Assembly: GCF_000027125.1 (NCBI RefSeq) | Contig: NC_017626.1 | Length of the DNA: 64,000 nucleotides | Direction: 5' to 3' (one strand) | Source: Escherichia coli 042 | GTDB taxonomy: Bacteria > Pseudomonadota > Gammaproteobacteria > Enterobacterales > Enterobacteriaceae | Shown: positions 1 through 64,000 of the stretch, in pieces | How positions within the stretch are numbered: position 1 is the stretch's first letter | How the letters are laid out: each line of letters begins with the position of its first letter | The notes under the pieces: model-generated | The model's input: only the letters and a program-made list of their open reading frames with translations | Databases searched by the model: none | What the model was told of the DNA's origin: nothing | Position numbers and translations under genes: made by a program

Positions 1-502
1 AGATCGCTTCACCGATCAACCACAGAAAATCGTAGATCGTTTGCAGGGAAGGGTACATTTGCGCCAGCGTTTGACCGTTGCTCATGGGCAAATCGCCGAT
101 CACATTGCGAAAACCGAGGATCAAACCGCCGCTAATCAACGCGGGCAGCAACGGGAAGAAGATCTCCGCGAAATGAGAGATCAACTGCTCATGCCATTTC
201 ATATTCTGCCGGGCGGCTTTTTTTACCTGCTCTTTATCAACCTGCGCCTGTCCGGTTGACGCTATCAGTGCTTGATAGTAATCACCCACGTTGGTGCCAA
301 TCACCACCTGAAATTGCCCGGCATTGGTGAAACAGCCTTTCACCATGGGGAGTTGCTCAATTTCTTTCGGTCTGGCATTGGCCGGTTGGTTGAGGACAAA
401 GCGCAGGCGAGTAATACAGTGGCTCACCGTCGCAATATTGCCGCGCCCGCCGACCAGTTCAATCAACCGATCGATATCCGTTTGGTTTATTTTGCTCATC
501 AT
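1..502 (-). CDS. treB: PTS trehalose-specific EIIBC, N-terminal part (gene runs off the window start)
   Basis: My translation of the minus strand from the ATG at 502-500 gives MMSKINQTDIDRLIELVGGRGNIATVS... and stays open to position 1. It lies upstream of treR as in K-12. Confidence 0.85.
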   Translation of the reverse strand, partial: MMSKINQTDIDRLIELVGGRGNIATVSHCITRLRFVLNQPANARPKEIEQLPMVKGCFTNAGQFQVVIGTNVGDYYQALIASTGQAQVDKEQVKKAARQNMKWHEQLISHFAEIFFPLLPALISGGLILGFRNVIGDLPMSNGQTLAQMYPSLQTIYDFLWLIGEAI

Positions 503-621
503 AAAGCCCCATGGCAGATGACATTTTTGGTTGGCTGCAGAATATATTGCGCGGAAAAATTTAAAAAACGGGAACGTTCCCGAAACGCAGCGAAGATCAC
601 AATTTATCGTTCAGGAAACGA

Positions 622-1569
622 TCAGGACAGGGTGGCGGGGATGATGATTTGTTGCGGTTCGCTGCGTCCGGTTACCTGCGCGATCAACTGGCAGGCCGCC
701 TGGCGTCCAGCTTCGGCGTAACCAGGATCTACGGTGACGATCTCCGGATGAAGGAATTTCATTAACGGCGTATTACCGACGCTCGCCAGTTGCAAGGTCT
801 CGATGCGTTGCTCTTGCAGGTATTTACTTGCGCCAAGTGCCAGCGTGTCGGTTGCGCACAGTAACGCGGTAGTTTCAGGCGTAATCACTTTTGCTACGTT
901 CTCATAGCCTTGCTTCATAGCAAGCCCTGGCAGAGCGGCAACGGGATGCAATTTATGCGCTTTGCAGAACGCCAGGTAGGCTTCGTGACGTCGCTTACCG
1001 GTCGTCACGTCACTGTGCGGCACGCCGAGATAACTGATATTACGATGTCCCTGGTCATACAGCCGTTGCATCAGGATCTTGATTGCCCCTTCGTCGTCAT
1101 AACAGACCGAAGCAAAGCCTTTTGCGTCACGCGCCAGCAGAACCAGCGATGACTGCCAGTGGGCTAACATTTCTTCTGTTATGCCGGTAAAACCGAACAG
1201 CACTACGCCGTCGATATTACGCCGTTTCAGCACCCCCAAATGTTCGGCAACTAATTGCGGGGAAAACTGACTTTCCATCATGATTGGGTCGTAACCTTGT
1301 TCATAGAACGCTGGCAGCATGGTTTGAACGGCGAGATTTTCTGACAACGAATCCAGACGGGTAACAATGATGGCGACCACTTTATCGCTTTGCCCACGCA
1401 TAGCGCGCGCAGAGCGGGAAGGGGAAAATCCATGCTGATTCATCACTGCTTCAACACGCTCGCGCGTGCGCTGGCTCACGCCGCTTTCGTTATTCAGCAC
1501 CCGGGAAACCGTAGATTTCCCCACGCCGCTTAAGCGTGCGATGTCTTTGATGGTCAGCCGATTTTGCAT
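622..1569 (-). CDS. treR: Trehalose operon repressor, LacI family
   Basis: 315-aa ORF starting MQNRLTIKDIARLSGVGKSTVSRVLNNE (LacI-type HTH), with treB/mgtA synteny. Confidence 0.97.
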   Translation of the reverse strand: MQNRLTIKDIARLSGVGKSTVSRVLNNESGVSQRTRERVEAVMNQHGFSPSRSARAMRGQSDKVVAIIVTRLDSLSENLAVQTMLPAFYEQGYDPIMMESQFSPQLVAEHLGVLKRRNIDGVVLFGFTGITEEMLAHWQSSLVLLARDAKGFASVCYDDEGAIKILMQRLYDQGHRNISYLGVPHSDVTTGKRRHEAYLAFCKAHKLHPVAALPGLAMKQGYENVAKVITPETTALLCATDTLALGASKYLQEQRIETLQLASVGNTPLMKFLHPEIVTVDPGYAEAGRQAACQLIAQVTGRSEPQQIIIPATLS

Positions 1570-1643
1570 CCTGTTGTCCCGTAACGTGTTGTTTAATTAT
1601 TTGAGCCTAACTTTACCCGTGCATTCAGCAATGGGTAAAGTCT

Positions 1644-1660
1644 GGTTTATCGTTGGTTTA
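1644..1660 (+). promoter_or_regulatory. PhoP box of the mgtA promoter
   Basis: Direct repeat GGTTTA-TCGTT-GGTTTA read in the sequence. It matches the (T/G)GTTTA-N5-(T/G)GTTTA PhoP consensus, upstream of mgtL/mgtA. Confidence 0.7.
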
Positions 1661-1683
1661 GTTGCCTGCAGGTATTATATCGC

Positions 1684-1947
1684 CATAGATGCTACGAATA
1701 TTATTGGATTCTCCTTATTATTTGCGGCGCTTTTTTCACTTACCGGAGGTTATATGGAACCTGATCCCACGCCTCTCCCTCGACGGAGATTAAAACTTTT
1801 CCGGTAAGCCCGTCTTTTCACGGCGTTACCGGATGCGTAAGGCCGTGACGTTTTAACGTCCCTGCTCAGCTTTATTACCTTCAGGTAAGGCTTCGCCACG
1901 CCTGAAGACATTTCTGTACTGTTTCAGACAGTGTGGAGGGACTCCTT
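1684..1947 (+). promoter_or_regulatory. mgtA 5' leader (Mg2+/proline-responsive attenuator region)
   Basis: Long untranslated region between the PhoP box and the mgtA start that contains the mgtL mini-ORF. The 5' boundary is approximate and from memory of a ~264-nt leader. Confidence 0.6.
1754..1807 (+). CDS. mgtL: mgtA leader peptide (17 aa, proline-rich)
   Basis: ATG at 1754 encodes [17 protein letters not shown] followed by a stop. This is the tail of track ORF 1466..1807. Confidence 0.85.
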
Positions 1948-4644
1948 ATGTTTAAAGAAATTTTTACCCGGTTCATTCGCCATTTACCTTCCCGTCTGGT
2001 TCATCGCGATCCATTGCCTGGCGCGCAGCAGACAGTGAATACGGCGGTCCCGCCCTCCTTAAGTGCGCATTGCCTGAAAATGGCGGTGATGCCCGAAGAA
2101 GAATTGTGGAAAACGTTCGACACCCATCCGGAAGGATTAAATCAGGCGGAAGTGGAATCTGCCCGCGAACAACATGGTGAAAATAAATTACCCGCACAAC
2201 AACCGTCGCCGTGGTGGGTTCATTTATGGGTCTGCTATCGCAACCCCTTTAATATTTTACTCACCATTCTCGGCGCTATTTCTTACGCCACGGAAGATTT
2301 ATTTGCCGCGGGCGTTATCGCGCTAATGGTCGCTATTTCTACGTTGCTGAACTTTATTCAGGAAGCACGTTCCACTAAAGCGGCAGATGCCCTGAAAGCG
2401 ATGGTCAGCAATACCGCGACGGTGCTGCGCGTAATTAACGACAAAGGCGAAAATGGCTGGCTGGAGATCCCGATCGACCAGCTGGTGCCCGGCGATATTA
2501 TAAAACTGGCGGCAGGGGATATGATCCCGGCAGATTTACGTATCTTGCAGGCGCGGGATCTGTTTGTCGCTCAGGCGTCGTTAACCGGTGAGTCTCTGCC
2601 CGTGGAAAAAGCCGCTACTACTCGCCAGCCGGAGCACAGCAATCCACTGGAGTGCGACACCCTGTGTTTTATGGGCACCACCGTGGTGAGCGGCACGGCA
2701 CAAGCAATGGTGATTGCTACAGGAGCCAACACCTGGTTTGGTCAACTGGCGGGGCGTGTTAGTGAGCAGGAAAGCGAGCCGAATGCCTTTCAGCAAGGGA
2801 TCAGCCGCGTCAGTATGCTGCTGATTCGCTTTATGCTGGTGATGGCTCCGGTGGTGTTGCTTATCAACGGTTACACCAAAGGTGACTGGTGGGAAGCGGC
2901 ACTGTTTGCGCTTTCGGTTGCGGTAGGCTTAACGCCGGAAATGTTGCCGATGATTGTTACCTCGACGCTGGCGCGCGGCGCAGTAAAGCTGTCGAAACAG
3001 AAAGTGATCGTCAAACATCTGGATGCTATTCAGAACTTTGGCGCAATGGATATTCTGTGCACTGATAAAACTGGCACCCTGACACAGGACAAAATTGTGC
3101 TGGAGAATCATACCGATATCTCCGGTAAAACCAGCGAACGCGTGCTGCATAGCGCGTGGTTGAACAGTCATTATCAGACCGGACTTAAAAACCTGCTCGA
3201 TACAGCGGTGCTCGAAGGTACGGATGAAGAGTCAGCGCGCTCGCTGGCCAGTCGTTGGCAAAAAATCGATGAGATTCCGTTTGATTTCGAGCGTCGCCGG
3301 ATGTCGGTGGTAGTGGCAGAAAATACCGAGCACCATCAGCTGGTTTGCAAAGGTGCATTGCAGGAAATCCTCAATGTGTGTTCGCAGGTGCGTCACAATG
3401 GCGAGATTGTGCCGCTCGATGACATCATGCTGCGTAAGATTAAGCGGGTTACTGATACGCTGAATCGTCAGGGGCTGCGCGTGGTTGCGGTGGCGACGAA
3501 ATACCTGCCAGCGCGTGAAGGAGATTACCAGCGGGCGGATGAATCCGACCTGATCCTCGAAGGATATATTGCTTTCCTTGATCCGCCAAAAGAGACAACT
3601 GCTCCGGCACTGAAGGCATTAAAAGCGAGTGGAATTACCGTAAAAATCCTTACTGGCGACAGTGAGTTAGTTGCAGCGAAAGTGTGCCATGAAGTGGGGC
3701 TGGACGCGGGAGAGGTGGTCATTGGTAGTGATATTGAAACGCTATCTGACGACGAACTGGCAAATCTCGCACAGCGCACCACGCTGTTTGCTCGTCTGAC
3801 GCCGATGCATAAAGAACGCATTGTGACCTTACTGAAGCGCGAAGGGCATGTGGTTGGCTTTATGGGCGATGGTATTAATGATGCGCCCGCCTTACGCGCT
3901 GCGGATATCGGCATTTCTGTGGACGGCGCGGTAGATATTGCCCGTGAAGCGGCTGATATCATCCTGCTGGAAAAAAGCCTGATGGTGCTGGAAGAGGGGG
4001 TTATTGAAGGACGTCGCACTTTCGCCAACATGCTGAAATACATCAAAATGACGGCGAGCTCCAACTTCGGTAATGTGTTCAGCGTGCTGGTGGCGAGTGC
4101 TTTCTTGCCCTTCCTGCCGATGTTGCCGTTACACTTGCTTATTCAGAACCTGCTGTATGATGTGTCACAGGTGGCGATCCCGTTTGATAACGTCGACGAC
4201 GAGCAAATTCAAAAGCCGCAGCGTTGGAACCCGGCGGATCTGGGGCGCTTTATGATCTTCTTCGGACCGATCAGCTCGATCTTCGATATTCTGACGTTTT
4301 GCCTGATGTGGTGGGTATTCCATGCCAACACGCCGGAAACGCAAACGCTGTTCCAGTCGGGATGGTTTGTGGTGGGCTTACTGTCGCAAACGCTGATTGT
4401 GCATATGATCCGCACCCGCCGTGTGCCGTTTATTCAGAGCTGTGCATCGTGGCCGTTAATGATCATGACCGTGATCGTGATGATTGTCGGGATCGCATTG
4501 CCGTTTTCACCGCTGGCCAGTTATCTGCAATTACAGGCGCTGCCGTTAAGCTATTTCCCGTGGCTGGTTGCGATTCTGGCAGGGTATATGACATTAACCC
4601 AGTTGGTGAAAGGGTTCTATAGCCGTCGTTACGGCTGGCAATAA
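1948..4644 (+). CDS. mgtA: Mg2+-importing P-type ATPase
   Basis: Track ORF 1933..4644. The internal Met giving MFKEIFTR... matches the known N-terminus. P-type motifs DKTGTLT and GDGINDAP are present. Confidence 0.97.
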   Translation: MFKEIFTRFIRHLPSRLVHRDPLPGAQQTVNTAVPPSLSAHCLKMAVMPEEELWKTFDTHPEGLNQAEVESAREQHGENKLPAQQPSPWWVHLWVCYRNPFNILLTILGAISYATEDLFAAGVIALMVAISTLLNFIQEARSTKAADALKAMVSNTATVLRVINDKGENGWLEIPIDQLVPGDIIKLAAGDMIPADLRILQARDLFVAQASLTGESLPVEKAATTRQPEHSNPLECDTLCFMGTTVVSGTAQAMVIATGANTWFGQLAGRVSEQESEPNAFQQGISRVSMLLIRFMLVMAPVVLLINGYTKGDWWEAALFALSVAVGLTPEMLPMIVTSTLARGAVKLSKQKVIVKHLDAIQNFGAMDILCTDKTGTLTQDKIVLENHTDISGKTSERVLHSAWLNSHYQTGLKNLLDTAVLEGTDEESARSLASRWQKIDEIPFDFERRRMSVVVAENTEHHQLVCKGALQEILNVCSQVRHNGEIVPLDDIMLRKIKRVTDTLNRQGLRVVAVATKYLPAREGDYQRADESDLILEGYIAFLDPPKETTAPALKALKASGITVKILTGDSELVAAKVCHEVGLDAGEVVIGSDIETLSDDELANLAQRTTLFARLTPMHKERIVTLLKREGHVVGFMGDGINDAPALRAADIGISVDGAVDIAREAADIILLEKSLMVLEEGVIEGRRTFANMLKYIKMTASSNFGNVFSVLVASAFLPFLPMLPLHLLIQNLLYDVSQVAIPFDNVDDEQIQKPQRWNPADLGRFMIFFGPISSIFDILTFCLMWWVFHANTPETQTLFQSGWFVVGLLSQTLIVHMIRTRRVPFIQSCASWPLMIMTVIVMIVGIALPFSPLASYLQLQALPLSYFPWLVAILAGYMTLTQLVKGFYSRRYGWQ

Positions 4645-4703
4645 AGAATAAACTGGGCACGATAGCCCCGATTCAGATTGCAGACAAAGTAAGCTTTGTT
4701 CAT

Positions 4704-4791
4704 GCCGGATGCGGCGTAAATGCCTTATCCGGCCAACAAATTCAATAAATTGCAGGAATCACGTAGGCCTGATAAGCGTAGCGCATCAGGC
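4704..4791. repeat. REP/BIME-type extragenic palindromes
   Basis: GCCGGATGCGGCGTAAATGCCTTATCCGGCC and TAGGCCTGATAAGCGTAGCGCATCAGGC are typical E. coli REP units between convergent genes. Confidence 0.7.
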
Positions 4792-4849
4792 GATTTTGCG
4801 TTTGTCATCAGACTTAATCCGGGCATGATAGCCCGGATTTCCATCAAGA

Positions 4850-5236
4850 TTAGCGACGAACAGCGATCGCTTCGATCTCAATCTTCACGTCTTTCGGCAG
4901 ACGGGCGACTTCAACGCAAGAACGTGCCGGGAAGGTGGCGTTGTGTTCGGTGAAGAAGGCTTCGTAGGTAGCATTAACGGTAGCGAAGTCGTTCAGATCT
5001 TTCACAAACACGGTGGTTTTAACGATGTCGCCCACTTTCAGGCCAGCGGCTTCGACGATCGCTTTTACGTTATCCAGCGACTGACGTGCCTGTGCAGCGA
5101 CGTCTGCCGGTACTTCACCCGTTTTCGGATTTACCGGGATCTGACCGGAGGTGATGATCATATTGCCCAGATCAACGCCCTGTACGTAAGGACCGATAGC
5201 TGCCGGTGCATTTTCCGTCGCGATAGTTTTGCTCAT
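4850..5236 (-). CDS. ridA: Enamine/imine deaminase (RidA/YjgF)
   Basis: Internal Met of track ORF 4850..5308 gives MSKTIATENAPAAIGPYVQG... (128 aa). Confidence 0.95.
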   Translation of the reverse strand: MSKTIATENAPAAIGPYVQGVDLGNMIITSGQIPVNPKTGEVPADVAAQARQSLDNVKAIVEAAGLKVGDIVKTTVFVKDLNDFATVNATYEAFFTEHNATFPARSCVEVARLPKDVKIEIEAIAVRR

Positions 5237-5308
5237 GATTTCTCCTTTATTACAGCGGTAAAAAGTCTGGCTCATTATAGGGAGCCAGACTTTTATTACC
5301 AACCGCAA

Positions 5309-5770
5309 TTAATTGGCCAGCACCACATTATGGGAAAACTCTTTTTCACAGTATTTGCATTTGAGCGCGATGTCATTGGCGCGTTTTCGCACGGCAAAGC
5401 TGGAAGAAACCGGTTCGGCATGGCTGATACAGTTGCTGTTCGGGCAGACCAGCACATTGTCGATGCGCTCTGGCAGACTGGGGCGCGATTTACCCACCAC
5501 TTCATAGTTGTCGATACGGTTAACCGTGGCTTGCGGCGCATACAATGCCAGTTGATCTACCTGATCTTCACTCAAAAAGGTATTTTCGATTTTGATCAGA
5601 TCTTTGCGGCCCATCTCGCCAGAAGGCAAGTTCAGACCGATGGTGATGCGCTGATCCGTTTCGGTCAGCTTGAACAGACTCAACAGCTTAAAACCGATCT
5701 GGGCGGGGATATGGTCAATTACCGTGCCGCGTTTAATAGCTTCAACCTGCAATTTATTATCGTGTGTCAT
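5309..5770 (-). CDS. pyrI: Aspartate carbamoyltransferase regulatory chain
   Basis: 153-aa [25 protein letters not shown]... with C-terminal Zn cysteines (CPNSNC...CKYC). Confidence 0.97.
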
Positions 5771-5782
5771 CTCTATTTCCCC

Positions 5783-6718
5783 TTACAGTACCAGATCGCG
5801 ATTCAGAACCAGTGCCAGTAACGCCTGGCGAGCGAAAATCCCGTTGCCTGCCTGCTGGAAGTACCAGGCGTGTGGCGTTTTATCCACATCGGTGGCAATC
5901 TCATCAACACGCGGCAGCGGATGCAGCACTTTCATATTGGCTTTGGCGTTGTGGAGATCGCTGGCGCGAAGAACAAACTGCGCTTTCACGTTGGCGTACT
6001 CGGACGGGTCCAGACGCTCTTTTTGCACGCGGGTCATGTACAGGATGTCTACTTCCGCCATCACTTCTTCAATAGAGCTGTGCAGACTCCATGCGATCCC
6101 TTTTTCATCGAGCATATCCAGAATGTATTGCGGCATTGCCAGCGCGTCCGGCGCGATGAAGTAAAAACGGTTGCCATCGAACTTCGCTAACGCCTGAGTC
6201 AGGGAGTGAACGGTGCGGCCATATTTCAGGTCACCAACCATTGCGACGTGGAGATTGTCCAGACGCCCCTGGGTTTCCTGAATAGTGAATAAGTCCAGCA
6301 AGGTTTGCGTCGGATGTTGGTTGGAGCCATCACCGGCATTCAGTACCGGTACATTGCCGGAAAACTCGGTGGCCAGGCGCGCCGCACCTTCCTGCGGATG
6401 ACGCATCACTATCGCATCGACGTAAGTGCTGATAACCGAAATGGTATCGGCCAGCGTTTCGCCCTTTTTACCCAGTGATGTATTGGCGCTGTCGGAGAAG
6501 CCCACCACGCTGGCACCCAGGCGGTGCATAGATGTTTCGAAAGAGAGGCGGGTACGGGTAGAGGCTTCGAAGAAACAGCTGGCAATGACTTTGTGCTTCA
6601 ACAGCTCTGGTTGCGGGTTTACTTTCAGTTTCGCCGCTGTCGCCAGCACCAGATTAAGGTCATCGCGACTAAGGTCGTTTATGGAAATGATATGTTTCTG
6701 ATATAGCGGATTAGCCAT
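5783..6718 (-). CDS. pyrB: Aspartate carbamoyltransferase catalytic chain
   Basis: 311-aa [23 protein letters not shown]... containing the STRTR and HPxQ motifs. Confidence 0.97.
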
Positions 6719-6721
6719 CTT

Positions 6722-6856
6722 TTATCTCCTGACGCCTGGGCAAAAAAAAGCCCCTCGATTGAGGGGCTGGGAATGGGTGATCAACGGGAAGAAAAACGGC
6801 AGGCCAGCGTCTTTTTTCAGACGCGGTAAGACAAAATGTCGAACACACTGAACCAT
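6722..6856 (-). CDS. pyrL: pyrBI operon leader peptide (44 aa)
   Basis: Internal Met of track ORF 6722..6922 gives MVQCVRHFVLPRLKKDAGLPFFFPLITHSQPLNRGAFFCPGVRR. Confidence 0.85.
   Translation of the reverse strand: MVQCVRHFVLPRLKKDAGLPFFFPLITHSQPLNRGAFFCPGVRR
6741..6770 (-). terminator. pyrBI attenuator hairpin with U-tract
   Basis: On the minus strand, AGCCCCTC/GAGGGGCT forms a stem followed by T8, inside the pyrL coding region. Confidence 0.8.
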
Positions 6857-7136
6857 ACATCCTCCCGGCAAATTGTCCGGCATTATACTCATAGCCAGAA
6901 GCGGTGCAAGCATTTGATGCAATATTTTGTCAGCGCAAACGGTTTATTTGAATTAAAAGTCAAAATGTATGCATTTTTATTTGCTTTGATTCTGGAGGAG
7001 AACTGTCGTTCGGTATCAATAATTGCAGACATTTCCTGCTTTTTTCTTTTTCACTTTCACGCAATCAGATATGCATTTTATTCCATTCATCCGACTTATA
7101 CGGCGGAGTGTGAAAACGAACGGCTAACACTATTGC

Positions 7137-7532
7137 TTACAGCTCAGGGATGCGCGCTATCACTTTAATTTCAAAATCAAAGCCTGCCAGCCAGGTAACG
7201 CCCACCGCCGTCCAGTTTGGATAAGGAGGGGCGCTAAATATTTCATTTTTGACCGTCATGATGTCTTCAAATTGTTTTTCCGGATCGGTATGAAAGCTCG
7301 TAACATCAATGATATCGTCAAAAGTGCATCCCGCAGCTGCCAGGGTCGCATGCAAATTATCAAATGCCAGTCTGACTTGTTGCTGAAAATCGGGTTCTGG
7401 TGTTCCGTCCTCTCGACTTCCTACTTGCCCGGAAACAAACAGCAAATCGCCGGAACGAATAGCCGCCGAATAACGATGTTCAGCATACAGTGAATGTCGG
7501 CCAGCAGGGAAAACAGCGGTTCTTTCTACCAT
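7137..7532 (-). CDS. yjgH: RidA/YjgF-family protein
   Basis: 131-aa ORF in the K-12 syntenic position. Confidence 0.9.
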   Translation of the reverse strand: MVERTAVFPAGRHSLYAEHRYSAAIRSGDLLFVSGQVGSREDGTPEPDFQQQVRLAFDNLHATLAAAGCTFDDIIDVTSFHTDPEKQFEDIMTVKNEIFSAPPYPNWTAVGVTWLAGFDFEIKVIARIPEL

Positions 7533-7662
7533 TTGGTTATCCTCAAGATTTACGACATGAACAGAAGATTTATATTTACCGGGAGCCGCTTTTAGGGAAC
7601 GACGTGAGTAAACAAAACCCAGACATCATGGATAATGGCTGGGCTTAATTGAGCGTAGTCGG

Positions 7663-8376
7663 TTATGCCCCAAACGCGCCATCAATGGTATGCATCGCGC
7701 CGGTAACAAAACTGGCTTCTGGCCCTGCTAACCATGCGACCATTCCAGCGACCTCTTCCGGTTGCCCATGTCTTTTGATAGCCATAAAACTATGCAACAT
7801 ATCGCGCATTGGCCCGTTGGCGGGATTAGCGTCGGTATCTATTGGCCCTGGCTGGACGACGTTGATGGTGATCCCACGCGGTCCAAAATCACGGGCCAGC
7901 CCGCGCGCCATGCCTTGCAGGGCAGATTTACTGGCGGCATAAGCAGCCATGCCTGCAACAGGCATACGATCGCCATTCACGGAGCCGATGATTAAGATGC
8001 GCCCGCCTTCGGGCATCTGCCGGGCGGCTTCAACAGAGGCATGGTAAGGGGCATGAATATTGATTTTGAAAAGGCGATCAATATCGTCGGCATTTAATTC
8101 CAGGGCATCGCCAAAGACGCCAATACCTGCATTTACCACCAGGATATCCAATGCGCCGCTCTTACGAACGACATCAATAACAGCGTCTCTGTCAGCACTA
8201 TCTGTGAATACTGCTGTCGCTCCAGTCTCATGTGCCAGGCGTTCAGCGGCATCTTTCGACCCCGCATAGGTGAATCGTACATTGGCTCCATCGGTGACGA
8301 AACGACGTACGATAGCGGCACCTATTCCACGGCTACCACCGAGGATGAGAACTGTCTTACCTGTAAAAGCGCCCAT
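7663..8376 (-). CDS. bdcA: Short-chain dehydrogenase/reductase (biofilm dispersal, c-di-GMP-related BdcA)
   Basis: Internal Met of track ORF 7663..8454 gives MGAFTGKTVLILGGSRGIGAAI (Rossmann TGxxxGIG motif). Confidence 0.9.
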   Translation of the reverse strand: MGAFTGKTVLILGGSRGIGAAIVRRFVTDGANVRFTYAGSKDAAERLAHETGATAVFTDSADRDAVIDVVRKSGALDILVVNAGIGVFGDALELNADDIDRLFKINIHAPYHASVEAARQMPEGGRILIIGSVNGDRMPVAGMAAYAASKSALQGMARGLARDFGPRGITINVVQPGPIDTDANPANGPMRDMLHSFMAIKRHGQPEEVAGMVAWLAGPEASFVTGAMHTIDGAFGA

Positions 8377-8446
8377 AAGGACTCCTTGATTTATTATGTA
8401 ACATGCATTACAAAACTGTTTTAACTTTCTGTCAACAAGTTTTGTA

Positions 8447-9040
8447 ATGGTCACTAAAAAACAATCTCGCGTTCCAGGTCGTCCCAGACGTTTCGCTCCT
8501 GAGCAGGCAGTCTCTGCGGCAAAAGTGCTTTTTCACCAAAAAGGTTTCGATGCTGTCAGTGTTGCTGAAGTTACTGATTATCTTGGTATTAACCCCCCGA
8601 GTCTCTACGCGGCTTTTGGCAGTAAGGCTGGGTTATTTAGCCGTGTACTCAATGAATATGTCGGTACGGAAGCTATTCCGCTTGCCGATATTCTTCGTGA
8701 TGATCGTCCGGTAGGGGAGTGCCTGGCTGAGGTATTAAAAGAAGCGGCGCGCAGATATAGCCAAAACGGCGGCTGCGCTGGCTGTATGGTTCTTGAAGGC
8801 ATTCATAGTCATGATCCACAAGCGCGTGATATTGCCGTTCAATATTATCACGCCGCAGAAACGACCATTTATGACTATATCGCCAGGCGGCATCCACAAA
8901 GCGCACAATGTGTGACTGATTTTATGAGTACCGTGATGTCAGGGCTTTCTGCGAAGGCACGAGAGGGGCACTCCCTCGAACAACTCTGTGCAACAGCTGC
9001 ACTGGCGGGGGAAGCGATAAAAACTATTCTCAAGGAGTGA
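8447..9040 (+). CDS. bdcR: TetR-family regulator
   Basis: 197-aa ORF with an N-terminal TetR HTH, divergent from bdcA. Confidence 0.9.
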   Translation: MVTKKQSRVPGRPRRFAPEQAVSAAKVLFHQKGFDAVSVAEVTDYLGINPPSLYAAFGSKAGLFSRVLNEYVGTEAIPLADILRDDRPVGECLAEVLKEAARRYSQNGGCAGCMVLEGIHSHDPQARDIAVQYYHAAETTIYDYIARRHPQSAQCVTDFMSTVMSGLSAKAREGHSLEQLCATAALAGEAIKTILKE

Positions 9041-9172
9041 TGCTGACCTTGATCCGAAAGGCGGGAACGCGCCTGCCGATAAGTTGTGATAAGACAATAA
9101 TTCACGCGTTAAGGCTGGCGGAATTGATCATCTTTTCGTATAACGGTGGAAATGAAACATTGTTTTAATTAA

Positions 9173-9637
<465 letters not shown>

Positions 9638-9759
9638 TGACTTTTCGCCGTAAATAACTCCAGGTTTACGGCGAGTTTGTGAAAAGAGCGTTTTTTGATA
9701 TTTTTTTGTGAGTAGCATTTGTAATGCTTAGACGTTCTTATTAACTCAAGGAGTCCGTC

Positions 9760-11271
9760 ATGGCAAAAATATCAGATTTGAATTGTTATCAACACATAGC
9801 ATCAGCCGACAATGTTAAACCAAAAAATGAAGTCTTAAATACCTGGTGTGTGGGAATGAATGATTTTGCTCGTAATGCCGAGGGGCAGGATAGCAGAAGG
9901 AATATTCTATCTCCTGGAGCATTTTTGGAGTTTTTGGCAAAAATATTTACCCTGGGTTATGTGGATTTTAGCAAACGCTCCAACGAAGCGGGTAGAAATA
10001 TGATGGCTCATATTGAGTCCTCATCTTATATCAAAAATAATGATGGCAGTGAAATAATGAATTTTGTTATGAATAATCCTGAAGGTGAGCGTGCGGATTC
10101 ATCTAAGGTGATTATAGAAATTTCACTTTCTACTACCACTACTATGGGGACTCGTCAAGGACATACAGCCATTATATTTCCACAATCTGATTTTTTGAGT
10201 TTTCGTTATGAAGGTAAGTCTTTTGAAAGAAAAGATGATAGTTCATTACATCTGATTACTAACAAGGTTCTGGCGTGTTACCAACGCGAAGCTAACAAGA
10301 ATATGGCGCTTCTATTAAATAATCATCAGTTGAACTGGAAGGACGCAATTGATTATAACGAGTTATTAGAAAAGCCATTAGCCAGTACATTAGAAAAAAT
10401 AAAGAAAGAACATCTGCTATTAATGCCTCATGTATGTGATGACACGATTCCATACTTACTAGGCGAAGGTGGTATACTTGAAGAAATAAATGATCTGAAA
10501 GCGTTACATGATACCAGAATTGCTAGTGGTACAGAAGGTAATGATGAAATTAATAACATCAAAATTAACCTGTCTAATATTCTTATTGATTCCTTAGATG
10601 ATACAAAAGTTAATCTCGAAAAGGTCATCGATTCGATGTTGAAGACTTTTTTAAAATTGCCATATATTAATGATGTAAAAATTCTGGAGTGGTGTTTTAA
10701 TCAAAGTATGCAATATTCTGATGATACTACAAAGATAAAGCATGCCCGCTCCGTGATCGATCATATTGATTTTAACTGCGATCAGTCTAAAATAGCTGAG
10801 ACATTATTTTTCAACCTCAATAAAGAACCCTATAAAAACAGCCCTGAGTTACAGGAATTGATTTGGGAGAAGTTGGTTGTATATGTCAATGATTTTAACT
10901 TAAGCAATCAAGAAAAATCACGCTTAATACTAAGGTTATTTGATGATGTTAAGTTGCTATTTAATGAAGTGCCTGTCAGCATTTTAGTAAATGATATTTT
11001 TTTGAAGGATTTTTTCATGAAGCAACCTGATTTTGCGAAGTGGTACTTCTATCAATTAATTAAGAAGTATGAGGGCGAACAGCTGTATCTTAATGAGTTA
11101 GGATATGTTTATGGTAATGAAGAAAAAACAAATGAAATTGTAAAAAAACATCCGGGTTATGTCATTAAGATTTTTGAAGAAAAGATGGGTAATGAATTAA
11201 AAATTAGAACAAGAATGATGAAAATCCTCCGGAATGGCAAAATCAATATATATGAATATATAAATATATGA
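9760..11271 (+). CDS. yjgL: Uncharacterised AT-rich protein in the yjgL position
   Basis: 503-aa ORF between tabA and argI. It is very AT-rich: one 60-nt line at 10561 counts 15 G+C. Confidence 0.7.
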   Translation: MAKISDLNCYQHIASADNVKPKNEVLNTWCVGMNDFARNAEGQDSRRNILSPGAFLEFLAKIFTLGYVDFSKRSNEAGRNMMAHIESSSYIKNNDGSEIMNFVMNNPEGERADSSKVIIEISLSTTTTMGTRQGHTAIIFPQSDFLSFRYEGKSFERKDDSSLHLITNKVLACYQREANKNMALLLNNHQLNWKDAIDYNELLEKPLASTLEKIKKEHLLLMPHVCDDTIPYLLGEGGILEEINDLKALHDTRIASGTEGNDEINNIKINLSNILIDSLDDTKVNLEKVIDSMLKTFLKLPYINDVKILEWCFNQSMQYSDDTTKIKHARSVIDHIDFNCDQSKIAETLFFNLNKEPYKNSPELQELIWEKLVVYVNDFNLSNQEKSRLILRLFDDVKLLFNEVPVSILVNDIFLKDFFMKQPDFAKWYFYQLIKKYEGEQLYLNELGYVYGNEEKTNEIVKKHPGYVIKIFEEKMGNELKIRTRMMKILRNGKINIYEYINI

Positions 11272-11435
11272 ATATATGAATATATTAATAATGAACAGTT
11301 GGGAAAATTAAATCCTCCGGAAAATTTACGTATAGCAATAGAAAAATATGGATGGAATAATTGAACTATTACTGCATAAAATAATGTGATGCCGGGATGT
11401 TTTTGTATTTCCCGGCATCTTTATAGCGATATCAA

Positions 11436-12440
11436 TTATTTACTGAGCGTCGCGACCATCACCGCTTTGATGGTATGCATGCGGTTTTCCGCCTGATCAA
11501 AAACAATGCTGGCGGCAGATTCGAAGACCTCATCAGTCACTTCCATTCCGCCATGTAGGCCAAACTCTTCCGCCATTTTCTTGCCAAGCGTCGTTTGGTC
11601 GTCATGAAACGCGGGCAGGCAGTGGAGGAATTTGACCTCCGGGTTACCAGTCAACTGCATCATCTTGCTGTTCACCTGATAATCACGCAGCAATGCAATG
11701 CGTTCAGCCCATTTTTCTTTTGCTTCACCCATCGACACCCATACATCGGTATAGATAAAGTCAGCACCTTCAACTCCTTTAGCTATATCTTCCGTCAGCG
11801 TAATATTCCCGCCATTTTGTTGTGCCAGGGCGCGGCATTCCGTAACCAGCGCAGCTTCTGGCCAGCACGCCTGTGGCGCGACCAGACGCAAATCCAGACC
11901 GGTAAGCGCTGCAGCTTCGAGCATCGAATTGCCCATGTTGTTACGTGCGTCACCTGCATAGACCAGCGTCATTTCGTTGAACGCTTTGCCGGGCAAATGC
12001 TCCTGCATGGTGAGGAGATCCGCCAGCAGCTGCGTTGGGTGAAACTCATTGGTCAGGCCGTTCCATACCGGCACGCCAGCGTATTCCGCCAGTGTTTCGA
12101 TAATCTCCTGACCATAGCCGCGATACTGAATACCGTCATACATGCGACCAAGCACGCGGGCAGTGTCTTTAATCGACTCTTTATGACCAATTTGGCTGCC
12201 GCTTGGACCGAGATAAGTAACGCGAGCACCCTGGTCATATGCGGCAACTTCGAAAGAGCATCGGGTACGAGTCGAGTCTTTTTCGAAGATGAGCGCGATG
12301 TTTTTACCAGTGAGTTTGGCTTCTTCTTTACCGCTTTTCTTATCGGCTTTCAGCTTCGCGGCTAACTGCAGCAGGCTGTTGAGTTCAGCTGGCGTGAAAT
12401 CGAGTAATTTCAGGAAATGCTTATGATAAAACCCGGACAT
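11436..12440 (-). CDS. argI: Ornithine carbamoyltransferase
   Basis: 334-aa [27 protein letters not shown]... with the STRTR and HCLP motifs. Confidence 0.97.
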
Positions 12441-12464
12441 AGATCCCTCCTGTGGCTAACGCCT

Positions 12465-12505
12465 CAATGAATTAAAATTCAATTTATATGGATGATTATT
12501 CATTT
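12465..12505 (-). promoter_or_regulatory. Tandem ARG boxes (ArgR operator) in the argI promoter
   Basis: AATGAATTAAAATTCAAT and ATGGATGATTATTCAT lie just upstream of the argI start and resemble the TNTGAATWWWWATTCANW consensus. Confidence 0.65.
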
Positions 12506-12601
12506 GCAAGTCTAAAGCATAAATCTTTGTCACAAAGGTGGAGGCAATGTCAGTGGTGTGTGACAATAAGAGTATCGGCAGGACATTAAGAGGAATGAGC
12601 C

Positions 12602-13018
12602 ATGGCAAACCCGGAACAACTGGAAGAACAGCGTGAAGAAACACGTTTGATTATTGAAGAATTACTGGAAGATGGCAGCGATCCGGACGCGCTGTACACC
12701 ATCGAACACCATCTTTCCGCAGACGATCTGGAAACTCTGGAAAAAGCGGCAGTTGAAGCGTTTAAACTCGGTTACGAAGTGACCGATCCAGAAGAGCTGG
12801 AAGTTGAAGATGGTGACATCGTGATTTGCTGCGACATCCTCAGCGAGTGCGCATTGAATGCCGATCTGATCGATGCCCAGGTTGAACAACTGATGACGCT
12901 GGCGGAGAAATTTGACGTTGAGTACGACGGTTGGGGCACTTACTTTGAAGATCCTAATGGCGAAGATGGCGACGATGAAGATTTTGTCGATGAAGACGAT
13001 GATGGGGTTCGCCACTAA
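12602..13018 (+). CDS. rraB: RNase E regulator RraB (acidic protein)
   Basis: 138-aa [32 protein letters not shown]... Confidence 0.95.
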
Positions 13019-13063
13019 TTAATTGATTAAAATGCCCGATAGCACATACTAGCGGGCATTTTT

Positions 13064-13567
13064 TTAGAGTTCGCGTAGCATCCGCACTTCACAATCGACA
13101 TGGCCCGTGCAGCCAAGCGCATAGTCGATATGCTCAAAGCCCAAATGCTCATAAAGCGCAATGGCTTCCTTTAAAAAAGCGGTCGTTTCCAGATAGCAGC
13201 GTTTGAAACCCATCTCTCGCGCCTGCTCCATCGCCATTAAGGCCAGTTTTTTTGCCAGCCCTTTGCCGCGGATAGCCGGAAGAAAATACATCTTTTGCAG
13301 TTCGCAAATGTCCGACTCACTCCCGGTTAATGGCGCTATCCCACCGCCGCCGACCACTTCACCCTCGTACTCAACGACCCAATATGCATGGCCAGGCTGA
13401 CTATACACTTGATACAGCTCGTCAAGATTCGGATCGGCGACGGTGTAGCCTTTATCAGCGGTAAGACCGTATTCGGCGGATACCTGACGAATGACGCGGG
13501 CGATAGCAGGATTATCCTGCAGTGTCAGGCGACGCATTACAGGTGATTGCGGCGCAATGTTATTCAT
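13064..13567 (-). CDS. yjgM: GNAT-family N-acetyltransferase
   Basis: 167-aa ORF with the acetyl-CoA motif RGKGLAKKL, in the K-12 syntenic position. Confidence 0.9.
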
Positions 13568-13759
13568 AGTTTAACCCAATAAAAATAAAGTAATTATACA
13601 TTTGTTTAATACCACTCTCTTCTTACGTGCGCAAGCGTCTTATAAAGAAATAAAGTTTTTGCCAGCCTATTACTGATAAGAGTATTGTAACGTGGCAGAA
13701 CATTTTACTGTCTGTATCTATAAATTATATCAATGGATTTTTTAATTCAGGGAATTTTT

Positions 13760-14956
13760 ATGGCTCAAGTTATTAATGAAATGGATGTTCCGTCCCATTC
13801 GTTTGTTTTTCATGGTACAGGTGAGAGATATTTTCTTATTTGTGTGGTGAATGTGTTGTTAACGATTATAACGCTAGGTATCTATTTACCATGGGCATTA
13901 ATGAAATGTAAGCGTTATCTTTATGCTAATATGGAAGTTAACGGACAACGATTTTCTTATGGAATTACCGGTGGGAATGTTTTTGTTAGTTGTCTTGTTT
14001 TTGTTTTTTTCTATTTCGCAATCTTAATGACAGTGTCAGCAGATATGCCGCTTGTTGGTTGTGTTTTGACTTTGTTACTGTTGGTTTTGCTTATATTTAT
14101 GGCAGCAAAAGGACTGCGTCATCAGGCCTTAATGACCAGTCTCAACGGCGTAAGATTTAGTTTTAATTGCTCTATGAAAGGGTTCTGGTGGGTGACCTTT
14201 TTCTTGCCGATTTTAATGGCCGTTGGGATGGGGACTGTTTTCTTTATCTCGACAAAGATGCTACCTGCCAATAGTTCAAGTAGTGTTATTATATCCATGG
14301 TTCTGATGGCAATAGTTGGTATTGTTTCCATTGGTATTTTTAATGGTACTTTATATAGTCTGGTAATGAGTTTTCTCTGGAGCAATACCAGTTTCGGTAT
14401 CCATCGTTTCAAGGTGAAATTAGATACTACGTATTGTATCAAATATGCCATTCTCGCATTTTTAGCTTTATTGCCTTTTCTCGCTGTTGCTGGTTATATT
14501 ATCTTCGATCAAATATTAAATGCGTATGATAGTTCTGTGTATGCAAATGATGATATTGAGAATTTACAGCAATTTATGGAAATGCAACGTAAAATGATAA
14601 TCGCGCAGTTAATCTATTATTTTGGGATTGCTGTTAGCACCAGTTATTTAACGGTGTCGTTGCGAAATCATTTTATGAGCAACCTGTCACTGAATGATGG
14701 GCGTATTCGTTTTCGCTCAACTTTAACGTACCACGGTATGCTTTATCGCATGTGTGCGTTGGTGGTGATATCCGGGATTACGGGCGGTCTGGCTTATCCA
14801 CTGCTGAAAATATGGATGATTGACTGGCAGGCAAAAAATACGTATTTGCTGGGCGATTTGGATGACCTTCCTTTAATCAATAAAGAAGAACAACCAGATA
14901 AAGGCTTCTTAGCCAGGATTTCACGGGGAATTATGCCTTCTTTACCATTTCTGTAA
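13760..14956 (+). CDS. yjgN: Inner-membrane protein, DUF898 family
   Basis: Internal Met of track ORF 13733..14956 gives MAQVINEMDVPSHSFVFHGTGERYF. The protein is multi-pass hydrophobic. Confidence 0.85.
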   Translation: MAQVINEMDVPSHSFVFHGTGERYFLICVVNVLLTIITLGIYLPWALMKCKRYLYANMEVNGQRFSYGITGGNVFVSCLVFVFFYFAILMTVSADMPLVGCVLTLLLLVLLIFMAAKGLRHQALMTSLNGVRFSFNCSMKGFWWVTFFLPILMAVGMGTVFFISTKMLPANSSSSVIISMVLMAIVGIVSIGIFNGTLYSLVMSFLWSNTSFGIHRFKVKLDTTYCIKYAILAFLALLPFLAVAGYIIFDQILNAYDSSVYANDDIENLQQFMEMQRKMIIAQLIYYFGIAVSTSYLTVSLRNHFMSNLSLNDGRIRFRSTLTYHGMLYRMCALVVISGITGGLAYPLLKIWMIDWQAKNTYLLGDLDDLPLINKEEQPDKGFLARISRGIMPSLPFL

Positions 14957-14967
14957 GAGATAAAAAA

Positions 14968-14987
14968 GGCCGGAGCATGCTCCGGCC
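14968..14987. terminator. Bidirectional hairpin between yjgN and valS
   Basis: Perfect palindrome GGCCGGAGC-AT-GCTCCGGCC, flanked by an A-run and a T-run. Confidence 0.7.
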
Positions 14988-15011
14988 TTCGTTTTCATTA
15001 CTGTGTTTTGA

Positions 15012-17867
15012 TTACAGCGCGGCGATAACAGCCTGCTGTTCAATCAGCTTCGCTTTCGCTTCTGCATAGCCTTCCAGCTTTTCACGCTCTTTCGCGATGA
15101 CCGCTTCCGGTGCGCGGGCGACAAAGCCTTCATTCGCCAGCTTGTTCTCGATACGGCTGATTTCACCTTCAATCTTCGCCACTTCTTTCGCCAGACGCGC
15201 CAGCTCATCTTCTTTGTTGATGAGGCCAGCCATCGGGATCAGCAGCTCTGCACCGTCGATGATCTTAGTAACGGAAACCGGACCTTTGTCATCGGCAGGC
15301 AGCACGGTGATACTTTCCAGACGCGCCAGCGTTTGCAGGAAGCCACGGTTTTCATTTACGCGACGTTCTGCATCCGCGCTGCAACCACGCAGTAGCAGCT
15401 CCAGCGGTTTGCCCGGCGCGATGTTCATTTCTGCACGGATGTTACGTACCGCAACGATCGCCTGCTTCAGCCACTCTGTGTCGGCCAATGCGGCTTCATC
15501 AACCTGAGATGCATCGTACTGCGGGAACGGCTGCAGCATGATGGTGTCGGCAGTGATACCGCAAAGTACTTTCACACGTTGCCAGATGGTTTCGGTGATG
15601 AACGGAATGATCGGATGCGCGAGGCGCAGCAGACCTTCCAGCACGGTCACCAGCGTATGGCGAGTACCGCGCAGTTCGGCTTCGGTGCCACCGTTCATTA
15701 CCGGCTTAGTCAGCTCGAGATACCAGTCACAGAACTGGTTCCAGGTGAACTCATACAGAATGCCTGCGGCGATATCGAAGCGGAAGCTGTCCAGCGCTTC
15801 GCGGTACGCTTTGATGGTCTGGTTGAACTCCGCCAGAATCCAGCGGTCCGCCAGCGACAGCGTCATTTCGCCGCCGTTGAAGCCGCAATCCTGACCTTCT
15901 GTGTTCATCAGCACAAAGCGGCTGGCGTTCCACAGCTTGTTACAGAAGTTACGGTAACCTTCCAGGCGCTTCATATCCCAGTTGATGTCACGACCGGTAG
16001 ACGCCAGCGCCGCCAGGGTGAAGCGCAGGGCATCGGTACCGTGCGGCTCAATGCCGTTCGGGAACTGTTTCTCGGTGCGCTTACGGATTTTGTCCGCCAG
16101 CTGCGGCTGCATCATATTGCCGGTACGTTTTTCCAGCAGTTCTGGCAGCGAAATACCGTCAACCATATCCAGCGGGTCGATAACGTTACCCTTGGATTTG
16201 GACATCTTCTGGCCTTCGTCGTCACGAATCAGACCGGTCATGTAAACAGTGTGGAACGGCACCTGCGGTTTGCCATTTTCATCTTTGATGAAGTGCATGG
16301 TCATCATGATCATGCGGGCAATCCAGAAGAAGATGATGTCGAAACCAGATACCATCACGCTGGTTGGGTGGAACTGACGCAGGGCGTCGGTATTTTCCGG
16401 CCAGCCAAGGGTAGAGAAGGTCCACAGCGCAGAAGAGAACCAGGTATCGAGAACGTCTTCGTCCTGACGCAGGACAACATCAGCACCGAGGTTATTTTCT
16501 TTACGCACTTCGTCTTCGTTGCGGCCAACATAAACGTTACCCGCTTCGTCATACCATGCCGGGATACGGTGACCCCACCACAACTGACGAGAGATACACC
16601 AGTCCTGAATATCGCGCATCCAGGAGAAGTACATGTTTTCGTACTGCTTCGGTACGAACTGAATGTCGCCGTTCTCAACCGCTTCAACCGCCGGTTTCGC
16701 CAGGACATCGGCACGCACGTACCACTGGTCGGTCAGCATTGGTTCGATAACTACGCCGCCACGGTCGCCGTAAGGAACGGTCAGGTCGTGCGGTTTAATT
16801 TCTTCCAGCAGGCCGAGTGCGTCAACCGCAGCAACGACTGCTTTACGTGCGGCAAAACGCTCCAGTTTCTGGAATTCTGCCGGGATCTCGCTGGAATAAA
16901 CGTCAGATTCGTTACCTTTGGTATCGAACACCTGGGCGCTTTCACGGATATCGCCGTCAAAGGTCAGGATGTTGATCATCGGCAGGGCGTGACGTTTACC
17001 GACTTCATAGTCGTTAAAGTCGTGCGCCGGGGTGATCTTCACGCAGCCGGTGCCTTTTTCCATGTCGGCGTGTTCGTCGCCAACGATCGGAATACGACGG
17101 TTAACCAGCGGTAGAATGACATATTTGCCAATCAGGTCTTTGTAACGCGGATCTTCCGGGTTAACGGCTACACCGGTATCGCCCAGCAGGGTTTCCGGAC
17201 GGGTAGTCGCAACCACCAGGTAATCTTTACCGTCTGCGGTTTTCGCACCGTCAGCCAGCGGATAGCGGATGTGCCACATCGAACCTTTCGATTCGCGGTT
17301 TTCCACTTCCAGGTCAGAGATAGCGGTGCGCAGTTTCGGGTCCCAGTTTACCAGGCGTTTGCCACGGTAAATCAGGTCTTCTTTATACAGACGAACGAAA
17401 ACTTCTTTCACCGCATTGGACAGGCCTTCGTCCATCGTGAAGCGTTCACGCTCCCAGTCGACGGAGTTGCCGAGACGGCGCATCTGACGGGTAATCGTGC
17501 CGCCGGATTCCGCTTTCCATTCCCAGATTTTGTCGATGAAAGCTTCGCGGCCGTAGTCGTGACGGGTTTTACCTTCTTCTGCGGCAATCTTGCGCTCAAC
17601 GACCATCTGGGTAGCGATCCCGGCGTGGTCAGTACCGACCTGCCACAGGGTGTTTTTGCCCTGCATGCGCTGATAGCGGATCATGGTATCCATGATGGTT
17701 TGCTGGAAGGCGTGACCCATATGCAAACTGCCGGTGACGTTCGGCGGCGGGATCATGATGCAGAAACTTTCCTGGCTTTCATCGCCATTAGGCTTAAAGT
17801 AGCCCTGCTTTTCCCAGTGCTCGTAAAGCGGCTGTTCGATATCTTGTGGGTTATATGTCTTTTCCAT
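15012..17867 (-). CDS. valS: Valine--tRNA ligase
   Basis: 951-aa ORF with the HMGH and KMSKS motifs. Confidence 0.98.
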
Positions 17868-18310
17868 TATTTCCAGGTTGCCGTATTCAGGTTGAAACCA
17901 GCCACGCGGTAGGCTTTATAGCGTTCGCGCGCCAGTTGTTTCAGAGAATCTTCATAAGGAACGAAGTCTACCACTTCTGTGAAAGCGGTGGCAAAATCTG
18001 CAAAGCTTGTTCGCAGACTAATCAATATATCGCGCGGGCTGCTGCTGCGTTTTTGCGGCCAGGCGATCTCCACCGGCGCACCGCCGCGCGGTCCTTCTCC
18101 CGCTAAATTATGCGGAACAAAGCTTTCTGCCGGACGCGCCCACAGGGCTTCATCCAGCCGGTAAGCCTGCTTTTCATCTTCACAGGCGATGAGTACGCGC
18201 TTACCGCTGCGCCAACGTTCTGCGGCAATTTCACACACCAGTTGCTCAACGGCGCTTAAGCCATCGACGGTGGTGTCATTGTCCAGAAGGTAGAACGTCG
18301 CGTTTTTCAT
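17867..18310 (-). CDS. holC: DNA polymerase III chi subunit
   Basis: 147-aa [52 protein letters not shown]. Its stop overlaps the valS start by 1 nt. Confidence 0.95.
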
Positions 18311-18340
18311 ATCTGGGGCTTCTTGTGGTGGATTTAAATA

Positions 18341-18446
<106 letters not shown>

Positions 18447-18469
18447 AATAACAGCCTTGCCTGACGCAA

Positions 18470-19984
<1,515 letters not shown>

Positions 19985-20247
19985 CTACGCTCCTGAATCT
20001 TAAAGACAACGGCGGTGGCTACAGATAGAATTGCAAGCTTTCGTAACTCATGTCCGCTGTTGCGATGACTTCGTGTTAATCTTAACGTTATTACGGCATT
20101 GGCACGTCAGAACAAAATCTGAGAGGTGAATCCGTTGAGTATAATTATCTTAGCGACGATTTCGACGACTCAAGAGAATAAATGACGTTTAAGCCATGAA
20201 ACAAGCTAAAATCCTGCAAAAGACGAGTTTTTACGGGCGTATTTAAA

Positions 20248-21348
20248 GTGATAATCATAAGATATCTGGTGCGGGAGACGCTCAAAAGCCAGCTGGCGAT
20301 ACTCTTCATCTTGCTTTTGATCTTCTTCTGTCAAAAGTTAGTGAGGATCCTCGGCGCAGCGGTTGACGGCGATATTCCGGCGAATCTGGTGCTCTCCCTT
20401 CTCGGGTTGGGCGTGCCGGAAATGGCGCAGCTTATCCTGCCATTAAGCCTGTTCCTCGGGCTGCTGATGACGCTGGGCAAACTGTATACCGAAAGTGAAA
20501 TTACGGTAATGCATGCCTGCGGCCTGAGCAAAGCGGTTCTGGTGAAAGCGGCAATGATCCTTGCGGTATTCACGGCAATCGTCGCGGCGGTTAACGTGAT
20601 GTGGGCGGGACCGTGGTCATCGCGTCATCAGGATGAAGTGTTAGCAGAAGCGAAAGCGAACCCTGGCATGGCGGCGCTGGCGCAAGGGCAATTCCAGCAA
20701 GCGACTAATGGCAGCTCGGTGCTGTTCATCGAAAGCGTTGACGGCAGCGATTTCAAAGATGTGTTCCTCGCGCAAATTCGACCAAAAGGTAATGCACGTC
20801 CTTCTGTGGTGGTGGCCGATTCCGGACATTTAACCCAGCTGCGCGACGGCTCCCAGGTCGTCACTCTCAACCAGGGAACGCGCTTCGAAGGCACTGCACT
20901 GTTACGTGATTTCCGCATTACGGATTTCCAGGATTATCAGGCGATCATTGGTCACCAGGCGGTGGTGCTCGACCCGAACGATACCGACCAGATGGACATG
21001 CGCACATTGTGGAACACTGACACCGATCGTGCTCGCGCAGAACTGAACTGGCGTATCACGTTGGTATTCACCGTGTTTATGATGGCACTTATGGTCGTAC
21101 CGCTGAGCGTGGTTAACCCACGTCAGGGACGCGTACTGTCGATGCTGCCAGCCATGCTGCTGTATCTACTTTTCTTCCTGATCCAGACCTCCCTGAAATC
21201 GAACGGCGGTAAAGGTAAGCTAGACCCGACGCTGTGGATGTGGACCGTTAACCTGATTTATCTGGCTTTGGCGATTGTTCTCAACCTTTGGGACACCGTG
21301 CCGGTCCGCCGCCTGCGCGCCAGTTTTTCGCGTAAAGGAGCGGTGTGA
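20248..21348 (+). CDS. lptF: LPS export ABC transporter permease LptF
   Basis: 366-aa ORF (GTG start) MIIIRYLVRETLKSQLAILF... Confidence 0.95.
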   Translation: MIIIRYLVRETLKSQLAILFILLLIFFCQKLVRILGAAVDGDIPANLVLSLLGLGVPEMAQLILPLSLFLGLLMTLGKLYTESEITVMHACGLSKAVLVKAAMILAVFTAIVAAVNVMWAGPWSSRHQDEVLAEAKANPGMAALAQGQFQQATNGSSVLFIESVDGSDFKDVFLAQIRPKGNARPSVVVADSGHLTQLRDGSQVVTLNQGTRFEGTALLRDFRITDFQDYQAIIGHQAVVLDPNDTDQMDMRTLWNTDTDRARAELNWRITLVFTVFMMALMVVPLSVVNPRQGRVLSMLPAMLLYLLFFLIQTSLKSNGGKGKLDPTLWMWTVNLIYLALAIVLNLWDTVPVRRLRASFSRKGAV

Positions 21349-22430
21349 TGCAACCTTTTGGCGTACTTGACCGCTATATCGGTAAAACTATTTTCACCAC
21401 CATCATGATGACACTGTTCATGCTGGTGTCGCTGTCGGGCATTATCAAATTTGTCGATCAGTTGAAAAAAGCCGGGCAGGGGAGTTACGACGCGTTAGGC
21501 GCAGGAATGTATACCTTGCTGAGCGTGCCGAAAGATGTGCAGATCTTCTTCCCGATGGCGGCTCTGCTTGGGGCGTTGCTTGGTCTTGGGATGCTGGCGC
21601 AGCGCAGCGAACTGGTGGTGATGCAGGCTTCTGGTTTTACCCGTATGCAGGTGGCGCTGTCGGTGATGAAAACCGCCATTCCGCTGGTCTTACTGACGAT
21701 GGCGATTGGTGAATGGGTCGCGCCGCAGGGCGAGCAGATGGCGCGTAACTACCGTGCGCAGGCGATGTACGGCGGCTCGTTGCTCTCTACCCAGCAAGGT
21801 TTATGGGCGAAAGATGGCAACAACTTCGTCTACATTGAGCGGGTTAAAGGTGACGAAGAGTTAGGTGGCATCAGTATTTATGCCTTTAACGAGAATCGTC
21901 GTCTGCAATCCGTACGCTATGCCGCTACCGCGAAGTTTGACCCGGAACATAAAGTCTGGCGTCTGTCGCAGGTTGATGAATCTGATCTGACCAATCCGAA
22001 ACAGATCACCGGTTCGCAGACGGTGAGCGGCACCTGGAAAACCAACCTCACGCCGGACAAACTGGGCGTGGTGGCGCTGGACCCGGATGCACTCTCCATC
22101 AGTGGTTTGCACAACTACGTGAAGTATCTGAAGTCGAGCGGTCAGGATGCCGGGCGTTATCAGCTCAACATGTGGAGCAAAATCTTCCAGCCGCTATCCG
22201 TGGCGGTGATGATGCTGATGGCGCTGTCGTTCATCTTTGGCCCACTGCGTAGCGTACCGATGGGTGTGCGTGTGGTCACCGGTATTAGCTTCGGTTTTGT
22301 CTTCTACGTACTGGACCAGATCTTCGGCCCGCTGACGTTGGTTTATGGCATCCCGCCGATCATCGGCGCACTGTTGCCAAGCGCTAGCTTCTTCTTAATC
22401 AGCCTGTGGCTGTTAATGAGAAAATCGTAA
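21348..22430 (+). CDS. lptG: LPS export ABC transporter permease LptG
   Basis: The ATG overlaps the lptF TGA stop (GTGATG). The product starts MQPFGVLDRYIGKTIFTTIMM... Confidence 0.95.
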   Translation: MQPFGVLDRYIGKTIFTTIMMTLFMLVSLSGIIKFVDQLKKAGQGSYDALGAGMYTLLSVPKDVQIFFPMAALLGALLGLGMLAQRSELVVMQASGFTRMQVALSVMKTAIPLVLLTMAIGEWVAPQGEQMARNYRAQAMYGGSLLSTQQGLWAKDGNNFVYIERVKGDEELGGISIYAFNENRRLQSVRYAATAKFDPEHKVWRLSQVDESDLTNPKQITGSQTVSGTWKTNLTPDKLGVVALDPDALSISGLHNYVKYLKSSGQDAGRYQLNMWSKIFQPLSVAVMMLMALSFIFGPLRSVPMGVRVVTGISFGFVFYVLDQIFGPLTLVYGIPPIIGALLPSASFFLISLWLLMRKS

Positions 22431-22444
22431 CCGAATGAACGAAT

Positions 22445-22470
22445 AAAGGGAGCGAAAGCTCCCTTTATTA
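22445..22470 (+). terminator. Rho-independent terminator after lptG
   Basis: AAAGGGAGC-GAAA-GCTCCCTTT followed by a T-rich stretch. Confidence 0.6.
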
Positions 22471-22590
22471 TTGTTAGCATAGTGTGCTTCGTTCATTTAT
22501 GAAAAATCATTAAAATTCAATATATTGCAGTGGTGTGGGCATAATAAGACGCGCCAGCGTCGCATCAGGCAAAGACAAATCGCACCTGGC

Positions 22591-24093
22591 TTACCTTTTT
22601 CTCCCCCCCAGCAAACTCCCCAACATTCCACGCACAATCTGATTCGTCACCTGGCGGGCGGCGCTTTTCGCCATTGTTTGCACAACACCATCTTTCTTCC
22701 CGCCGCGTGGTCCGGTAGTGCCGAACAAAATATCCTTCAATCCACCAAGAATGCCGTCATCTACCGCTACCTCTTTCCCTTTCGCGGGGGGATTATTTTG
22801 CTGCTCGGTGCTTGCCTGTACGCCTTTTTGCAACATCTCATAGGCGGATTCCCGGTCCACGTCATCCTCGTACTTGCCATACACCGGAGAGTGATTAATC
22901 AAGCCATTACGCTCATCTTCCGTCACCGGTCCCATCCGCGAACAAGGCGCAATCACCATCGCCCGTTCCACCACAGAAGGACTTCCTTTTGCATCGAGAA
23001 ACGAGATTAACGCCTCGCCGGTCCCCAGTTCCTGGATTGCCTTTTCCGTATCAAATGCAGGGGTGGGGCGCATGGTTTGCGCCGCAGCTTTTACCGCTTT
23101 CTGATCTTTGGGCGTAAAAGCACGCAAAGCGTGTTGAACGCGATTACCGAGCTGGCCGAGCACATTATCTGGAATATCAGACGGGTTTTGCGAAACGAAC
23201 CAGACGCCCACGCCTTTTGAGCGAATAAGCCTTATCACCTGCTCAATCTTATCCAGCAGTACCTGCGGGGCATCGTTAAATAGCAGATGTGCCTCGTCGA
23301 AGAAAAACACCAGTTTTGGTTTCTCCAGATCGCCCGCTTCCGGCAATTGTGCATACAACTCTGAAAGCATCCACAGCAGGCTGGCGGCGTACAGTTTCGG
23401 CATCTGATAAAGCTTCTCGGCGCTGAGGATATTGATAACGCCTTTACCGTTGGCATCGGTGCGCATCCAGTCTTTGATATCCAGCATCGGCTCACCAAAG
23501 AAGTGTGCTGCGCCTTGCTGTTCCAGCGACAACAGCCCGCGCTGGATGGCACCAACCGATGCGCTACTGATATTTCCGTACTGATTCTGGAAGGATTTGG
23601 CGTTATCGCCGATGTACTGGGTAATTGCCCGCAGATCTTTAAAGTCGAGCAGTAACAGCCCCTGATCGTCAGCAATGCGGAAAATGATATCCAGCACGCC
23701 AGATTGCACATCGTTGAGATTCAACAGTCGCGCCAGCAACAGCGGTCCCAGATCCGAAACCGTCGCCCGCACCGGATGGCCTTTCTCGCCAAAGATATCC
23801 CACACCACCACCGGATTGGCATGCGGTTGCCAATCATTGACGCCGATATTTTTAAGCCTTGCGAGCAGTTTTTCCGACGCCGTTCCTGCCTGCGCGATAC
23901 CGGTCAGATCGCCTTTCACATCAGCCATAAACACCGGCACGCCGATTTCCGACAATGACTCTGCCAGTTTTTGCAGCGTAACGGTTTTACCCGTCCCCGT
24001 TGCGCCGGTAATCAGCCCGTGACGGTTCGCCATTCCCGGCAGTAAAAACAGTTCTGTGTCCGGCGTGCGGGCAATTAACAGGGGTTCGCTCAT
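22591..24093 (-). CDS. yjgR: P-loop ATPase, DUF853 (HerA/FtsK-like)
   Basis: Internal Met of track ORF 22591..24141 gives [18 protein letters not shown]... Walker A motif GATGTGKT is present. Confidence 0.9.
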
Positions 24094-24222
24094 GAGATTT
24101 CCTCCAGTTTCCTGCCTGGAGTATAGGCAACGGCTGCGCACTCTTCACCGCTAAATTCAGCAGATTGCGAGACGCCTTCCAAAGAGATTTAAGTGCCGGG
24201 CGACAGGCACCCGGCAAAGAGA

Positions 24223-25242
24223 TCAGAAGTCAGCTTTCAGAACCACGCGGTAACGCGCCTTACCGTCGCGCACATGCTTGATGGCATCGTTAATTTTCGA
24301 CATCGGGAACAGTTCGGTGGTCGGCGCAACCTTGCTACGGGCGGCAAAGCGCATCAGCTTTCGCAGCTCATAAGGCGTGCCGGTAGCAGAACCAGAGATG
24401 CTGCGGTCGCCCGCAATTAACGTAAAGGCTGGAACAGACAGCGGCGTGAGAACCGCACCGACCGTATGGAAATTACCGCCATAGGTCAGCGCCTCAAAAT
24501 AAGGCGGCCAGTCGAGGCTGACGTTCACAGTATTGATAATGAGATCAAACTGCCCCGACAGGGCTTTCAGTGCCTGCGGATCGCGGCTATTCACCACTTT
24601 ATCGGCACCCATCGCCAGTACTTCCTGCTCTTTCTCCGGATTAGAACTAAAGGCCGTCACCTCGCATCCCATTGCGTGCAGAAGTTTTATAGCGATATGC
24701 CCCAGCCCGCCAATACCAATTACCCCAACGCGGCTGGTAGCAGTGATATGGTGCATCAACAGTGGTTTAAAGACCGTGATACCGCCGCACAACAGCGGCC
24801 CGGCGGACTCGATATCAATATTTTCTGGCAGTGGAATCACCCATTGCCAGTCCGCACGCAACTTCTCGGCAAAGCCACCGCGATTCATAATCGTCGGCAC
24901 AGCACCTTGCTCGCAGTTGATCTGATTACCGCTAATACAGGCGTCGCAGTGACCACAGCTACGCGCCGTCCAGCCAATCCCGACACGCTGACCGACCTGC
25001 AAACCTTTATCCTGCGCGGCGCTCCCGAGTGCCACCACGCGCCCAATCACTTCATGCCCGGCAACCAGCGGATATTGTGAAAATCCCCATTCGTTATCGA
25101 TCATCGACAGATCGGAATGGCAGATCCCGCAGTAATCCACCTGCACTTCAATATCTTGTGGCTTCAGCTCACCGGGATCGTACTCATAAACTTCCAGTTC
25201 GCCGCCCGCTTCTTTTGCGGCATAGCTTCTTATCATCGACAT
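24223..25242 (-). CDS. ahr: NADPH-dependent aldehyde reductase (Zn-dependent ADH family)
   Basis: Internal Met of track ORF 24223..25284 gives [26 protein letters not shown]... The GICHSD Zn motif is present. Confidence 0.92.
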
Positions 25243-25380
25243 TTTTTGGTCCTTCTCTGGTGTTGTCTGGGAAGTGTAGAGCATGGCAGGGCGGGGTGCC
25301 TGGAGTGTGACAAAGGTTACACATCGCTGTATGCAATGCTGAAAATTTCAGCACTTAGCGAGATGCGAGCAAGCTGGCGC

Positions 25381-25408
25381 TTGCATGGTGGCGTGCGACA
25401 GGTATAAT
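25381..25408 (+). promoter_or_regulatory. Likely leuX promoter
   Basis: TTGCAT (25381-25386), a 16-nt spacer and TATAAT (25403-25408), about 30 nt upstream of the tRNA 5' end. Confidence 0.6.
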
Positions 25409-25437
25409 CCACAACGTTTTCCGCATACCTCTTCAGT

Positions 25438-25522
25438 GCCGAAGTGGCGAAATCGGTAGACGCAGTTGATTCAAAATCAACCGTAGAAATACGTGCCGGT
25501 TCGAGTCCGGCCTTCGGCACCA
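25438..25522 (+). tRNA. leuX: tRNA-Leu (anticodon CAA)
   Basis: GCCGAAGTGGCGAAATCGGTAGACGCAGTTGATTCAAAATCAACCGTAGAAATACGTGCCGGTTCGAGTCCGGCCTTCGGCACCA. It has a long variable arm, CAA at 25472-25474 and an encoded CCA end. Confidence 0.95.
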
Positions 25523-25721
25523 TCGGAACATCAATAGACGTCAACGGACGTCTTTTTTTGTGCCTGAAATCCAGTATCCGCAAGGCTTTCCTCGATTTTC
25601 CTTTCAACAGAAGTCAATCTGAGTCAACCCACATCAAGTCGCTTGTGAGTATAGAACCGAGTATATATGCTGGTTCGATAATGGTTGTATACTCACAGCG
25701 GCACATGGAAGGAGAACTTTT

Positions 25722-26975
25722 ATGGCTCTGACAGATATCAAAGTGCGTTCTGCAAAACCACAGGAAAAGGAGTATACCCTTGCCGATGGAGATGGCATGT
25801 TTTTGCTCATTCACCCTAACGGCTCAAAATACTGGCGGTTTCGCTTTCGCTTTGGTGGTAAGCAGCACCTGATGGCATTTGGGGTTTATCCTGAAACGTC
25901 ACTGGCTGATGCTCGTCAAAAAAGGGAAGAGGCCAGAAAACTTGTTGCTGCAGGCATCGATCCCCGTGAACACAAACGTGCAGTGAAAGAAGAGCAGACG
26001 AAAGAGGCTATTACCTTTGAGTCAGTTGCCAGAGAGTGGCACGCAGTAAATAAAAAATGGACAGAAGAACATAGCCGACGGGTGCTGAAGAGCCTGGAAG
26101 ATAATTTGTTCCCAGCAATTGGGAAGCGGAGTATTGATAGTTTTAGTACGCGCGATCTCCTTGTCCCTATCAAAGTAGTTGAGGCTACAGGGCGTCTTGA
26201 AGTGGCTTCGCGTCTTCAGCAGCGTACCAATGCGATTATGCGTTGTGCAGTGCAAAGCGGTTTGATCGATTACAATCCTGCTCAGGAGATGGCTGGGGCA
26301 GTTGCTTCAAGTAATCGTGTCCATCGACCAGCACTTGAACTGAAACGCTTACCTGAACTACTCCAGCGAATTGATAGCTACTCCGGACGACCTTTAACCC
26401 GTCTGGCTGTTGAGCTCACGTTATTAATCTTTATTCGTTCCAGTGAGTTGCGCTTTGCCCGTTGGCCAGAGATCGATTTTGAAAGGGCAATGTGGACAAT
26501 CCCGGCAGAACGAGAAGCTATTGAAGGAGTGAAGCATTCGGAACGTGGCTCGAAAATGCGTACTCCTCATTTAGTGCCGCTTTCTCGTCAGGCACTGGCA
26601 ATCCTTAAACAGGTTCATAAGCTTAGTGGCGAGCGCGATTTTGTTTTCGTTGGAGATCACAATCCTTGTAAACCGATGAGTGAAAATACAGTGAACAAGG
26701 CGCTGCGCGTGATGGGATATGACACTAAGATTGAGGTTTGCGGTCATGGCTTCAGGACCATGGCATGTAGCTCGTTGATTGAATCAGGGCTGTGGTCTAG
26801 GAACGCTGTTGAAAGGCAGATGAGCCATATGGAGCGTAACTCTGTACGTGCTGCTTACATTCATAAGGCTCAACACTTGGATGAGCGTAAAATGATGCTG
26901 CAGTGGTGGGCAGATTTTCTTGATGTAAATCGGGTGAAGGGCGTCAGCCCATTTGATTTTGCCAAGGAGAAATGA
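25722..26975 (+). CDS. P4-type tyrosine integrase (IntB/IntS family)
   Basis: 417-aa ORF 200 nt downstream of leuX. N-terminus MALTDIKVRSAKPQEKEYTLADGDGMFLLIHPNGSKYWRFRF is the DUF4102 arm-binding type. The C-terminal HGFR...Y catalytic region is present. Confidence 0.92.
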   Translation: MALTDIKVRSAKPQEKEYTLADGDGMFLLIHPNGSKYWRFRFRFGGKQHLMAFGVYPETSLADARQKREEARKLVAAGIDPREHKRAVKEEQTKEAITFESVAREWHAVNKKWTEEHSRRVLKSLEDNLFPAIGKRSIDSFSTRDLLVPIKVVEATGRLEVASRLQQRTNAIMRCAVQSGLIDYNPAQEMAGAVASSNRVHRPALELKRLPELLQRIDSYSGRPLTRLAVELTLLIFIRSSELRFARWPEIDFERAMWTIPAEREAIEGVKHSERGSKMRTPHLVPLSRQALAILKQVHKLSGERDFVFVGDHNPCKPMSENTVNKALRVMGYDTKIEVCGHGFRTMACSSLIESGLWSRNAVERQMSHMERNSVRAAYIHKAQHLDERKMMLQWWADFLDVNRVKGVSPFDFAKEK

Positions 26976-27243
26976 GCTATGGTAATGAGGTTATAGATAA
27001 GAGAGAATACTACTTTATCGCGGGTTTTTAGTGGCTGGCAGGTCTAGATGAGTAGAAAATTCAAGTAATCTACACTCACTCGACTTAAAGATGGGGCCTT
27101 TTAAAAGGTCCTGCTTTGATGCTTACTGGAATGATAACCGTCCTAATCGTTGGCGAGTTTGTTCCATAAGTCCTGAATCCATAGGTTTTCTCTCTCATTG
27201 ATATTAAGTAGCACCCATAAATTTTATTCAAGGATAAGAGATA

Positions 27244-29628
27244 ATGGCAAATTTTTCGGTAGCTGCGAGAACATTAATTCATTTAGGGGCGGAACTGATT
27301 ACCTCAGATGAAGTTGCTATAAATGAACTTGTTAAGAATGCTTTTGATGCCGAATCTAAACGGGTTAGGATAAATGTATTCATACCTATTTCGCATTCGT
27401 TAATAGATGACTGCCTTGCAATACTCGACAATAGTAAAAAAGAGGAAGCTCTTCAAGATGATATTTTTCATATAAAGAAAATGTTAATTGAAAGTGTTTC
27501 TGAACCTTCTATTGCAGCCCAAGTAGAAGAGTTGTTGCTAAACTTAACTTCAGATTCTAGCAAGGATGAAGCAAAAAAAATAGTCGAGTCGATAAACTAT
27601 ATAACAATCGAAGATTCTGGTTGTGGAATGGATTTAGCGACACTTGAAACGGTATTTTTGGCAATAGGCACTCCCTCTAAAGTAAACTCTGAAAGTACAA
27701 AAGACTTAAATAGAAAAATCCTAGGCAATAAAGGTATTGGACGTTTAGCAATGATGAGACTTGGGGATATTGCCAACGTTACATCTTGGGTTGAACAAGG
27801 TAGTGCCCATGAAATTGAATTCGACTGGCGAATGTTTGACGATCCTGAAAAAATAATCACCGATATTGAATTTGAAATAAAACCGACCACTTGTCCAAGG
27901 CCAACACCTTCAGGGACTGTAATAAAGATAACAGCACTTAAAAGCTCTTGGACTGAAGAAAAAGTTCGCGAAAAGCTCGTGGGTGATTTTTTTAGAAGGT
28001 TACAAAACCCATTTGTGATGTCATTGGATGAAGGTAGCTCCGATAACACAAAAAAAAATAAAAAGAATAGAACTGTAGGCTTTCCAATAGATGTTCATAT
28101 TAATGGAGGAACTCGAATACCTATCGAAGGTATGAAGAAAGTGTTAACAGATTTAGTTCAGGCTGATATGGAGCTCTGGTTTGACCCAAACGGGATTGGT
28201 GATACACCTGAAGTTATTCTCCGTACGAGTTTGACTGACTACCAACGTGGAAATGAACCTGAAAATACTAATAGAACAATAGAAGAAGTAACACATGTTT
28301 TAAATGTTAATTTTGAAGCACTTAAGAAAATTGGCCCCGTAAGAGCTACTATTAGATGGTTTAATAGAGAACGGTTACGCCAGCAAGCTACTTTGCATGG
28401 TAACTGGAAAGCAGCGAAGGCCGAATTAGATTTATGGTGTGGAGGAATAGCAATATATCGAGATGGTTTTCGCATTGGATTTTCTGGACAATCAACCGGC
28501 GAAGACTGGCTGGGACTAGATAGTTCTGCTCTTAAGAGAGGAGGTTTTGCTGTAAACCGTATTCAGACTGTCGGTGCGTTAGAGATTTCAAGAAAAGAAA
28601 ATCCCGGTTTGGTTGATAGATCTAATAGAGAAGGATTGATTGAATCACCAGAATCCAATCTTGTAAGAGATATGCTGTCGAAATTTGCTATTGATGAACT
28701 TCGTCGCTACATCGGTCATGAAGGGCAAGAAGAGAAGAAAGCACGTCTAAATGATATAGTTGAAAGCGCTCCTGCAACTATACGCGCTCGGATACTGCAA
28801 GCTGAGCAAGGACTCACATCTATAAGGTCTAAGGTTCCCGCAGATGTTCAAGAATCAGTACAATCAATCGCAAATAATTTACACTTTATAAAAAATGAAG
28901 TAACTCGTTTTGAAGAGGCTAGCAAACTAGCAACAGAGAGACGTGAGGATATTCTTGAACTTGCTGGTGTTGGAACCGTAATGTCTGGTGTACTACATGA
29001 GCTCACTAGGACAACAGGCCACACTCGACAGCTGTTACAAAAGTTATCTAAAGATGAGTCTCCTGGTACTAAAGCTTTATTAACGAAGCTAGATTCGGAA
29101 ATTAAAGCGATCAATACGCGACTTCGACAGTTAGATCCTTTAACACCTTCTGGAAGGCATCGCAAAGAAATATTTAATTTGTCAGCATTGCTGAATACTA
29201 TATTAGAAGGGTATGGAGCTCGCTTTGAACGGCATAATATAATTCCAGAATTCAAAATCTCTGGAGTTGATGATACTCAACCTGTCGAAGTAAATATGGT
29301 ACGTGGTTTTGTTAGCCTTGCAATTGAGAATTTAATTACAAACTCGGTTTATTGGGTTCAGCAGGGGGGGAGAAGTGATCGTCGTATTACTTTAGAACTA
29401 GATGCAGAATCTAGGACATTAACTTTGCGTGATAATGGGCCAGGTATTTCTCCTGCAGATAAAGACAGAATTTTCACTGCAGGATTTACAATGCGACCTA
29501 AAGGGCAGGGTTTGGGTCTTTTCATTGCAGCTGAAGTGGCTACCTATCATGATGCGAGGCTTTTGTTGGACTCTGCTGATGAGGATGGCCGATATAGAGG
29601 TTTTGTCTTGGAGCTTCCAAAGGAATGA
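27244..29628 (+). CDS. Cytoplasmic dual-GHKL protein: N-terminal MORC/Hsp90-like ATPase plus C-terminal histidine-kinase-like module
   Basis: 794-aa ORF. N-terminal Bergerat motifs are E28-LVKN32-AFDA, D124-SGCG128 and G161-NKGIGRLA. The C-terminus has an H-box-like SGVLH585ELTRTTG, an N-box ENLITN700SVYW, G1 D730-NGPGI and G2 GQGLGL. I see no obvious TM segment. Confidence 0.6.
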   Translation: MANFSVAARTLIHLGAELITSDEVAINELVKNAFDAESKRVRINVFIPISHSLIDDCLAILDNSKKEEALQDDIFHIKKMLIESVSEPSIAAQVEELLLNLTSDSSKDEAKKIVESINYITIEDSGCGMDLATLETVFLAIGTPSKVNSESTKDLNRKILGNKGIGRLAMMRLGDIANVTSWVEQGSAHEIEFDWRMFDDPEKIITDIEFEIKPTTCPRPTPSGTVIKITALKSSWTEEKVREKLVGDFFRRLQNPFVMSLDEGSSDNTKKNKKNRTVGFPIDVHINGGTRIPIEGMKKVLTDLVQADMELWFDPNGIGDTPEVILRTSLTDYQRGNEPENTNRTIEEVTHVLNVNFEALKKIGPVRATIRWFNRERLRQQATLHGNWKAAKAELDLWCGGIAIYRDGFRIGFSGQSTGEDWLGLDSSALKRGGFAVNRIQTVGALEISRKENPGLVDRSNREGLIESPESNLVRDMLSKFAIDELRRYIGHEGQEEKKARLNDIVESAPATIRARILQAEQGLTSIRSKVPADVQESVQSIANNLHFIKNEVTRFEEASKLATERREDILELAGVGTVMSGVLHELTRTTGHTRQLLQKLSKDESPGTKALLTKLDSEIKAINTRLRQLDPLTPSGRHRKEIFNLSALLNTILEGYGARFERHNIIPEFKISGVDDTQPVEVNMVRGFVSLAIENLITNSVYWVQQGGRSDRRITLELDAESRTLTLRDNGPGISPADKDRIFTAGFTMRPKGQGLGLFIAAEVATYHDARLLLDSADEDGRYRGFVLELPKE

Positions 29629-31475
29629 TTATGGATATTCAAAAGTCATTTACTGAATCAAAAATTTTAAAAGTAGCGATCGTTGACGACGATTTGTCCG
29701 ATTTAATTACTATGGACGATCTGAATACTATAGACAAGGATATTGCCAGTTTGCTTGGTGATCCATCCGATCCTGATTGTGAAAGTTACCATGAACTACT
29801 AGCATCTGAAGGCTATGATCTTGACGAAATAGAAGATCTTGCTCAACCTCTTTCAAATAAATCAATTAGAGAAAAAGCTCCTGAGCGTCTAAAAAATGCG
29901 GCAAATAAAATTATCGAATTTCGTTATGATAACGCCAAGCCAATTAGACGTGTTAAACAATTACTACTGGAAGCTGGCATTTTAGAGGATAATATTCATT
30001 ATTATTTTAGCCCTGAAATACCTAATGAAGAGTTTTATGATCTTTTAGTGATAGATTACTTCTTGGTAAAAAATTCCTCCAAGCATACTTTACCTTTTAT
30101 CAAAAAAATACTCTCAACTCATGAAAAGGCACCAAAGCCTTTACAAGTTATTCTGATGTCGACTTATGAGGCAGAGTTAAAAGCAGAATTCAGGAATATT
30201 CGTCCCGAGATAAGAACTTCAAGCTCAAGAATGAGAATCATGAGCAAACCAATGTCTGATGATGATTTAGTATACTGGCGCTCTGCTTTGTTCCAGTTAT
30301 CTTCAGATCGACAATTTGTCGATGCAGTAGAAAAATTTGTTACTGAAACAATAAGTGGTTTTCAACATGCTGCACAAGAACAAGCTAAAAGATTATGGGA
30401 GCTTGATCTTCAGGCAATGGATATTCTCCATGAAGCTGCAACATCTGATAATGATGATTTTTGCCGCTATGTTGAAGAATGTCTAAGTAGACAATTATTA
30501 ACGGCTCTAGAAGAATGCTCTGGTATAAGAAAATCATTAGGTGTTTTAGGTGAATCATTAATAAAACATAGAGCTAACAACGTAATTGCGCCTGTTACTG
30601 AAATTGGTGATTCGAGGGCGGCAATTAGAACACTAATGAGGAGTATGGAATGGCGTGGGGGAAATACCCCTAGCATGACAGAGTTTAAAGACCCTAAAGA
30701 CAGAGCAAAGTGGATTCAGAAAAATCTGAGATTTGGAATGGTACTAAAATCACCAGATGATAAAAGATGGCTTAATTTAACTCAAGCGTGTGATCTTGCA
30801 CAAACAAAAGAGGATAATTTAAATTCGGTATCTCTCTTGCTTATTAGTGGTTCCTATGCTCGGCCAGTTGGACGTGAGAATGGGCAATCATTAGTGTATT
30901 TGAACACATCATTATCTGATGCAGGTAGTGAGGTTTTGTGTTGGGATGTACGTAATGTTCAAACGCCCTCAATATTTGATTTTGCTCAAACGTTTTATAA
31001 TGGCTGGTCAATTACTGGAGAGCTTCGTCTAGACCAGGCTCAAAGTATAGCTGCTTTATATAGTTCTCGAACTTTAAGGGTTGGTCTTCAAAAAAGGCTA
31101 AGTAGCTGGTGTCTTGATGGTAAAGCTTTATTCATAAACAAATTAAATAACAGCGCTCCAAGTGATAAAATCGAGGGTACGACTATTTCTGGTCATGCGA
31201 TGAATCGTGGTAAACCCGACGAAGTACATATCGATAAAGATAGCATGATAAAGCTTCAAAGAGATTTTCCTAATAGTATTAATAAAATATCTCTGAAATT
31301 ATATATGGGAATGCAGCTAAAGCCTGGTTCAAAAAACCAAGAAGAAGGTATTTTGATTTATTGTGCTGAAAAGCCGGAGAATATAGAATCACTTCGTAGG
31401 GCTATTAATGATAATGATTTTTTAAATCGTGATGTTAATCAAAATAAAGTGGTAATAGCTCTATGGCATAAGTGA
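29625..31475 (+). CDS. Divergent receiver(REC)-like N-terminus fused to an unknown ~400-aa C-terminal domain
   Basis: 616-aa ORF. Its ATG overlaps the upstream stop (ATGA), and an alternative ATG at 29631 has better AAGGA spacing. REC-like landmarks are LKVAIVD21D22D23, YDLLVID144YFL, LQVILMS179T180 and IMSK208P. I recognise no output-domain motif. Confidence 0.5.
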   Translation: MIMDIQKSFTESKILKVAIVDDDLSDLITMDDLNTIDKDIASLLGDPSDPDCESYHELLASEGYDLDEIEDLAQPLSNKSIREKAPERLKNAANKIIEFRYDNAKPIRRVKQLLLEAGILEDNIHYYFSPEIPNEEFYDLLVIDYFLVKNSSKHTLPFIKKILSTHEKAPKPLQVILMSTYEAELKAEFRNIRPEIRTSSSRMRIMSKPMSDDDLVYWRSALFQLSSDRQFVDAVEKFVTETISGFQHAAQEQAKRLWELDLQAMDILHEAATSDNDDFCRYVEECLSRQLLTALEECSGIRKSLGVLGESLIKHRANNVIAPVTEIGDSRAAIRTLMRSMEWRGGNTPSMTEFKDPKDRAKWIQKNLRFGMVLKSPDDKRWLNLTQACDLAQTKEDNLNSVSLLLISGSYARPVGRENGQSLVYLNTSLSDAGSEVLCWDVRNVQTPSIFDFAQTFYNGWSITGELRLDQAQSIAALYSSRTLRVGLQKRLSSWCLDGKALFINKLNNSAPSDKIEGTTISGHAMNRGKPDEVHIDKDSMIKLQRDFPNSINKISLKLYMGMQLKPGSKNQEEGILIYCAEKPENIESLRRAINDNDFLNRDVNQNKVVIALWHK

Positions 31476-31513
31476 TTTGATTTATTGCTAATTTATCAGG
31501 TGTATTATTTTCT

Positions 31514-31550
31514 CAATGTGAGCTAATTATTTCTTTATTAGCTCACATTG
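31514..31550. terminator. Perfect 14-bp-stem hairpin between the two convergent operons
   Basis: CAATGTGAGCTAAT (31514-31527), a 9-nt loop, then ATTAGCTCACATTG (31537-31550), with AT-rich flanks on both sides. Confidence 0.6.
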
Positions 31551-31623
31551 ATATCCATTTATGTTAAATGATAAGGGGAAATTGTACTATAAAATATAGA
31601 CCAGATTAATTTACCCCTTCTTT

Positions 31624-32463
31624 TTATTTATGGCAAATTGCGCATGAGCCTCCGCCTTCATCTTCCCCATAAATTTCATCAATATCAATGAGAGTCTCAC
31701 CAGGGCGTAGTGGGTTAATGATTTTTTTCGCTTTGAGTCTGGCTTGCCGCTTTTCAAAATCAGTGACAATTTGAGCAATTCTTTCAGGCTCCTCAAGTGA
31801 CTCTAGTGATTCACCTTTAGTCCAAGTAAAGGGAGAACCATGTTCAATTGCATTTTTTTCATATCGTTTAGCTTCTTCAAATGCCTCTGGGTGACGCTCT
31901 TTTAATCTTACCCACTCAATCTTTTGTTGGAAGAAGCAAAAAGTACAGCCGCTACGTGATCGCCATTCATAATATTTTGGAAGACCAACTCCTGATGAGT
32001 CAAGAATATCCATAACACCTTTCCGATCTATTCCGGCATCTCTAAATGGTAAACTAATAGTTAAATTTGCATTTTTCGAACTATATCCTTCACGGTAATC
32101 TTCGTCTGCTCTTATTGCTACATAGCTTGTAACTTTATCACCAGCATTAAGCATCGGACGAACCCACTGTTCGAAGGGCGCGAGTTTTAACTGACGAGTA
32201 CACCAACGAGTCTGCGGCGAGGGTAGAAAATGATTATATTCACGTAACCAGAAATCAAAACCACGTCTAGGGTTTAGTCTGGCAATTGGTTTGCCTAAAA
32301 ATCCTTCTAATCGCCCCAAAAACTCATAGACTTCAGGTAATTCTTTACCTGTATCAGTAAAGAAATAGTCGATATCTAACTCGGGGCGTGTCTGGCGCAT
32401 GAAAACAGCAAGTGCAGCACTGTCTTTACCCCCAGAAATACCAAGTACATGCTTTTCAGTCAT
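31624..32463 (-). CDS. sspD: PP-loop ATP pyrophosphatase, PAPS-reductase-like (SspD/DndC-like)
   Basis: Track ORF 31624..32481. The Met at 32463 has a GAGG Shine-Dalgarno and gives MTEKHVLGISGGKDSAALAVFM (SGGKDS PP-loop). C-terminal cysteines are CTFCFF and CAICHK. Confidence 0.7.
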   Translation of the reverse strand: MTEKHVLGISGGKDSAALAVFMRQTRPELDIDYFFTDTGKELPEVYEFLGRLEGFLGKPIARLNPRRGFDFWLREYNHFLPSPQTRWCTRQLKLAPFEQWVRPMLNAGDKVTSYVAIRADEDYREGYSSKNANLTISLPFRDAGIDRKGVMDILDSSGVGLPKYYEWRSRSGCTFCFFQQKIEWVRLKERHPEAFEEAKRYEKNAIEHGSPFTWTKGESLESLEEPERIAQIVTDFEKRQARLKAKKIINPLRPGETLIDIDEIYGEDEGGGSCAICHK

Positions 32464-35400
32464 TCTTAACCTCAACATCATGCTGAGCGATTTTAATACA
32501 AGCTTTACCTAATGCAGCCATTATAATATCTGGGTTTAATCCTTTTCCAGATAATGTTCTAATTAACTCACCGGCGAGGTTGTCAATCTGATGGTTGAAT
32601 TGCTCAGGTATACTGAATTCGTGTTTGAATGTTTTCATTTCTGAACCAGCTCCAATAACCACTGCAAATGCCTCGCTTGATGGTTTTCGTCCTTGGATCG
32701 ATACTAATGCTTCGGATTGGCGAAACCGCAGTGCAAAATTGGCTATTTCCATAAGTGCTAAATCAATATCTCGATCATTCCAGTCTCTTGGAGGCTTGTT
32801 TGCAGCTAGGCTGAGTATACCTTCTATAGAATAATGACTACCATCGTACGTAGCTAAACGTGTTGAAAAGGCATCTTGCCGAAGTTCGCCAGTGATACCG
32901 GATAACGTTTCAGCACGTTTTCGTAGTGTAGATAAGTCATCTTTATTAGCATTCAGAGCTTTTAGCATTCTTGATGCAAATTGGTCTAAGAGTTTGTCAT
33001 AGGCACTCCAAAGTTCTTTTACTGGAGCCTGTAATGCATCAACATAATTTTTCCCACTTTCTACATTTAGAGCCGCGGCTAAATCAATAAATAAAACTTT
33101 ATGAGGATCGCTAGCTTTTAATAGTGTATCTCGTACCTTCTTCGCATTAGATGAAAGTCTCGCCGTCCTTTGTGTCCAATTTGGGAGTCCAACAATCATG
33201 GCAACTAGACTTCTGGCAGCTTCTAACGGTTCAGCTGAATTAGACATGAGACCAATAGAATCAAGAAGTTTACCAATTCCTACTAGAATCTTTTGTTTTT
33301 CATCATCAATTACAATCCACCGCAAGGAAAAACGTTTTTCATCCTGCAAGTATTCATCAATATCTGCATCAGTAAAAGTAGGAATAAATAATCCATCTTT
33401 ATAAATAGCAATATTACTTTTAGATGCCAGAAGGAAGGCCATAAATATTATCGGTATAACACCTTTTTTTAAACCAAATGGAGGTTTAGCCCAAAGGGTA
33501 TGAATATCAGATACTGATATCATTTGATTTTTATTTTTAATGAAATCATGCGTTTTCTTCCAAAGACCATAAAACGACGAATGCTTGTCGCTGACCGCAG
33601 GAAGAAAATGATAATACCCATCATGATGCTTCGCATACAAGCCGGTACGATGGAGAATCGTTTCATATAGGCCGCGTGAGGCAGGATATCCCTCAATTCC
33701 AAGATGGAGTTCACCCTCATTTTCTAGCATTCGATATAACAATTCTTTCCTGGCTTTTACGCTATTGCTGGATAAATTATCACGATTAACTAATTCACTC
33801 CATAACCTTGGAGCTTTGTAGTAAATATTATCTGCAAGAGAGGATGCAATTGATGATAAAGTACCTTTAGGTTCCGCCTGAGCAGAATCTATACACCATT
33901 CCGCAGTCGCTAATGCCTCTGCTAACTGTTCTTCTAATGTTGATTGCGTTGCACTTATCCTTGCTTGGACTTCTCTTCGTGCAACAGCATCACCTTGTAA
34001 TTCATGTCCACGTTTAGTTTGGACTATTTGAAGTGCTAGGAGTTCGGCACCTAAATCTTCTATGCGCAGGTAGTTATGTGGAATCCCGGCAACAATGGGC
34101 CATGGCTTTGAACGAGAAGCATCAGCACAAATTATTTTAGCTTGTTCTTCATTTACATTTCTTTCAGGAAGTGCCAGAAGAAATAATCCAAACTCTCCGT
34201 TACGTGGCTGGAACTCTTCTGAATATTTTTTTACCTCGTTAAGGTGACAAAGTGCAATATTCATCCAGCGAAAAGTACCAGTTTGATGGTAATGCCTTTT
34301 TGCAATTACAGGATAAAGATTAGCAATTTTATTCAGTTGACTAAAATCTGTTCCAAGCATGGTTGCACGTGATTGTGCAACGGCTTGGTCAATATTAAAA
34401 TCACTTCCTTCAAAAACAGACCATGCCCCGGTATGTTTTTTGAATATGATAACACGCCATTTAGAAAGATCTTCGAGTGCGGATCTAATATTTTCAATAG
34501 AAGTATTCAAGAATAATGATTCTAGTATGCTTGTTTCAGCGGTCAATCCTGAACCATCTTTGAAAAGGTCAAGTATTGCAATACATTTAATTAAATCAAT
34601 ATGCAATATATTATCAGATTTTGCCTCCGCACGTTCTACAGCGTCTACCGCTTGTGCCCAACGATGTCCATCATTAGAGGCCAAAATTAATTGTTCAAGA
34701 TTTGCTCTTAAGTAATCGAAATAGTTTGAGGGAAGATACCAAGTAGCCTCTTCAAATGTGGTTAGATTGAGATAGTTTTGAAACCCGAAAGGTTCAGAGG
34801 ACGAGAGAAAACCAAAAGTTGAACGCTCGTTCTGTCCAAACTGACGTTTTGATATAGGTCCTAATAAAGCAGCCATTACCGGGTGTAAAGGCCAACACTT
34901 GGATAATGCATAATCATATTGCTTTCCAACCATTGGGCGTCGATCATAAATAGCATCCGCGACTACTTGCGCTACTTTTTGAGTGTATTTGGGTCTTTTT
35001 TTAACATCTAACGCTTTACCTATAAGTTCAACAACTTCATCACTCCCTGCAACTAAGGGAATATCAGCATAACGGCCTTGGATTTTAGTCCACTCTTCAC
35101 GAGTTTCAAGTCCAAGTCGAACAGCATATTGTCCAAAAGATTGATGTAATATACCTAAGATAATGACTTTACCATTTGTACGTGCTGCAGATTCAGCAAG
35201 CTCTTGGTAAAAATAAATATCATCGCCATTTCCTAAAGCTGATGCTTCAAGGAACTTACCTAGCTCGTCAATGATAAGCAAGGTACCATCTAACTTCGCT
35301 TCATCTGCAGCACTGCATATGTGTTTAATAAGTAATGATGCTGATTTTTTATAATCTTTATCACTACCACAAACATTATTCAGAGTTTGCGAAATTTGTT

Positions 35401-35788
35401 GGATTATGCTACCTCTGCGGCCAATAACTGGAAGTATTAACCATCCTTTTTTAACTTGGAATGCTTTATCAAAATCACTTTGTGAATCGACATTTAACAA
35501 TGACCTTGCTTTTTCACGTAGAGCTTTGTTAGGTGATAATGAACTTGCAAGAACTAACGCTAATGATGATTTCCCACTTCCATACGGACCAGTCCATGTG
35601 AAAGCTCGCTGTTGGCTATTCAGAACCTGCTTGGACATGTTTTCAAGAACGCTTTGTGCCGTGCCATTGCATACATATCCATCAAGCGCATCTTCGCGGC
35701 CAAGATCAGCATCAATACGGATGGAACGTTGGTATTGTCTCGCAATGCGAACCTGTTCTGAAAGAAGGTTTTTATTATGTTTAGTCAT
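32456..35788 (-). CDS. sspC: Large P-loop ATPase (DUF499/BrxC-like; SspC-like)
   Basis: Track ORF 32456..35800 starts at a TTG; the ATG is at 35788. Walker A is GPYGSGKSS and Walker B is LLIIDELGK. The ~1110-aa size fits DUF499-type ATPases. Confidence 0.65.
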   Translation of the reverse strand: MTKHNKNLLSEQVRIARQYQRSIRIDADLGREDALDGYVCNGTAQSVLENMSKQVLNSQQRAFTWTGPYGSGKSSLALVLASSLSPNKALREKARSLLNVDSQSDFDKAFQVKKGWLILPVIGRRGSIIQQISQTLNNVCGSDKDYKKSASLLIKHICSAADEAKLDGTLLIIDELGKFLEASALGNGDDIYFYQELAESAARTNGKVIILGILHQSFGQYAVRLGLETREEWTKIQGRYADIPLVAGSDEVVELIGKALDVKKRPKYTQKVAQVVADAIYDRRPMVGKQYDYALSKCWPLHPVMAALLGPISKRQFGQNERSTFGFLSSSEPFGFQNYLNLTTFEEATWYLPSNYFDYLRANLEQLILASNDGHRWAQAVDAVERAEAKSDNILHIDLIKCIAILDLFKDGSGLTAETSILESLFLNTSIENIRSALEDLSKWRVIIFKKHTGAWSVFEGSDFNIDQAVAQSRATMLGTDFSQLNKIANLYPVIAKRHYHQTGTFRWMNIALCHLNEVKKYSEEFQPRNGEFGLFLLALPERNVNEEQAKIICADASRSKPWPIVAGIPHNYLRIEDLGAELLALQIVQTKRGHELQGDAVARREVQARISATQSTLEEQLAEALATAEWCIDSAQAEPKGTLSSIASSLADNIYYKAPRLWSELVNRDNLSSNSVKARKELLYRMLENEGELHLGIEGYPASRGLYETILHRTGLYAKHHDGYYHFLPAVSDKHSSFYGLWKKTHDFIKNKNQMISVSDIHTLWAKPPFGLKKGVIPIIFMAFLLASKSNIAIYKDGLFIPTFTDADIDEYLQDEKRFSLRWIVIDDEKQKILVGIGKLLDSIGLMSNSAEPLEAARSLVAMIVGLPNWTQRTARLSSNAKKVRDTLLKASDPHKVLFIDLAAALNVESGKNYVDALQAPVKELWSAYDKLLDQFASRMLKALNANKDDLSTLRKRAETLSGITGELRQDAFSTRLATYDGSHYSIEGILSLAANKPPRDWNDRDIDLALMEIANFALRFRQSEALVSIQGRKPSSEAFAVVIGAGSEMKTFKHEFSIPEQFNHQIDNLAGELIRTLSGKGLNPDIIMAALGKACIKIAQHDVEVKND

Positions 35789-36671
35789 AAGCCTTTCCAA
35801 GCATGTTCAATTTAATTACTTCTGTTTCTGATGTTTTACGATGAACCTGGCGTAAACCAGCTGTATCAGTCCATATAAATGAACCTTCAGTTAACTCTTC
35901 TAATGCGAATAATCGTTCTGCAATAGAGTCTTCATCGAGCTTAAATACTCTACCCGGAGAACCGTCCCCATATGCAATTGTTTCGAAGGATAATGAGCTG
36001 AGATTTAGGGCCTTACGCTCCCAATAATCGATCAGAGCATAAGCAAATACACCATCAGACAAAGTAATCTTTGGACCTCGACGAAATGAAAAGTGTCCTT
36101 TTTTTTCTTCAGCTAGTAAACCTAATTCACCAAGCATAGGTTCGGCAAAGTCTTCAGGAGTGGTTCCACTCGACCGCGGTGCATAACTACGCAAACATGT
36201 CTCAATATCTCGAGAAAGTGTCATTGGTGATAGTTTTCTCCCAGGACAACATTGCGTAGCATAGTCAGCTAAAAGAGCCCGGAGGTCTTCTTGTGTAAAA
36301 GATGAAGAAACAACATGGTTAAATAACCAGTACCAAGTTGTCGAGCGTTCTCCTTTTCCTGAAAGCTTCCAATGGCTAAGCCATGCTGTCGAGGGATGCT
36401 CTGAATAAGGATCAAGCCCATGTTCGCTAAATATTTTAATAGCAAATTCTGTAAGTTTGAATTTACCATCCTCTTCTCGCATTACTTCACAGGCGAGTGC
36501 CCAATGCTTGATTGATGCGACCATGTTTTTGCCTACACCAAATTTGGCAATGGCCTCATCATTCGAAAAAACCGATTTGTCAATAGAACCATCCGGCGCT
36601 GCATAACTGCAGGTTTTTTTTAACCACATTTGTCTTAGTGGGAAGGTCTCGTGACCTGAAAAGTGAGCCAT
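35781..36671 (-). CDS. sspB: DUF4007-family protein (SspB-like)
   Basis: 296-aa ORF. The N-terminus MAHFSGHETFPLRQMWLKK matches my recollection of the DUF4007 signature. It is the first gene of the three-gene overlapping operon. Confidence 0.65.
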   Translation of the reverse strand: MAHFSGHETFPLRQMWLKKTCSYAAPDGSIDKSVFSNDEAIAKFGVGKNMVASIKHWALACEVMREEDGKFKLTEFAIKIFSEHGLDPYSEHPSTAWLSHWKLSGKGERSTTWYWLFNHVVSSSFTQEDLRALLADYATQCCPGRKLSPMTLSRDIETCLRSYAPRSSGTTPEDFAEPMLGELGLLAEEKKGHFSFRRGPKITLSDGVFAYALIDYWERKALNLSSLSFETIAYGDGSPGRVFKLDEDSIAERLFALEELTEGSFIWTDTAGLRQVHRKTSETEVIKLNMLGKAYD

Positions 36672-37502
36672 GACTTATCCTAATGCGATAACAACTTTGT
36701 ATAAGCTGATTGTACAGGAACTGGAGAGTTTCACCAGTGGCGGCTTTTGGACATCATTGGGGTGGCGTAGCGGTTTTTTTTTTATTTTTTTCGTTAAAAT
36801 ACATATTGTTAATTGTTTTTTATTGCGGAGGGGAACTGTCTATATCTTCTCATGCATCGGGATTTTTAACAGGCCTGAGCTGGCATGTTCTACCGTTTCA
36901 CACAGAAAGGAACAGTTAGTTTCAAACGGATACTTATCAATCAGTGGTGTGAGAAATGCTAAGAGTGGGAAACGCACTTAATTTTATGATTTCTTAGTGA
37001 CCAGTTTTTAACCATGAGCTAATCTTAAAATCTGATTTTTATCAATGAGTTAATGTTGATGTACTATGCGGCAATGAATGAAGTGTATTGCCATTCCGAA
37101 TTTTTGCTCATTTTTTAGCCATTTCCATACTTTTTTGCGTGAATATTTTATGAACAATGTTCCTTTCATAACTTATCTGTCTCAAATGATACGTTTGGAG
37201 TTTACAATTACTAAATATTTAATGTAAGTGGGAACAGCTATTTTTTGTTCATATTAGCTCCCAGCAGCAAAAGATGATGTAATTCATCCGGTGCAGAGAT
37301 AATATAGGAATGGATAATCTGGAGAGCGACTCTGCAGGCTGATATTGCGGTTTTGCGGCAAGTTTTTGGCATCCGCTTCTACGCCAAATACCTGAAGTAG
37401 GAATGGATGCGTTAGCAGCATACATCCGGATCTGCGCGGGGAATAGCCGGAAACGGCTATCCCTACCACAATAGCTAACTTTGTAATAGTGCCCTTTTAG
37501 GC

Positions 37503-38534
37503 TCATGTACTCTGACGTAATTCTATCTGGTAGTTGAATTGCACGATACGCGACTCTTCTGATTCATCATGATTATTATTCAATAGCCCAATCAGTAACT
37601 TACCCGTCTCTATCCCCATTTTTTTGTAGTCAATACGGATGGATGTCAAGGTTGGGTGTGTTTGATCGCAATTGTCTGAACCATCAAGACAAGCTACAGC
37701 GATATTTTCAGGAATTTTTAACAAACGCCGCTGGCACTCAAACATGATACCCAGCGCAATCTCTTCGTGGCTGCAAATCACAGCATCCAGCTCTGGTTGT
37801 CGCAGTAATATCTCGTTTAATGCGTAACGCCCCAATTGCAGACTTGCGGCATCCGGCATGGTGATAACAAGATCAGAGTTCTGGTAATGGCTCAACATTG
37901 CTTTATGCCAGCCGTTCAGTTGCTGACGTTGCAGGCGGTTGTCCATATGCGCACCGATAAATCCGATATTCTTATAACCCTGTTCCAGCAGATGTTCGGT
38001 CAGTTTATGTGATGCTTCAAAAAATGCTGTTTCGATGGTAATTTGAGCCGGACTGAAAGGGGAACCGACAACGTTAATGGTAGGTATATTTGTTTTCTCG
38101 AGTATCTGGTGAGTTTTATCAGCCAACTGAGAACCAAAAATAACTAACGCCGCCGGGTTGCCTTGAAGAAGCGTCATCAGAATTTCAGCTTCTTTGAGCT
38201 GATTATACTCATGACACCCAAGCAGTAGCTGGAATTCATTTTTATTAAGCACCTGCTGCAACGACTGCATAAAGCGGGAGCTGGCTTTATCTGTCAGGGA
38301 AGGAACCAGTACGGCGACTGTATCACTGTGACCAGATGCAAGGGCGCCAGCAGTTCTGTTGGGAATATAACCCAACTCTTCTACGGCCTGTTCTATCTTT
38401 TCCCTCAGCTTGTCAGATACCTGTTCCGGTGTTCTCAGCGCACGGGAAACGGTCATGGTTCCGACACCTGCAAAGTTAGCGACCTCCTGCAGCGTCACCC
38501 GTCCGGTACCACGGCGCTTACGTGTTTTTTCCAT
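37503..38534 (-). CDS. LacI-family regulator (GntR/IdnR-like)
   Basis: 343-aa ORF with the HTH VTLQEVANFAGVGTMTVSRALRTPEQVS and a periplasmic-binding-protein-like core. Confidence 0.85.
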   Translation of the reverse strand: MEKTRKRRGTGRVTLQEVANFAGVGTMTVSRALRTPEQVSDKLREKIEQAVEELGYIPNRTAGALASGHSDTVAVLVPSLTDKASSRFMQSLQQVLNKNEFQLLLGCHEYNQLKEAEILMTLLQGNPAALVIFGSQLADKTHQILEKTNIPTINVVGSPFSPAQITIETAFFEASHKLTEHLLEQGYKNIGFIGAHMDNRLQRQQLNGWHKAMLSHYQNSDLVITMPDAASLQLGRYALNEILLRQPELDAVICSHEEIALGIMFECQRRLLKIPENIAVACLDGSDNCDQTHPTLTSIRIDYKKMGIETGKLLIGLLNNNHDESEESRIVQFNYQIELRQST

Positions 38535-38679
38535 TTCGACTCCATGGATAATTACAACCAGCTGTTTTCATTACTTTTATTTCACCATTACTCTTTCCAG
38601 TTTTTGCCCACGGTAGCAAATATCCTGTTGCATTGTATATGCAGGAACCGAATATAGCCAAAGCATGGCGGCAGAGAAA

Positions 38680-38727
38680 TGATAGCGCTATCACAAAGAT
38701 TGGTAGCGTTATCAGATAGCGCTATCA
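38680..38727. promoter_or_regulatory. Three LacI-type palindromic operators
   Basis: TGATAGCGCTATCA (38680-38693, perfect), TGGTAGCGTTATCA (38701-38714) and AGATAGCGCTATCA (38714-38727), in the divergent regulator/PTS intergenic region. Confidence 0.7.
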
Positions 38728-38804
38728 AATGCGACAATCATCACATTAATTAATGCGTAAAATATCTACTCTCCTGTTAATTATCATCGGGAGTTATCAG
38801 TAGC

Positions 38805-39248
38805 ATGTTAAAAAATCTATTAAATACAGAGGTCGTTCAGGTCGTGGAACAGGCCAAAGACTGGCGGGAAGCCGTGGCGATTTCATGCCGGCCGTTGATT
38901 GAAAACGGTTCTATCGAACCGCGTTATGTTGATGCGATCTATCGCTCGCACGACACTATCGGTCCGTACTATGTGGTTGGCCCTGGTATTGCGATGCCTC
39001 ATGCGCGCCCGGAAGAGGGAGCTAACAAGCTGTCATTAGCACTGACCCTGATCCCTTCAGGTGTGAATTTTGATGCCGATGAAAACGATCCAGTGAAATT
39101 ACTGATTGTGCTGGCTGCAACCGACAGTACCAGCCACATTGAAGCGATTTCTCAACTCGCCAAGTTATTCGATAACGAAAAAGACATACAGGCCATTTTG
39201 ATGGCCAAAACGACGCAGGACATTTTGTCTGTTATTGCGCGCTATTAA
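38805..39248 (+). CDS. PTS EIIA component (EIIA-2, UlaC-like)
   Basis: 147-aa ORF with the GIAMPHARPEEG phosphorylatable-His motif. Confidence 0.85.
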   Translation: MLKNLLNTEVVQVVEQAKDWREAVAISCRPLIENGSIEPRYVDAIYRSHDTIGPYYVVGPGIAMPHARPEEGANKLSLALTLIPSGVNFDADENDPVKLLIVLAATDSTSHIEAISQLAKLFDNEKDIQAILMAKTTQDILSVIARY

Positions 39249-39263
39249 TCCAGAGGAACATTT

Positions 39264-39551
39264 ATGAAAATTACAGTGGTTTGCGGTAACGGCTTAGGCA
39301 CCAGCCTGATGATGGAAATGAGCATTAAAAGCATTTTGAAGGATTTGTCCGTCAGCGCTGATGTTGATCACGTCGACCTGGGCTCCGCGAAAGGGACGCC
39401 GAGTGATATCTATGTCGGCACCAAAGACATTGCCGAGCAGTTAGTCGCGCAGTCTGTCGCAGGCAAAATCGTCGCACTGGAAAATATGATTGATAAGAAA
39501 GCCATGAGAGAACGTTTATCCGTGGTATTAAACGAATTAGGCGCACTGTAA
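39264..39551 (+). CDS. PTS EIIB component (UlaB/SgaB-like)
   Basis: 95-aa ORF MKITVVCGNGLGTSLMM with the active-site Cys near the N-terminus. Confidence 0.85.
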   Translation: MKITVVCGNGLGTSLMMEMSIKSILKDLSVSADVDHVDLGSAKGTPSDIYVGTKDIAEQLVAQSVAGKIVALENMIDKKAMRERLSVVLNELGAL

Positions 39552-39563
39552 GCTGGGGGCGAT

Positions 39564-40820
39564 ATGGATTTCTTTCGTTTTTTGATGAGCGATGTACTTT
39601 CCGAACCCGCAGTGCTGGTCGGTTTAATCGCCCTGATTGGCCTGATTGCACAGAAAAAACCGGTAACCGAATGCATTAAAGGTACCGTCAAGACCATTAT
39701 GGGGTTTGTGATTTTAGGCGCAGGGGCGGGTTTAGTTGTGTCGTCACTGGGTGACTTCGCAAACATTTTCCAGCATGCCTTTGGTATTCAGGGTGTAGTG
39801 CCGAACAATGAAGCCATTGTTTCCGTAGCGCAGAAAAGCTTCGGGAAAGAAATGGCGATGATTATGTTCTTTGCGATGGTTATCAACATTATGATTGCCC
39901 GTTTCACACCGTGGAAATTTATCTTCCTGACCGGTCATCACACGTTGTTTATGTCGATGATGGTAGCGGTAATTCTGTCAACAGCAGGCATGACCGGCAT
40001 TACGCTTATAGCCGTTGGCTCTTTGGTTGTTGGCGTGGCAATGGTCTTTTTCCCGGCTATTGCGCATCCGTACATGAAGAAAGTGACCGGTTCTGATGAC
40101 GTTGCCATCGGCCACTTCTCAACATTATCTTATGTATTGGCTGGTTTCATCGGCAGCAAGTTTGGTAATAAAGAGCACTCGACTGAAGACATGAATGTGC
40201 CGAAAAGTCTGCTGTTCTTGCGCGACACGCCGGTTGCTATCTCTTTTACCATGAGCATAATTTTCCTGGTGACGTGCCTGTTTGCGGGTGCAGATGCGGT
40301 GAAAGAGCTTAGCGGTGGTAAAAACTGGTTCATGTTCTCTATCATGCAATCCATTACCTTCGCAGCTGGCGTGTACATCATTCTGCAGGGTGTGCGCATG
40401 GTGATTGCGGAGATTGTCCCGGCATTCAAAGGTATTTCAGACAAGCTGGTTCCGAATGCCAGACCTGCTCTCGATTGCCCGGTCGTCTTCCCTTACGCAC
40501 CTAACGCTGTACTGGTTGGTTTCCTGAGTAGCTTTGCTGCAGGTTTAATCGGTATGTTCACGTTGTATCTGCTGAACATGATCGTGATTATTCCTGGTGT
40601 GGTGCCGCACTTCTTCGTAGGTGCAGCTGCAGGGGTATTCGGTAATGCAACGGGTGGACGTCGTGGTGCGATTTTGGGTGCCTTCGCTCAAGGCTTGCTT
40701 ATTACCTTCCTGCCAGTATTCTTATTGCCGGTGCTGGGTGATATTGGTTTTGCTAACACCACCTTCAGTGATGCTGACTTTGGCGCACTGGGTATTTTGT
40801 TAGGGATTATCGTTCGCTAA
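39564..40820 (+). CDS. PTS EIIC component (UlaA/SgaT L-ascorbate family)
   Basis: 418-aa polytopic ORF. IKGTVKTIMGFVILGAGAG and ILQGVRMVIAEIVPAFKGISDKLVPNARPALDC resemble UlaA as I remember it. Confidence 0.85.
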   Translation: MDFFRFLMSDVLSEPAVLVGLIALIGLIAQKKPVTECIKGTVKTIMGFVILGAGAGLVVSSLGDFANIFQHAFGIQGVVPNNEAIVSVAQKSFGKEMAMIMFFAMVINIMIARFTPWKFIFLTGHHTLFMSMMVAVILSTAGMTGITLIAVGSLVVGVAMVFFPAIAHPYMKKVTGSDDVAIGHFSTLSYVLAGFIGSKFGNKEHSTEDMNVPKSLLFLRDTPVAISFTMSIIFLVTCLFAGADAVKELSGGKNWFMFSIMQSITFAAGVYIILQGVRMVIAEIVPAFKGISDKLVPNARPALDCPVVFPYAPNAVLVGFLSSFAAGLIGMFTLYLLNMIVIIPGVVPHFFVGAAAGVFGNATGGRRGAILGAFAQGLLITFLPVFLLPVLGDIGFANTTFSDADFGALGILLGIIVR

Positions 40821-40833
40821 TATTTTGATGACA

Positions 40834-40873
40834 TTAATATCCTCCAGGATTTCAGGAACGTGGAGGATATTAA
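40834..40873 (+). terminator. Rho-independent terminator after the PTS operon
   Basis: TTAATATCCTCCA...TGGAGGATATTAA (13-bp stem) followed by a T-rich tail. Confidence 0.6.
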
Positions 40874-40929
40874 TTCCTCTTATTTTCTCCATTTTTCTTT
40901 CTTCCAGTCAGGACTGCATCCGATTAATC

Positions 40930-41496
<567 letters not shown>

Positions 41497-41741
41497 TGAC
41501 CAGTTTTTGTTGACCACTACAAATAAATAAAAGAGTTGCAGTGCTTGCTCGGTAAGAAAACAATGGAAGTTGAGATCCTCAAAGAAGCTGTGGAGTACAC
41601 CACTCTACAGTAGTTGCGCAAATTTGGAGTGGACGATAATGTGATCGTCTATAAGGGCAACGCTATCATAGTCTTGTCCTGGCGGGTAAAAAAGCGCGCT
41701 TACCTTAACGATAAGCGCGCCGCTGTTCAGGCCTTGAGTGG

Positions 41742-42755
41742 TTATTCAATTCCTGTGGTGACTGTAAAAGTGCGCGTTTGCTGCGGTGCAACCTGAATCA
41801 GCGTGCCATTACGTTGCGCGGCAAGATACCCCTCAGGCCGACAGGTTGCAGGTAATGCAAAGGCGGCTACCTGTTGCTCTCCGTTATAAAGGATCCAGCG
41901 TGTCACATAATTTAGTTCAGCACTGTAGAAACGAGTAACAAACGTAGTGCCATCGGGAGAGATCATGCGAAACTCTGGCTGATCTGTATAAGCGTCCAGT
42001 TTGTCTGCAAAGAAGACAATTTCTGGATCATAAAATTCCGGTTGACTCAGCGTCGACAGAGAGGCTTCTCCCTGCATAATCCGTTGATTAAACGCCAGCC
42101 ACTGAGCGGTGGGATTAACATGCGAAGGCACTGATTCACGCAATCTTAATATTTCGTCCGGGATATTCTGGCTGAATGTAGCATTTGGTATATATGCATA
42201 ATTCATGTGGCACATATATTGTAGTGGCATATCTACAGAAGCCAGATTGGTTACGGCCATCTTAATATCGAACAGTGTAGAGGATTTGTGAAGGACCACT
42301 GTTGGTTGAGCCAGATAATGATGACCGAAACCCATTACATACTCGTAACGCCCGTTAAGGCGTAACATATCTCCGTCTAATTCCAGCCATGCTTCATCCA
42401 TCGCGGCACAGGCCATTTCACCGTGTAGCAGATGAGTATCTTCCGCAGATGGGCAGCCATTAGCCAGCAAACCTGAATGAAAAGCAAAACAGCCATAGGT
42501 CTCTATCACCTCTGTCGCCGGTTTAGGCTGGCGAAACATATTGCACATGGTGAGGCCGTGTCCATCAAATTGCGCATCCCAAATCATCTGCCCCATCCAG
42601 GGAAGAATAATCAAATGTCCACGACTGTTTGCAATTTTAAGCCCCTCGACACCGCTGTCATAGCGAAAAGACGTGACAGTAAAATCACTATTTTCCAGCA
42701 AGATACGAGGTTTCTCGCCAAAAAGCGCCCGCCACAAATTAATACGCGTACTCAT
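41742..42755 (-). CDS. deoX: Putative deoxyribose mutarotase (aldose-epimerase-like)
   Basis: 337-aa ORF, last gene of a kinase-permease-X operon divergent from a DeoR regulator. This is the deoQ/deoKPX arrangement known from Salmonella and pathogenic E. coli. Confidence 0.65.
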   Translation of the reverse strand: MSTRINLWRALFGEKPRILLENSDFTVTSFRYDSGVEGLKIANSRGHLIILPWMGQMIWDAQFDGHGLTMCNMFRQPKPATEVIETYGCFAFHSGLLANGCPSAEDTHLLHGEMACAAMDEAWLELDGDMLRLNGRYEYVMGFGHHYLAQPTVVLHKSSTLFDIKMAVTNLASVDMPLQYMCHMNYAYIPNATFSQNIPDEILRLRESVPSHVNPTAQWLAFNQRIMQGEASLSTLSQPEFYDPEIVFFADKLDAYTDQPEFRMISPDGTTFVTRFYSAELNYVTRWILYNGEQQVAAFALPATCRPEGYLAAQRNGTLIQVAPQQTRTFTVTTGIE

Positions 42756-42766
42756 AACGGTTCTCC

Positions 42767-44083
42767 TCAGGACGCTGTGACTTCAGCCAGTGCGGTACGT
42801 ACTTTGCTTTCACGCCAGAAGTAGACTCCGACATAGACAAAGCAGAGCATAGAAACCAGGAATGAAAGCTGTAGTGAGTGGAACATATCTGCAATATATC
42901 CCTGAATTGCCGGAACCACCGCGGCACCGACAATAGCCATAACAATGACTGCTCCTGCCATTTCTGTATGTTCGTTATCAACTGTATCCAGTGTTCCTGC
43001 ATAGATCGTCGCCCAGCAAGGGCCAAACAAAACACTTACCAGGACGGCGACATAGACCGCGCTGAAACTTGGAGCCAGTGCAACATATGCCAGGAACAGC
43101 GCCCCTATAACGGAATAGAGAATCAATACTTTTTCCGGATTAAAACGCGTCATAAGGATGTTGGCTATAAACTTGCCAATAAAGAAGCAGGCAAAGCTAT
43201 AGACCATGAAGTTTGAAGCATCACGTTCGTTGATATCGCCCAACTCCAGCGCCAGACGGATGGTAAATGACCATACTGCGACCTGCATACCCACATAAAG
43301 GAACTGCGCCACAATACCGCGACGAAAGCGCGGATTTCTAGCCAGATAGCGCAGCGTATCCATTGCTGACGGGCGTTTATAGTGACTTGTCTGTGCCACT
43401 TTACAGGTTGGGAAGCGGGTTAAAAGGAACAACACCATGACCACAACCAGAATCATAATCATATACTTATACGGTTCAAGGGTGTTCTCTAACATCAGCA
43501 CCTTAAAGTTGTGAATTTGCTCGGCGTTCATTCCGGACATCTGCTTCTCAAGGCTTTCCCCCTCGGAGAAAACCAGATATTTGCCCAATAAAATACCAGA
43601 CGCAGCACCAATCGGATAAAAGGTCTGGCTGATATTGAGCCGCAATGTGGCATAGGCTTTTGGACCGATCATTGAACTGTATGTGTTCGCTGCAGTTTCA
43701 AGGAAACTCAGGCCAATCGCAATCGCAAAAATAGCTGCAAGGAACATAGTGTAGGTTGCCATATGCGAGGCAGGGAAAAAAAGTGTACAACCACCAATAT
43801 ACAGCGTCAGGCCAATTAAAATTGCCACCTTATAACTGGTCTTTTTAATCACAAGGGATGCTGGTATTGCAATTAAAAAATAACCTCCATAAAATGCGCT
43901 CTGCACCAATGCTGAAGCAAAGTTACTTAGCGAAAATACACTTTTGAATTGAGTGATTAATATGTCATTTAATGCAGCTGCGCATCCCCATAGCGGGAAT
44001 AAACACGATAACAAAATAAACTGGAACAAGGGAGTCTTATTCAGATACCCATCAGGCATCTGAATGATGTTTTTATCGTTCAT
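42767..44083 (-). CDS. deoP: MFS sugar permease (FucP-like), deoxyribose permease
   Basis: 438-aa 12-TM-type ORF between the kinase and deoX. Confidence 0.75.
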   Translation of the reverse strand: MNDKNIIQMPDGYLNKTPLFQFILLSCLFPLWGCAAALNDILITQFKSVFSLSNFASALVQSAFYGGYFLIAIPASLVIKKTSYKVAILIGLTLYIGGCTLFFPASHMATYTMFLAAIFAIAIGLSFLETAANTYSSMIGPKAYATLRLNISQTFYPIGAASGILLGKYLVFSEGESLEKQMSGMNAEQIHNFKVLMLENTLEPYKYMIMILVVVMVLFLLTRFPTCKVAQTSHYKRPSAMDTLRYLARNPRFRRGIVAQFLYVGMQVAVWSFTIRLALELGDINERDASNFMVYSFACFFIGKFIANILMTRFNPEKVLILYSVIGALFLAYVALAPSFSAVYVAVLVSVLFGPCWATIYAGTLDTVDNEHTEMAGAVIVMAIVGAAVVPAIQGYIADMFHSLQLSFLVSMLCFVYVGVYFWRESKVRTALAEVTAS

Positions 44084-44110
44084 AGTGCTACCTTTAACTG
44101 TGCAGGATGA

Positions 44111-45034
44111 TTATTCGTTTAAGGTTAAAAATTCATTAAATTGTTCAATACTCGGATAAGATGATTGCGTACCTTTCCCTGTGACGCTGAAAGCGGCAAA
44201 GAGAGCGGCTTTTTTCAAAGCGGCTTCAACATCACCGCTTTGAACATAATAATGGGAAAAGCAACCAATAAATGCGTCACCAGCGCCACTAGTATCAACA
44301 GCATTTACTTTGAATGCAGGAACATGGACTTCCTGATCGCGGGTCATCCATAATGCGCCTTTTTCGCTCATGGTAACAATAATATTGTTCAGCCCTTTAT
44401 CAACTAACGAACGTGCGGCCAAACGAATATGATCATAAGTATCAACCGACATACCGGTTAATATTTCCAGTTCTGTTTCATTCGGGATAAAGAAATCACA
44501 TTTGCAGGCATAAGACATATCTAACTCACGCAATGCCGGAGCCGGATTTAATAACACTTCAATACCATTTTTCTTACCAAACTCAATCGCGTGGTAAACT
44601 GTTTCCAGTTGAACTTCCAGTTGTAAAACGATCAATTTGCATTTTTTCAGATCTTCTGCAGCTCGATCGATATCTTCCGGGGAAAGAAATTTATTCGCTC
44701 CCTTAATTATTAATATACTATTGCTCGAGTTGGCATTAACAAAGATCGGTGCAACACCACTGCTGGTACAGGGGACCTTCTCAACATAAGTGGTATTAAT
44801 TCCCCATGATTCAAGATTACGAATAGTATTATCCGCAAAAATATCATCACCTACTTTAGTCAGCATCAGGACTTTTGAATTCAATTTAGCCGCCGCCACC
44901 GCTTGATTAGCACCTTTCCCACCACATCCGATTTTGAAGGCAGGTGCTTCCAGAGTTTCTCCTTCTTTAGGCATCTGATTAGTGTAAGTAATGAGATCCA
45001 CCATATTGGAACCAATAACTGCAATGTCCATTTC
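44111..45034 (-). CDS. deoK: Deoxyribokinase (PfkB/ribokinase family)
   Basis: Internal Met of track ORF 44111..45058 gives MDIAVIGSNMVDLITYTNQMPKEGETL... The PfkB motifs GGKGANQAV and DTSGAGDAF are present. Confidence 0.8.
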   Translation of the reverse strand, partial: EMDIAVIGSNMVDLITYTNQMPKEGETLEAPAFKIGCGGKGANQAVAAAKLNSKVLMLTKVGDDIFADNTIRNLESWGINTTYVEKVPCTSSGVAPIFVNANSSNSILIIKGANKFLSPEDIDRAAEDLKKCKLIVLQLEVQLETVYHAIEFGKKNGIEVLLNPAPALRELDMSYACKCDFFIPNETELEILTGMSVDTYDHIRLAARSLVDKGLNNIIVTMSEKGALWMTRDQEVHVPAFKVNAVDTSGAGDAFIGCFSHYYVQSGDVEAALKKAALFAAFSVTGKGTQSSYPSIEQFNEFLTLNE

Positions 45035-45336
45035 ACTACCTCTTATAAACTTTCGCATAACAATGGTATTTAAATAACATTAGCATGTTACTTTTGCATC
45101 ATTTGTGACTGAGATCGCGATTAGCACATCAACCCGATGTTTATTTAATAGACTTCCAGTCTCATCACTCAGGCCAACACTATCTAATCATAAGCAACCT
45201 AACAAGATTAGTGCCCAAAACTCAGCAGCCTATACCCTTTTCATTTCAAAGGGGCGGTCGTATAGTATGGTAATGAAAACAATGTTTACTAACGCCAAAA
45301 TGTTATTTTTATAACATTCTTACGGAGAGAGAGTTG

Positions 45337-46119
45337 ATGGAAACGAAGCAAAAAGAGCGTATCCGACGTTTGATGGAACTGCTTAAGAAAACCGACAGAA
45401 TCCATTTGAAAGACGCAGCGCGAATGCTGGAAGTTTCTGTAATGACTATTCGTCGCGATCTCCATCAGGAAGATGAACCTCTGCCACTGACCCTACTGGG
45501 TGGCTATATTGTAATGGTGAATAAACCCGCGCCATCCATGCCAGTAATCCATGACGTTCCAAAAAATCATCGTGATGACTTACCTATTGCAATTCTGGCT
45601 GCCGGAATGGTTAATGAAAATGATCTGATCTTCTTTGATAATGGCCAGGAGATACCACTCGTTATAAGCATGATCCCGGATGCAATCACCTTCACCGGCA
45701 TCTGTTACTCACATCGCGTCTTTGTTGCGTTGAATGAAAAGCCTAATGTAACAGCAATACTTTGTGGTGGTACGTATCGTGCCAGAAGTGATGCTTTTTA
45801 CGATGCCAGTAACTCTTCGCCATTAGACTCTCTCAATCCGCGAAAAATATTTATTTCCGCCAGCGGTGTGCATAATCACTTTGGCGTCAGCTGGTTTAAC
45901 CCTGAAGATCTTGCCACTAAGCGTAAAGCGATGAACCGTGGACTACGGAAAATTTTGCTCGCCCGCCACGCGTTGTTCGATGAAGTGGCCTCTGCCAGCC
46001 TCGCACCGATCTCTGCATTTGACGTTCTGATTAGCGATCGTCCGTTACCGGCAGATTATGTTACGCACTGCCAGAATGGTTCTGTAAAGATCATTACACC
46101 TGATTCAGAAGACGAATGA
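45337..46119 (+). CDS. deoQ: DeoR-family repressor
   Basis: ATG at 45337 (the track starts at a TTG at 45334). The HTH is LKDAARMLEVSVMTIRRDL. The gene is divergent from deoK. Confidence 0.8.
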   Translation: METKQKERIRRLMELLKKTDRIHLKDAARMLEVSVMTIRRDLHQEDEPLPLTLLGGYIVMVNKPAPSMPVIHDVPKNHRDDLPIAILAAGMVNENDLIFFDNGQEIPLVISMIPDAITFTGICYSHRVFVALNEKPNVTAILCGGTYRARSDAFYDASNSSPLDSLNPRKIFISASGVHNHFGVSWFNPEDLATKRKAMNRGLRKILLARHALFDEVASASLAPISAFDVLISDRPLPADYVTHCQNGSVKIITPDSEDE

Positions 46120-46120
46120 C

Positions 46121-46403
46121 TTACTGAAAAAACACCACAATCTTGTTAAACATCGTCGGGTTGGACTGATTACGTTGCACTTTCACCACATATTCCAGCT
46201 TATCTATTTGGCTTATCACCTACTCCAGACGCTGGCCATCCTTGACCAGTAGCCAGATATGGCTTTTGTCGCAGTCCTGAATCGGCAGGCAGAGAATGTC
46301 TTCAACGTTAAGAGCGCGACGGGCAAAAGCCCACAAAGGTGAGTCATTACACCCGGATGGTAAACAGGCACTTCCTTGTTGTAGAAGCCGTTATATTGTC
46401 CAT
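46121..46403 (-). pseudogene. Acetolactate synthase small subunit (IlvN-like) pseudogene
   Basis: My translation gives [78 protein letters not shown]. It has an in-frame TAG at 46220-46222 and a frameshift near 46357. The 283-nt span is not a multiple of 3. Confidence 0.75.
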
Positions 46404-46992
46404 AATGTCTGGGTTTTTAATGCATACTGGGTAACAACCGGACGAATCTTCGAATATCACTGGCGCTGCCAGCCGGTTTGAATTCATCTCACAACCCTGC
46501 ATAGAGCGAATCTCCTGCCTGCACGTCACTCCACTCCATGGTATCAACTTCACACTCTTTATCTGCGGCTAGCTTCAGCCACCAGATAAGCATCGACTAT
46601 GAAAGATGAGCCATGACAACATAACGTTGGTAACGCTCTGACGCCTTAATGGAAGATGCCTGCCACCATAGGGAATGTAAACGACTGAAGTGTGGCCTTT
46701 AATGCCGTGAACGGCTCATGGTCTCCTGGCACGGTTGCCGCCCCAACCTGTAACAACATTCCACAGTACAATGTCTGTCAGAGTCAGAGCCTCCCATGCT
46801 TGTTGTAGTAACTCTACCAGTTACGAACATCCTTCCTCAAAATTGTTGTCATATCTCGCATGGAAGAAAAGATCCTGGCTAAGGAGCAACACACAACGTA
46901 TTGCGGAACTTGCATATTTTTCCTGTAACTAGTGTATTACCACATATGGTAATAGCTACCTGTGTGGTTTCGCTGGATAGCAAGGGGATTTA
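46404..46992 (-). pseudogene. Heavily decayed ThDP-enzyme (IlvB-like large subunit) 3' remnant, truncated by IS2
   Basis: Minus-strand frames give only weak ThDP-enzyme C-terminal-like stretches with several stops. The call rests mainly on its position directly upstream of the ilvN-like remnant. Confidence 0.35.
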
Positions 46993-47083
46993 TAGACTGG
47001 CCCCCTGAATCTCCAGACAACCAATATCACTTAAATAAGTGATAGTCTTAATACTAGTTTTTAGACTAGTCATTGGAGAGCAG

Positions 47084-47449
47084 ATGATTGATGTCTTAGG
47101 ACCGGAGAAACGCAGACGGCGTACTACACAGGAAAAGATCGCTATTGTTCAGCAGAGTTTTGAACCGGGAATGACGGTCTCCCTTGTTGCCCGGCAACAC
47201 GGTGTGGCAGCCAGCCAGTTATTTCTCTGGCGCAAGCAATACCAGGAGGGAAGTCTTACTGCTGTGGCCGCAGGAGAGCAGGTCGTTCCTGCCTCTGAAC
47301 TTGCTGCTGCCATGAAGCAGATTAAAGAACTCCAGCGCCTGCTCGGCAAAAAAACGATGGAAAATGAACTCCTTAAAGAAGCCGTTGAATACGGGCGTGC
47401 AAAAAAGTGGATAGCGCACGCGCCCTTATTGCCCGGGGATGGGGAGTAA
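47084..47449 (+). CDS. insC: IS2 OrfA (InsC)
   Basis: [53 protein letters not shown]... (121 aa from the ATG at 47084). Confidence 0.9.
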
Positions 47450-48381
47450 GCTTAGTCAGCCGTTGTCTCCGGGTGTCGCGTGCGCAGTTGCACGTAATTC
47501 TCAGACGAACCGATGACTGGAAAGATGGTCGCCGCAGCCGTCACTCAGATGATACGGATGTGCTTCTCCGTATACACCATGTTATCGGAGAGCTGCCCAC
47601 GTATGGTTATCGTCGGGTATGGGCGCTGCTTCGCAGACAGGCCGAACTTGATGGTATGCCTGCGATCAATGCCAAACGTGTTTACCGGATCATGCGACAG
47701 AATGCGCTGTTGCTTGAGCGAAAAACCGCTGTACCGCCATCGAAACGGGCACATACTGGCAAAGTGGCCGTGAAAGAAAGCAATCAACGATGGTGCTCTG
47801 ACGGGTTCGAGTTCCGCTGTGATAACGGAGAAAAACTGCGAGTCACGTTCGCGCTGGACTGCTGTGACCGTGAGGCACTGCACTGGGCAGTCACTACGGG
47901 CGGCTTCGACAGTGAAACAGTACAGGACGTCATGCTGGGAGCGGTGGAACGCCGCTTCGGCAACGAGCTTCCGGCGTCTCCAGTAGAGTGGCTGACGGAT
48001 AATGGTTCATGCTACCGGGCTAATGAAACACGGCAGTTTGCCCGGATGTTGGGGCTTGAACCGAAGAACACGGCGGTGCGGAGTCCGGAGAGTAACGGCA
48101 TAGCAGAGAGCTTCGTGAAAACGATAAAGCGTGACTACATCAGTATCATGCCTAAACCAGACGGGTTAACGGCAGCAAAGAACCTTGCAGAGGCGTTCGA
48201 GCATTATAACGAATGGCATCCGCATAGTGCACTGGGTTATCGCTCGCCACGGGAATATCTGCGGCAGCAGGCCAGTAATGGGTTAAGTGATAACAGGTGT
48301 CTGGAAATATGTAAGCGTAAACTGACCGCCGTATGTAGCCATCAGACGAGAATTGGTAACTTAGACGCCCATCTGATATAG
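47407..48381 (+). CDS. insD: IS2 OrfB (InsD, DDE transposase frame) with an altered C-terminus
   Basis: DDE integrase-like frame. The native stop inside the right IR (...CTGGAAATATAG) is removed by the IS66 insertion, so the frame reads 23 extra codons ([23 protein letters not shown]) into the inserted element. Confidence 0.8.
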
Positions 48382-48395
48382 ACGGACATCTAAGT

Positions 48396-48821
48396 ATGGA
48401 ATTACAGGACTGGCGAAAAGAACCTCGTAAAAACTATTCGAATGAATTCAAACTTCGTATGGTGGAACTGGCATCACAACCTGGAGCTTGTGTTGCACAG
48501 ATTGCACGTGAAAATGGCGTCAATGATAATGTTATTTTCAAATGGCTCAGGCTCTGGCAGAACGAAGGGCGTGTTTCGCGGCGTCTTCCGGTAACGACCT
48601 CTTCTGACACTGGCGTTGAATTATTACCTGTAGAAATAACGCCGGATGAGCAGAAAGAACCTGTGGCGGCCATTGCGCCGTCTTTATCCACTTCCACTCA
48701 GACCAGAGTCAGTGCCAGTTCCTGCAAGGTGGAATTCCGTCACGGTAACATGACGCTGGAAAATCCATCGCCAGAGCTGCTCACGGTGTTGATCCGTGAA
48801 CTGACCGGGAGGGGAAGATGA
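48396..48821 (+). CDS. IS66-family accessory protein TnpA (orfA)
   Basis: 141-aa ORF with an HTH-type N-terminus. Its stop overlaps the orfB start (ATGA). Confidence 0.85.
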   Translation: MELQDWRKEPRKNYSNEFKLRMVELASQPGACVAQIARENGVNDNVIFKWLRLWQNEGRVSRRLPVTTSSDTGVELLPVEITPDEQKEPVAAIAPSLSTSTQTRVSASSCKVEFRHGNMTLENPSPELLTVLIRELTGRGR

Positions 48822-49168
48822 TCTCACTCCCATCAGGTACCCGTATCTGGCTCGTTGCCGGCGTTACCGATATGCGTAAATCCTTCAACGGACTGGGAGA
48901 ACAGGTACAACATGTGCTGAATGATAATCCCTTCTCCGGTCACCTGTTTATCTTCCGTGGCCGACGGGGTGACACCGTCAAAATTCTTTGGGCTGATGCT
49001 GATGGTCTGTGCCTGTTCACCAAACGCCTGGAGGAAGGCCAGTTTATCTGGCCTGCGGTACGTGACGGCAAGGTATCCATTACCCGCTCGCAACTGGCAA
49101 TGCTCCTCGATAAGCTGGACTGGCGTCAGCCAAAAACATCCAGCCGTAACTCACTGACAATGTTGTAA
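48818..49168 (+). CDS. IS66-family TnpB (orfB)
   Basis: 116-aa ORF MISLPSGTRIWLVAGVTDMRKSFNGL..., typical of IS66 orf2. Confidence 0.85.
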   Translation: MISLPSGTRIWLVAGVTDMRKSFNGLGEQVQHVLNDNPFSGHLFIFRGRRGDTVKILWADADGLCLFTKRLEEGQFIWPAVRDGKVSITRSQLAMLLDKLDWRQPKTSSRNSLTML

Positions 49169-49198
49169 AAAACTCCTGACCGCATTATAAAAACGGTC

Positions 49199-50812
49199 AT
49201 GAGTCAGAAATACCTCATTCGCATCGCAGAGCTGGAAAGGTTGCTCTCTGAGCAGGCTGAAGCCCTCCGTCAGAAAGACCAGCAACTGAGTCTGGTTGAA
49301 GAGACGGAAGCCTTCCTGCGCTCTGCACTGACACGTGCCGAAGAAAAGATCGAAGAAGATGAACGGGAAATAGAACATCTGCGGGCTCAGATAGAAAAAC
49401 TGCGCCGGATGCTGTTCGGTACCCGTTCTGAAAAACTGCGTCGTGAAGTTGAACTGGCTGAGGCTCTGCTGAAACAACGTGAACAGGACAGCGATCGTTA
49501 CAGTGGGCGGGAAGACGATCCTCAGGTTCCCCGCCAGTTGCGACAGTCGCGCCATCGTCGTCCGTTACCGGCACACCTTCCCCGTGAAATACACCGCCTG
49601 GAGCCAGAAGAAAGCTGTTGCCCGGAGTGTGGCGGTGAGCTGGATTATCTGGGGGAAGTCAGCGCTGAACAGCTGGAACTGGTGAGCAGTGCCCTGAAAG
49701 TGATCCGCACAGAACGGGTAAAAAAAGCCTGTACAAAATGTGACTGTATTGTTGAAGCACCGGCGCCGTCCCGCCCGATAGAGCGTGGTATCGCGGGCCC
49801 CGGATTACTTGCCCGCGTGTTAACGGGAAAATACTGCGAACATCTGCCACTGTATCGTCAGAGTGAAATCTTTGCCCGCCAGGGTGTCGAACTGAGCCGG
49901 GCCTTACTCTCCAACTGGGTTGACGCGTGCTGCCAGTTAATGACACCGGTGAATGATGCCCTGTACCGTTATGTAATGAACACCCGCAAGGTTCACACTG
50001 ATGACACACCGGTAAAGGTACTGGCACCGGGTCAGAAAAAGGCGAAAACAGGGCGTATCTGGACGTATGTCCGGGATGATCGCAATGTGGGTTCGTCATC
50101 TCCTCCAGCGGTCTGGTTCGCGTACTCGCCGAACCGGCAGGGGAAACACCCGGAGCAACACCTCCGCCCCTTCCGGGGTATCCTGCAGGCGGATGCGTTC
50201 ACAGGTTACGACAGGTTGTTCAGTGCAGAACGTGAAGGTGGTGCACTGACAGAAGTTGCGTGCTGGGCCCATGCCCGGCGAAAAATCCACGATGTATACA
50301 TCAGCAGCAAAAGTGCGACGGCAGAAGAAGCCCTGAAGCGAATCAGTGAACTGTACGCCATCGAGGATGAAATACGGGGATTACCGGAGTCAGAGCGTCT
50401 TGCCGTCAGGCAGCAGCGAAGCAAAGTGTTACTGACGTCGCTGCATGAATGGATGGTGGAGAAGAATGGTACGCTGTCGAAAAAATCCAGACTGGGCGAA
50501 GCGTTCAGCTATGTACTGAATCAGTGGGATGCCCTCTGTTATTACAGTGATGACGGTCTGGCGGAGGCGGATAATAATGCTGCGGAAAGAGCGCTTCGTG
50601 CAGTCTGTCTCGGAAAGAAAAACTTTATGTTCTTTGGCAGCGATCACGGCGGCGAGCGTGGAGCACTGTTGTACGGGCTGATCGGCACCTGCCGTCTGAA
50701 CGGTATCGATCCGGAAGCGTATCTGCGCCATATCCTGAGCGTACTGCCGGAATGGCCTTCCAACCGAGTTGATGAACTCCTGCCATGGAACGTAGTACTC
50801 ACCAATAAATAA
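49199..50812 (+). CDS. IS66-family DDE transposase TnpC (orfC)
   Basis: 537-aa ORF with an N-terminal coiled-coil/leucine zipper and the CPECGGEL zinc-finger motif. Confidence 0.88.
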   Translation: MSQKYLIRIAELERLLSEQAEALRQKDQQLSLVEETEAFLRSALTRAEEKIEEDEREIEHLRAQIEKLRRMLFGTRSEKLRREVELAEALLKQREQDSDRYSGREDDPQVPRQLRQSRHRRPLPAHLPREIHRLEPEESCCPECGGELDYLGEVSAEQLELVSSALKVIRTERVKKACTKCDCIVEAPAPSRPIERGIAGPGLLARVLTGKYCEHLPLYRQSEIFARQGVELSRALLSNWVDACCQLMTPVNDALYRYVMNTRKVHTDDTPVKVLAPGQKKAKTGRIWTYVRDDRNVGSSSPPAVWFAYSPNRQGKHPEQHLRPFRGILQADAFTGYDRLFSAEREGGALTEVACWAHARRKIHDVYISSKSATAEEALKRISELYAIEDEIRGLPESERLAVRQQRSKVLLTSLHEWMVEKNGTLSKKSRLGEAFSYVLNQWDALCYYSDDGLAEADNNAAERALRAVCLGKKNFMFFGSDHGGERGALLYGLIGTCRLNGIDPEAYLRHILSVLPEWPSNRVDELLPWNVVLTNK

Positions 50813-51089
50813 GCGTCAATACGGTGCTCCGTTGACGCTTACGGAAATATAGGGGCAAATCCAATTTATTCGCAAGTAAAATGCCTGATAAAATACACGA
50901 ATCTAGTAATCATCAATATTTACTCTGGTCGAATGACGCGTGAAGTGGACGGCCAACAGACGCAGTCAGTGATCTACAGCCTGTTGAATAAAACCCCGGA
51001 TGCTTCCCCCGATTCTGCAAGTAATACTTCGGTTATTTGCACTATTTTATCCCTGTTGAATTTGGTTAAGCCGGTGCAGACGTGCCGGG

Positions 51090-51445
51090 AAACGCACACC
51101 TGAACCGGCACAATAAAATACAATACAACCCCCTGTTACTGGAGAAATGCCTGCGCCGGGGTCCGATATGGCGGTATTGTTGCAGCCTGCGGCATGGCTC
51201 AGGGGATGGATTTGATGGGCAATATGGCTCCGTTTATTCTGCGTGGTGTCACGCTGAAAGGGATTGATAGCGTCATGTTCGCGAAAGAGAAAAGAGCAGC
51301 AATCTGGCAACAGGCGATATAGTATTTGCCAGAGTCCAGAATGGATAGTCTCACTACCGTTTATCCGCTCAGTGACGCCATCACTGTGGCTGAAAAACTT
51401 CTGAGTGGCGGAATTCGCGGTCGTGCAGTCATTCAATATAGCTAA
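51090..51445 (+). pseudogene. C-terminal fragment of a YhdH/AcuI-like MDR-family oxidoreductase
   Basis: My translation gives [58 protein letters not shown]...GGIRGRAVIQYS*. It has an internal stop and an upstream frameshift, and the N-terminal ~200 codons are missing. Confidence 0.6.
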
Positions 51446-51502
51446 TTAGATGGATGCCGAGCTCAGGCTTAGTATAATAAGTTTTAGGGGCTGCGGCCCC
51501 TT

Positions 51503-51962
51503 TTACTGGCTAGTTGTTGCTTCCTGAGAAGACTGATAGCGTACCGAGGTTTTGAAATAGCTCCAGAAGTCGTACACTGGCTCAGTAGAACAATATAGTT
51601 TGGAACGCATTACCGCACCTTCCCAGCCACTCCAGAAAATAGCCGCCAGTTGTGTATTATTCATATTTGAACTTATTTCGCCTGAAGATAACGCGTCGGA
51701 CAGGCAGGCCGCAACAAGTGCCTGCCAGCTCTCAAGAATATTCTGTAGTACTTTAATGAAGGATTGGGGAAGCCCCGGACTCTCCTGCATCATATTTCCA
51801 ACCAGGCAGCCGCGGGTAAAATTGTATTTTTTAATCCCCTCACAGGCATCATTGATGAAATTTTCCAGACGTACCATTGGTGTGCAGGATGATTCATGTA
51901 GATGTTTTTTGAGGTTATGCTCGAAGAAACTGTCATAGGCGTTCAGAACGGTCTGAGCATAA
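51503..51962 (-). pseudogene. TetR-family regulator, C-terminal part (split by IS100)
   Basis: Track ORF 51503..51877 is the ligand-binding half. The frame stays open up to the IS100 junction. Confidence 0.75.
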
Positions 51963-53916
<1,954 letters not shown>

Positions 53917-54119
53917 GCATAATCCTCTTTACTCTTAAAGTAGTAATAAAATGAGCCTTTAGGGACATTGGCATTTTTAACAATGGCATCGACTCCCGTC
54001 GCAAGAAAACCATTCTGCGTCAGCAGTTCAAGGCCACTGCGGATCAGATCATTACGAGTATCTGCATAGGTACTTTCTGTCTTTCGCGGCCTTCCCCGGC
54101 CACGATTTTCGCCTGTCAT
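53917..54119 (-). pseudogene. TetR-family regulator, N-terminal HTH part (split by IS100)
   Basis: MTGENRGRGRPRKTESTYADTRNDLIRSGLELLTQNGFLATGVDAIVKNANVPKGSFYYYFKSKEDYA. The frame then runs into IS100. Confidence 0.75.
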
Positions 54120-54257
54120 GACCCATCTCCTACATTTTATTAACGCAAAAGAATAAGTGATTTTGCGCGAGAGCATCAATCAGTTTATCCCCGCAGTGGC
54201 AAAGTGTTCGCTTTTGCAGTGCCTGTCTCTACTGCGCCATCGCTGAACAGTGCAGAA

Positions 54258-55643
54258 TTAGCAACGTTTGCTTTTGGCACAAAGCATACGCCCATTCTCA
54301 CGCGAATGCTTTGCCCTTGACTTGCCAACAACCGAATTGCTTGCTCTGCAGCTATGTTTTTTATTAGAATATTCGCCACTAAATAAATTATAATAAGTTG
54401 ATTTTATTAGATATCTATCAGAATCTATATGGTCAGCACGAGTTGCATGCTCTAATGTTTCAAATGCCAGGGTATGTGCGGCTTCAGCAAATATCTCAGG
54501 CCAACCTTTACTCAGCATCGACAGTCCTTTAAGGACTCTTATCTGAATCTCCCTCATACTGGCACCATCGCGCGCGACAGGTGAGAAAAAGTCTTCCAGT
54601 AGATCGTTATTCTGAAGTGGTGCAACATGTACTGAAGGATATTTCACTTCTATTTCATCAGATTTATTCTGCGCGTAAGTGGAAAGTATACGAACACCTC
54701 TGCCAATGACATCAATGGCGGTTCCAGGATCGTTCACTGCAGGGGAAAGGGCCCGGCAGGCTATTTCGGCCATGACGCTAAGACAAAATCGAGGATCCTG
54801 AGCAAATGAACGTGCATCCGAGACAATAATCGTCTCAAGTAAATCGGTGTTGATTGACGACTCCTGGCCCTGACTCAGGTACAAAACTGGCATGGACGGA
54901 TGTATGAAACTGCCTGGCTGCGCCACGAGGTATACATGACGGGGATCATTGGTCAGCAGCTTGCTAAGTTTCACCATATCAATATATTCAACATAGCCAA
55001 TCTTCTTCGGATAAACTGCAACCGTTCCTTTCGGCTGTTCATTGTTCTCAAGCCATGGATATCCGCCGAGACAGGGATTTCTTGCTCTCGCAATAAATGT
55101 TTCGATGGCCGCCTGTTCTACTTGTGCCGTTGTCTCACCAACCCTCCCCAGAGAGGTCAAATGCTGTATCCAGCGAAGCAATGTGATGAGGATTAAGGCA
55201 ATGACAACCAGTGTGACAATGAATAAAATGACTCTCCCCCTTTCTCCATAAGCTCCCATATTGAGGGCAATAATCCCTACCAGACTGAAGAGAAAAGAAC
55301 CGATGAAGGTGGCCAGTACATTTTGTGTGGTGACGTCTTCAACAACTAAACGCGTAGCTCTGGGAGTCACATTAGTAGTGGCTGAACCGTAGGCTGTGAC
55401 CATGATACTCAGCGAAAATGTGGTCACTGCCAGCATACTCGATGCCAGTATGTTCAGAATGTTATCGACTGCTTCCGCACCAACCTTCACGGAAACCGAC
55501 TCAGGTATCATTGATTTAAAAAGAATTGATAAAAGGGCCGTTATTATCGCGACAATTGCGAATAACGTTGCCCTGAACCATAGTTTTTTAATTGTCTGCT
55601 TCAGCATCCATTTCCAGCGTGAAATCATTCTGCATTCCCTCAT
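54258..55643 (-). CDS. DUF2254-family membrane protein
   Basis: 461-aa ORF (alternative Met at 55628, MISRWKW...). It has four N-terminal TM helices followed by a soluble domain. The family assignment is from memory of the DUF2254 pattern. Confidence 0.6.
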   Translation of the reverse strand: MRECRMISRWKWMLKQTIKKLWFRATLFAIVAIITALLSILFKSMIPESVSVKVGAEAVDNILNILASSMLAVTTFSLSIMVTAYGSATTNVTPRATRLVVEDVTTQNVLATFIGSFLFSLVGIIALNMGAYGERGRVILFIVTLVVIALILITLLRWIQHLTSLGRVGETTAQVEQAAIETFIARARNPCLGGYPWLENNEQPKGTVAVYPKKIGYVEYIDMVKLSKLLTNDPRHVYLVAQPGSFIHPSMPVLYLSQGQESSINTDLLETIIVSDARSFAQDPRFCLSVMAEIACRALSPAVNDPGTAIDVIGRGVRILSTYAQNKSDEIEVKYPSVHVAPLQNNDLLEDFFSPVARDGASMREIQIRVLKGLSMLSKGWPEIFAEAAHTLAFETLEHATRADHIDSDRYLIKSTYYNLFSGEYSNKKHSCRASNSVVGKSRAKHSRENGRMLCAKSKRC

Positions 55644-55690
55644 ATTGCGGCCGGGATAATAATTGCCGCCCCCAGGACGGCATGTTGCTA

Positions 55691-57694
55691 TTAACGAACC
55701 AGGTGCAGGAAGTGCAGGTGTTTTTCGTACTGGTCCAGTATGTCATTAATCAGCTGTTCCTGGTTCCAGCCCATCACATCATAATTTTGACCGCCTTCTT
55801 TGAGATAAACCTCAGCGCGATAATATCGATGTTGTTCAGTCTGCTGCTCATCATTATCCATTGCGGCGAGCGCGAAGGTCGGTGAGATATACCCGCGAAG
55901 CCTCACTTCATATATAAAATTCAGCTCGTTGCCCAAATCGACTTCAAGACGAATACGATCGTCGACTGCATCACTAATGTGGCTTATCGTCCCCTGCTTG
56001 TTCAGTTCCTCCTGAACCAGCGTCATGGCAGGCTGGATAACGTCGTCCATAAAACGTTTCACAAGAGATCGCTTCGGCAGATACGCGATATTGCGTAACC
56101 TTCTCTGCCAAGGAATTGGGTTACGTGCAGCCGTAGGAGCAATTGTCGCCATGCTCAGGCTTTCACGCTTGGTCAAATCCCGGCGCAAAGCTTTTAAAAG
56201 TCCGTATATAGATATTAGTAAGATCACTGAGAAGGGCAATGCACTCGCTATTGTCACCGTTTGCAGCGCACTTAGCCCTCCGGCAAGGAGAAGCGCAATT
56301 GCAACAATGCCCATGAGCGAGGCCCAGAATATTCGCTGCCAGACGGGTGTGTTTGCCACTCCACCTGATGCCAGAGTATCCACAACCATTGCCCCCGAAT
56401 CAGCAGACGTTACAAAGAAGACGATGACCATCGCCATTGCAATGAATGACAGCACAGAAGAGAACGGGAAATGCTCCAGGAAATTAAACAGGGCCAGCGC
56501 CACATCCTGCTGAACAGTATTGGCGAGGTCTGTGGCCCCCTGGTTCATAATGAGATAGATCGCGCTGTTACCAAACACCGTCATCCACATTAGCGTAAAA
56601 CCCGCGGGAACAAACAGCACGCCGGTGACAAACTCGCGAATGGTTCGCCCGCGGGAGACCCGTGCGATGAACATCCCCACAAACGGCGACCATGAAAGCC
56701 ACCATCCCCAGTACAGTAATGTCCAGCCCCCCAGCCAGTTGCTCGACTTGGGCTCATACGCGTAAAGGTTGAACGTTTTACTCACCAGTTCCGAAAGATA
56801 ACCGCCCGTATTTTCCACAAATGACTTCAGCAGAAGCACGGTTGGTCCCAGACACAGGACCAGCGCCAGGAGCAACAAAGCCAGACCCAGATTGAGTTCA
56901 GACAGGATACGTATTCCCTTATCCAGACCGGACACCACTGAAATCGTCGCTAACCCCGTGATGACCACGATCAGAATTACCTGCACCGTTTCATTGATGG
57001 GCACCCCGAAAAGATGGTTCAAACCGGCATTCACCTGCAAAACACCGTAACCCAGTGATGTCGCAACGCCAAAGACCGTGCCTATAACAGCGAAAATATC
57101 AACCGCATGTCCTACAGGTCCGTATATGCGATCGCCAATAATGGGATAGAGTGCGGAGCGCAGAGTTAAAGGCAGACCGTGACGGTAACTGAAGAACGCC
57201 AGAATCAGCGCCACAATGGCATAAATTGCCCATGCGTGCAGTCCCCAGTGGAAAAAGGTCAGACGCATTGCTTCCTTAGCTGCCGCAACGGTTTCTGGAG
57301 TGCCAACGGGTGGCGAAAGATAATGCATTACAGGTTCGGCAACGCCAAAGAACATCAGGCCGATCCCCATCCCTGCCGAAAAAAGCATCGCAAACCAGGA
57401 GTGGTAGCTGAAATCAGGCTGCGCATGGTCCGGGCCCAGCTTGATATCACCGTAGCGTGAGAGTCCAAGGAACGTGACACTCAGTAAAATCAGGGCTACA
57501 GCAAGGATGTAGAACCAGCTGGCATTCGTGAAGATTTGTTGCTGAAGTAGTTTAAAATTTTTGTCGGCGACATCCGGGAATACGGCGGCAAAGGCGACAA
57601 GAAGGAAAATTAGCAAAGCAGATGTAAAGAATACCGCTTTGTTAATCTGACTTGTAGACTTCTTTGGGATTGTATCATTTTCACTCATAATCAT
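55691..57694 (-). CDS. BCCT-family transporter (BetT-like choline/betaine carrier)
   Basis: 667-aa ORF with the BCCT signature WTLLYWGWWLSWSPFVGMFIARVSRGRTIREF and a long cytoplasmic C-terminal tail as in BetT. Confidence 0.85.
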   Translation of the reverse strand: MIMSENDTIPKKSTSQINKAVFFTSALLIFLLVAFAAVFPDVADKNFKLLQQQIFTNASWFYILAVALILLSVTFLGLSRYGDIKLGPDHAQPDFSYHSWFAMLFSAGMGIGLMFFGVAEPVMHYLSPPVGTPETVAAAKEAMRLTFFHWGLHAWAIYAIVALILAFFSYRHGLPLTLRSALYPIIGDRIYGPVGHAVDIFAVIGTVFGVATSLGYGVLQVNAGLNHLFGVPINETVQVILIVVITGLATISVVSGLDKGIRILSELNLGLALLLLALVLCLGPTVLLLKSFVENTGGYLSELVSKTFNLYAYEPKSSNWLGGWTLLYWGWWLSWSPFVGMFIARVSRGRTIREFVTGVLFVPAGFTLMWMTVFGNSAIYLIMNQGATDLANTVQQDVALALFNFLEHFPFSSVLSFIAMAMVIVFFVTSADSGAMVVDTLASGGVANTPVWQRIFWASLMGIVAIALLLAGGLSALQTVTIASALPFSVILLISIYGLLKALRRDLTKRESLSMATIAPTAARNPIPWQRRLRNIAYLPKRSLVKRFMDDVIQPAMTLVQEELNKQGTISHISDAVDDRIRLEVDLGNELNFIYEVRLRGYISPTFALAAMDNDEQQTEQHRYYRAEVYLKEGGQNYDVMGWNQEQLINDILDQYEKHLHFLHLVR

Positions 57695-57798
57695 TTATTC
57701 CATTAATTAAATTCGCACTGGATAGAAGGTACTACCTCTCACAAAGTAGCAAAGTTCAACTGGCTATGCGGCGTTAATCGGAATGCATGGTGGAATGT

Positions 57799-59045
57799 TG
57801 AGGTGTACTGGCAATAGCGGACACTACCATTTGTTCTTTTTTTAAGCAGCCATCTGATGATATTTTTCCCTGAAGGCTGCCGGGGAGATATTCCCCAGAC
57901 GAGAGTGACGACGCTGACGATTGTAGAAAATCTCAATGTATTCCCGTATTACTGAGATGGCTTCATCCCGGTTATTAAAACGATAGTGGCTCAGGCTCTC
58001 ATTTTTCAGCGTTCCCCAGAAGCTTTCCATCGGAGCGTTGTCGTAACAGTTACCTTTACGCGACATTGATGTTTTCAGACCAAACTGCTCCTGTATGACC
58101 CGGTAATCGTATGCGCAGTACTGTGAACCTCGATCAGAGTGGTGGATTAGCCCGGCAGGTGGGCGCTGGCTCCTGAGCGCCATAAACAGGGCTTTACCTG
58201 TCAGCTCTTTTGTCATGCGCTCTCCCATGGCGTAGCCGACAATTTCGCACGTATAAACATCTTTGATGCCAGCGAGGTACAACCATCCCTCCTGTGTGGC
58301 AACATACGTCAGGTCCGCCACCCAGACCTGATTTGGTGCTGTAGGAGCGAACGTCTGGTTCAGCAGATTTGGCGCAACTGGCAGATTGTGGTTCGAGTTC
58401 GTAGTCGCTCTGAACTTGCGTTTCTGCTTACAGCGTAGCCTTAGCTCCTTACGAAGACGTGCCAGTCGGTCACGACCAACGATGATGCCATTCTCTGCCA
58501 GCTCCGTCTGGAGCCGCCGGGTTCCATATGTTTCGCGAGTGCGGATATGTGCCACCTTAATCTCCAGTTTTAGCCGCTCATCACTTTGTTTTCTGTCTGA
58601 GGGTTCATGCTGTACCCAGTTGTAATAACCGCTCCTGGATACACCAAATACCTGACACATCGCTTCAATGGGAAATTGTTGTCGCCATTGTTCGATTAAC
58701 GCGTATTTTTCAGCGACTCCTGTGCAATTTAATATATCTCGCTCAAGGCGAGCTTCATTTAACGCCTTACGCAGTTGCAGAATTTCAGATTCCAGTTCAG
58801 CCACCGTGCGGGAACCAGGAGTACCGAGCCCTTTTCTGGCGGCGGTAACCCATTGTCCTAAAGTGCCTTCAGGAAGAGATAATCGGGAAGCACCTTCACT
58901 GATCGAAAGTTGATTTTCAAGAACCGTTCTGACAGCTTCGGCTTTGAACTCTTTAGAGTAACGTTGGGTTTTTCTGCTCATTATTAGCTCCTTCTGATGC
59001 CATTCTATTTCAGGAAGGAGTGTCCGTTAAACTCAGGCTACCTCA
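57799..59045 (-). mobile_element. IS600-like element (IS3 family), 1247 bp
   Basis: Termini are TGAGGTGTACTGGCAATAGCGGACACT (57799) and AGTGTCCGTTAAACTCAGGCTACCTCA (ending 59045). I found no clear 3-bp TSD. Confidence 0.8.
57842..58981 (-). CDS. IS600-type transposase as a single in-frame OrfA-OrfB fusion (379 aa)
   Basis: MSRKTQRYSKEFKAEAVRTVLENQ... (OrfA HTH) runs without a stop into the DDE domain (...HSDRGSQYCA...YDNAPMESFW...). The junction reads ERDILNCTGVAEKYALIEQW. Confidence 0.8.
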   Translation of the reverse strand: MSRKTQRYSKEFKAEAVRTVLENQLSISEGASRLSLPEGTLGQWVTAARKGLGTPGSRTVAELESEILQLRKALNEARLERDILNCTGVAEKYALIEQWRQQFPIEAMCQVFGVSRSGYYNWVQHEPSDRKQSDERLKLEIKVAHIRTRETYGTRRLQTELAENGIIVGRDRLARLRKELRLRCKQKRKFRATTNSNHNLPVAPNLLNQTFAPTAPNQVWVADLTYVATQEGWLYLAGIKDVYTCEIVGYAMGERMTKELTGKALFMALRSQRPPAGLIHHSDRGSQYCAYDYRVIQEQFGLKTSMSRKGNCYDNAPMESFWGTLKNESLSHYRFNNRDEAISVIREYIEIFYNRQRRHSRLGNISPAAFREKYHQMAA

Positions 59046-59161
59046 TTGGTTCCCACTACTTATTTGGTGGACACCACTTTGTCTAATTCGTCAGATTCTG
59101 ACCAGACGGTTCAGGCTGTACGCTTACAAACAACTAGTGGAAATACTTGTACTTTATAATT

Positions 59162-60106
59162 TCAAGGGTACGGGTCCGCTTCGTTTGATTTGCGTGTTTT
59201 TAACAATTTTAAAACCCAGACATACTGTTCCGGATGTGGCCCCACCAAAATTTCCACTGTTTTGTTCATTTGTCGGGCAATCATTTTATTGTCCGCGCTG
59301 GCAATGCAAGCATCCATTGGTGGCCGAATTTCAATAGTCAGGAGATGTTTTTTTTCATCATAAACCGGGAAAAGTGGTATAATCATAGCCTGACTGATGT
59401 TCATCAGACGTCCAATGATTGGTAATGTCGCTTTATAGGTCGCAAAAAAATCAGCAAATTCACTGTATTCAGGACCATGATCCTGATCTGGGAGGTAATA
59501 TCCCCAGTATCCCTGGCGTACTGACTGAATAAATGGTTTTATCCCATCCTCCCGGGCATGTAAGCGCCCCCCGAATTTACGCCGTACTGAATTCCAGACA
59601 TAATCAATCACTGAATTTCGTTGCTGATGAAACATGGCGGCCATTTTTTTTCCCTGAGCTGCCAGCAACATTGCAGGAATATCCACGCTCCAGCCATGGG
59701 GAACCAGAAAAATCACATTTCTATTATTGTGTCGAATTTCCTCAAGAATTTCGAGGCCTTTCCAGAACACTCGTTTCTGGAACTTTTCCGGACCACGAAT
59801 TGCCAGTTCTGCCATCATCACTATGGATTGCAATGCTGTGGCAAACATTTTGTCGACAATTATTTCCCGTTCTGTATCACTCTTTTCTGGGAAACAAAGC
59901 GATAAATTAATCGTCGCCCTGCGACGAGCTTTTTTGCTCAATCTGCCCGCCCAACGCCCTATTTTTGCCAAGACAGGATCTCTGAATGAAGGGGGAAACA
60001 TTGAAATACCTGCAATCATTCCCAAAAGGAACCATGTAGACCAGTAAACAGGGGAAAGGTAATTTTTCTTAAATTCAGGAATAAACTCAGATTTATATTT
60101 TTTCAT
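59162..60106 (-). CDS. msbB2: Lipid A late (myristoyl) acyltransferase, LpxM paralog
   Basis: 314-aa ORF collinear with LpxM as I remember it (IPEF...YW, LVPHGWSVDIPAMLLAAQG, GYWGYYLPDQDHGPE). It is last in the shf-capU-virK-msbB2 order. Confidence 0.85.
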   Translation of the reverse strand: MKKYKSEFIPEFKKNYLSPVYWSTWFLLGMIAGISMFPPSFRDPVLAKIGRWAGRLSKKARRRATINLSLCFPEKSDTEREIIVDKMFATALQSIVMMAELAIRGPEKFQKRVFWKGLEILEEIRHNNRNVIFLVPHGWSVDIPAMLLAAQGKKMAAMFHQQRNSVIDYVWNSVRRKFGGRLHAREDGIKPFIQSVRQGYWGYYLPDQDHGPEYSEFADFFATYKATLPIIGRLMNISQAMIIPLFPVYDEKKHLLTIEIRPPMDACIASADNKMIARQMNKTVEILVGPHPEQYVWVLKLLKTRKSNEADPYP

Positions 60107-60170
60107 TATTTAGTGCGAATGCCTCTACCAAAATTATCATTACTGTTTTATTCAGAGAATACATCAAACC

Positions 60171-61121
60171 TTAATTTAAATTCTGATGTTCTGAGTGTAC
60201 AGGATATGCATCCAAAGAGCGGATAGTAGTTTCATGGATATAATCCAGCAAAGCGTATCGTTTTCGGTACTCAGAGCGTTTTTTACTGGCTATATCGCTT
60301 AGCGGCTTTCGAATCACCTGGGTTGGTAATCTGTACCAGTCACCACAGGTTTTTCCTGCTACAGACTCCCAGAAATCACTATAGACCGCAACAAAGGTTT
60401 TGCGTTTCTGATACCAGTATCTCAATTGCCGGAAAACATGACTGTGCTCACTGACTGCCAGACACTCAGAGATATTGCAAGCTTTCATCAACGCACAAAA
60501 TGCTTCAAAAATAATCCGTTTTGGGAAAATCCCATAACAGGCCCGGGTTGCGCACCGAATAACATCAGGTCCGGTATTTTTAGGGGCTCCCTGTAATCCG
60601 CCAATAAAAGCAATGTGTCCATTTTGAGTCAGAATGACTGAAAATGTTAACCGGGCAATAACTGTTTTATTGTAAAACAATGACAACATCAACTCTCCTT
60701 CCCGGTCAAAACCACTGGGAGAACACTGGATATCAAAATTCTCTCCATCTTTCCCGATGAATTGGACTAATGATACCGATTTTTGTGGAAACAAAAATTT
60801 AGAATATTTTTCTGGCAAATTTTGCACAAAGCGATAATGCTCAAGAATATATTGTCCACGGGTCCAGGCGCGCCCCCCTTTATGCAAATAAGGGCGATGA
60901 ATTCTTGCTGGCAACGTGGGGTGTATTGCCAGAATATCCTCAATGCACGGCAAGGAACGCAGTTCATAATAATATCGAATACTGACAACCGGATTTATAG
61001 AACATCGCAAAATGTACATGAACCGAAATTTTCTGTGTTCCCACTTCCCCGGTAGTGAATCTGAGGAAAAAATAATCCTTTTAAGGAAACCGATAAATGA
61101 TAAGTTACTTATAGAAAACAT
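60171..61121 (-). CDS. virK: VirK-family protein (DUF535)
   Basis: 316-aa ORF between the glycosyltransferase and msbB2, the position and size I recall for Shigella/EAEC virK. Confidence 0.75.
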   Translation of the reverse strand: MFSISNLSFIGFLKRIIFSSDSLPGKWEHRKFRFMYILRCSINPVVSIRYYYELRSLPCIEDILAIHPTLPARIHRPYLHKGGRAWTRGQYILEHYRFVQNLPEKYSKFLFPQKSVSLVQFIGKDGENFDIQCSPSGFDREGELMLSLFYNKTVIARLTFSVILTQNGHIAFIGGLQGAPKNTGPDVIRCATRACYGIFPKRIIFEAFCALMKACNISECLAVSEHSHVFRQLRYWYQKRKTFVAVYSDFWESVAGKTCGDWYRLPTQVIRKPLSDIASKKRSEYRKRYALLDYIHETTIRSLDAYPVHSEHQNLN

Positions 61122-61125
61122 ATTG

Positions 61126-62214
61126 TTACGTTTGCTTCGCTAATGTGAGTATTTTTAACGCAGTTTTATTAATATCAAACCGCTCTTCTATATCCTGTTT
61201 TGCCAGGCGAGCCATCTGATAAAAACGCCCAGGGTCATTAAAAAAATCATTCAGGGCGCACATCCATGCGTGCTTATTACCTGCTGGTAACAATGTCCCG
61301 GTCTGGTTGTTCTGAATAACCTCAGGGATTCCACCAATCTGAGTGGCCACTACAGGCACAGAAAATGCCGATGCTTCTGCCAGCACCATACCAAAAGATT
61401 CGTTTTCTGAAGGCAGAACCACCAGACTGGCAACCCGATATACGGGGGCGGCAGGAAAAACATTGTCAGCAATAAAAACATCATCATGCATGCCCATACT
61501 GTCAATCTGATACTGTAAATGTTCCCGCAGTTCAGGTGAACCAGACCCCACAATCAACCAACAGAACTGTCGTCCATTCATTTTTAAATGGAACAGTAAA
61601 TTCAACATAAATTCGTGCCCTTTTTCCGGGCGCAACATTCCTACCTGAGCAATTACGGGGCATCCTCTTCGGGACGCCAGCCAGGAAAGAACACTCGGAG
61701 GCAAACTGTTTCGGGAATCAACGTATAATTCCTGGAAATCAAAGCCAGGAGGCACAACAGTAACCCGAGTTCGACATCCTTCCTGCTCCAGATGTGTCTT
61801 CATATTTGTTCCGGGAACAATCACCTCATCGCAAAAATGATTTATTGAAAAAAATTTTGTTTTTCGTGTCAAATATGTCTTTTGCCTGATAATTCTGAAT
61901 GGATGTTTCCAGGTAAAAAACCGTACCAAACCAACAATATTACTATCATGTCCACTGTGACAAACGATTGCATCGGGCTGAAAACTATGAACTATTCCGA
62001 GTAATCTCCATACAGTAGGAATGTGAAGACTGTTTCGAAATAACGCGAATGTGATATCAATTCCAAACTTACTGGCTTCAAAAGCAATTTTGCTGTTCTC
62101 CCTGCAGACAAGCAGAACTGAATGCCCCATTTTCTTCAGGGCCTTCATTTGAGCAACAGCCTGTAATTCCTGACCACCTATATTCGGTGATGATTCCGTA
62201 AATAGTATATTCAT
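61126..62214 (-). CDS. capU: GT4-family glycosyltransferase (CapU/RfbU-like hexosyltransferase)
   Basis: 362-aa ORF with a C-terminal E-x7-E-type motif (ENESFGMVLAEA). Confidence 0.8.
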   Translation of the reverse strand: MNILFTESSPNIGGQELQAVAQMKALKKMGHSVLLVCRENSKIAFEASKFGIDITFALFRNSLHIPTVWRLLGIVHSFQPDAIVCHSGHDSNIVGLVRFFTWKHPFRIIRQKTYLTRKTKFFSINHFCDEVIVPGTNMKTHLEQEGCRTRVTVVPPGFDFQELYVDSRNSLPPSVLSWLASRRGCPVIAQVGMLRPEKGHEFMLNLLFHLKMNGRQFCWLIVGSGSPELREHLQYQIDSMGMHDDVFIADNVFPAAPVYRVASLVVLPSENESFGMVLAEASAFSVPVVATQIGGIPEVIQNNQTGTLLPAGNKHAWMCALNDFFNDPGRFYQMARLAKQDIEERFDINKTALKILTLAKQT

Positions 62215-62216
62215 TA

Positions 62217-63038
62217 TTAGTCATCCGGTAATCTTGGCCCCTTATGAAGGGCCAGCAACGATGAAAAAAACGGTGTTGTATAATAAAAAAGTCGTCTTTT
62301 CAGCCATACGCAATTTTCCCGTTCCTTGGTGCTTATTCTTCCTATCCGTGTAGTTCCTTTAGCAGGAGCATTCATTCTTCTTTCTGTTGTATATAAATAA
62401 TGGAATCCAAGTTCTTCAGCGATCTGAATATAATCCTTGTTATAATAACCTTCCGGCCAACACAAATGTTTACTGCATTTTCCTGTCATTTTTTTTAAAT
62501 ATTCTCTCCCGCTCAGTAAGTCCTGCCGAAGATGTTTACACTGTTCTTCTCGTGAAGTGAACTTTTTATCCCAACGTGTATGAGTATGTGTATGAACATG
62601 AAATTCGACCAGACCAGATTGCAACATTTCGTTCACTTCAGACCAGCGAAGCATAACATTATCAGCATTCCCGGTTGCTATTTGATGTTCGCAATCGCGA
62701 TGAGAATATTCCTTTCCAGGAGAGTGACGAACCGGACCATTTCCAATAAAACTGGTAATTAAAAAAATATGTGCCTGGAGATTAAACTCGTTTAATAAAG
62801 GATATACCTGAAACCAGTTGTCAAGGTATCCATCATCAAATGTCAACATAACGCTTTTACGGGGAAGTTTTCCGCCCCGATAAAAAAACTCCAGTTCATC
62901 TGATGACAGTGTTTTCCAGTTGTTTTCAGCCAACCATTTCATTTGTTTCCGGAATGTCTCGGGAGAAAGTGTAACCAGTCCTGGGCAATGGCTGACATGA
63001 TGATACATTAATACCGGAACATGATTTGCTTTAAACAA
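62217..63038 (-). CDS. shf: Polysaccharide deacetylase (NodB-homology, IcaB-like) Shf
   Basis: 273-aa ORF with the NodB motifs LTFDDGY and HTHTH. It is the first gene of the four-gene cluster. Confidence 0.8.
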   Translation of the reverse strand: MFKANHVPVLMYHHVSHCPGLVTLSPETFRKQMKWLAENNWKTLSSDELEFFYRGGKLPRKSVMLTFDDGYLDNWFQVYPLLNEFNLQAHIFLITSFIGNGPVRHSPGKEYSHRDCEHQIATGNADNVMLRWSEVNEMLQSGLVEFHVHTHTHTRWDKKFTSREEQCKHLRQDLLSGREYLKKMTGKCSKHLCWPEGYYNKDYIQIAEELGFHYLYTTERRMNAPAKGTTRIGRISTKERENCVWLKRRLFYYTTPFFSSLLALHKGPRLPDD

Positions 63039-63202
63039 AATGCCTCCTCCGTTTAAAATTTAAAGTTTCTGGCACCCAGTAAGTAGAGATAAAAGGAAAG
63101 CCTAATAAAGTTGGTGAACTTTATATACTACTAAATCAAACATCAACAATTTATAAACAATAATATATTATCATATCTTTTAAAAACGGCTCACTAAGAA
63201 CC

Positions 63203-63547
63203 TTGAGGTGGCACACTAAATTTAGCTACCTGAACAGAGGTGATATGCTCACCTCAGAACAACACAGGTGCCATAATGAAAAAAGAAATTTCAGCGCAGA
63301 GTTTAAACGCGAATCCGCTCAACTGGTCGTTGACCAGAAATACACCGTGGCAGATGCAGCCAGCGCTATGGATGTCGGCCTTTCCACAATGACGCGATGG
63401 GTGAAACAATTACGTGATGAGCGGCAGGGAAAAACACCAAAAGCCTCCCCCATTACCCCGGAACAAATTGAAATCCGTGAGCTCAGGAAAAAGCTACAAC
63501 GTATTGAAATGGAAAATGAAATATTAAAAAGGCTACCGCGCTCTTGA
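63203..63547 (+). pseudogene. IS911-type OrfA frame; the canonical ATG is out of frame
   Basis: The frame encodes ...[51 protein letters not shown]...[11 protein letters not shown]. The ATG at 63276 is followed by only six A and is out of frame with this sequence. Confidence 0.6.
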
Positions 63548-64000
63548 TGTCAGACTCCCTGAACAGTTTTCGATAATCGGGAAACTCAGGGCGCGTTATC
63601 CTGTGGCCACTCTCTGCCATGTGTTCGGGGTCCATCGCAGCAGCTACAAATACTGGAAAAACCGTCCTGAAAAACCAGACTGCAGACGGGCTGTATTACG
63701 CAGCCAGGTACTTGAACTGCATGGCATCAGCCACGGCTCTGCCGGAGCAAGAAGCATCGCCACAATGGCAACCCAGAGAGGCTACCAGATGGGGCGCTGG
63801 CTTGCTGGCAGACTCATGAAAGAGCTGGGGCTGGTCAGTTGCCAGCAGCCGACTCACCGGTATAAGCGTGGCGGTCATGAGCACGTTGCTATCCCGAATC
63901 ATCTTGAGCGACAGTTCGCCGTAACGGAACCAAATCAGGTGTGGTGCGGTGATGTGACCTATATCTGGACGGGTAAGCGCTGGGCGTACCTCGCCGTTGT
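63204..64000 (+). mobile_element. IS911-like element (IS3 family), 5' part; it runs off the window end
   Basis: IRL-like TGAGGTGGCACACTAAATTTAGCTACCTGAACAGAGGTG at 63204, followed by orfA- and orfB-type frames. Confidence 0.8.
63567..64000 (+). pseudogene. IS911-type OrfB (DDE transposase) frame, partial
   Basis: My translation gives [78 protein letters not shown]...[20 protein letters not shown]. It is open to the window end and lies +1, not -1, relative to orfA. Confidence 0.6.

What the first reader, a model, noticed from the sequence alone, without database searches (positions are those of the whole stretch)
27244..36671. sspBCD-type phosphorothioation operon paired with a kinase-like/receiver-like operon instead of a known PT-sensing effector
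Directly seen: the first cargo after the leuX integrase is an AT-rich block. One 60-nt line at 27241 counts 23 G+C, against 32 in a core line at 24241. The block holds two convergent, tightly packed operons. The minus-strand operon encodes a DUF4007-like protein (FSGHETFPLRQMWLKK), a ~1110-aa P-loop ATPase (GPYGSGKSS, LLIIDELGK) and a PP-loop PAPS-reductase-like protein (SGGKDS). Established knowledge: this is the composition and order I recall for sspB-sspC-sspD of the Ssp single-strand DNA phosphorothioation system. Published Ssp/Dnd modification modules are paired with PT-sensing restriction partners: SspE (DUF262 plus DUF1524/HNH), SspFGH, DndFGH or PbeABCD. Neither plus-strand protein shows a DGQQR-type DUF262 motif or an HNH motif, and there are two genes rather than three. 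They look instead like a histidine-kinase-like ATPase and a receiver-domain protein. Inference: the pair could be an undescribed PT-dependent sensing/effector module, or an independent Detocs-like two-component defence system sharing the defence islet.
Basis: partly seen in the sequence, partly recalled or inferred. Interest (0 to 1): 0.88.

Follow-up and report, generated by a model that had tools for sequence, protein, structure and literature searches.

The report
Kinase–receiver partner module of Ssp phosphorothioation
An E. coli leuX island carries DNA-phosphorothioation genes (sspBCD) next to a kinase-like/receiver-like gene pair that sits beside ssp genes in every related locus long enough to judge, so it is probably an uncharacterised signalling-type partner of this defence system.

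Summary
Window 27244-36671 holds two convergent operons in an AT-rich block after leuX and an integrase. The minus-strand genes are SspB, SspC and SspD (full-length PADLOC hits). The plus-strand genes match no SspE, SspFGH, DndFGH, Pbe or Detocs model.

The 794-aa protein is a MORC/MutL-type GHKL ATPase fused to a histidine-kinase core. The 616-aa protein is a CheY-type receiver followed by about 400 aa that match no sequence family. The catalytic residues tested are invariant or nearly so across 65-74 divergent homologues.

The pair belongs to a family defined only by bioinformatics in 2021 (Pfam HEF_HK / Response_reg_2). That paper linked it to C5-methyltransferases, not to phosphorothioation.

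New here: 68 of 75 dereplicated loci (HK identity 28-100%) carry Ssp genes beside the pair. The other 7 are truncated contigs. In E. coli the pair fills the slot that SspE or SspFGH fills in other strains. Elsewhere it can lie inside the operon (sspB-sspC-HK-RR-sspD) or coexist with SspE or SspFGH.

Best reading: a phosphorelay-coupled, DNA-sensing partner of Ssp, probably an effector arm. The linkage is shown; the function is inferred. A related E. coli pair cloned alone gave no phage defence. Verdict: new variant of a known kind.

The parts
25438..25522 (+). tRNA-Leu(CAA), leuX: the integration site of the island
   Evidence: ARAGORN; RefSeq tRNA-Leu. No second copy of its 3' end is present in the window.
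25722..26975 (+). P4-type tyrosine integrase, 417 aa
   Evidence: ORF; RefSeq 'tyrosine-type recombinase/integrase'. A 417-aa integrase with the same domains precedes the same five-gene cassette in Pectobacterium.
27244..29628 (+). HK-like protein, 794 aa: a paraMORC-histidine kinase fusion
27244..28593 (+). MORC/MutL-type GHKL ATPase with transducer module (aa 1 to about 450)
28951..29625 (+). DHp (phospho-accepting His585, codon 28996-28998) and CA kinase core (aa 570-794)
29625..31475 (+). RR-like protein, 616 aa (RefSeq start 29631, 614 aa); translationally coupled to the HK-like gene
   Evidence: ORF with ATGA overlap. Weak Pfam Response_reg_2 hit. Model pLDDT 84.5.
29625..30254 (+). Receiver (REC) domain with a helical insert (aa 1-210); predicted phospho-acceptor Asp144 (codon 30054-30056)
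30258..30650 (+). Helical bundle linking the receiver to the output domain (aa 212-342)
   Evidence: Secondary structure of the AlphaFold model. No family match, even at E<=10.
30693..31094 (+). Conserved output domain (aa about 357-490) with an invariant Cys389-Asp390 dyad; possibly a MazF/Kid-like fold
   Evidence: G371, C389 and D390 are invariant in 65/65. hhalign to the C-terminus of the short methyltransferase-linked RRs: E=3.3e-4, probability 38%, 117 columns. The top 10 Foldseek PDB hits for the whole protein are all MazF/MoxT (prob 0.99-1.0, E 6e-3 to 0.17). Placing that hit in this segment is an inference.
31101..31472 (+). Variable C-terminal alpha/beta extension (aa 493-616)
   Evidence: Model. 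Most distant family members match only profile positions 1 to about 500.
31624..32481 (-). sspD: PP-loop PAPS-reductase-like enzyme
   Evidence: PADLOC SspD 1.4e-140, full length. Pfam PAPS_reduct. SGGKDS at residue 16.
32456..35800 (-). sspC: BrxC/DUF499-like P-loop ATPase
   Evidence: PADLOC SspC E=0 over aa 13-1050. Walker A GPYGSGKSS and Walker B LLIIDELGK.
35781..36671 (-). sspB: DUF4007 protein
   Evidence: PADLOC SspB 6.9e-115. Pfam DUF4007 4.8e-90.
37268..37375 (-). IS110 transposase fragment marking the right edge of the Ssp block
   Evidence: RefSeq annotation of the identical locus in strain 190693, converted to window coordinates.

Best explanation
The five genes form one system.

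Shown. sspB-sspC-sspD is the Ssp phosphorothioate (PT) modification module. No sspA lies in the window; from the literature, IscS supplies sulfur in such E. coli. The two plus-strand genes are a dedicated partner module of Ssp systems. Protein 1 fuses a MORC/MutL-type GHKL ATPase module to a histidine-kinase core. Protein 2 is a CheY-type receiver joined to a conserved, unannotated output domain. The ATPase, His-kinase and receiver residues tested are invariant or nearly so across the family.

Inferred. The MORC-like ATPase dimerises on DNA and reads its modification state. This sets autophosphorylation at His585. The phosphate passes to Asp144 of the receiver. That switches the C-terminal output domain (invariant Cys389-Asp390, possibly a MazF/Kid-like fold) to act against invading nucleic acid or the infected cell. 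PT made by SspBCD marks self. In other words, the pair would be a phosphorelay-type restriction or abortive arm, filling the role SspE or SspFGH fills elsewhere. Distant relatives of the pair do the same next to a C5-methyltransferase.

Confidence by layer: dedicated functional linkage to Ssp about 0.9; effector rather than regulator about 0.5; RNase-like MazF-type chemistry about 0.2.
For: Linkage:
- The same pair lies beside sspBCD in Pseudomonas, Pectobacterium, Xanthomonas, Dokdonella, a Betaproteobacterium (on a Tn7-like element), Salmonella, Stenotrophomonas, Acinetobacter and many metagenome contigs.
- Among 75 locus clusters dereplicated at 90% HK identity (28-100% identical to the query), 68 carry an Ssp gene. 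The other 7 are truncated contigs.
- The linkage survives rearrangement: ssp upstream on the same strand 25 clusters, convergent 20, divergent 5, downstream on the same strand 3. Some lineages have sspB-sspC-HK-RR-sspD (L052, L055, L058, L060).
- HK and SspB/C/D divergences correlate (Mantel r=0.52-0.62, p<=0.0005). Within-module values are 0.90-0.96.

Effector slot:
- In complete E. coli genomes, the position convergent with sspDCB holds SspFGH (14 genomes, one inspected), SspE (2, one inspected) or this pair (9).
- No SspA, E, F, G or H lies anywhere in the 64-kb window.
- Of 2678 sspBCD loci, only 7.4% had sspE and 7.3% sspFGH (PMC8092258). So most lack a known partner.

Machinery:
- Catalytic residues are invariant or nearly so in 74 HK-like and 65 RR-like sequences.

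Modification logic:
- Campylobacter plasmids carry a 24%-identical HK, a 340-aa RR and a convergent dcm with no nuclease annotated in the stretch read. This agrees with the R-M association in PMC8011034.
- The output domain appears to be shared between the long and short RRs.
- The RR-like protein is the fastest-evolving component.
- DefensePredictor gave an E. coli relative a high defence score (log-odds 14.78).
Against: - There is no functional data for any member of the Ssp-linked clade.
- The output domain has no recognisable nuclease motif and no Pfam, PHROG or PDB sequence match.
- The MazF-like signal is weak (E 6e-3 to 0.17; no match at E<=0.001). Which residues it covers is not known.
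- The pair coexists with SspFGH in 27 clusters and with SspE in 2. So it is not simply a substitute effector. The one element common to all full-length loci is the modification module, which also fits a regulatory role.
- A related E. coli pair (989-aa HK-like plus RR), cloned alone under pBAD, was scored non-defensive, as was a second construct (PMC13092281 Table S6). This is expected if a modification partner is required. It is also expected if the pair is not an effector.
- The Mantel correlations could partly reflect shared host phylogeny.
- The metagenome search motifs came from Ssp-linked sequences, so the universal linkage applies to this clade, not the whole HEF_HK family.
Confidence: 0.55

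Rival explanations
1. The pair regulates the modification module and is not an effector. The MORC-like sensor monitors DNA or nucleotide state, and the phosphorelay tunes SspBCD activity, PT density or expression. This would be loosely analogous to DndB or to C-proteins of R-M systems. Any restriction would then be done by SspE or SspFGH where present, or not at all (an epigenetic role).
For: - sspBCD is the only partner common to all full-length loci. The pair coexists with SspFGH or SspE in 29 of 75 clusters.
- In some operons the pair lies between sspC and sspD.
- No nuclease signature is found in either protein.
- A related pair expressed alone was not defensive.
- The 2021 authors also proposed signalling that controls R-M.
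Against: - No HTH or other DNA-binding output domain was detected in the RR-like protein.
- In E. coli the pair occupies the same convergent slot as the two known restriction modules.
- The RR-like protein evolves faster than every other component. That is more typical of an antagonist-facing effector.
- A roughly 1400-aa two-ATPase apparatus is heavy machinery for tuning a methyltransferase or SspBCD.
Confidence: 0.27
2. The pair is an independent two-component defence system (Detocs-like in logic) that sits next to sspBCD only because both collect in defence islands.
For: - Both modules lie in an integrase-borne islet.
- TCS-based defence has a precedent in Detocs (from knowledge).
- DefensePredictor scores relatives as defensive.
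Against: - All 68 informative locus clusters, from many taxa and in four different arrangements, have Ssp genes beside the pair. Some have the pair inside the operon.
- Divergences co-vary with SspB/C/D.
- No PADLOC hit at E<=0.01 other than REase_II and MzaB, so no Detocs model matched; there is no Hpt protein and no PNP effector.
- A relative was inactive when cloned alone.
Confidence: 0.05
3. The pair is an ordinary housekeeping two-component system that regulates nearby metabolic genes (the LacI/PTS module to the right). It has nothing to do with DNA modification.
For: RefSeq names protein 1 'sensor histidine kinase'. Sugar-utilisation genes lie at 37.5-46 kb.
Against: - Protein 1 has no matches to membrane or small-molecule sensor domains (none reported); the 2021 paper predicted no transmembrane regions in the family. 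Its N-terminus is a MORC/MutL ATPase.
- The RR has no DNA-binding output.
- The neighbours vary between taxa except for the ssp genes.
- An IS110 fragment separates the block from the sugar genes.
Confidence: 0.02

Closest known systems
SspABCD-SspE and SspABCD-SspFGH phosphorothioate defence systems (Xiong 2020, from knowledge; Wang 2021, PMC8092258)
   Same: The modification module is the same (SspB, SspC, SspD). The island context and the convergent layout with a partner cassette are the same. In E. coli the pair sits exactly where SspE or SspFGH sits in other strains.
   Different: The partner is neither a DUF262/DUF1524 nuclease nor SspF, SspG or SspH. It is a MORC-like ATPase/histidine kinase plus a receiver protein with an unknown output domain. 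It can coexist with SspE or SspFGH. No sspA is present in this locus.
HEF_HK / Response_reg_2 'TCS-like' pairs linked to R-M systems and paraMORC ATPases (Bellieny-Rabelo et al. 2021, PMC8011034; Pfam PF19191, PF19192)
   Same: The two-gene unit and architecture are the same: HATPase_c_3 + DHp + HATPase_c, followed by a soluble receiver protein. Both have conserved His/Asp residues and a link to DNA-modification genes.
   Different: The published association is with C5-methyltransferases, Vsr and type I/II R-M. The paper does not mention phosphorothioation, Dnd, DUF4007 or PAPS reductase. The E. coli proteins score below the Pfam gathering thresholds (19.6 vs 24.1 bits; 22 vs 27 bits). The clade studied here (>=28% HK identity) is Ssp-linked, and its RR is about 620-740 aa against about 340 aa in the dcm-linked Campylobacter form.
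Prokaryotic MORC/paraMORC GHKL ATPases in R-M and defence contexts (Iyer, Abhiman & Aravind 2008, cited; GHKL-Shedu VcSduA, PMC12137116)
   Same: An N-terminal GHKL ATPase with a transducer module that has a complete catalytic motif set, encoded next to DNA-modification or restriction genes.
   Different: Here the MORC-like module is fused to a histidine-kinase core and not to a nuclease. Its output goes through a separate receiver protein.
Detocs (DtcABC) two-component anti-phage system (from knowledge)
   Same: The logic is the same: a histidine kinase senses infection, and a receiver-domain protein carries the effector.
   Different: There is no PADLOC Detocs hit, no Hpt buffer protein and no PNP effector. 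The sensor is a MORC-like ATPase, and the pair depends on the presence of DNA-modification genes.
MazF/Kid/PemK toxin fold
   Same: The top 10 Foldseek PDB matches of the RR-like model are all MazF or MoxT (prob 0.99-1.0, target TM 0.56-0.71).
   Different: The E-values are weak (6e-3 to 0.17), sequence identity is 6-10%, and there is no sequence-level match. The conserved residues (Cys-Asp dyad, Arg468, Arg485) are not the known MazF catalytic set (from knowledge). The domain is embedded in a 616-aa receiver protein.

Membership tests
Ssp modification module (SspBCD) | SspB: DUF4007 protein | tested here: met
   PADLOC SspB 6.9e-115 over residues 3-280 of 296. Pfam DUF4007 4.8e-90.
Ssp modification module (SspBCD) | SspC: large BrxC/DUF499-like P-loop ATPase | tested here: met
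   PADLOC SspC E=0, covering 13-1050 of 1114 aa. Walker A and B motifs are present.
Ssp modification module (SspBCD) | SspD: PP-loop PAPS-reductase-like enzyme | tested here: met
   PADLOC SspD 1.4e-140, full length. SGGKDS at residue 16.
Ssp modification module (SspBCD) | SspA cysteine desulfurase in the locus | tested here: not met
   No SspA match anywhere in the 64-kb window. 24 of the 96 loci then held do carry SspA. From the literature, IscS can substitute in E. coli, so this feature is not obligatory.
Ssp modification module (SspBCD) | Produces single-strand phosphorothioate marks in DNA | not testable with these tools
   Needs LC-MS/MS of PT dinucleotides, or PT-sensitive sequencing.
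SspE | DUF262 (DGQQR) NTPase plus DUF1524/HNH nuclease | tested here: not met
   No PADLOC SspE hit for either plus-strand protein. No DGQQR motif. An SspE HMM built from the genuine Salmonella SspE finds nothing in the window.
SspFGH / DndFGH / PbeABCD | Three- or four-gene restriction module, including the roughly 1750-aa SspH/DndH with a HerA/FtsK ATPase | tested here: not met
   No PADLOC hits to these models. SspF, SspG and SspH HMMs find nothing in the island; the only hit is a weak ATPase-domain match to the core gene yjgR.
HEF_HK / Response_reg_2 TCS-like pair (PMC8011034) | HK-like protein with HATPase_c_3 + HEF_HK (DHp with a core His) + HATPase_c | tested here: met
HEF_HK / Response_reg_2 TCS-like pair (PMC8011034) | Adjacent soluble protein with a Response_reg_2 receiver that keeps the acidic pocket, Thr/Ser and Lys | tested here: met
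HEF_HK / Response_reg_2 TCS-like pair (PMC8011034) | Neighbourhood enriched in C5-methyltransferase / type II R-M genes | tested here: not met
   No methyltransferase is annotated in the block or the ~9 kb either side of it, and sspBCD takes that place. The dcm context was seen only in a distant relative at 24% identity.
Canonical two-component system | His-to-Asp phosphotransfer between the two proteins | not testable with these tools
   The residues are present and invariant. The biochemistry has not been done.
Canonical two-component system | Response regulator with a DNA-binding or other known output domain | tested here: not met
   No Pfam, NCBIfam, PHROG or PDB sequence match for residues 212-616. 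Longer family members also have none.
Detocs (DtcABC) | Three genes: kinase, Hpt buffer protein, and receiver with a PNP-type effector | tested here: not met
   There are only two genes. No PADLOC hit at E<=0.01 other than REase_II and MzaB, so no Detocs model matched. Pfam finds no Hpt or PNP domain.
MORC/paraMORC GHKL ATPases | Bergerat-fold ATPase with motifs I-III, plus an S5-like transducer domain | tested here: met
MazF/Kid/PemK endoribonuclease toxins | MazF-type SH3-like barrel fold | tested here: inconclusive
   The top 10 Foldseek PDB hits are all MazF or MoxT (prob 0.99-1.0, target TM 0.56-0.71). But E is 6e-3 to 0.17, with none at E<=0.001, and the aligned residues were not reported.
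MazF/Kid/PemK endoribonuclease toxins | Catalytic Arg/Thr (MazF) or Arg/Asp/His (Kid) set and RNA cleavage | not tested
   No residue-level structural alignment was available. The resemblance of R468-x-D470 to Kid R73/D75 is recalled from memory only, and D470 is conserved in only 34/65 sequences.

The most novel reading that the evidence does not exclude
Self/non-self discrimination by a DNA backbone modification is read out through a His-Asp phosphorelay. A MORC-like DNA clamp senses whether DNA carries the host mark: phosphorothioate here, 5-methylcytosine in the distant dcm-linked clade. Its fused kinase phosphorylates a receiver protein, whose novel Cys-Asp output domain (possibly toxin-like) then stops the infection. 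This would be a third class of Ssp restriction partner. It would also be the first restriction-modification-type immunity whose R arm is a two-component signalling pathway and not a nuclease that reads the mark directly.
Probability: 0.35. Interest if true: 0.85.

Novelty: new variant of a known kind. Interest (0 to 1): 0.72.

Why it matters
Most sspBCD loci have no known restriction partner. Only about 15% of 2678 had sspE or sspFGH (PMC8092258). In A. baumannii, 5518 of 5530 Ssp loci lack sspE (PMC12421847). That leaves open how, or whether, those systems defend the cell.

A conserved kinase/receiver partner is a concrete candidate for the missing arm. It accounts for 9 of the 25 sspBCD loci found in complete E. 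coli genomes.

It would also give a function to a Pfam-defined 'TCS-like' family that has had none since 2021. It would link bacterial MORC-type ATPases to signalling. And it would offer a likely reason why a top-scoring DefensePredictor candidate failed when cloned alone: its modification partner was left out.

All of this can be tested directly with a 10-kb clone from strains that are available.

Tried and rejected
1. Gene decay in three E. coli genomes (HK-like gene split together with sspB or sspC) looked like co-inactivation of the two modules. Every frameshift is a one-base deletion in an A8, G7 or T8 run. All six coding-region substitutions in strain B1.H1.39 lie in or next to GATC. These are typical nanopore artefacts, so this is not used as evidence.

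2. Loci first scored as 'negative' or 'distant' for Ssp turned out to carry SspF, SspG, SspH or SspA beside the pair.

3. The genome-contig scan with a single sequence returned only one locus. The metagenome scan with an alignment was used instead.

5. Sequence searches of the RR-like C-terminus and the HK-like middle region found nothing: Pfam at E<=10 for both regions, PDB sequences for the RR-like C-terminus, and PHROGs on the two full-length proteins gave only generic GHKL/kinase families for the HK-like protein and nothing for the RR-like one. Longer family members carry no extra known domain.

6. Promoter and terminator consensus scans gave counts within the shuffle expectation and were uninformative.

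7. No attR copy of the leuX 3' end is present in the window.

8. The literature does not describe this partnership. Rakesh/Aravind/Krishnan 2024 covers Dnd only, with no kinase, MORC or receiver terms. The 2026 BREX survey mentions a kinase only in Schlafen fusions. The V. cholerae WASA paper concerns GHKL-Shedu.

9. A whole-protein profile comparison of long and short RRs was not significant (E 0.0054, probability 6.7%). Only the trimmed domains gave moderate support.

Full report
**1. What is in the sequence**

The window is E. coli chromosome. The 10-kb block 27000-37000 occurs at >=99% identity in 9 of 5426 complete genomes, always on the chromosome. It follows tRNA-Leu(CAA) (25438-25522) and a 417-aa tyrosine integrase (25722-26975).

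The block is 38.5% GC, against 49.9% for window 1-25400.

There are two tightly packed convergent operons, 148 bp apart:
- Plus strand: 27244-29628 (794 aa) and 29625-31475 (616 aa), overlapping as ATGA.
- Minus strand: 35781-36671 (296 aa), 32456-35800 (1114 aa) and 31624-32481 (285 aa).

All the quoted peptide motifs are present. RefSeq annotates the same five genes with slightly shorter starts. It also places an IS110 fragment just right of the last gene. No second copy of the tRNA 3' end is present in the window.

**2. The minus-strand operon is sspB-sspC-sspD**

PADLOC gives full-length matches: SspB 6.9e-115, SspC E=0 and SspD 1.4e-140. Pfam adds DUF4007 (4.8e-90) and PAPS_reduct.

HMMs built from verified examples find no SspA, SspE, SspF, SspG or SspH anywhere in the 64 kb.

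**3. The plus-strand pair**

Neither protein matches SspE, SspFGH, DndFGH, Pbe or Detocs models. The only PADLOC hits are weak matches of the N-terminal GHKL domain to type II REase and MzaB models.

*Protein 1 (HK-like, 794 aa).*
- Pfam finds HATPase_c_3 (aa 118-203), a sub-threshold HEF_HK (aa 583-634) and HATPase_c (aa 691-793).
- The C-terminus superposes on DHp-CA histidine-kinase cores: ThkA 21.2, HK853 19.9, ZraS 19.1. A long coiled coil joins the two modules.
- In 74 distinct homologues down to 28% identity, these residues are invariant: GHKL motifs E28/N32/D35, D124xGxG and G161xxGxG; the H-box His585; and the kinase N-box N700, G1-box D730xGxG, G756 and G758. G754 is conserved in 72/74.

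*Protein 2 (RR-like, 616 aa).*
- It has a sub-threshold Response_reg_2 hit.
- D21, D144 and K208 are invariant in 65/65 sequences. D22 is conserved in 64/65. Position 179 is always Ser or Thr.
- Residues 212-616 comprise a helical bundle, then an alpha/beta domain (about 357-490), then a variable extension (493-616).
- That region matches nothing in Pfam (even at E<=10), NCBIfam, PHROGs or PDB sequences. Longer family members carry no extra known domain.
- G371 and a Cys389-Asp390 dyad are invariant in 65/65.
- Foldseek against the PDB returned MazF or MoxT toxins as all ten top hits (prob 0.99-1.0, target TM 0.56-0.71). Their E-values are only 6e-3 to 0.17, and the aligned residues were not reported. 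I treat a MazF/Kid-like fold as a lead, not a result.

**4. The pair belongs to a described but uncharacterised family**

Bellieny-Rabelo et al. 2021 (PMC8011034) defined HEF_HK (PF19191) and Response_reg_2 (PF19192) from exactly this architecture.
- They found 91.6% linkage of the two genes across 644 regions.
- They found enrichment of type II R-M genes nearby, especially C5-methyltransferases and Vsr.
- They suggested descent from paraMORC ATPases and a signalling role linked to R-M.
- Their text contains no mention of phosphorothioation, Dnd, DUF4007, PAPS or BREX.

**5. Neighbourhood survey: the main new result**

*Named genomes.* Homologues of the RR-like protein (84 found) and the HK-like protein (1421 with E<=1e-5) were traced to contigs. 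The pair lies beside sspBCD in every lineage where the contig was long enough:
- Pseudomonas abyssi
- Pectobacterium atrosepticum, again directly after a P4-type integrase
- Xanthomonas and Dokdonella, as sspB-C-D-A-HK-RR on one strand
- a metagenome lineage whose RR is only 30% identical
- P. fluorescens
- a Betaproteobacterium, inside a Tn7-like element
- Salmonella Livingstone
- Stenotrophomonas
- P. carotovorum
- A. baumannii

*Metagenome scan.* A scan with the HK alignment added 80 loci with HK identity from 27% to 100%. Iterative HMMs built from the loci's own ORFs classified them.
- After dereplication at 90% HK identity there are 75 clusters.
- 68 of them contain at least one Ssp gene.
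- The other 7 are contigs cut within about 3 kb of the pair on at least one side.
- Loci that first looked negative carry genes that PADLOC identifies as full-length SspF, SspG, SspH or SspA.

*Arrangements vary but adjacency does not*:
- ssp upstream on the same strand: 25 clusters
- convergent: 20
- divergent: 5
- downstream on the same strand: 3

In several lineages the pair is intercalated as sspB-sspC-HK-RR-sspD (L052, L055, L058, L060).

*Co-divergence*.
- Within modules, pairwise divergences track closely: HK-RR Mantel r=0.96, SspC-SspB 0.96, SspC-SspD 0.90.
- Between the pair and SspB/C/D they correlate moderately: r=0.52-0.62, permutation p<=0.0005.
- This fits two co-inherited modules with some reassortment. 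Shared host phylogeny may contribute.

**6. Relation to the known restriction partners**

SspFGH accompanies the pair in 27 of 75 clusters, and SspE in 2 (Salmonella L014 and L045). Many loci with 10 kb on both sides have neither.

Within complete E. coli genomes, 25 have a detectable sspD.
- 9 carry this pair.
- 14 share an sspD of about 71% identity. The one inspected (strain S10) has three genes sized and annotated like SspF, SspG and SspH.
- 2 share an sspD of about 69% identity. The one inspected (E2386) has a 785-aa DUF262 protein like SspE.
- In every case the partner cassette is convergent with sspD-sspC-sspB.

So the pair occupies the same slot as the two known PT-dependent restriction modules. 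It is not mutually exclusive with them across bacteria.

**7. The wider family**

- On Campylobacter plasmids, a 24%-identical HK-like gene is followed by a 340-aa receiver protein and a convergent dcm. No nuclease is annotated in the 10-kb stretch read. This is the context the 2021 paper reported.
- An Agrobacterium plasmid has HK-RR followed by three genes sized and annotated like SspF, SspG and SspH.
- Profile comparison of the trimmed C-terminal domains of long and short RRs gives E=3.3e-4, probability 38%, over 117 columns. It aligns LNLTQACDL with IILTPSCDI, and the ELRxD...RVGL segment with PFLKD...ARQGSP. This is moderate support that residues ~357-490 are the family's common output domain.
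- The long RR-like family has 352 representatives at 50% identity with E<=1e-3. Most match only positions 1 to about 500.

**8. Literature status**

I found no paper that analyses this partnership. Two items are relevant.
- A 2025 A. baumannii pangenome paper reports that 5518 of 5530 Ssp loci lack sspE. [quoted passage not shown] - DefensePredictor (PMC13092281) scored an E. coli relative (989-aa ATP-binding protein plus a Response_reg_2 protein) at log-odds 14.78. It cloned the pair alone under pBAD, and Table S6 marks it defensive=FALSE, as it does a second construct.

Wang et al. 2021 found sspE or sspFGH beside only about 15% of 2678 sspBCD modules (PMC8092258).

**9. Interpretation**

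*Shown:*
- The block is sspBCD plus a paraMORC-histidine-kinase and receiver pair.
- The enzymatic residues are under strong constraint.
- This clade of the pair is a dedicated companion of Ssp systems.

*Inferred:*
- The MORC-like module engages DNA.
- The kinase phosphorylates Asp144.
- The Cys-Asp output domain executes the response, with PT serving as the self mark.

*For an effector role:*
- The pair shares a slot with SspE and SspFGH in E. coli.
- The dcm-linked relatives have no nuclease annotated in the stretch read.
- The RR-like protein evolves fastest (mean pairwise distance 0.80, against 0.40-0.65 for the others).
- A relative scores highly as a defence gene.

*For a regulatory role instead:*
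- The pair coexists with SspFGH and SspE.
- It is sometimes intercalated between sspC and sspD.
- It has no nuclease signature.
- A relative was inactive when cloned alone. That result is also what the effector model predicts if the modification partner is needed.

*Not supported:* an independent Detocs-like system, and an ordinary housekeeping two-component system.

**10. Rejected lead**

Three E. coli assemblies show the HK-like gene split together with sspB or sspC. All the indels are single-base deletions in 7-9-nt homopolymers. All six coding-region substitutions in one assembly lie at GATC. These are sequencing artefacts until shown otherwise.

**11. Verdict**

The PT-linked module reading is favoured and the Detocs-like reading is not. 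The pair's family was already defined in 2021 and is not strictly an alternative to known effectors.
- Novelty: a new variant of a known kind. It is an Ssp system with a third, signalling-type partner module that has not been analysed or tested.
- Confidence: linkage about 0.9; effector mechanism about 0.5; overall statement 0.55.

Noticed in passing
window 27566-27573 (A8) and 29358-29364 (G7) in the HK-like gene; 36092-36099 and 36607-36614 (T8) in sspB; 36766-36774 (T9) intergenic: Every indel difference among the nine E. coli copies falls in these homopolymers. They split the HK-like gene and sspB in three assemblies. The substitutions in strain B1.H1.39 all lie at GATC. These are most likely nanopore artefacts, but slippage-prone tracts in both modules could in principle give phase variation.
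   Followed up: partly
window 37268-37375: An IS110 transposase fragment (RefSeq annotation of the identical locus) lies immediately right of sspB and marks the edge of the Ssp block. No direct repeat of the leuX 3' end is present anywhere in the window, so the island's attR is missing or lies beyond the window.
   Followed up: partly
window 37503-46100: More apparent island cargo at about 47% GC: a LacI-family regulator, PTS ascorbate-family IIA/IIB/IIC genes, a transposase fragment, an aldose 1-epimerase, a fucP-like permease and an rbsK-like kinase. It is unrelated to the Ssp block.
   Followed up: no
L107 (E. coli S10) and L108 (E. coli E2386, at tRNA-Sec): E. coli has three interchangeable cassettes convergent with sspD-sspC-sspB: SspFGH (14 genomes), SspE (2) and the HK/RR pair (9). 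The sspD genes of the three types are only about 69-71% identical in DNA.
   Followed up: yes
L014 and L015 (Salmonella Livingstone) 1147-13253: A full-length SspE (PADLOC E=0) and the HK/RR pair flank the same sspBCD operon on opposite sides. One modification module appears to serve two partner modules.
   Followed up: partly
L052, L055, L058, L060: In these metagenome lineages (about 31-33% HK identity) the pair lies inside the modification operon as sspB-sspC-HK-RR-sspD. SspFGH sometimes follows.
   Followed up: partly
L012 and L013, 1248-18306: The five-gene cassette sits beside TnsA/TnsB/TniB/TniQ-like genes, so it appears to be cargo of a Tn7-like transposon. In Pectobacterium (L002) the same cassette follows a P4-type integrase at a different chromosomal site. 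The cassette moves as a unit on different vehicles.
   Followed up: no
L008 11894-13692; L016 226-2455; L040 14293-17211; L053 642-3218: Other genes recur next to the system: a DndB-family (PF14072) gene right after the RR-like gene in Dokdonella; a DUF262-only protein plus a Ser/Thr kinase upstream of sspB in Stenotrophomonas; a 972-aa protein that by eye carries an HNH-like motif, a P-loop and TPR-like repeats, between the RR-like gene and sspD (no PADLOC hit); and an OloA-like 858-aa protein.
   Followed up: no
window 30789-30794 (codons for Cys389-Asp390 of the RR-like protein): The Cys-Asp dyad in the output domain is invariant in 65/65 Ssp-linked RR-like proteins. It is also invariant in the alignment of short methyltransferase-linked RRs (C234-D235). 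Its chemistry is unknown, and it is the obvious first target for mutagenesis.
   Followed up: partly
PMC13092281 Table S6, constructs 2CM2 and 2CMP: An E. coli relative of the pair had a higher DefensePredictor score (log-odds 14.78) than any other row I read in that table, but it was non-defensive when cloned without its neighbours. I could not retrieve its native context to see which modification genes it sits beside.
   Followed up: partly
window 22591-24141: The core gene yjgR (HerA-like helicase C-terminal domain) gives a weak match (E=3.8e-4) to the SspH HMM through the shared HerA/FtsK ATPase domain. It is not part of the island.
   Followed up: yes

Follow-up and report, generated by a model that had tools for sequence, protein, structure and literature searches.

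Genomic setting of the kinase-partner gene pair

What function a gene pair for a histidine kinase and a receiver-domain protein could serve beside the DNA phosphorothioation (PT) genes sspB, sspC and sspD is the question raised by this locus of Escherichia coli 042. The sspBCD genes occur in only ~3% of genomes, and PT-based self/non-self discrimination with only 10-15% of the sites modified is still poorly understood (PMC12914056). In addition, ~84% of sspBCD loci have no known restriction partner (PMC8092258). The gene pair, a mobile two-gene module conserved across proteobacteria, is a candidate for part of the missing machinery of such partner-less clusters. It is proposed here, with a probability of roughly one half, that the kinase, the input of which would be an ATP-gated clamp of the MORC/Hsp90 type, and the product of the overlapping downstream gene form a cognate His-Asp pair that acts as a dedicated companion of the SspBCD PT module. 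The window (the whole stretch of DNA that was analysed, 64,000 nucleotides of contig NC_017626.1) contains the following features, with positions counted from its first nucleotide.

25438-25522, plus strand: tRNA-Leu(CAA), the island integration site (ARAGORN)
25722-26975, plus strand: P4-type tyrosine integrase (Pfam Arm-DNA-bind_3, Phage_int_M and Phage_integrase)
27244-29628, plus strand: dual-GHKL soluble histidine kinase (open ORF, 794 aa)
29625-31475, plus strand: receiver-domain partner protein (616 aa; RefSeq start at 29631, 614 aa)
31513-31551, no strand: inverted repeat with perfect 15-bp arms around a 9-nt loop (read from the sequence)
31624-32481, minus strand: sspD, PAPS-reductase family (PADLOC SspD, E 1.4e-140; Pfam PAPS_reduct)
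32456-35800, minus strand: sspC, large ATPase (PADLOC SspC, 1451 bits)
35781-36671, minus strand: sspB, DUF4007 (PADLOC SspB, E 6.9e-115; Pfam DUF4007, E 4.8e-90)

The kinase and partner genes form an operon in which the partner start overlaps the kinase stop (ATGA), and all three genes of the Ssp modification module are present and adjacent to the pair. The GC content is 36-41% from ~27000 to 37000 versus 52-55% in the flanks. The association of the kinase with a conflict system, which a sequence-only reading of this DNA had suggested, is thus borne out by a low-GC island at tRNA-Leu next to sspBCD and by a linkage that is widely kept (see below). Pectobacterium has the same integrase-led cassette of five genes (kinase, partner, sspD, sspC and sspB), located elsewhere on the chromosome. 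In the PADLOC search, neither the kinase nor the partner matched SspE, SspF, SspG or SspH, and the island itself was devoid of SspE and SspFGH; the same PADLOC models recognize true SspFGH in other loci with E values down to 0. A search for copies of the tRNA 3' end in direct orientation, which as att-like repeats could mark the right border of the island, found none within 25400-38000. Promoter prediction in the operon and in the region upstream of it yielded 12 sites versus 14.8 expected and was uninformative. The partner gene and sspD are convergent, with the inverted repeat between them, and no terminator was called in this gap.

Architecture of the dual-GHKL histidine kinase

The kinase is divided into four regions, which are listed below together with the evidence for each assignment.

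27244-28008, plus strand: N-terminal MORC/Hsp90-type GHKL ATPase head, residues 1-255 (Pfam PF13589, invariant residues, Foldseek and endoplasmin N-domain profile matches)
28081-28638, plus strand: middle alpha/beta domain, transducer-like, residues ~280-465 (secondary structure of the model, Foldseek and invariant columns)
28648-29130, plus strand: helical stalk and DHp hairpin, residues 469-629 (model helices, HK853/ThkA/ZraS alignments and a weak HEF_HK match)
29161-29625, plus strand: catalytic ATP-binding (CA) domain, residues 640-794 (Pfam PF02518, invariant residues and a structural match to HK853)

Two Bergerat-fold ATPase modules in one polypeptide, as the sequence-only reading had claimed, are confirmed by Pfam, by invariant residues and by Foldseek. 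The Pfam family HATPase_c_3 matches residues 118-203 (58 bits versus a cut-off of 25, E 1.4e-15) and HATPase_c (PF02518) matches residues 691-793 (66 bits versus 26.4, E 4.5e-18), and at such profile scores the two separate GHKL matches are not due to chance. The motifs quoted in that reading all lie where it had placed them, namely ELVKNAFDA at residue 28, DSGCG at 124 and GNKGIGRLA at 161 in the N-terminal module, and HELTRTTG at 585, ENLITNSVYW at 695 (with N700), DNGPGI at 730 and GQGLGL at 754 in the C-terminal one. The N-terminal module contains conserved GHKL motifs I (ExxxNxxD; E28, N32 and D35), II (DxGxG; D124, G126 and G128) and III (GxxGxG; G161 to R167), followed by G224-T225. In the C-terminal half, an H-box histidine with an adjacent acidic residue (H585-E586, codons 28996-29001) is located on the first hairpin helix as in HisKA-type kinases, H585 being the predicted phospho-acceptor, and the CA domain carries the N box (N700), the G1 box (D730 to G734) and the G2 box (G754 to G758). 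In an alignment of 64 sequences with identities down to 41%, E28, N32, D35, D124, G126, G128, G161, K163, G164, G166, R167, H585, E586, N700, D730, G732, G734, G754, G756 and G758 are invariant. The Pfam scan of relatives covered 10 representatives of this alignment, and the GHKL domain at the N-terminus was also found by Pfam in relatives of 28-37% identity.

The family profile aligned residues 549-782, comprising DHp and CA, with the solved histidine kinases ThkA, ZraS and HK853 (E 1e-12 to 1e-10), and residues 75-200 with the Hsp90-family N-domain (E 3e-4). In the AlphaFold model of the kinase (pLDDT 79.8), Foldseek revealed two separate GHKL folds and a DHp-like helix pair at H585, and the HK853, ThkA and ZraS alignments span the DHp, in agreement with the earlier assignment of a HisKA-type H-box. 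The DHp and CA portion superposes on that of HK853 (E 3.6e-11, TM 0.60). The proposed resemblance of the N-terminus to MORC and Hsp90 likewise holds in the profile match and in Foldseek, which aligned ~550 columns with the DNA-bound human MORC2 ATPase (PDB 9cdj; E 1.5e-10, TM 0.48 on the target); the middle domain may have an S5 topology. TRAP1 and Hsp90 were also matched over ~550 columns, reaching beyond the GHKL head, and together with MORC2 they are the best of the long matches in structure. On the other hand, the ~400 residues between the modules, which had been described as being of unknown fold, are resolved in the model into the remainder of the head (to ~255), the mixed alpha/beta middle domain, which is aligned with the middle region of MORC2 and Hsp90, and a long coiled-coil helical stalk. 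The model helices comprise residues 469-528, 533-602 and 607-629, and the stalk (469-602) continues into the H-box helix. The pLDDT falls below 50 at residues 566-588 around H585, as is expected when a dimeric four-helix bundle is modelled as a monomer.

The N-terminal GHKL domain might be a non-catalytic scaffold or dimerization domain on an otherwise ordinary kinase with a passive input, given that its best Pfam stretch spans residues 118-203 only and that degenerate GHKL domains occur in other proteins. This is judged very unlikely because E28, N32, D35, DxGxG, GxxGxG and G224-T225 are all invariant or nearly so in the 64 sequences, and because the middle domain is also rich in invariant Arg, Asp and Asn residues (R375, R406, D407, R410 and N461-R462-E463-G464).

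Except for its RefSeq name, 'sensor histidine kinase', little would suggest a mis-described sensor kinase of the ordinary housekeeping or environmental kind, and this explanation, already refuted by distribution and architecture, deserves almost no credence. Of 5426 complete E. coli genomes only 9 have the gene, which resides in a low-GC integrase island. The best matches to NCBIfam equivalogs reach 62-68 bits, far under their cut-offs of 550-646, and no characterized housekeeping kinase is close. In addition, no transmembrane segment, signal peptide or periplasmic sensor is present in the kinase, the top Kyte-Doolittle 19-residue mean being 1.49, so the protein is soluble as previously read, and its partner is without a DNA-binding output domain.

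Receiver domain and output region of the partner

The partner protein is composed of two regions.

29667-30254, plus strand: REC domain, residues ~15-210
30258-31472, plus strand: putative output region, residues 212-616

The REC domain is CheY-like with a ~100-residue helical insert after strand 1. It has the (beta-alpha)5 fold, in which strand 1 bears the acidic pair, strand 3 the predicted phospho-acceptor Asp, strand 4 the Ser/Thr and strand 5 the Lys, and the catalytic quintet is complete (D21, D22, D144 with codon 30054-30056, S179 and K208). The partner scores 22 bits against Response_reg_2 (PF19192), the gathering score of which is 27, and this family was matched in 35 of 46 relatives of the partner (best E 2.4e-6). 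Furthermore, kinase and partner co-evolve with a correlation of r = 0.93.

The ~400-residue output region is helical over residues 212-345 and of alpha/beta type over residues 357-616; D261, D275, E296, G371, C389-D390 (30789-30794), R468 and R485 are invariant within it. No recognizable nuclease or other toxic fold was found in this region, and the term 'effector' is therefore an assumption. A caspase/CHAT reading, prompted by a hydrophobic strand followed by Q-A-C and by two weak CHAT matches, was rejected as no His is conserved there. Readings of 'CDLAQxK' as a PD-(D/E)xK or a C-x5-R/K phosphatase-like motif were also rejected since the Lys is not kept in alphaproteobacterial relatives.

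The lack of an identifiable nuclease fold would be compatible with a different role, in which the pair is a regulator, namely a cytoplasmic two-component system that tunes the PT-modification genes (or SspFGH) according to the DNA or nucleotide state. No dedicated regulator is known for Ssp clusters, a regulatory role for this type of kinase was proposed by Bellieny-Rabelo et al. (PMC8011034), and 'a role in epigenetics' is offered as an alternative in the A. baumannii paper. Such a role appears unlikely, however, because no helix-turn-helix or other DNA-binding output domain was found among 46 to 56 partner relatives, and because the invariant acidic, Cys and Arg residues of the output region resemble an active site more than a DNA reader. 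Gene order and sister operons bear on the same point, as described in the next section. A regulator of this kind would be comparable to DndB in dnd systems, and PT would gain an epigenetic or regulatory role.

Conserved linkage to DNA-modification genes

The new observation of this study is the genomic context, in which the kinase-partner pair is tied to sspBCD. Clustering of the kinases of this clade at 80% identity gave 19 clusters with identities of 28-100%, and sspB, sspC and sspD lie within 10 kb of the pair in 17 of them. An 18th cluster, on an Agrobacterium plasmid, has sspDCBA just past sspFGH. The loci were collected by homology to the pair and are not a census of all sspBCD loci, so that the proportion of 18/19 runs from the kinase to ssp. 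The clusters cover gamma-, beta- and alphaproteobacteria, on chromosomes as well as plasmids, and the pair is arranged relative to sspBCD in four gene orders and orientations. Further loci were obtained from contigs encoding the proteins, a partner-protein metagenome scan and a plasmid collection; a contig pattern scan was diluted by the generic kinase G2 box, with only ~10 of 80 loci containing true family members. Among complete E. coli genomes, the pair and this sspBCD allele are present in exactly the same 9 of 5426. In ETEC1731, ETEC1747 and B1.H1.39 the kinase and partner genes appear to be split.

As defence genes cluster in islands, the pair could also be a PT-independent defence or abortive-infection module that merely hitch-hikes with Ssp genes; GmrSD, Mrr, BrxL, toxin-antitoxin pairs and SIR2 are near several of the loci. 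The identities of kinase and SspC are only moderately correlated (r = 0.50), suggesting that the two modules have been exchanged against each other, and this partial reshuffling would agree with independence. Nevertheless, an independent module is rather improbable, considering that direct adjacency in 18 of 19 clusters extends to 28% identity, through four rearrangements and different replicons, that co-occurrence in E. coli is strict and the five genes travel together behind an integrase, and that a sister clade consistently has another DNA-modification enzyme in the same position.

In this sister clade (23-24% identity), a C5-methylase takes the place of sspBCD, and such a substitution is regarded as a signature of dependence on a modification mark. 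In Bacteroidota, genes for a HerA-like ATPase and for an HNH_2 nuclease join those of the sister clade in a single operon, and Vsr is also among the neighbours of the clade, the gene layout of which is that of a modification-plus-restriction system. In both clades, therefore, the kinase is found in a conserved neighbourhood of DNA-modification and restriction genes, as are MORC and paraMORC proteins. The HerA-like proteins of the sister loci match the PADLOC model mad8. Identity with MADS (mad1-8) was rejected because the preprint describes no kinase component and neither kinase nor partner matches any mad model.

The sister operons place the pair between the HerA-like ATPase and the HNH nuclease, which argues against the regulator described above, and the variable gene order relative to ssp, including the convergent one, argues against simple promoter-proximal control. 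On the other hand, sspF, sspG or sspH accompanies the pair in 7 of the collected loci (5 of 19 clusters), so that the pair could be an accessory or a regulator instead of a stand-alone restriction arm.

Relation to known systems

The sequence-only reading had implied that the design was previously unseen; however, the dual-GHKL kinase architecture has been known since a computer analysis of 2021 (PMC8011034). Bellieny-Rabelo, Pretorius and Moleleki (2021, Genome Biol Evol 13:evab024, PMC8011034) described proteins with HATPase_c_3, HEF_HK and HATPase_c domains, paired with a Response_reg_2 gene and now represented by Pfam PF19191 and PF19192, with the 'group 1' domain order in 174 of 222 sequences. 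They connected the family with C5 cytosine methylases, Vsr, HNH_2, type II R-M and paraMORCs, proposed its derivation from paraMORCs and suggested a regulatory role; phosphorothioation, Dnd, Ssp, DUF4007 and PAPS reductase are absent from the main text. The present pair shares with them the domain order, the soluble nature, a neighbouring receiver-like gene whose product has the REC catalytic residues as well as loop insertions, and DNA-modification genes nearby. In contrast to those pairs, the present one is linked to sspBCD in 18 of 19 clusters, and its clade has partners of 616-735 aa, whereas those of the methylase-linked clade are 340-400 aa long. The kinase matches HEF_HK (PF19191) weakly at residues 583-634 (19.6 bits versus a gathering score of 24.1), and its relative P0118 scores 28.8 bits. 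As kinase and partner score below their Pfam gathering thresholds, the former for HEF_HK, the latter for Response_reg_2, they constitute a peripheral clade.

MORC and paraMORC GHKL ATPases are known from restriction-modification operons (Iyer, Abhiman and Aravind 2008, PMC2292703). Similar to these, the kinase has a middle domain after a GHKL head in which the motifs are intact, and is associated with methylases, HNH and Vsr nucleases and helicase/translocase ATPases. ParaMORCs end in nuclease, TIR or uncharacterized extensions, whereas the C-terminus here is a complete histidine-kinase core, the output of which would be phosphotransfer.

The Ssp systems have been described by Xiong et al. 2020, Wang et al. 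2021 (PMC8092258) and Zhou et al. 2026 (PMC13251355), and a second partner module can be present alongside SspFGH (PMC8092258), as in the 7 loci mentioned above. The island of strain 042 resembles the Ssp locus of E. coli 3234/A in containing sspB-sspC-sspD without sspA, and resembles the SspABCD-SspE/SspFGH systems in its mobile-island location and neighbouring NTP-consuming partner module. SspE is an NTPase switch licensed by PT-DNA and is thus similar in kind to the proposed kinase. Unlike SspE, SspF, SspG and SspH, to which PADLOC detects no sequence relationship, the pair has no nuclease domain that could be found, and the proposed signal is a two-protein His-Asp phosphotransfer rather than an intramolecular allosteric switch.

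A His-Asp phosphotransfer in an anti-phage setting, as proposed here, would be shared with Detocs. In that system, said to be the subject of work by Rousset et al. in Cell in 2023, His-Asp phosphotransfer reportedly drives an anti-phage effector in which the receiver is fused to a non-transcriptional output. Detocs is also said to differ in its sensor domain, to have a nucleosidase-type effector besides a buffer receiver protein, and not to be tied to any DNA-modification module. Neither kinase nor partner gave a Detocs-type match with PADLOC 2.0.0, which is assumed to contain Detocs models. WonAB and VcSduA of V. cholerae were also compared and rejected for their unrelated architectures.

Proposed mechanism of the kinase-partner pair

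From the ATPase modules, the H-box, the receiver residues, the operon and the linkage described above, we infer DNA or PT sensing, the direction of regulation, the phosphotransfer and the activity of the output region as follows. The kinase may be permanently dimeric through the four-helix bundle of the DHp, which would replace the C-terminal dimerization domain of Hsp90, MutL and MORC. ATP-dependent closure of both N-terminal heads could be set by the state of the DNA, PT-marked self versus unmarked incoming, and may be relayed along the ~130-residue helical stalk to switch the kinase core. Then, the C-terminal ATPase domain would phosphorylate H585, and the phosphoryl group could be transferred to D144 of the partner. 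Following this transfer, the ~400-residue output region may be turned on, with the result that the invader is damaged or the cell is arrested. The five-gene cassette would then constitute an Ssp defence system whose partner module is of a third kind, next to SspE and SspFGH, and in the sister clade the same chassis would operate with a C5 cytosine methylase.

In its strongest form, this mechanism would make the pair a self-sufficient third restriction arm, in which a MORC-type clamp reads PT (5-methylcytosine in the sister systems) and a His-Asp relay acts on a new effector built around the invariant Cys-Asp, and bacterial immunity would have a 'two-component' system that serves as a general reader of epigenetic marks on DNA; this extension is possible and is put forward tentatively. 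If the mechanism is true, phosphorelay signalling would join restriction-modification-type defence, and a bacterial and genetically tractable model would become available for MORC-type clamps that read the state of DNA. Should the pair prove to be a regulator instead, no control circuit dedicated to Ssp modification would have been known before it.

A homologue of 37% identity with the same arrangement is present in Acinetobacter baumannii, where it adjoins sspE-less Ssp genes in one genome, and under the strongest form of the proposed mechanism it could be the missing Ssp effector in A. baumannii global clone 2.

Genomic context of the kinase pair

The dual-GHKL kinase gene and the receiver-domain partner gene of Escherichia coli 042 (together, the pair) are located in an island with a GC content of 36–41%, versus 52–55% in its flanks. 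The features in and around the island are as follows.

Before the island: pepA, lptF, lptG, yjgR and ahr, E. coli chromosomal genes
25438-25522: tRNA-Leu(CAA), directly after which the island starts
25722-26975: P4-type integrase, the first island gene
27244-29628 (+): kinase, 794 aa, second in island order
29625-31475 (+): partner, 616 aa, whose ATG overlaps the kinase stop codon
31624-36671: sspD, sspC and sspB, phosphorothioate (PT) DNA-modification genes, convergent to the kinase and partner genes (PADLOC, E 1e-115 to 0)
After the ssp genes: IS110 remnant, followed by a LacI/PTS locus

The sole mark of the right island end (36672-37500) is the IS110 transposase remnant, which is annotated in the identical RefSeq locus, and a search from 25400 to 38000 revealed no direct repeat of the tRNA-Leu 3' end. 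Between the convergent genes for the partner and SspD lies a perfect 15-bp inverted repeat (31513-31551; TCAATGTGAGCTAAT, 9 nt, ATTAGCTCACATTGA), a possible bidirectional terminator or protein-binding site that a simple terminator scan did not call. Just outside the island, the core E. coli gene yjgR (22591-24141, -) encodes a HerA_C family protein (E 9e-253) that matches the PADLOC mad8 and HerA models. HerA/FtsK-type ATPases also occur with the kinase pair in sister operons and within SspH; the proximity of yjgR to the island pair is treated as a coincidence.

Architecture of the kinase and its partner

The sequence-only reading had described one polypeptide with two GHKL ATPase modules, and this observation was confirmed as real and correctly read, with every listed motif found at its residue and the two domains separately recognized by Pfam as HATPase_c_3 (118-203) and HATPase_c (691-793), both above the curated thresholds, together with a weak HEF_HK match at residues 583-634. 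An alignment of 64 full-length homologues (41–85% identity) shows no variation at the N-terminal set (E28, N32 and D35; D124, G126 and G128; G161 to R167), at H585-E586 or in the N, G1 and G2 boxes of the kinase. The profile of this alignment matched the DHp plus CA domains of solved histidine kinases (E 1e-12 to 1e-10) and the N-domain of the Hsp90 family (E 3e-4). In the AlphaFold model (pLDDT 79.8), a GHKL head (1-255) leads into an alpha/beta middle domain (~280-465); helices 469-528, 533-602 and 607-629 follow, and residues 640-794 make up the CA domain. The second of these helices carries H585, the putative phospho-acceptor, and forms with the third the DHp-like pair anticipated there. 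Foldseek matched the model to the DHp and CA domains of HK853 (E 3.6e-11) and, independently, to DNA-bound MORC2, TRAP1 and Hsp90 over ~550 columns (E 1.5e-10). The absence of a TM segment was borne out, whereas the ~400 residues set down as of unknown fold resolve in the model into the remainder of the clamp plus a signalling stalk. The kinase is taken to be a soluble histidine kinase whose predicted input domain is an intact MORC/Hsp90-type clamp ATPase.

The partner is likewise taken to be the putative cognate receiver of the kinase, and its output region is conserved. Its family has an invariant Cys-Asp, C389-D390 (30789-30794), at a strand-to-helix elbow, "hhhh-T-Q-A-C-D-L-A", without a conserved His alongside. 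In the methylase-linked sister clade, the short partners at L090 (9145-10317) and L109 (10042-11064) have a similar "CD[LI]" motif following a hydrophobic strand, with statistically weak profile alignments.

The dual-ATPase kinase architecture has been published and has Pfam entries. HEF_HK (PF19191) and Response_reg_2 (PF19192) were defined by Bellieny-Rabelo et al. 2021 (PMC8011034), a study without experiments, which reported the HATPase_c_3, HEF_HK and HATPase_c arrangement in 174 of 222 proteins, these being soluble, and a linked receiver-like gene in 91.6%; neighbourhoods were enriched in C5-methylases, Vsr, HNH_2 and type II R-M genes, and descent from paraMORCs was proposed. ParaMORCs in R-M operons had been described, with no kinase fusion, by Iyer et al. 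2008 (PMC2292703). The text of PMC8011034 makes no mention of phosphorothioation, Dnd, Ssp, DUF4007 or PAPS reductase, and in the searchable literature up to 2026 no Ssp effector other than SspE and SspFGH is named. The tight link of the pair to Ssp phosphorothioation, which is the added value of the present analysis, appears essentially undescribed.

Linkage to phosphorothioation genes

Loci were gathered from a species-representative genome set, metagenomes, assemblies encoding database homologues and plasmid records, and clustering of kinases at 80% identity gave 19 clusters in the clade of the window protein (28–100% identity to it). Seventeen of these have sspB, sspC and sspD within 10-kb flanks; in the 18th, Agrobacterium pAtK224b, sspD-C-B-A stands immediately after sspFGH, and the 19th is a metagenome contig beginning within sspG. 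The background frequency of sspBCD is ~3% of genomes (PMC12914056). Hosts include E. coli, Pectobacterium, Salmonella, Citrobacter, Gilliamella, Pseudomonas, Stenotrophomonas, Dokdonella, A. baumannii, Polaromonas (plasmid), Methyloversatilis, Tardiphaga and Sphingomonas, and the pair and the ssp module occur in four different orders and orientations. Within E. coli, the 4.2 kb spanning the two genes of the pair recur at 99.9–100% identity in 9 of 5426 complete genomes, where RefSeq names the genes "sensor histidine kinase" and "hypothetical protein", and exactly the same nine carry the window sspBCD allele. Functional coupling of the pair to SspBCD is taken to be conserved, and because of the tight link the cassette is a candidate for a new version of Ssp defence, one whose partner module is a phosphorelay. 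The main rival reading is that the pair forms a circuit that regulates PT modification; a lesser one is that it is a defence module independent of PT and hitch-hiking with Ssp. The Ssp genes co-vary tightly among themselves (r = 0.84–0.94) and only moderately with the kinase (r = 0.50), and the pair and ssp are therefore distinct modules that are sometimes swapped.

For a phosphorelay-partnered Ssp defence, a possible mechanism was proposed in which the DHp bundle would stand in for the permanent dimer that Hsp90, MutL and MORC proteins form at their C-termini. Closure of the heads, gated by ATP and dependent on DNA or PT state, could toggle the kinase via the stalk, and transfer from H585 to D144 of the partner receiver may switch on the output region, resulting in restriction or growth arrest. 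PT may either license the system, as for SspE, or protect against it, as for SspFGH.

Genes for sspF, sspG or sspH are also present in seven fetched loci from 5 of the 19 clusters, confirmed by PADLOC (E down to 0) in one of the seven. The pair lies directly beside sspF-sspG-sspH and sspBCD in L107 (1104-19385; Polaromonas pPNAP02), L108 and L110 (Agrobacterium pAtK224b), and likewise in L006, L011, L098, L099 and L101, so that both partner modules can coexist; the gene orders are sspFGH, pair, convergent sspDCB, or pair, sspFGH, convergent sspDCBA.

The layout of the window recurs in A. baumannii VB1190 (L106, 9989-19330, a 658-kb record filed as plasmid), with a kinase at 37% identity, a 637-aa partner and then convergent sspD-C-B; this pair may correspond to the "two-component system" that PMC12421847 places near the Ssp genes, lacking sspE, of A. 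baumannii global clone 2. A number of A. baumannii entries filed as "plasmid" in PLSDB measure 0.6–4 Mb and look like chromosomes. In a Salmonella Livingstone contig (L084), the Ssp and kinase-pair cassette is surrounded by a densely packed defence island; its neighbours include a GmrSD-family enzyme, a helicase-PLD protein, an Mrr-like nuclease and BrxL. The kinase and/or partner is annotated in two pieces in three of the nine E. coli carriers (NZ_CP122816.1, NZ_CP122722.1 and NZ_CP146556.1), whose match to the cassette is 1–2 bases shorter; these splits may reflect either genuine inactivation of a module that is costly to keep or indels introduced during assembly.

Methylase-linked sister clade

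Sister-clade kinases (~700–730 aa, 23–24% identity) possess the same two GHKL domains and adjoin a C5 cytosine methylase in place of sspBCD. The chassis is therefore combined with two chemically different DNA marks, as would be expected if it were the half of a modification-based defence that reads or restricts. The Bacteroidota operon comprises [Vsr], C5-methylase, a 358-aa protein, HerA-like ATPase, kinase, a ~390-aa receiver-like protein and HNH_2 nuclease; in contigs L089 (3059-11088) and L090 (3066-11084), its six genes share one orientation, and Vsr lies at either end. PADLOC recognizes only its methylase, HerA and HNH parts, and the operon resembles a so far uncharacterised R-M-like defence system with several components. 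Conjugative plasmids of Campylobacter carry a plasmid-borne version of the sister system, in which the kinase is accompanied by a "response regulator" of 340 aa, dcm and an AAA ATPase. It is found, with dcm convergent, in Campylobacter coli plasmid pCC21NB01-51K (L109, 7860-14258) and 15 other Campylobacter plasmids, ~50 kb and conjugative.

Follow-up and report, generated by a model that had tools for sequence, protein, structure and literature searches.

Function of a kinase/receiver gene pair beside sspBCD

The DNA analysed here, a stretch of 64,000 nucleotides from Escherichia coli 042 (contig NC_017626.1; hereafter "the window"), encodes a kinase-like protein and, immediately downstream, a receiver-like protein with a long C-terminal output region. 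What does such a pair do, and what does its output region become when the receiver is engaged? The two genes lie on an island of ~11.5 kb at the leuX site whose content is restricted to an integrase, the pair and sspBCD. The GC content of the island is 0.36–0.41, compared with 0.52–0.55 in its flanks, and 9 of 5426 complete E. coli genomes carry it. Its features are as follows.

25438–26975, plus strand: left end of the island, with tRNA-Leu(CAA) at 25438–25522 and a P4-type integrase gene at 25722–26975
27244–29628, plus strand: HK-like partner gene, 794 aa, encoding from N to C terminus a paraMORC-type GHKL ATPase, a conserved middle block, a DHp domain and a histidine-kinase catalytic domain
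29625–31475, plus strand: RR-like gene, 616 aa from the ATG at 29625; the ATG at 29631, which gives 614 aa, is the likelier start; stop codon at 31473–31475
31513–31551, no strand assigned: 15-bp inverted repeat with perfectly matched arms, lying between sspD and the convergent RR-like gene
31624–32481, minus strand: sspD (PAPS-reductase-like), phosphorothioate (PT) modification; PADLOC SspD, 1.4e-140
32456–35800, minus strand: sspC (ATPase), PT modification; PADLOC SspC, E = 0, 1451 bits
35781–36671, minus strand: sspB (DUF4007), PT modification; PADLOC SspB, 6.9e-115, and Pfam DUF4007, 4.8e-90

The inverted repeat looks like a two-way transcription terminator. An earlier reading of the locus, made from sequence only, left the pair unconnected to the adjacent convergent sspBCD genes. 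PADLOC models for SspE, SspF, SspG and SspH find no match in the pair or its island neighbours, and the pair differs from known PT restriction modules in the absence of a recognisable DNA nuclease.

A check of the sequence recovers the RR-like reading frame at 29625–31475 on the plus strand as first described, and the encoded protein matches, at 100% identity, a 614-aa E. coli "hypothetical protein" (P0001; RefSeq WP_000354454.1). The ATGA overlap reported between its start and the kinase stop is genuine (29625–29628). Nevertheless, translation more likely begins at the second ATG, at 29631, because the N-termini of homologues and the RefSeq start are both located there and the sequence AAGGA lies 6 nt upstream. 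With this start, the kinase stop is followed by a 2-nt gap and every residue number drops by 2. Whether separated by 2 nt or overlapping by 4 nt, the two genes lie close together, in line with the earlier reading of a receiver-type protein in tight coupling with a kinase-like gene.

A receiver domain with an acidic insertion

The N-terminal third of the RR-like protein comprises two features.

29661–30257, plus strand: receiver (REC) domain, residues ~13–211, with candidate phospho-acceptor D144 (codon 30054–30056) and the other landmarks D21/D22, S179 and K208
29694–29990, plus strand: acidic helical insertion between receiver strands 1 and 2, residues ~24–122, with helices at 30–116 in the model and aligned across all homologues

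The landmarks D21-D22-D23, D144, S179-T180 and K208-P209 occur at the positions proposed for them previously. In the AlphaFold model, which has a (beta-alpha)5 receiver fold, they are placed at the C-terminal ends of strands 1, 3, 4 and 5, such that both the fold and the strand-linked acidic pair, Asp, Ser/Thr and Lys of CheY-like receivers are present. A Pfam search gives no match to PF00072 (Response_reg) at E ≤ 0.01. Among 93 relatives, conservation reaches 100% for D21 and D144, 98% for D22 and K208 and 93% for S179, whereas mean column identity is 17% when 90 of these relatives are aligned with MAFFT. Conservation of the landmarks is far above chance.

D22 and D144 are separated by 122 residues, whereas the equivalent spacing in CheY is about 44. 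The large acidic insertion invoked to account for this distance is confirmed by helices in the model, by conservation and by net negative charge. Strand 1 (residues 17–20) is followed in the model by helices across residues 30–116 and then by strand 2 (124–127), with no helix intervening between strands 2 and 3; in 47 homologues, net charge across residues 40–75 has a median of −6. Taken together, sequence and predicted structure show that the receiver domain of the 616-aa protein is genuine and that its helical, acidic insertion is conserved.

A probable toxin fold in the output region

The remainder of the protein can be divided into three parts.

30258–30650, plus strand: long connector helix (residues 212–257) and helical bundle (to ~342), from secondary structure, with family-conserved D261 and E296
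30693–31094, plus strand: probable MazF/Kid/CcdB-like toxin-fold subdomain, residues ~357–490, from fold searches, with family-conserved G371, T386, C389, D390, R468 and R485; boundaries inferred from secondary-structure topology rather than residue alignment
31095–31472, plus strand: terminal alpha/beta subdomain, residues ~491–616, from secondary structure; here the family varies most

Residues ~215–616 had been described as lacking any recognisable motif. This description holds for sequence comparisons, which are negative against Pfam, NCBIfam, PADLOC and PDB sequences, but not for fold, because two independent searches with the predicted structure (pLDDT 91) place a MazF/Kid/CcdB-type toxin fold in the C-terminus. 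All of the top 50 Foldseek matches obtained with the model are MazF proteins, and the predicted structure has the small beta-barrel-plus-helix arrangement of the MazF/PemK/CcdB fold. For the connector and helical bundle, fold searching gave nothing informative beyond coiled-coil noise, and it assigned no fold to the terminal alpha/beta subdomain. The toxin-fold subdomain is the portion kept in the most distant relatives; for many distant relatives the alignment ends by profile position ~300.

Similarity to MazF is absent at the level of sequence. Searched at E ≤ 1, 10 family members give no match to the Pfam models PemK_toxin (PemK/MazF) and CcdB, and hhalign against a small MazF alignment returns a probability below 1%. 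Identity to MazF, Kid (PemK) and CcdB and to the type III toxins ToxN, CptN and AbiQ is 5–14%, with no profile similarity. When mapped by topology rather than by residue alignment, the catalytic Arg and Thr of MazF have no obvious correspondence to conserved residues of the family. T386, C389, D390, R468 and R485 are conserved in a family-specific manner, and T386, R468 and R485 would at most be candidate counterparts of the MazF catalytic residues. Moreover, MazF-type toxins are stand-alone dimers of ~110-aa subunits, whereas the present domain forms one part of a larger protein of 616 aa and is not accompanied by an antitoxin gene, in that the sampled loci have no small neighbouring gene in common.

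The C-terminal domain was not found behind any other N-terminal module among 1.84 billion representatives, and its restriction to the receiver architecture fits a receiver-gated effector. The C-terminus does not match a known non-defence output domain. The earlier suggestion that it may be a toxic effector gains real support from the fold.

Linkage of the pair to Ssp genes

In the window and in 17 of 17 relatives with informative flanks, sspB, sspC and sspD, with or without sspA, directly adjoin the pair in several gene arrangements. These relatives take in loci L002–L008, Pectobacterium, a clade with 699-aa proteins, further representatives down to a profile E value of 6e-5, and a Polaromonas plasmid. 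The genes of the 699-aa clade, which is 30% identical, form a single-strand cluster in the order sspB-C-D-A-HK-RR. No methyltransferase adjoins the pair in any sampled locus, the neighbouring DNA-modification module being sspBCD instead. This adjacency is the most informative fact about the pair, and the RR-like gene and its partner kinase are probably an unrecognised killing arm of Ssp phage defence.

The Polaromonas locus, where the pair is found together with SspG and SspH, bears on a different role. Such co-occurrence, seen at one locus or more, leaves room for the pair to act as an accessory or a regulator and not as an effector that works alone. It might then serve as a regulator or checkpoint of Ssp modification, with a non-catalytic MazF-like fold devoted to binding single-stranded nucleic acid or to protein interaction, that tunes SspBCD activity or expression or couples PT status to physiology. 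The presence of a complete SspG/SspH restriction module is consistent with this role, as are the unmatched MazF catalytic residues, the lack of sequence similarity, the speculation in 2021 that such pairs control R-M systems (PMC8011034) and the epigenetic roles proposed for solitary PT systems (PMC8092258). However, no DNA-binding output domain, HTH or other, was detected in Pfam and NCBIfam profile searches, and the minimal island of E. coli and Pectobacterium would consist of modification alone plus an elaborate regulator. Furthermore, it is specifically toxins, abortive-infection RNases among them, that give the best fold matches, and the invariant polar residues T386, C389, D390, R468 and R485 resemble an active site more than a surface for binding. 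We consider a regulatory role unlikely.

The pair also rides mobile elements, including the leuX island with its integrase, an ICE with T4SS genes, plasmids and one locus beside a relaxase gene. This distribution, together with an output fold of the toxin-antitoxin type, would suit an addiction or guard module whose action, in place of direct DNA discrimination, would be to kill or arrest cells once the island is lost or once Ssp modification is blocked, as phage anti-PT proteins might do, and so to stabilize the element or provide back-up abortive infection. A separate antitoxin gene is absent, and the acidic receiver insertion could, by analogy, mimic the acidic tail of MazE. Most predictions of such a module are shared with those of a dedicated defence effector, and sequence alone separates the two poorly. 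A sensor of the paraMORC DNA type also points to DNA being read directly, and we assign the addiction or guard role a low probability.

The kinase-like partner

In the HK-like protein, a MORC-like GHKL ATPase occupies the usual place of the sensor domain and is followed by a complete histidine-kinase core. Pfam matches are to HATPase_c_3 (1.4e-15) and HATPase_c (4.5e-18), with a sub-threshold match to HEF_HK (1.3e-3). The H-box of the DHp domain is H585-E-L (H585 codon, 28996–28998), and a strongly conserved middle stretch spanning residues 400–463 includes GGIAIYRDGFRIG (residues 400–412). The 17 orthologues compared keep the two GHKL sites, the histidine of the H-box, and the N, G1 and G2 boxes.

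The N-terminus resembles the BbrUII/HgiDII restriction enzymes (NCBIfam restrict_BbrUII, 7e-19, residues 116–260; PADLOC REase_II, 5e-12), although the restrict_BbrUII match comprises only the GHKL ATPase part (profile positions 47–197 of 659; 68 bits against a cut-off of 550). With paraMORC and BbrUII-HgiDII GHKL proteins (Iyer et al. 2008, PMC2292703), the N-terminal half shares GHKL motifs, the middle block and DNA-modification neighbours. The HK-like protein differs from them in its fusion to a full histidine-kinase core and its pairing with a receiver protein, and no nuclease domain was detected in it with Pfam. It is very unlikely that the DNA-targeting activity resides in this protein and that the receiver protein is a mere adaptor: the restriction-enzyme matches, the conserved middle block, the likeness to the MORC DNA clamp and the membership of paraMORCs in R-M systems (PMC2292703) would favour such an arrangement, yet the similarity is confined to the ATPase, a nuclease domain is lacking among the Pfam matches, and a conserved output region of ~400 residues with invariant polar positions would be left unexplained.

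Comparison with known systems

Pairs of this kind were described computationally in 2021, including the receiver landmarks and loop extensions (HEF_HK, PF19191, and Response_reg_2, PF19192; Bellieny-Rabelo et al., PMC8011034). The two-gene layout is the same, with a kinase-like protein of HATPase_c_3, DHp and HATPase_c domains, found here in the window and its relatives, followed by an extended-loop receiver of ~620 aa whose output is not known. In both cases the proteins are soluble and associated with DNA-modification genes. The window pair scores below the Pfam gathering cut-offs (22.0 versus 27 bits for PF19192; 19.6 versus 24.1 bits for PF19191). PF19192 matches at E ≤ 1e-3 in only 3 of 72 family members, and two homologues (P0064 and P0072) carry a precomputed match. 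The published neighbours are C5-methyltransferases, Vsr and HNH proteins (PMC8011034), whereas the partner of the present family is always sspBCD(A). The 2021 report makes no mention of Ssp, Dnd, PAPS reductase or DUF4007 and assigns the C-terminus neither fold nor function (PMC8011034).

An analogy with Detocs, drawn in the sequence-only reading, was not borne out, given that PADLOC is negative and the list of open reading frames at the locus includes no buffer-receiver gene. Detocs comprises a kinase (DtcA), a buffer receiver (DtcB) and a receiver-effector (DtcC), with the effector domain carried by the receiver. We rejected identity with this system because there is no PADLOC Detocs match, there are two genes rather than three, and the output region has no Pfam match, including to PNP. 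The general logic of a defence phosphorelay with the effector on the receiver is shared with our proposal for the present pair, which is distinguished by its MazF-like output fold, its paraMORC GHKL sensor and its coupling to a DNA-modification module.

[quoted passage not shown] IscS can replace SspA (PMC8092258). Known Ssp partners are a DUF262/HNH nickase or an FtsK-like translocase complex. The present partner is neither, has no similarity to SspE, SspF, SspG or SspH, and is instead a kinase/receiver pair with an RNase-toxin-like fold.

A proposed role in phosphorothioate immunity

We put at about even the chance that the RR-like gene supplies the response regulator in a phosphorelay module of two genes dedicated to Ssp PT systems, forming a third effector type with SspE and SspFGH. 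In this proposal, the GHKL module would read the state of DNA, distinguishing PT-marked self from an unmarked invader or sensing a failure of modification. This reading would switch the kinase, and a phosphoryl group would pass from H585 to D144. Phosphorylation of D144 might then unleash a toxic activity of the MazF-like domain, most likely that of a sequence-specific endoribonuclease that halts phage replication or the infected cell.

Somewhat more tentatively, the paraMORC-HK/receiver-MazF pair may constitute a third effector class in PT immunity, one in which a phosphorelay rather than a nuclease complex turns PT status into activation of an RNase-type toxin. The linkage of the pair to sspBCD(A) and the toxin fold of its output domain both appear to be unreported. 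A module noted in passing beside an SspE-less Ssp system in Acinetobacter baumannii global clone 2 (PMC12421847) might be the same. Known restriction partners are lacking from 83.9% of sspBCD loci (PMC8092258), and if the proposed role is correct, the pair would explain part of the ~84% of sspBCD loci that have been regarded as orphans.

The receiver protein and its kinase-like partner

The open reading frame that a sequence-only reading had claimed at 29625-31475 is borne out as a real gene, with a product 100% identical to a 614-aa E. coli 'hypothetical protein' (WP_000354454.1 in strain CV839-06). Its tight coupling to the kinase-like gene holds as well, and the ATGA overlap of its start with the upstream stop codon is present. 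An ATG does exist at 29625, but the ATG at 29631 is preferred as the start, because homologues begin there, RefSeq uses it, and an AAGGA lies 6 nt upstream. Residue numbers follow the 616-aa count, such that those of the likely protein are lower by 2. The features of the locus are as follows.

25438-37400: minimal leuX (tRNA-Leu CAA) island of ~11.5 kb, comprising an integrase, the pair and sspDCB
27244-29628 (+): kinase-like gene, 794 aa
29625-31475 (+): receiver gene
31513-31551: inverted repeat (perfect, arms of 15 bp, loop of 9 nt) that separates two transcription units, within the 148 bp from the receiver gene to sspD
31624-36671: sspD, sspC and sspB, directly downstream and convergent (PADLOC 1.4e-140, 0 and 6.9e-115)

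Three parts are recognisable in the kinase-like protein by Pfam, PADLOC and NCBIfam searches: an N-terminal MORC/MutL-type GHKL domain (HATPase_c_3, 1.4e-15), a weak HEF_HK dimerisation/His domain in the middle, and, at the C-terminus, the catalytic domain of a histidine kinase (HATPase_c, 4.5e-18). In 17 orthologues taken from Ssp-linked loci, conservation covers the N-terminal GHKL motifs (E28/N32/D35, D124xGxG and GxKGxGR), the middle block GGIAIYRDGFRIG, and the H-box (H585-E-L) together with the N, G1 and G2 boxes. Judged by its sequence, the kinase partner has intact catalytic motifs.

All receiver landmarks were located at the positions first proposed for them. Conservation among 93 relatives is 100% for D21 and D144, 98% for D22 and K208 and 93% for S179; the mean column identity is 17% in a MAFFT alignment of 90 of these relatives. 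In an AlphaFold2 model of the protein (pLDDT 85.8, with 47 homologues as input), strands 1 to 5 occupy residues 17-20, 124-127, 140-144, 174-179 and 203-207, and every landmark residue lies at the C-terminal end of strand 1, 3, 4 or 5. The large acidic insertion reported after the acidic triad is real and conserved, and is modeled as helices across residues 30-116 between strands 1 and 2, while the helix usual between strands 2 and 3 is absent. The insertion is acidic throughout, with a median net charge of -6 for residues 40-75 in the 47 homologues. We conclude that the protein has a receiver domain with a conserved insertion.

The output region is predicted to carry a MazF-type fold

Neither single-sequence nor profile queries with residues 212-616 found a match in Pfam, NCBIfam, PADLOC or the sequences of the PDB. 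Thus, the description of the C-terminus as lacking a recognisable motif is correct at the sequence level, but it fails at the level of fold, where Foldseek searches of the PDB return MazF. A separate model of the output region (pLDDT 91.2, with 74 sequences as input) consists of a long connector helix, a helical bundle and two alpha/beta subdomains. The top 50 Foldseek matches are MazF structures only, the best being E. coli MazF (E 4.8e-4, probability 1.00, TM 0.70 per target). A second, independent fold search also gave a MazF/Kid/CcdB-type toxin fold, its remaining matches being coiled-coil noise.

The order of secondary-structure elements, used without a residue alignment, suggests that the MazF-like fold occupies residues ~357-490. 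Consistent with this placement, the stretch is confidently predicted (ten-residue blocks with pLDDT 80-96), is the part kept by the most distant relatives, and holds the conserved residues G371, T386, C389, D390, R468 and R485. In the helical bundle, D261 and E296 are likewise conserved. Alignment of residues 357-490 by hhalign to a small MazF alignment, composed of E. coli MazF (checked against the PDB), Kid, and MazF of Bacillus and Staphylococcus, gave no signal, and hence no sequence-profile similarity to MazF.

Several other candidate resemblances were discarded. A local match of LRLDQAQSIA to ALADQVKSIA of MazF is not significant (E 0.38). By-eye likenesses of LRFGMVL and NLTQ to HRPAVVL and PCTTQ of MazF were not accepted as evidence either, since the wider family does not conserve R369. 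Finally, a PD-(D/E)xK nuclease assignment was rejected, the C-terminus having no conserved lysine. Overall, the output region is predicted to carry a MazF-type fold, in which any match to the catalytic Arg and Thr of MazF is putative. With a toxin-type fold in the model, the guess that the C-terminus is an effector holds as far as computation goes.

Relatives of the pair are linked to Ssp modification genes

Full-length receiver homologues (~615-625 aa) occur in Pectobacterium (ECA2877), Pantoea, Yersinia, Pseudomonas, Xanthomonas and Dokdonella, and a further clade of about 697-699 aa is 30% identical. A profile of the C-terminal 405 residues yielded 123 hits among 1.84 billion representative proteins. 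Every full-length hit has 585-736 aa with a match that begins near residue 204-290, and the weakest hits align over profile positions ~160-300 only. Given this uniformity, the C-terminal domain never stands behind a different N-terminal module; the fusions to other sensor modules for which a search had been proposed are absent from the 123 hits. Aeromonas, Gilliamella, Novosphingobium, Sphingobium and a Rhizorhabdus plasmid are also represented among named cluster members, always under the annotation 'hypothetical'. Another homologue search, with a broad profile, recovered almost the same set of proteins, with none from Acinetobacter. A module mentioned beside the SspE-less Ssp system of Acinetobacter baumannii global clone 2 (PMC12421847) may nevertheless belong to this family.

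Gene context was assessed in 17 relatives with informative flanks, drawn from seven species genomes, Pectobacterium, the 699-aa clade, profile representatives (E 1e-65 to 6e-5) and Polaromonas plasmid pPNAP02; two more contigs were too short to judge. The kinase-like gene lies directly 5' of the receiver gene in all 17 relatives and in the window. Directly adjoining the pair in 17 of 17, and again in the window, are sspB, sspC and sspD, often with the cysteine desulfurase gene sspA. The pair is therefore strictly linked to Ssp modification genes in this sample, in arrangements that vary from convergent, as in the window, to upstream on the same strand, downstream, or a single-strand sspB-C-D-A-kinase-receiver cluster. 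In the 699-aa clade (L013/L014, 2154-5480), sspB-C-D-A and the pair share one strand with short gaps or overlaps, and sspC is called as two separate ORFs (503 and 600 aa).

On Polaromonas naphthalenivorans pPNAP02 (L024, 1-15866), the pair lies between sspG and sspH directly upstream (PADLOC E = 2e-134 and 0) and convergent sspDCB downstream. The pair can thus co-occur with a known Ssp restriction module, placing two candidate Ssp effector modules in one locus. A 1736-aa FtsK_SpoIIIE/DUF87 gene at the edge of another locus (L023) may encode SspH. Other flanking genes are variable: a 305-aa HEPN-domain protein is encoded just upstream of the pair on two metagenomic contigs (L026, 4533-5450; L027, 185-1102), and a 749-aa protein with no PADLOC match just downstream of it in a further relative (L017, 10188-12437). 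Both may act as additional effectors of these islands.

The E. coli island

The island carries only an integrase, the kinase/receiver pair and sspBCD; of 5426 complete E. coli genomes, only 9 contain it. Its insertion site is tRNA-Leu(CAA), its integrase is of the P4 type, its GC content is 0.36-0.41 versus 0.52-0.55 in the flanks, and an IS110 remnant (about 37268-37375) forms its end; a search for att direct repeats of at least 14 nt found none. Pectobacterium has nearly the same layout, at 76% protein identity. Between the start of sspB and a core LacI-family regulator, the ~830 bp at 36672-37500 contain only ORFs of at most 103 aa and the IS110 fragment annotated by RefSeq; this stretch probably represents what decay has left of the island's right end. 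The inverted repeat at 31513-31551, absent from the list of a consensus terminator scan, is probably a bidirectional terminator.

PADLOC detects neither SspE nor SspFGH in the island. The ssp genes at 31624-36671 also lack sspA, while an Aminotran_5 gene lies inside the ssp cluster of several relatives (L013, L016, L023 and L026). By likeness to other SspBCD systems, in which IscS has been shown to supply the SspA function (PMC8092258), housekeeping IscS presumably stands in for SspA in E. coli.

Beside the leuX integration site, the core gene yjgR (22591-24141, -) encodes a HerA-like C-terminal domain (Pfam 9e-253) and also matches the PADLOC 'mad8' and HerA defence models (2e-19). As a conserved chromosomal gene that matches such models, it could be flagged by mistake by defence-finder tools.

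Relation to described systems

Kinase/receiver pairs of this type were described computationally by Bellieny-Rabelo et al. in 2021 (PMC8011034), who reported the HATPase_c_3 + HEF_HK + HATPase_c architecture, 91.6% gene linkage, the receiver landmarks and loop extensions, an enrichment of nearby restriction-modification genes (especially C5-methyltransferases, Vsr and HNH), and no domain in the C-terminus of the receiver protein. Whereas that work does not mention Ssp, Dnd, PAPS reductase or DUF4007, the pair in the window adjoins sspBCD. The window proteins score under the cut-off for both Pfam models of the published pair, and PF19192 matches only 3 of 72 family members (E <= 1e-3); the Ssp-linked family is thus only distantly related and mostly escapes current models. 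A full-text literature search, which included a 2024 reappraisal of phosphorothioate (PT) modification (PMC10853773), returned no paper linking Ssp modification genes to such a pair. Although the pair type is already published, the Ssp linkage and the toxin fold are two points not found in the literature searched, and the pair is a variant both of Ssp defence modules and of the HEF_HK/Response_reg_2 pair.

Membership of Detocs was rejected, as PADLOC gives no Detocs match. Of the sequence-only interpretation, the receiver, the coupling and, within the reach of computation, the effector guess survive, but the analogy to Detocs does not, and the adjoining ssp genes had gone unused.

A candidate effector module for phosphorothioate-based immunity

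We consider there to be an even chance that the pair serves PT-based immunity as a third type of effector module, acting through a phosphorelay-released MazF-like toxin. The MORC-like GHKL module, in the sensor position of the kinase, would read DNA or PT status, and the kinase would then phosphorylate D144 of the receiver protein. Phosphorylation would free the MazF-like domain to act as a toxin, in the simplest case as an endoribonuclease. Speculatively, the conserved acidic receiver insertion might mask the toxin groove, like the acidic MazE tail in MazEF.

It is unlikely that the pair instead regulates Ssp activity, with the MazF fold as a non-catalytic nucleic-acid-binding module. In Polaromonas, the presence of SspG/SspH beside the pair is compatible with an accessory role or with a second effector that acts additively, as has been reported for SspE together with SspFGH (PMC8092258). 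Equally improbable is that the pair is a guard or addiction module that fires on failed modification or on loss of the island. We judge it very unlikely that the effector sits in the GHKL protein and that the receiver protein is an adaptor: residues ~20-260 of the kinase-like protein (27244-28100) resemble BbrUII/HgiDII-family type II restriction enzymes (NCBIfam 7e-19; PADLOC REase_II 5e-12), in the ATPase part only and with a score far under the family cut-off.

Of 2,678 sspBCD loci, 83.9% have neither SspE nor SspFGH, and unknown restriction partners have been proposed for them (Wang et al. 2021, PMC8092258). A conserved, dedicated pair whose output has a toxin fold would partly close this gap. 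If the effector reading is true, a phosphorelay leading to a MazF-like toxin would be a mechanistically new coupling of a DNA mark to immunity, and the first biological context of a bacterial MORC-like ATPase feeding a histidine kinase. It would also give a first function to a widespread family of 'hypothetical proteins', whose named members span Enterobacterales, Pseudomonas, Xanthomonadales, Aeromonas, Gilliamella, sphingomonads and Polaromonas. The E. coli island, with two genes plus sspBCD, is a ready-made test system.

Follow-up and report, generated by a model that had tools for sequence, protein, structure and literature searches.

A conserved kinase/receiver gene pair adjoins an intact sspBCD operon on the leuX island of Escherichia coli 042 and is a candidate third Ssp partner

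Results

Two converging operons on a low-GC island

The window, that is the whole 64 kb stretch of E. coli 042 DNA analysed here, is collinear with E. coli CV839-06 (99.94-99.96% identity). Over ∼27000-37500 its GC content drops to 36-42%, as opposed to ∼51-55% in the left chromosomal flank and ∼45-48% on the right, where the DNA is mosaic. This low-GC island is integrated at the tRNA gene leuX (RefSeq order ahr, tRNA-Leu, integrase) and carries the ssp operon as well as a second operon that converges on it (Table 1). An integrase 71% identical to that of the island occupies the equivalent position in Pectobacterium. We looked for an attR copy of the tRNA end and found none. The block is present in nine of 5,426 complete E. 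coli genomes, and these copies are at least 99.9% identical, hence their differences are too few for any decay to show.

Between the two operons lies a hairpin with a perfect stem; the surrounding RNA (31470-31630) folds with -38.1 kcal/mol (z=-4.1), and none of 200 shuffles folded as well. The hairpin probably serves as a bidirectional terminator. Promoter and terminator calls gave nothing above shuffled expectation.

Table 1. Features of the island within the 64 kb window.
Feature	Coordinates	Strand	Basis
tRNA-Leu(CAA), leuX; island integration site	25438..25522	+	ARAGORN; RefSeq gene order
Tyrosine integrase of island, 417 aa	25722..26975	+	Pfam Arm-DNA-bind_3, Phage_int_M, Phage_integrase
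Soluble MORC-like GHKL ATPase fused to histidine kinase, 794 aa ("HK-like", HEF_HK family)	27244..29628	+	
Receiver-domain protein with uncharacterised C-terminal output, 614 aa ("RR-like", Response_reg_2)	29631..31475	+	
Hairpin, perfect 15-bp stem, between the converging operons	31513..31551	.	RNA folding
sspD: PAPS-reductase-like ATP pyrophosphatase, 279 aa	31624..32463	-	PADLOC, Pfam PAPS_reduct
8-nt overlap ATGACTGA (sspC stop, sspD start)	32456..32463	-	Read directly; PGAP starts the same
sspC: large P-loop ATPase, 1110 aa	32456..35788	-	PADLOC, Walker motifs
8-nt overlap ATGACTAA (sspB stop, sspC start)	35781..35788	-	Read directly; PGAP starts the same
sspB: DUF4007 protein, 296 aa, DNA-nicking/targeting subunit	35781..36671	-	Pfam, PADLOC, solved structures
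IS110 transposase remnant, right edge of low-GC block	37267..37374	-	PGAP pseudogene in identical genome 190693

The trio is sspBCD

Judged by its sequence, the co-directional B-C-D trio (36671-31624, minus strand) is an ordinary, intact DNA-phosphorothioation (SspBCD) operon of the single-strand type. This identity, proposed in the first-pass annotation, is borne out by PADLOC, Pfam and solved SspB structures alike, and the catalytic motifs are intact. The sspB product matches Pfam DUF4007 (4.8e-90) and PADLOC SspB (6.9e-115), and its residues 3-254 align with the SspB structures 6juf/6lb9 (E=1.8e-26). SspC (PADLOC SspC, E=0) possesses a Walker A motif (GPYGSGKS, 67-74) and a Walker B motif (LLIIDE, 170-175), of which G67, G70, G72, K73, S74, D174 and E175 are invariant across 14 loci. 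In SspD (PADLOC SspD, 1.3e-140), a PP-loop (SGGKDS) spans residues 10-15, and the cysteines 88, 173, 176, 274 and 277 are likewise invariant in 14 loci.

The earlier annotation had also named a BREX type 4 (brxP/brxC-like) set as an alternative, and Dnd may be considered along with it. The proteins are indeed related: SspC, SspD and SspB have published homologues in BrxC, BrxP and DUF4007 (PMC12839542, PMC12914056), SspC also matches the BrxC model (1.2e-106), and SspD weakly matches those of BrxP (7e-11) and DndC (6e-6). However, the Ssp models are far ahead, with 1451 bits for SspC versus 356 bits for BrxC and 466 bits for SspD versus 39 bits for BrxP, and the second weak DndC match, to TIGR03183, reached 20 bits against a cut-off of 290. 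Besides, DUF4007 and PAPS reductase are separate genes here, whereas their fusion is typical of BrxP, and the 64 kb contain neither annotated PglZ or BrxL nor DndB, DndD or DndE. As far as sequence evidence goes, assignment of the trio to BREX type 4 or Dnd is thus refuted, and we regard it as exceedingly improbable.

None of the neighbours of the operon matched the PADLOC models of SspE or SspF/G/H, the same models that detected SspE in locus L018 and SspF/G/H in loci L023 and L024.

Gene overlaps and sulfur supply are typical of Ssp operons

Both gene junctions are 8-nt overlaps preceded by purine-rich, Shine-Dalgarno-like stretches, at the positions that had been described from the sequence. 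ATGACTAA joins the sspC ATG (from 35788) to the sspB stop codon TAA (35783-35781), with GGAAAGG at 35798-35792; ATGACTGA joins the sspD ATG (from 32463) to the sspC stop codon TGA (32458-32456), with GAGG at 32473-32470 and a 6-nt spacer. RefSeq/PGAP starts in 100%-identical genomes are the same (proteins of 296, 1110 and 279 aa). In-frame alternative starts exist upstream (TTG at 35800; ATG at 32481 and 32478), which leaves the 8-nt overlaps as the reading with the best support but not the sole one. The near-identity of the two overlaps had been thought notable, yet it is mostly an outcome of codon constraints: six of the eight positions are set by ATG and a stop codon of the form T-(A/G)-(A/G), and the two free middle bases would match by chance in ∼1/16 of cases.

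The 8-nt sspC/sspD overlap is kept in eight of nine related intact loci, where sspB and sspC overlap by 8, 11 or 4 nt. Among metagenomic junctions, for which gene starts were picked by a heuristic, the 67 cases of sspC/sspD include 23 overlaps of 4 nt and 17 of 8 nt, and the 48 cases of sspB/sspC include 19 of 4 nt and 10 of 8 nt. Tight overlaps are a family trait of Ssp operons, with 4 or 8 nt the norm at both junctions. That they couple sspBCD stoichiometrically is plausible, and SspD, SspC and SspB are probably translated from one tightly coupled transcript.

A cysteine desulfurase is lacking within the 64 kb, and none is annotated in the corresponding, collinear 64 kb of E. coli CV839-06, which upholds the earlier remark that no SspA/DndA-type enzyme is linked. 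The accompanying remark on a DndB-like regulator is correct as to its absence from the 64 kb but irrelevant, DndB being a component of Dnd and not of Ssp. Nor is the missing desulfurase a peculiarity of this operon, but the usual Ssp state: of the 55 complete sspBCD loci sampled, only 32 have sspA linked and 23 do not. In the literature, too, sspBCD operons whose sspA is unlinked or gives way to IscS are called typical, and IscS can replace SspA (PMC8092258, PMC12914056). SspA is "often replaced" in Ssp systems (PMC12914056), the sspBCD genes of E. coli 3234/A are reported to function on their own in E. coli JM109 (PMC8092258), and the substitution by IscS mentioned in the first-pass annotation agrees with both reports. 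From this published work on other E. coli sspBCD operons we infer that the sulfur for SspBCD most likely comes from housekeeping IscS.

A MORC-like kinase and a receiver protein form the converging operon

The first-pass annotation took the ssp genes on their own; they make up one half of a conserved cassette of five genes, and the second half (27244-31475) had been overlooked. The N-terminal half of the kinase is a MORC/MutL-type GHKL ATPase, in which a Bergerat fold and a second (S5-like) domain make up one ATPase module; it resembles the ATPase of BbrUII/HgiDII restriction enzymes (7e-19). The C-terminal half is a complete histidine kinase with H585 and N, G1, F and G2 boxes. With its N-terminal HATPase_c_3, a DHp helix in which an acidic residue follows the His, and a C-terminal HATPase_c, the protein belongs to HEF_HK. 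Its partner retains the features of Response_reg_2 (phospho-acceptor Asp, acidic pair, Ser/Thr and Lys) and consists of a CheY-type receiver with phospho-acceptor D142 joined to ∼400 residues of unknown fold family, which include an invariant Cys-Asp pair (C387/D388) and two invariant arginines. Comparison of 14 loci showed no variation in the catalytic residues of the two ATPase domains, the H-box and the receiver pocket.

Sequence searches with Pfam, PADLOC and the PDB recognised no nuclease or other effector domain in the C-terminal region of the receiver protein, nor did the protein reveal a recognisable DNA-binding output domain. The sole structural lead for this region was a weak Foldseek likeness to MazF/PemK (7 of the top 18 matches; E=0.03-0.4, target-normalised TM 0.52-0.67), for which profile comparison by hhalign gave a probability of 0.13 and Pfam no match.

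The pair is found with Ssp

In all 23 independent loci with a kinase at least ∼30% identical to that of the window, the pair resides in an Ssp locus, and we found no such homologue outside Ssp loci. The locus sample is small and was partly seeded on the pair itself; 23/23 therefore shows that the pair depends on Ssp, not the converse. These loci span three proteobacterial classes and Chloroflexota, and the taxa include E. coli, Pectobacterium, Pseudomonas, Xanthomonadales, Salmonella, Citrobacter, Stenotrophomonas, Acinetobacter baumannii and beta- and alphaproteobacteria. Gene orders vary from converging to collinear (B-C-D-A-kinase-receiver; kinase-receiver-XRE-A-B-C-D), and in Chlorohelix the pair sits inside the modification operon (A-B-C-kinase-receiver-D). 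The same cassette layout was confirmed in an A. baumannii record. Defence genes cluster also for reasons other than common function.

Kinase and receiver diverged together (r=0.91), as did SspB, SspC and SspD among themselves (r=0.91-0.96), with lower values between the two modules (r=0.36-0.64). Of 80 metagenomic SspD loci, 13 contained the pair, 12 SspE and 16 SspFGH, which makes the pair about as frequent as either known partner in this sample. Pair and SspFGH occurred together in 6 of these 13 cases, and pair and SspE in Salmonella, while the pair is the sole partner in E. coli, Pectobacterium, Pseudomonas, Xanthomonadales and A. baumannii. More remote relatives of the kinase and receiver adjoin Dcm methyltransferases, in our own search as well as in PMC8011034. 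Both these relatives and the BbrUII/HgiDII-like ATPase fit a role of the pair as partner to a DNA-modification module.

Discussion

We think it rather probable that the trio and the converging operon form one five-gene cassette in which the kinase/receiver pair acts as a third Ssp partner beside SspE and SspFGH. The basis for this reading is the gene identities, the intact motifs, the folds of the recognisable domains and the strict genomic linkage. More tentatively, the cassette may be a phosphorelay-gated immune module, in which a MORC-like ATPase reads backbone sulfur, or its absence, and passes a His-to-Asp signal to a receiver protein with an output domain of no described family, thereby defining a third class of Ssp partner. 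The ATPase would engage DNA and read the presence of the phosphorothioate mark written by SspBCD, this reading would set autophosphorylation of the kinase at H585, and phosphotransfer to D142 might activate or silence the action of the C-terminal output of the receiver protein on unmarked (phage) DNA or on the infected cell.

On the other hand, its frequent co-occurrence with SspFGH or SspE means that the pair could regulate or assist these proteins, or the modification itself, rather than be an effector. It might, for instance, sense the DNA state or the supply of sulfur or nucleotides and tune the activity or expression of SspBCD, leaving defence to SspE or SspFGH. Such a regulator would functionally resemble DndB of Dnd systems and account for the modification of just a fraction of CCA sites; a regulatory role over R-M systems was also speculated on in PMC8011034. 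The pair shares one operon or locus with SspFGH in alphaproteobacteria and Chloroflexota, accompanies SspE in Salmonella, lies between sspC and sspD in Chlorohelix and includes no recognisable nuclease. However, the receiver protein is equally devoid of a recognisable DNA-binding output domain, and the N-terminal ATPase is like that of real restriction enzymes. The modules are partly shuffled, as restriction and modification modules are, and where the pair is the sole partner, widespread mobile cassettes would carry a regulated mark with no reader. We therefore hold a purely regulatory pair to be unlikely.

Still less probable, in our view, is a reading in which SspBCD is an orphan whose DNA mark serves epigenetic or redox ends, and the neighbouring pair an independent defence or signalling element of the same island. 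True orphans have been suggested among the 84% of 2,678 sspBCD loci without sspE and sspFGH (PMC8092258), unrelated systems do cluster in defence islands, more remotely related pairs go with Dcm instead of Ssp (PMC8011034), and convergence of the two operons in the window implies separate transcription. Yet adjacency persists in 23/23 loci despite rearrangements, across phyla and replicon types, and extends to collinear single-operon layouts and insertion within the operon; besides, the kinase co-diverges across modules (r∼0.6) and its closer homologues were found only in Ssp loci. The cassette might also be a silent or decaying passenger of a mosaic island, inactive in the source strain, as its rarity in E. 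coli, the IS110 remnant and many IS elements in its flanks and the attR search would allow. Since all five genes are full-length relative to their homologues, with every catalytic residue intact, this appears very unlikely.

The unlinked desulfurase and the overlapping genes are textbook Ssp biology. The part that matters is the neighbouring pair, which was published without its link to phosphorothioation (PMC8011034) and which we propose as a third partner. About 84% of sspBCD loci lack a known restriction partner and might be true orphans (PMC8092258); the pair, which lay in an Ssp locus wherever its kinase was ∼30% or more identical to that of the window, is a concrete and testable candidate for the partner of apparent orphans. 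If the proposal holds, a phosphorelay module would account for part of these presumed orphans, including the Ssp locus of most A. baumannii global clone 2 genomes. Since A. baumannii has the same layout and 62% of its genomes reportedly carry an Ssp locus without sspE, this would have clinical reach. Two-component phosphotransfer within a restriction-modification-like system would be mechanistically unusual, and bacterial MORC-type ATPases would gain a defined input and output. The E. coli cassette is compact (∼10 kb, five genes), so cloning and testing should be easy.

Comparison with known systems

The Ssp systems of E. coli 3234/A and Vibrio (SspABCD-SspE; SspBCD/IscS-SspFGH) share with the window their three modification proteins and the gene order B-C-D, likewise in a tightly coupled operon on a mobile island and with a desulfurase that is unlinked and replaceable by IscS. 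Unlike these, the window has neither SspE (DUF262/DUF1524) nor SspFGH, and the MORC-like kinase and its receiver adjoin instead. BREX type 4 (BrxP-BrxC-PglZ-BrxL) has homologues of the ATPase, the PAPS reductase and DUF4007 and writes phosphorothioate too, but differs from the window in its PglZ and BrxL; here, DUF4007 and PAPS reductase are separate proteins, and Ssp profiles score several-fold higher.

In architecture, our pair is the same as the HEF_HK/Response_reg_2 pair, a two-component-like element whose linkage to R-M was described in 2021 (Bellieny-Rabelo, Pretorius and Moleleki 2021, PMC8011034): HATPase_c_3 at the N terminus, a DHp helix with His-Glu and HATPase_c at the C terminus make up the soluble kinase, and a divergent receiver gene lies alongside. 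That study began with Pectobacterium genes, and another species of Pectobacterium provides the closest non-E. coli homologue here. There, the pair was tied to classical R-M, chiefly to C5-cytosine methyltransferases with Vsr, and phosphorothioation, DUF4007 and PAPS reductase receive no mention, whereas SspBCD is the partner for modification in the window and in all 23 loci of the present clade. Unlike MORC/paraMORC ATPases and BbrUII/HgiDII-type enzymes, finally, the kinase has as its C-terminal partner a histidine kinase transmitter instead of a nuclease or chromatin reader, and its output would be passed to a separate receiver protein.

An SspBCD trio with a converging two-gene operon

The first-pass annotation of this region described a stand-alone sspBCD-like trio, i.e. 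the modification genes of the DNA phosphorothioation system Ssp, and overlooked two genes that lie between the integrase and sspD and converge on the ssp operon. RefSeq labels them 'sensor histidine kinase' and 'hypothetical protein'. Taken together, the locus points to a five-gene Ssp variant with an uncharacterised partner module.

Features of the Ssp locus and its surroundings
Feature	Position	Strand	Description
tRNA-Leu(CAA), leuX	25438-25522		island start
tyrosine integrase	25722-26975		next to leuX at island start
kinase gene	27244-29628	plus	794 aa; Pfam HATPase_c_3 near N-terminus, HATPase_c at C-terminus
receiver gene	29631-31475	plus	614 aa; N-terminal receiver, C-terminal output region matching no Pfam, PADLOC or PDB sequence
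hairpin	31513-31551		perfect 15-bp stem, 9-nt loop; fold z=-4.1
sspD	31624-32463	minus	start ATG at 32463
sspC	32456-35788	minus	1110 aa; start ATG at 35788, stop TGA at 32458-32456
sspB	35781-36671	minus	296-aa ORF; stop TAA at 35783-35781
IS110 remnant	37267-37374		right edge of low-GC Ssp block

The trio is almost certainly SspBCD. A profile search that could have assigned it to another system, such as BREX type 4, favoured the PADLOC Ssp models throughout: SspB scored 6.9e-115 with no competing model, SspC reached E=0 and 1451 bits (BrxC, 356 bits), and SspD 1.3e-140 and 466 bits (BrxP, 39 bits; DndC, 23.5 bits). Neither PglZ and BrxL nor DndB, DndD and DndE are among the annotated genes of the window, and both BREX type 4 and Dnd are ruled out by the profile scores together with these absent core genes. 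Pfam places DUF4007 (4.8e-90) in SspB, which also matches the solved SspB structures 6juf/6lb9 (E=1.8e-26), and PAPS_reduct in SspD. SspC carries a Walker A (GPYGSGKS, residues 67-74) and a Walker B motif (LLIIDE, 170-175), and SspD a PP-loop (SGGKDS) plus five cysteines; the Walker, PP-loop and cysteine residues are invariant across 14 diverse loci. The sole PDB sequence match of SspD was chain 21fy_C, labelled 'PptA' (270 aa, E=2e-8), for which our literature search returned no explanatory paper.

Both gene junctions of the operon indeed show the reported 8-nt overlaps, with identical starts in the RefSeq annotation of E. coli genomes that are 100% identical here. Read directly on the minus strand, the octamer common to the end of sspB and the start of sspC is ATGACTAA, and that common to sspC and sspD is ATGACTGA. 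The purine-rich, Shine-Dalgarno-like stretches inside the upstream genes were likewise found (GGAAAGG before sspC; GAGG with a 6-nt spacer before sspD). Further in-frame start codons lie slightly upstream of the sspC and sspD ATGs, so the 8-nt overlaps are the best-supported reading rather than the sole possible one. The two octamers are as alike as was claimed, but their likeness carries little information: six of the eight positions are dictated by the start codon ATG and by the stop codon (T-purine-purine), and the two free bases match with a probability of ~1/16.

Among close relatives, sspC and sspD overlap by 8 nt, in the form (A/G)TGnnTGA, at eight of nine intact loci; the sspB/sspC overlap in the same nine is 8 nt in three, 11 nt in five and 4 nt in one, with 11 nt also in a further locus whose sspC is disrupted. 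In 80 metagenomic loci, where downstream starts were picked by a simple rule and counts are thus approximate, 67 sspC/sspD junctions could be scored (4 nt, 23; 8 nt, 17; 1 nt, 6; 11 nt, 3), as could 48 sspB/sspC junctions (4 nt, 19; 8 nt, 10; 1 nt, 6; 11 nt, 5), the remainder being mostly gaps of at most 12 nt. Tight coupling is thus a trait of the Ssp family, of which the 8/8 arrangement seen here is one common variant. That the overlaps enforce stoichiometry is a reasonable hypothesis.

As had been noted, no SspA/DndA-type cysteine desulfurase is linked to the operon; none is annotated across the 64 kb. An unlinked desulfurase is the expected condition for sspBCD. Of the 55 complete operons in the metagenomic sample, 32 had a linked sspA; among related loci, those of Xanthomonadales and alphaproteobacteria include the gene, and those of E. 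coli, Pectobacterium, Pseudomonas and Acinetobacter lack it. The housekeeping desulfurase gene iscS is present in E. coli. A plasmid with only sspBCD from E. coli 3234/A supplied the mark in E. coli JM109 (PMC8092258). A DndB-like regulator is absent as well, but this absence means nothing because Ssp systems have no such component. Overall, the sspBCD finding as first noted is accurate but ordinary: the operon is of a familiar type and is arranged as such operons usually are.

Island setting

The five genes sit on a low-GC island (36-42% GC over about 27.0-37.5 kb) of an E. coli chromosome that is collinear with strain CV839-06 at 99.94-99.96%. The block is present in only nine of 5,426 complete E. 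coli genomes, all at an identity of at least 99.9%. No second leuX 3' end (25499-25522) marking attR was found within the window with up to three mismatches allowed; the far boundary of the island has either decayed or lies beyond the end of the 64-kb window. Between the receiver gene and sspD, a gap of 148 nt holds the hairpin that parts the converging operons and probably terminates transcription from both sides. Scanning 26.9-37.5 kb for promoter and terminator consensus sequences was uninformative, with 24 promoter-like sites (32 expected from shuffles) and nine terminator-like sites (7.6 expected, no real excess).

From 37 to 64 kb, IS elements and sugar-uptake genes form a mosaic. A module within it, at ~59200-63100 and bounded by IS3-family elements, combines a polysaccharide deacetylase gene with capU, virK, which contains an internal stop, and the msbB2-like lpxM. 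The usual home of such a module is virulence plasmids; here it is chromosomal.

The kinase-receiver pair and its linkage to Ssp

Both ATP sites of the kinase are intact and invariant, the N-terminal one comprising E28/N32/D35, D124xGxG and G161xKGIG and the C-terminal one N700, D730xGxG and F744, as is the H-box (H585-E586-x-x-R589). The receiver ATG follows the kinase stop (TGA, 29626-29628) by 2 nt behind an AAGGA Shine-Dalgarno, and an alternative ATG at 29625 would create an ATGA overlap; this operon, too, is therefore tightly coupled. The receiver pocket is conserved (acidic D19-D21, phospho-acceptor D142, S177, K206). The other ~400 residues of the receiver protein matched nothing in Pfam, PADLOC or PDB sequence searches, and PADLOC 2.0 holds no model for the protein, yet an invariant core (G369, C387-D388, R466, R483) spans two phyla, while the final ~120 residues differ from clade to clade. 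Foldseek gave a weak MazF/PemK-like match for the C-terminal region (E=0.03-0.4), which profile comparison did not support.

The pair was found inside the sspBCD locus in 23 of 23 independent loci, sampled through receiver homologues at 76, 57 and 44% identity, seven loci recovered when genomes were scanned with the receiver-family alignment (exact peptide patterns required), kinase homologues at 40-48%, and homologues at 30-37% in annotated records of plasmids or chromosomes. Its position varies. Kinase and receiver converge on D-C-B in E. coli, Pectobacterium, Pseudomonas, Citrobacter, A. baumannii and a betaproteobacterium; the order is B-C-D-A-kinase-receiver in Xanthomonas, Pseudoxanthomonas, Stenotrophomonas and Methylorubrum, and kinase-receiver-XRE-A-B-C-D in Rhizorhabdus. 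Agrobacterium has kinase-receiver-SspF-G-H converging on D-C-B-A, and Polaromonas SspF-G-H-kinase-receiver converging on D-C-B. On a Chlorohelix plasmid (Chloroflexota), the modification operon itself contains the pair (A-B-C-kinase-receiver-D-SspFGH-like), and a Salmonella locus with the pair has SspE, too. Pairwise divergences reveal two tightly co-evolving modules: they correlate strongly between kinase and receiver (r=0.91) and among SspB, SspC and SspD (r=0.91-0.96) and moderately across the two groups (r=0.36-0.64). A modification module and its partner give this picture when they travel jointly but are at times exchanged.

At 24% identity the Ssp link is lost: on Campylobacter plasmids, the kinase and its 340-aa receiver protein are accompanied by a Dcm methyltransferase, and Ssp genes are absent. 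Sixteen Campylobacter plasmids bear this distant relative; on C. jejuni plasmid p14991B (L028:1-4454), a 732-aa kinase and the 340-aa receiver converge on the methyltransferase gene.

In the 80 metagenomic loci, collected by SspD alignment at 62-91% identity to the SspD studied here, the pair occurred in 13, SspE in 12 and SspFGH in 16, six loci held both the pair and SspFGH, and none of these partners was seen in 47; many contigs are too short to judge, and the counts are rough proportions. On these rough counts, the pair equals either of the characterised partners in frequency within this SspD clade.

Some comparison loci showed features of their own. In the Ssp locus of Pseudomonas xantholysinigenes, the gene immediately preceding that of the kinase (L007:6303-7430) encodes a 375-aa protein in which ScoMcrA_N is combined with SRA_ScoMcrA. 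Restriction by ScoMcrA-type enzymes depends on phosphorothioate, so this protein may be an additional reader of the mark. In a Dokdonella MAG (L014:2279-5582), sspC is seemingly disrupted, its match spanning residues 7-705 before an early stop, and the five other genes look intact. Two metagenome contigs (L034:9048-11411; L035:11897-14260) contain full-length SspE-like genes that are very divergent, only 25-26% identical to SspE of Salmonella, and that lie between sspD and an SspH/G block; they may represent a distinct SspE subfamily co-occurring with SspFGH.

Possible roles of the pair

The pair itself has been published, with 91.6% linkage in 644 regions, an enrichment near R-M genes (notably C5-methyltransferases and Vsr), a kinase related to paraMORC ATPases, and abundant neighbour groups listed as having 'no known domains' (PMC8011034). 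The text of that paper contains none of the terms phosphorothioation, DUF4007, PAPS reductase, Dnd and Ssp; conversely, a 2024 reappraisal of the phosphorothioation machinery mentions no kinases, receivers, GHKL or MORC (PMC10853773). Our literature searches found no named Ssp partner matching the pair, and its link to Ssp is hinted at once, but not established, in the literature that could be searched. Of 2,678 sspBCD loci, 84% lack sspE and sspFGH, and other partners have been raised as a possibility (PMC8092258). Ssp occurs in 62% of A. baumannii genomes, with sspE absent in 5,518 of 5,530 cases (PMC12421847); one A. baumannii record shares the gene layout of our locus.

The SspBCD operon, the MORC-like ATPase-kinase fusion and the receiver with its conserved output region are all intact, and the two modules are strictly linked. 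In our view the pair is probably coupled to Ssp in function. What it does there is a more tentative matter. A part in defence is favoured because the pair's relatives have methyltransferases as partners, because its ATPase resembles that of restriction enzymes, and because many lineages, this E. coli included, offer no other candidate for reading the mark. The main rival, in which the pair would be a regulator of modification or of the other effectors, would fit its frequent co-occurrence with SspFGH. Between the two, we put a defence effector or sensor, as opposed to a regulator, at or slightly below an even chance. The five-gene variant is readily testable.

In the mechanism we propose, IscS would deliver sulfur to SspBCD, which would write a single-strand phosphorothioate. 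The MORC-like module would then sense DNA and, by the same reasoning, whether that DNA bears the mark, and sensing would set autophosphorylation at H585; D142 would receive the phosphate, and the output domain would thereby be gated. For DNA sensing, the module is likened to MORC, to MutL and to the GHKL-bearing restriction enzymes BbrUII/HgiDII, which it resembles.
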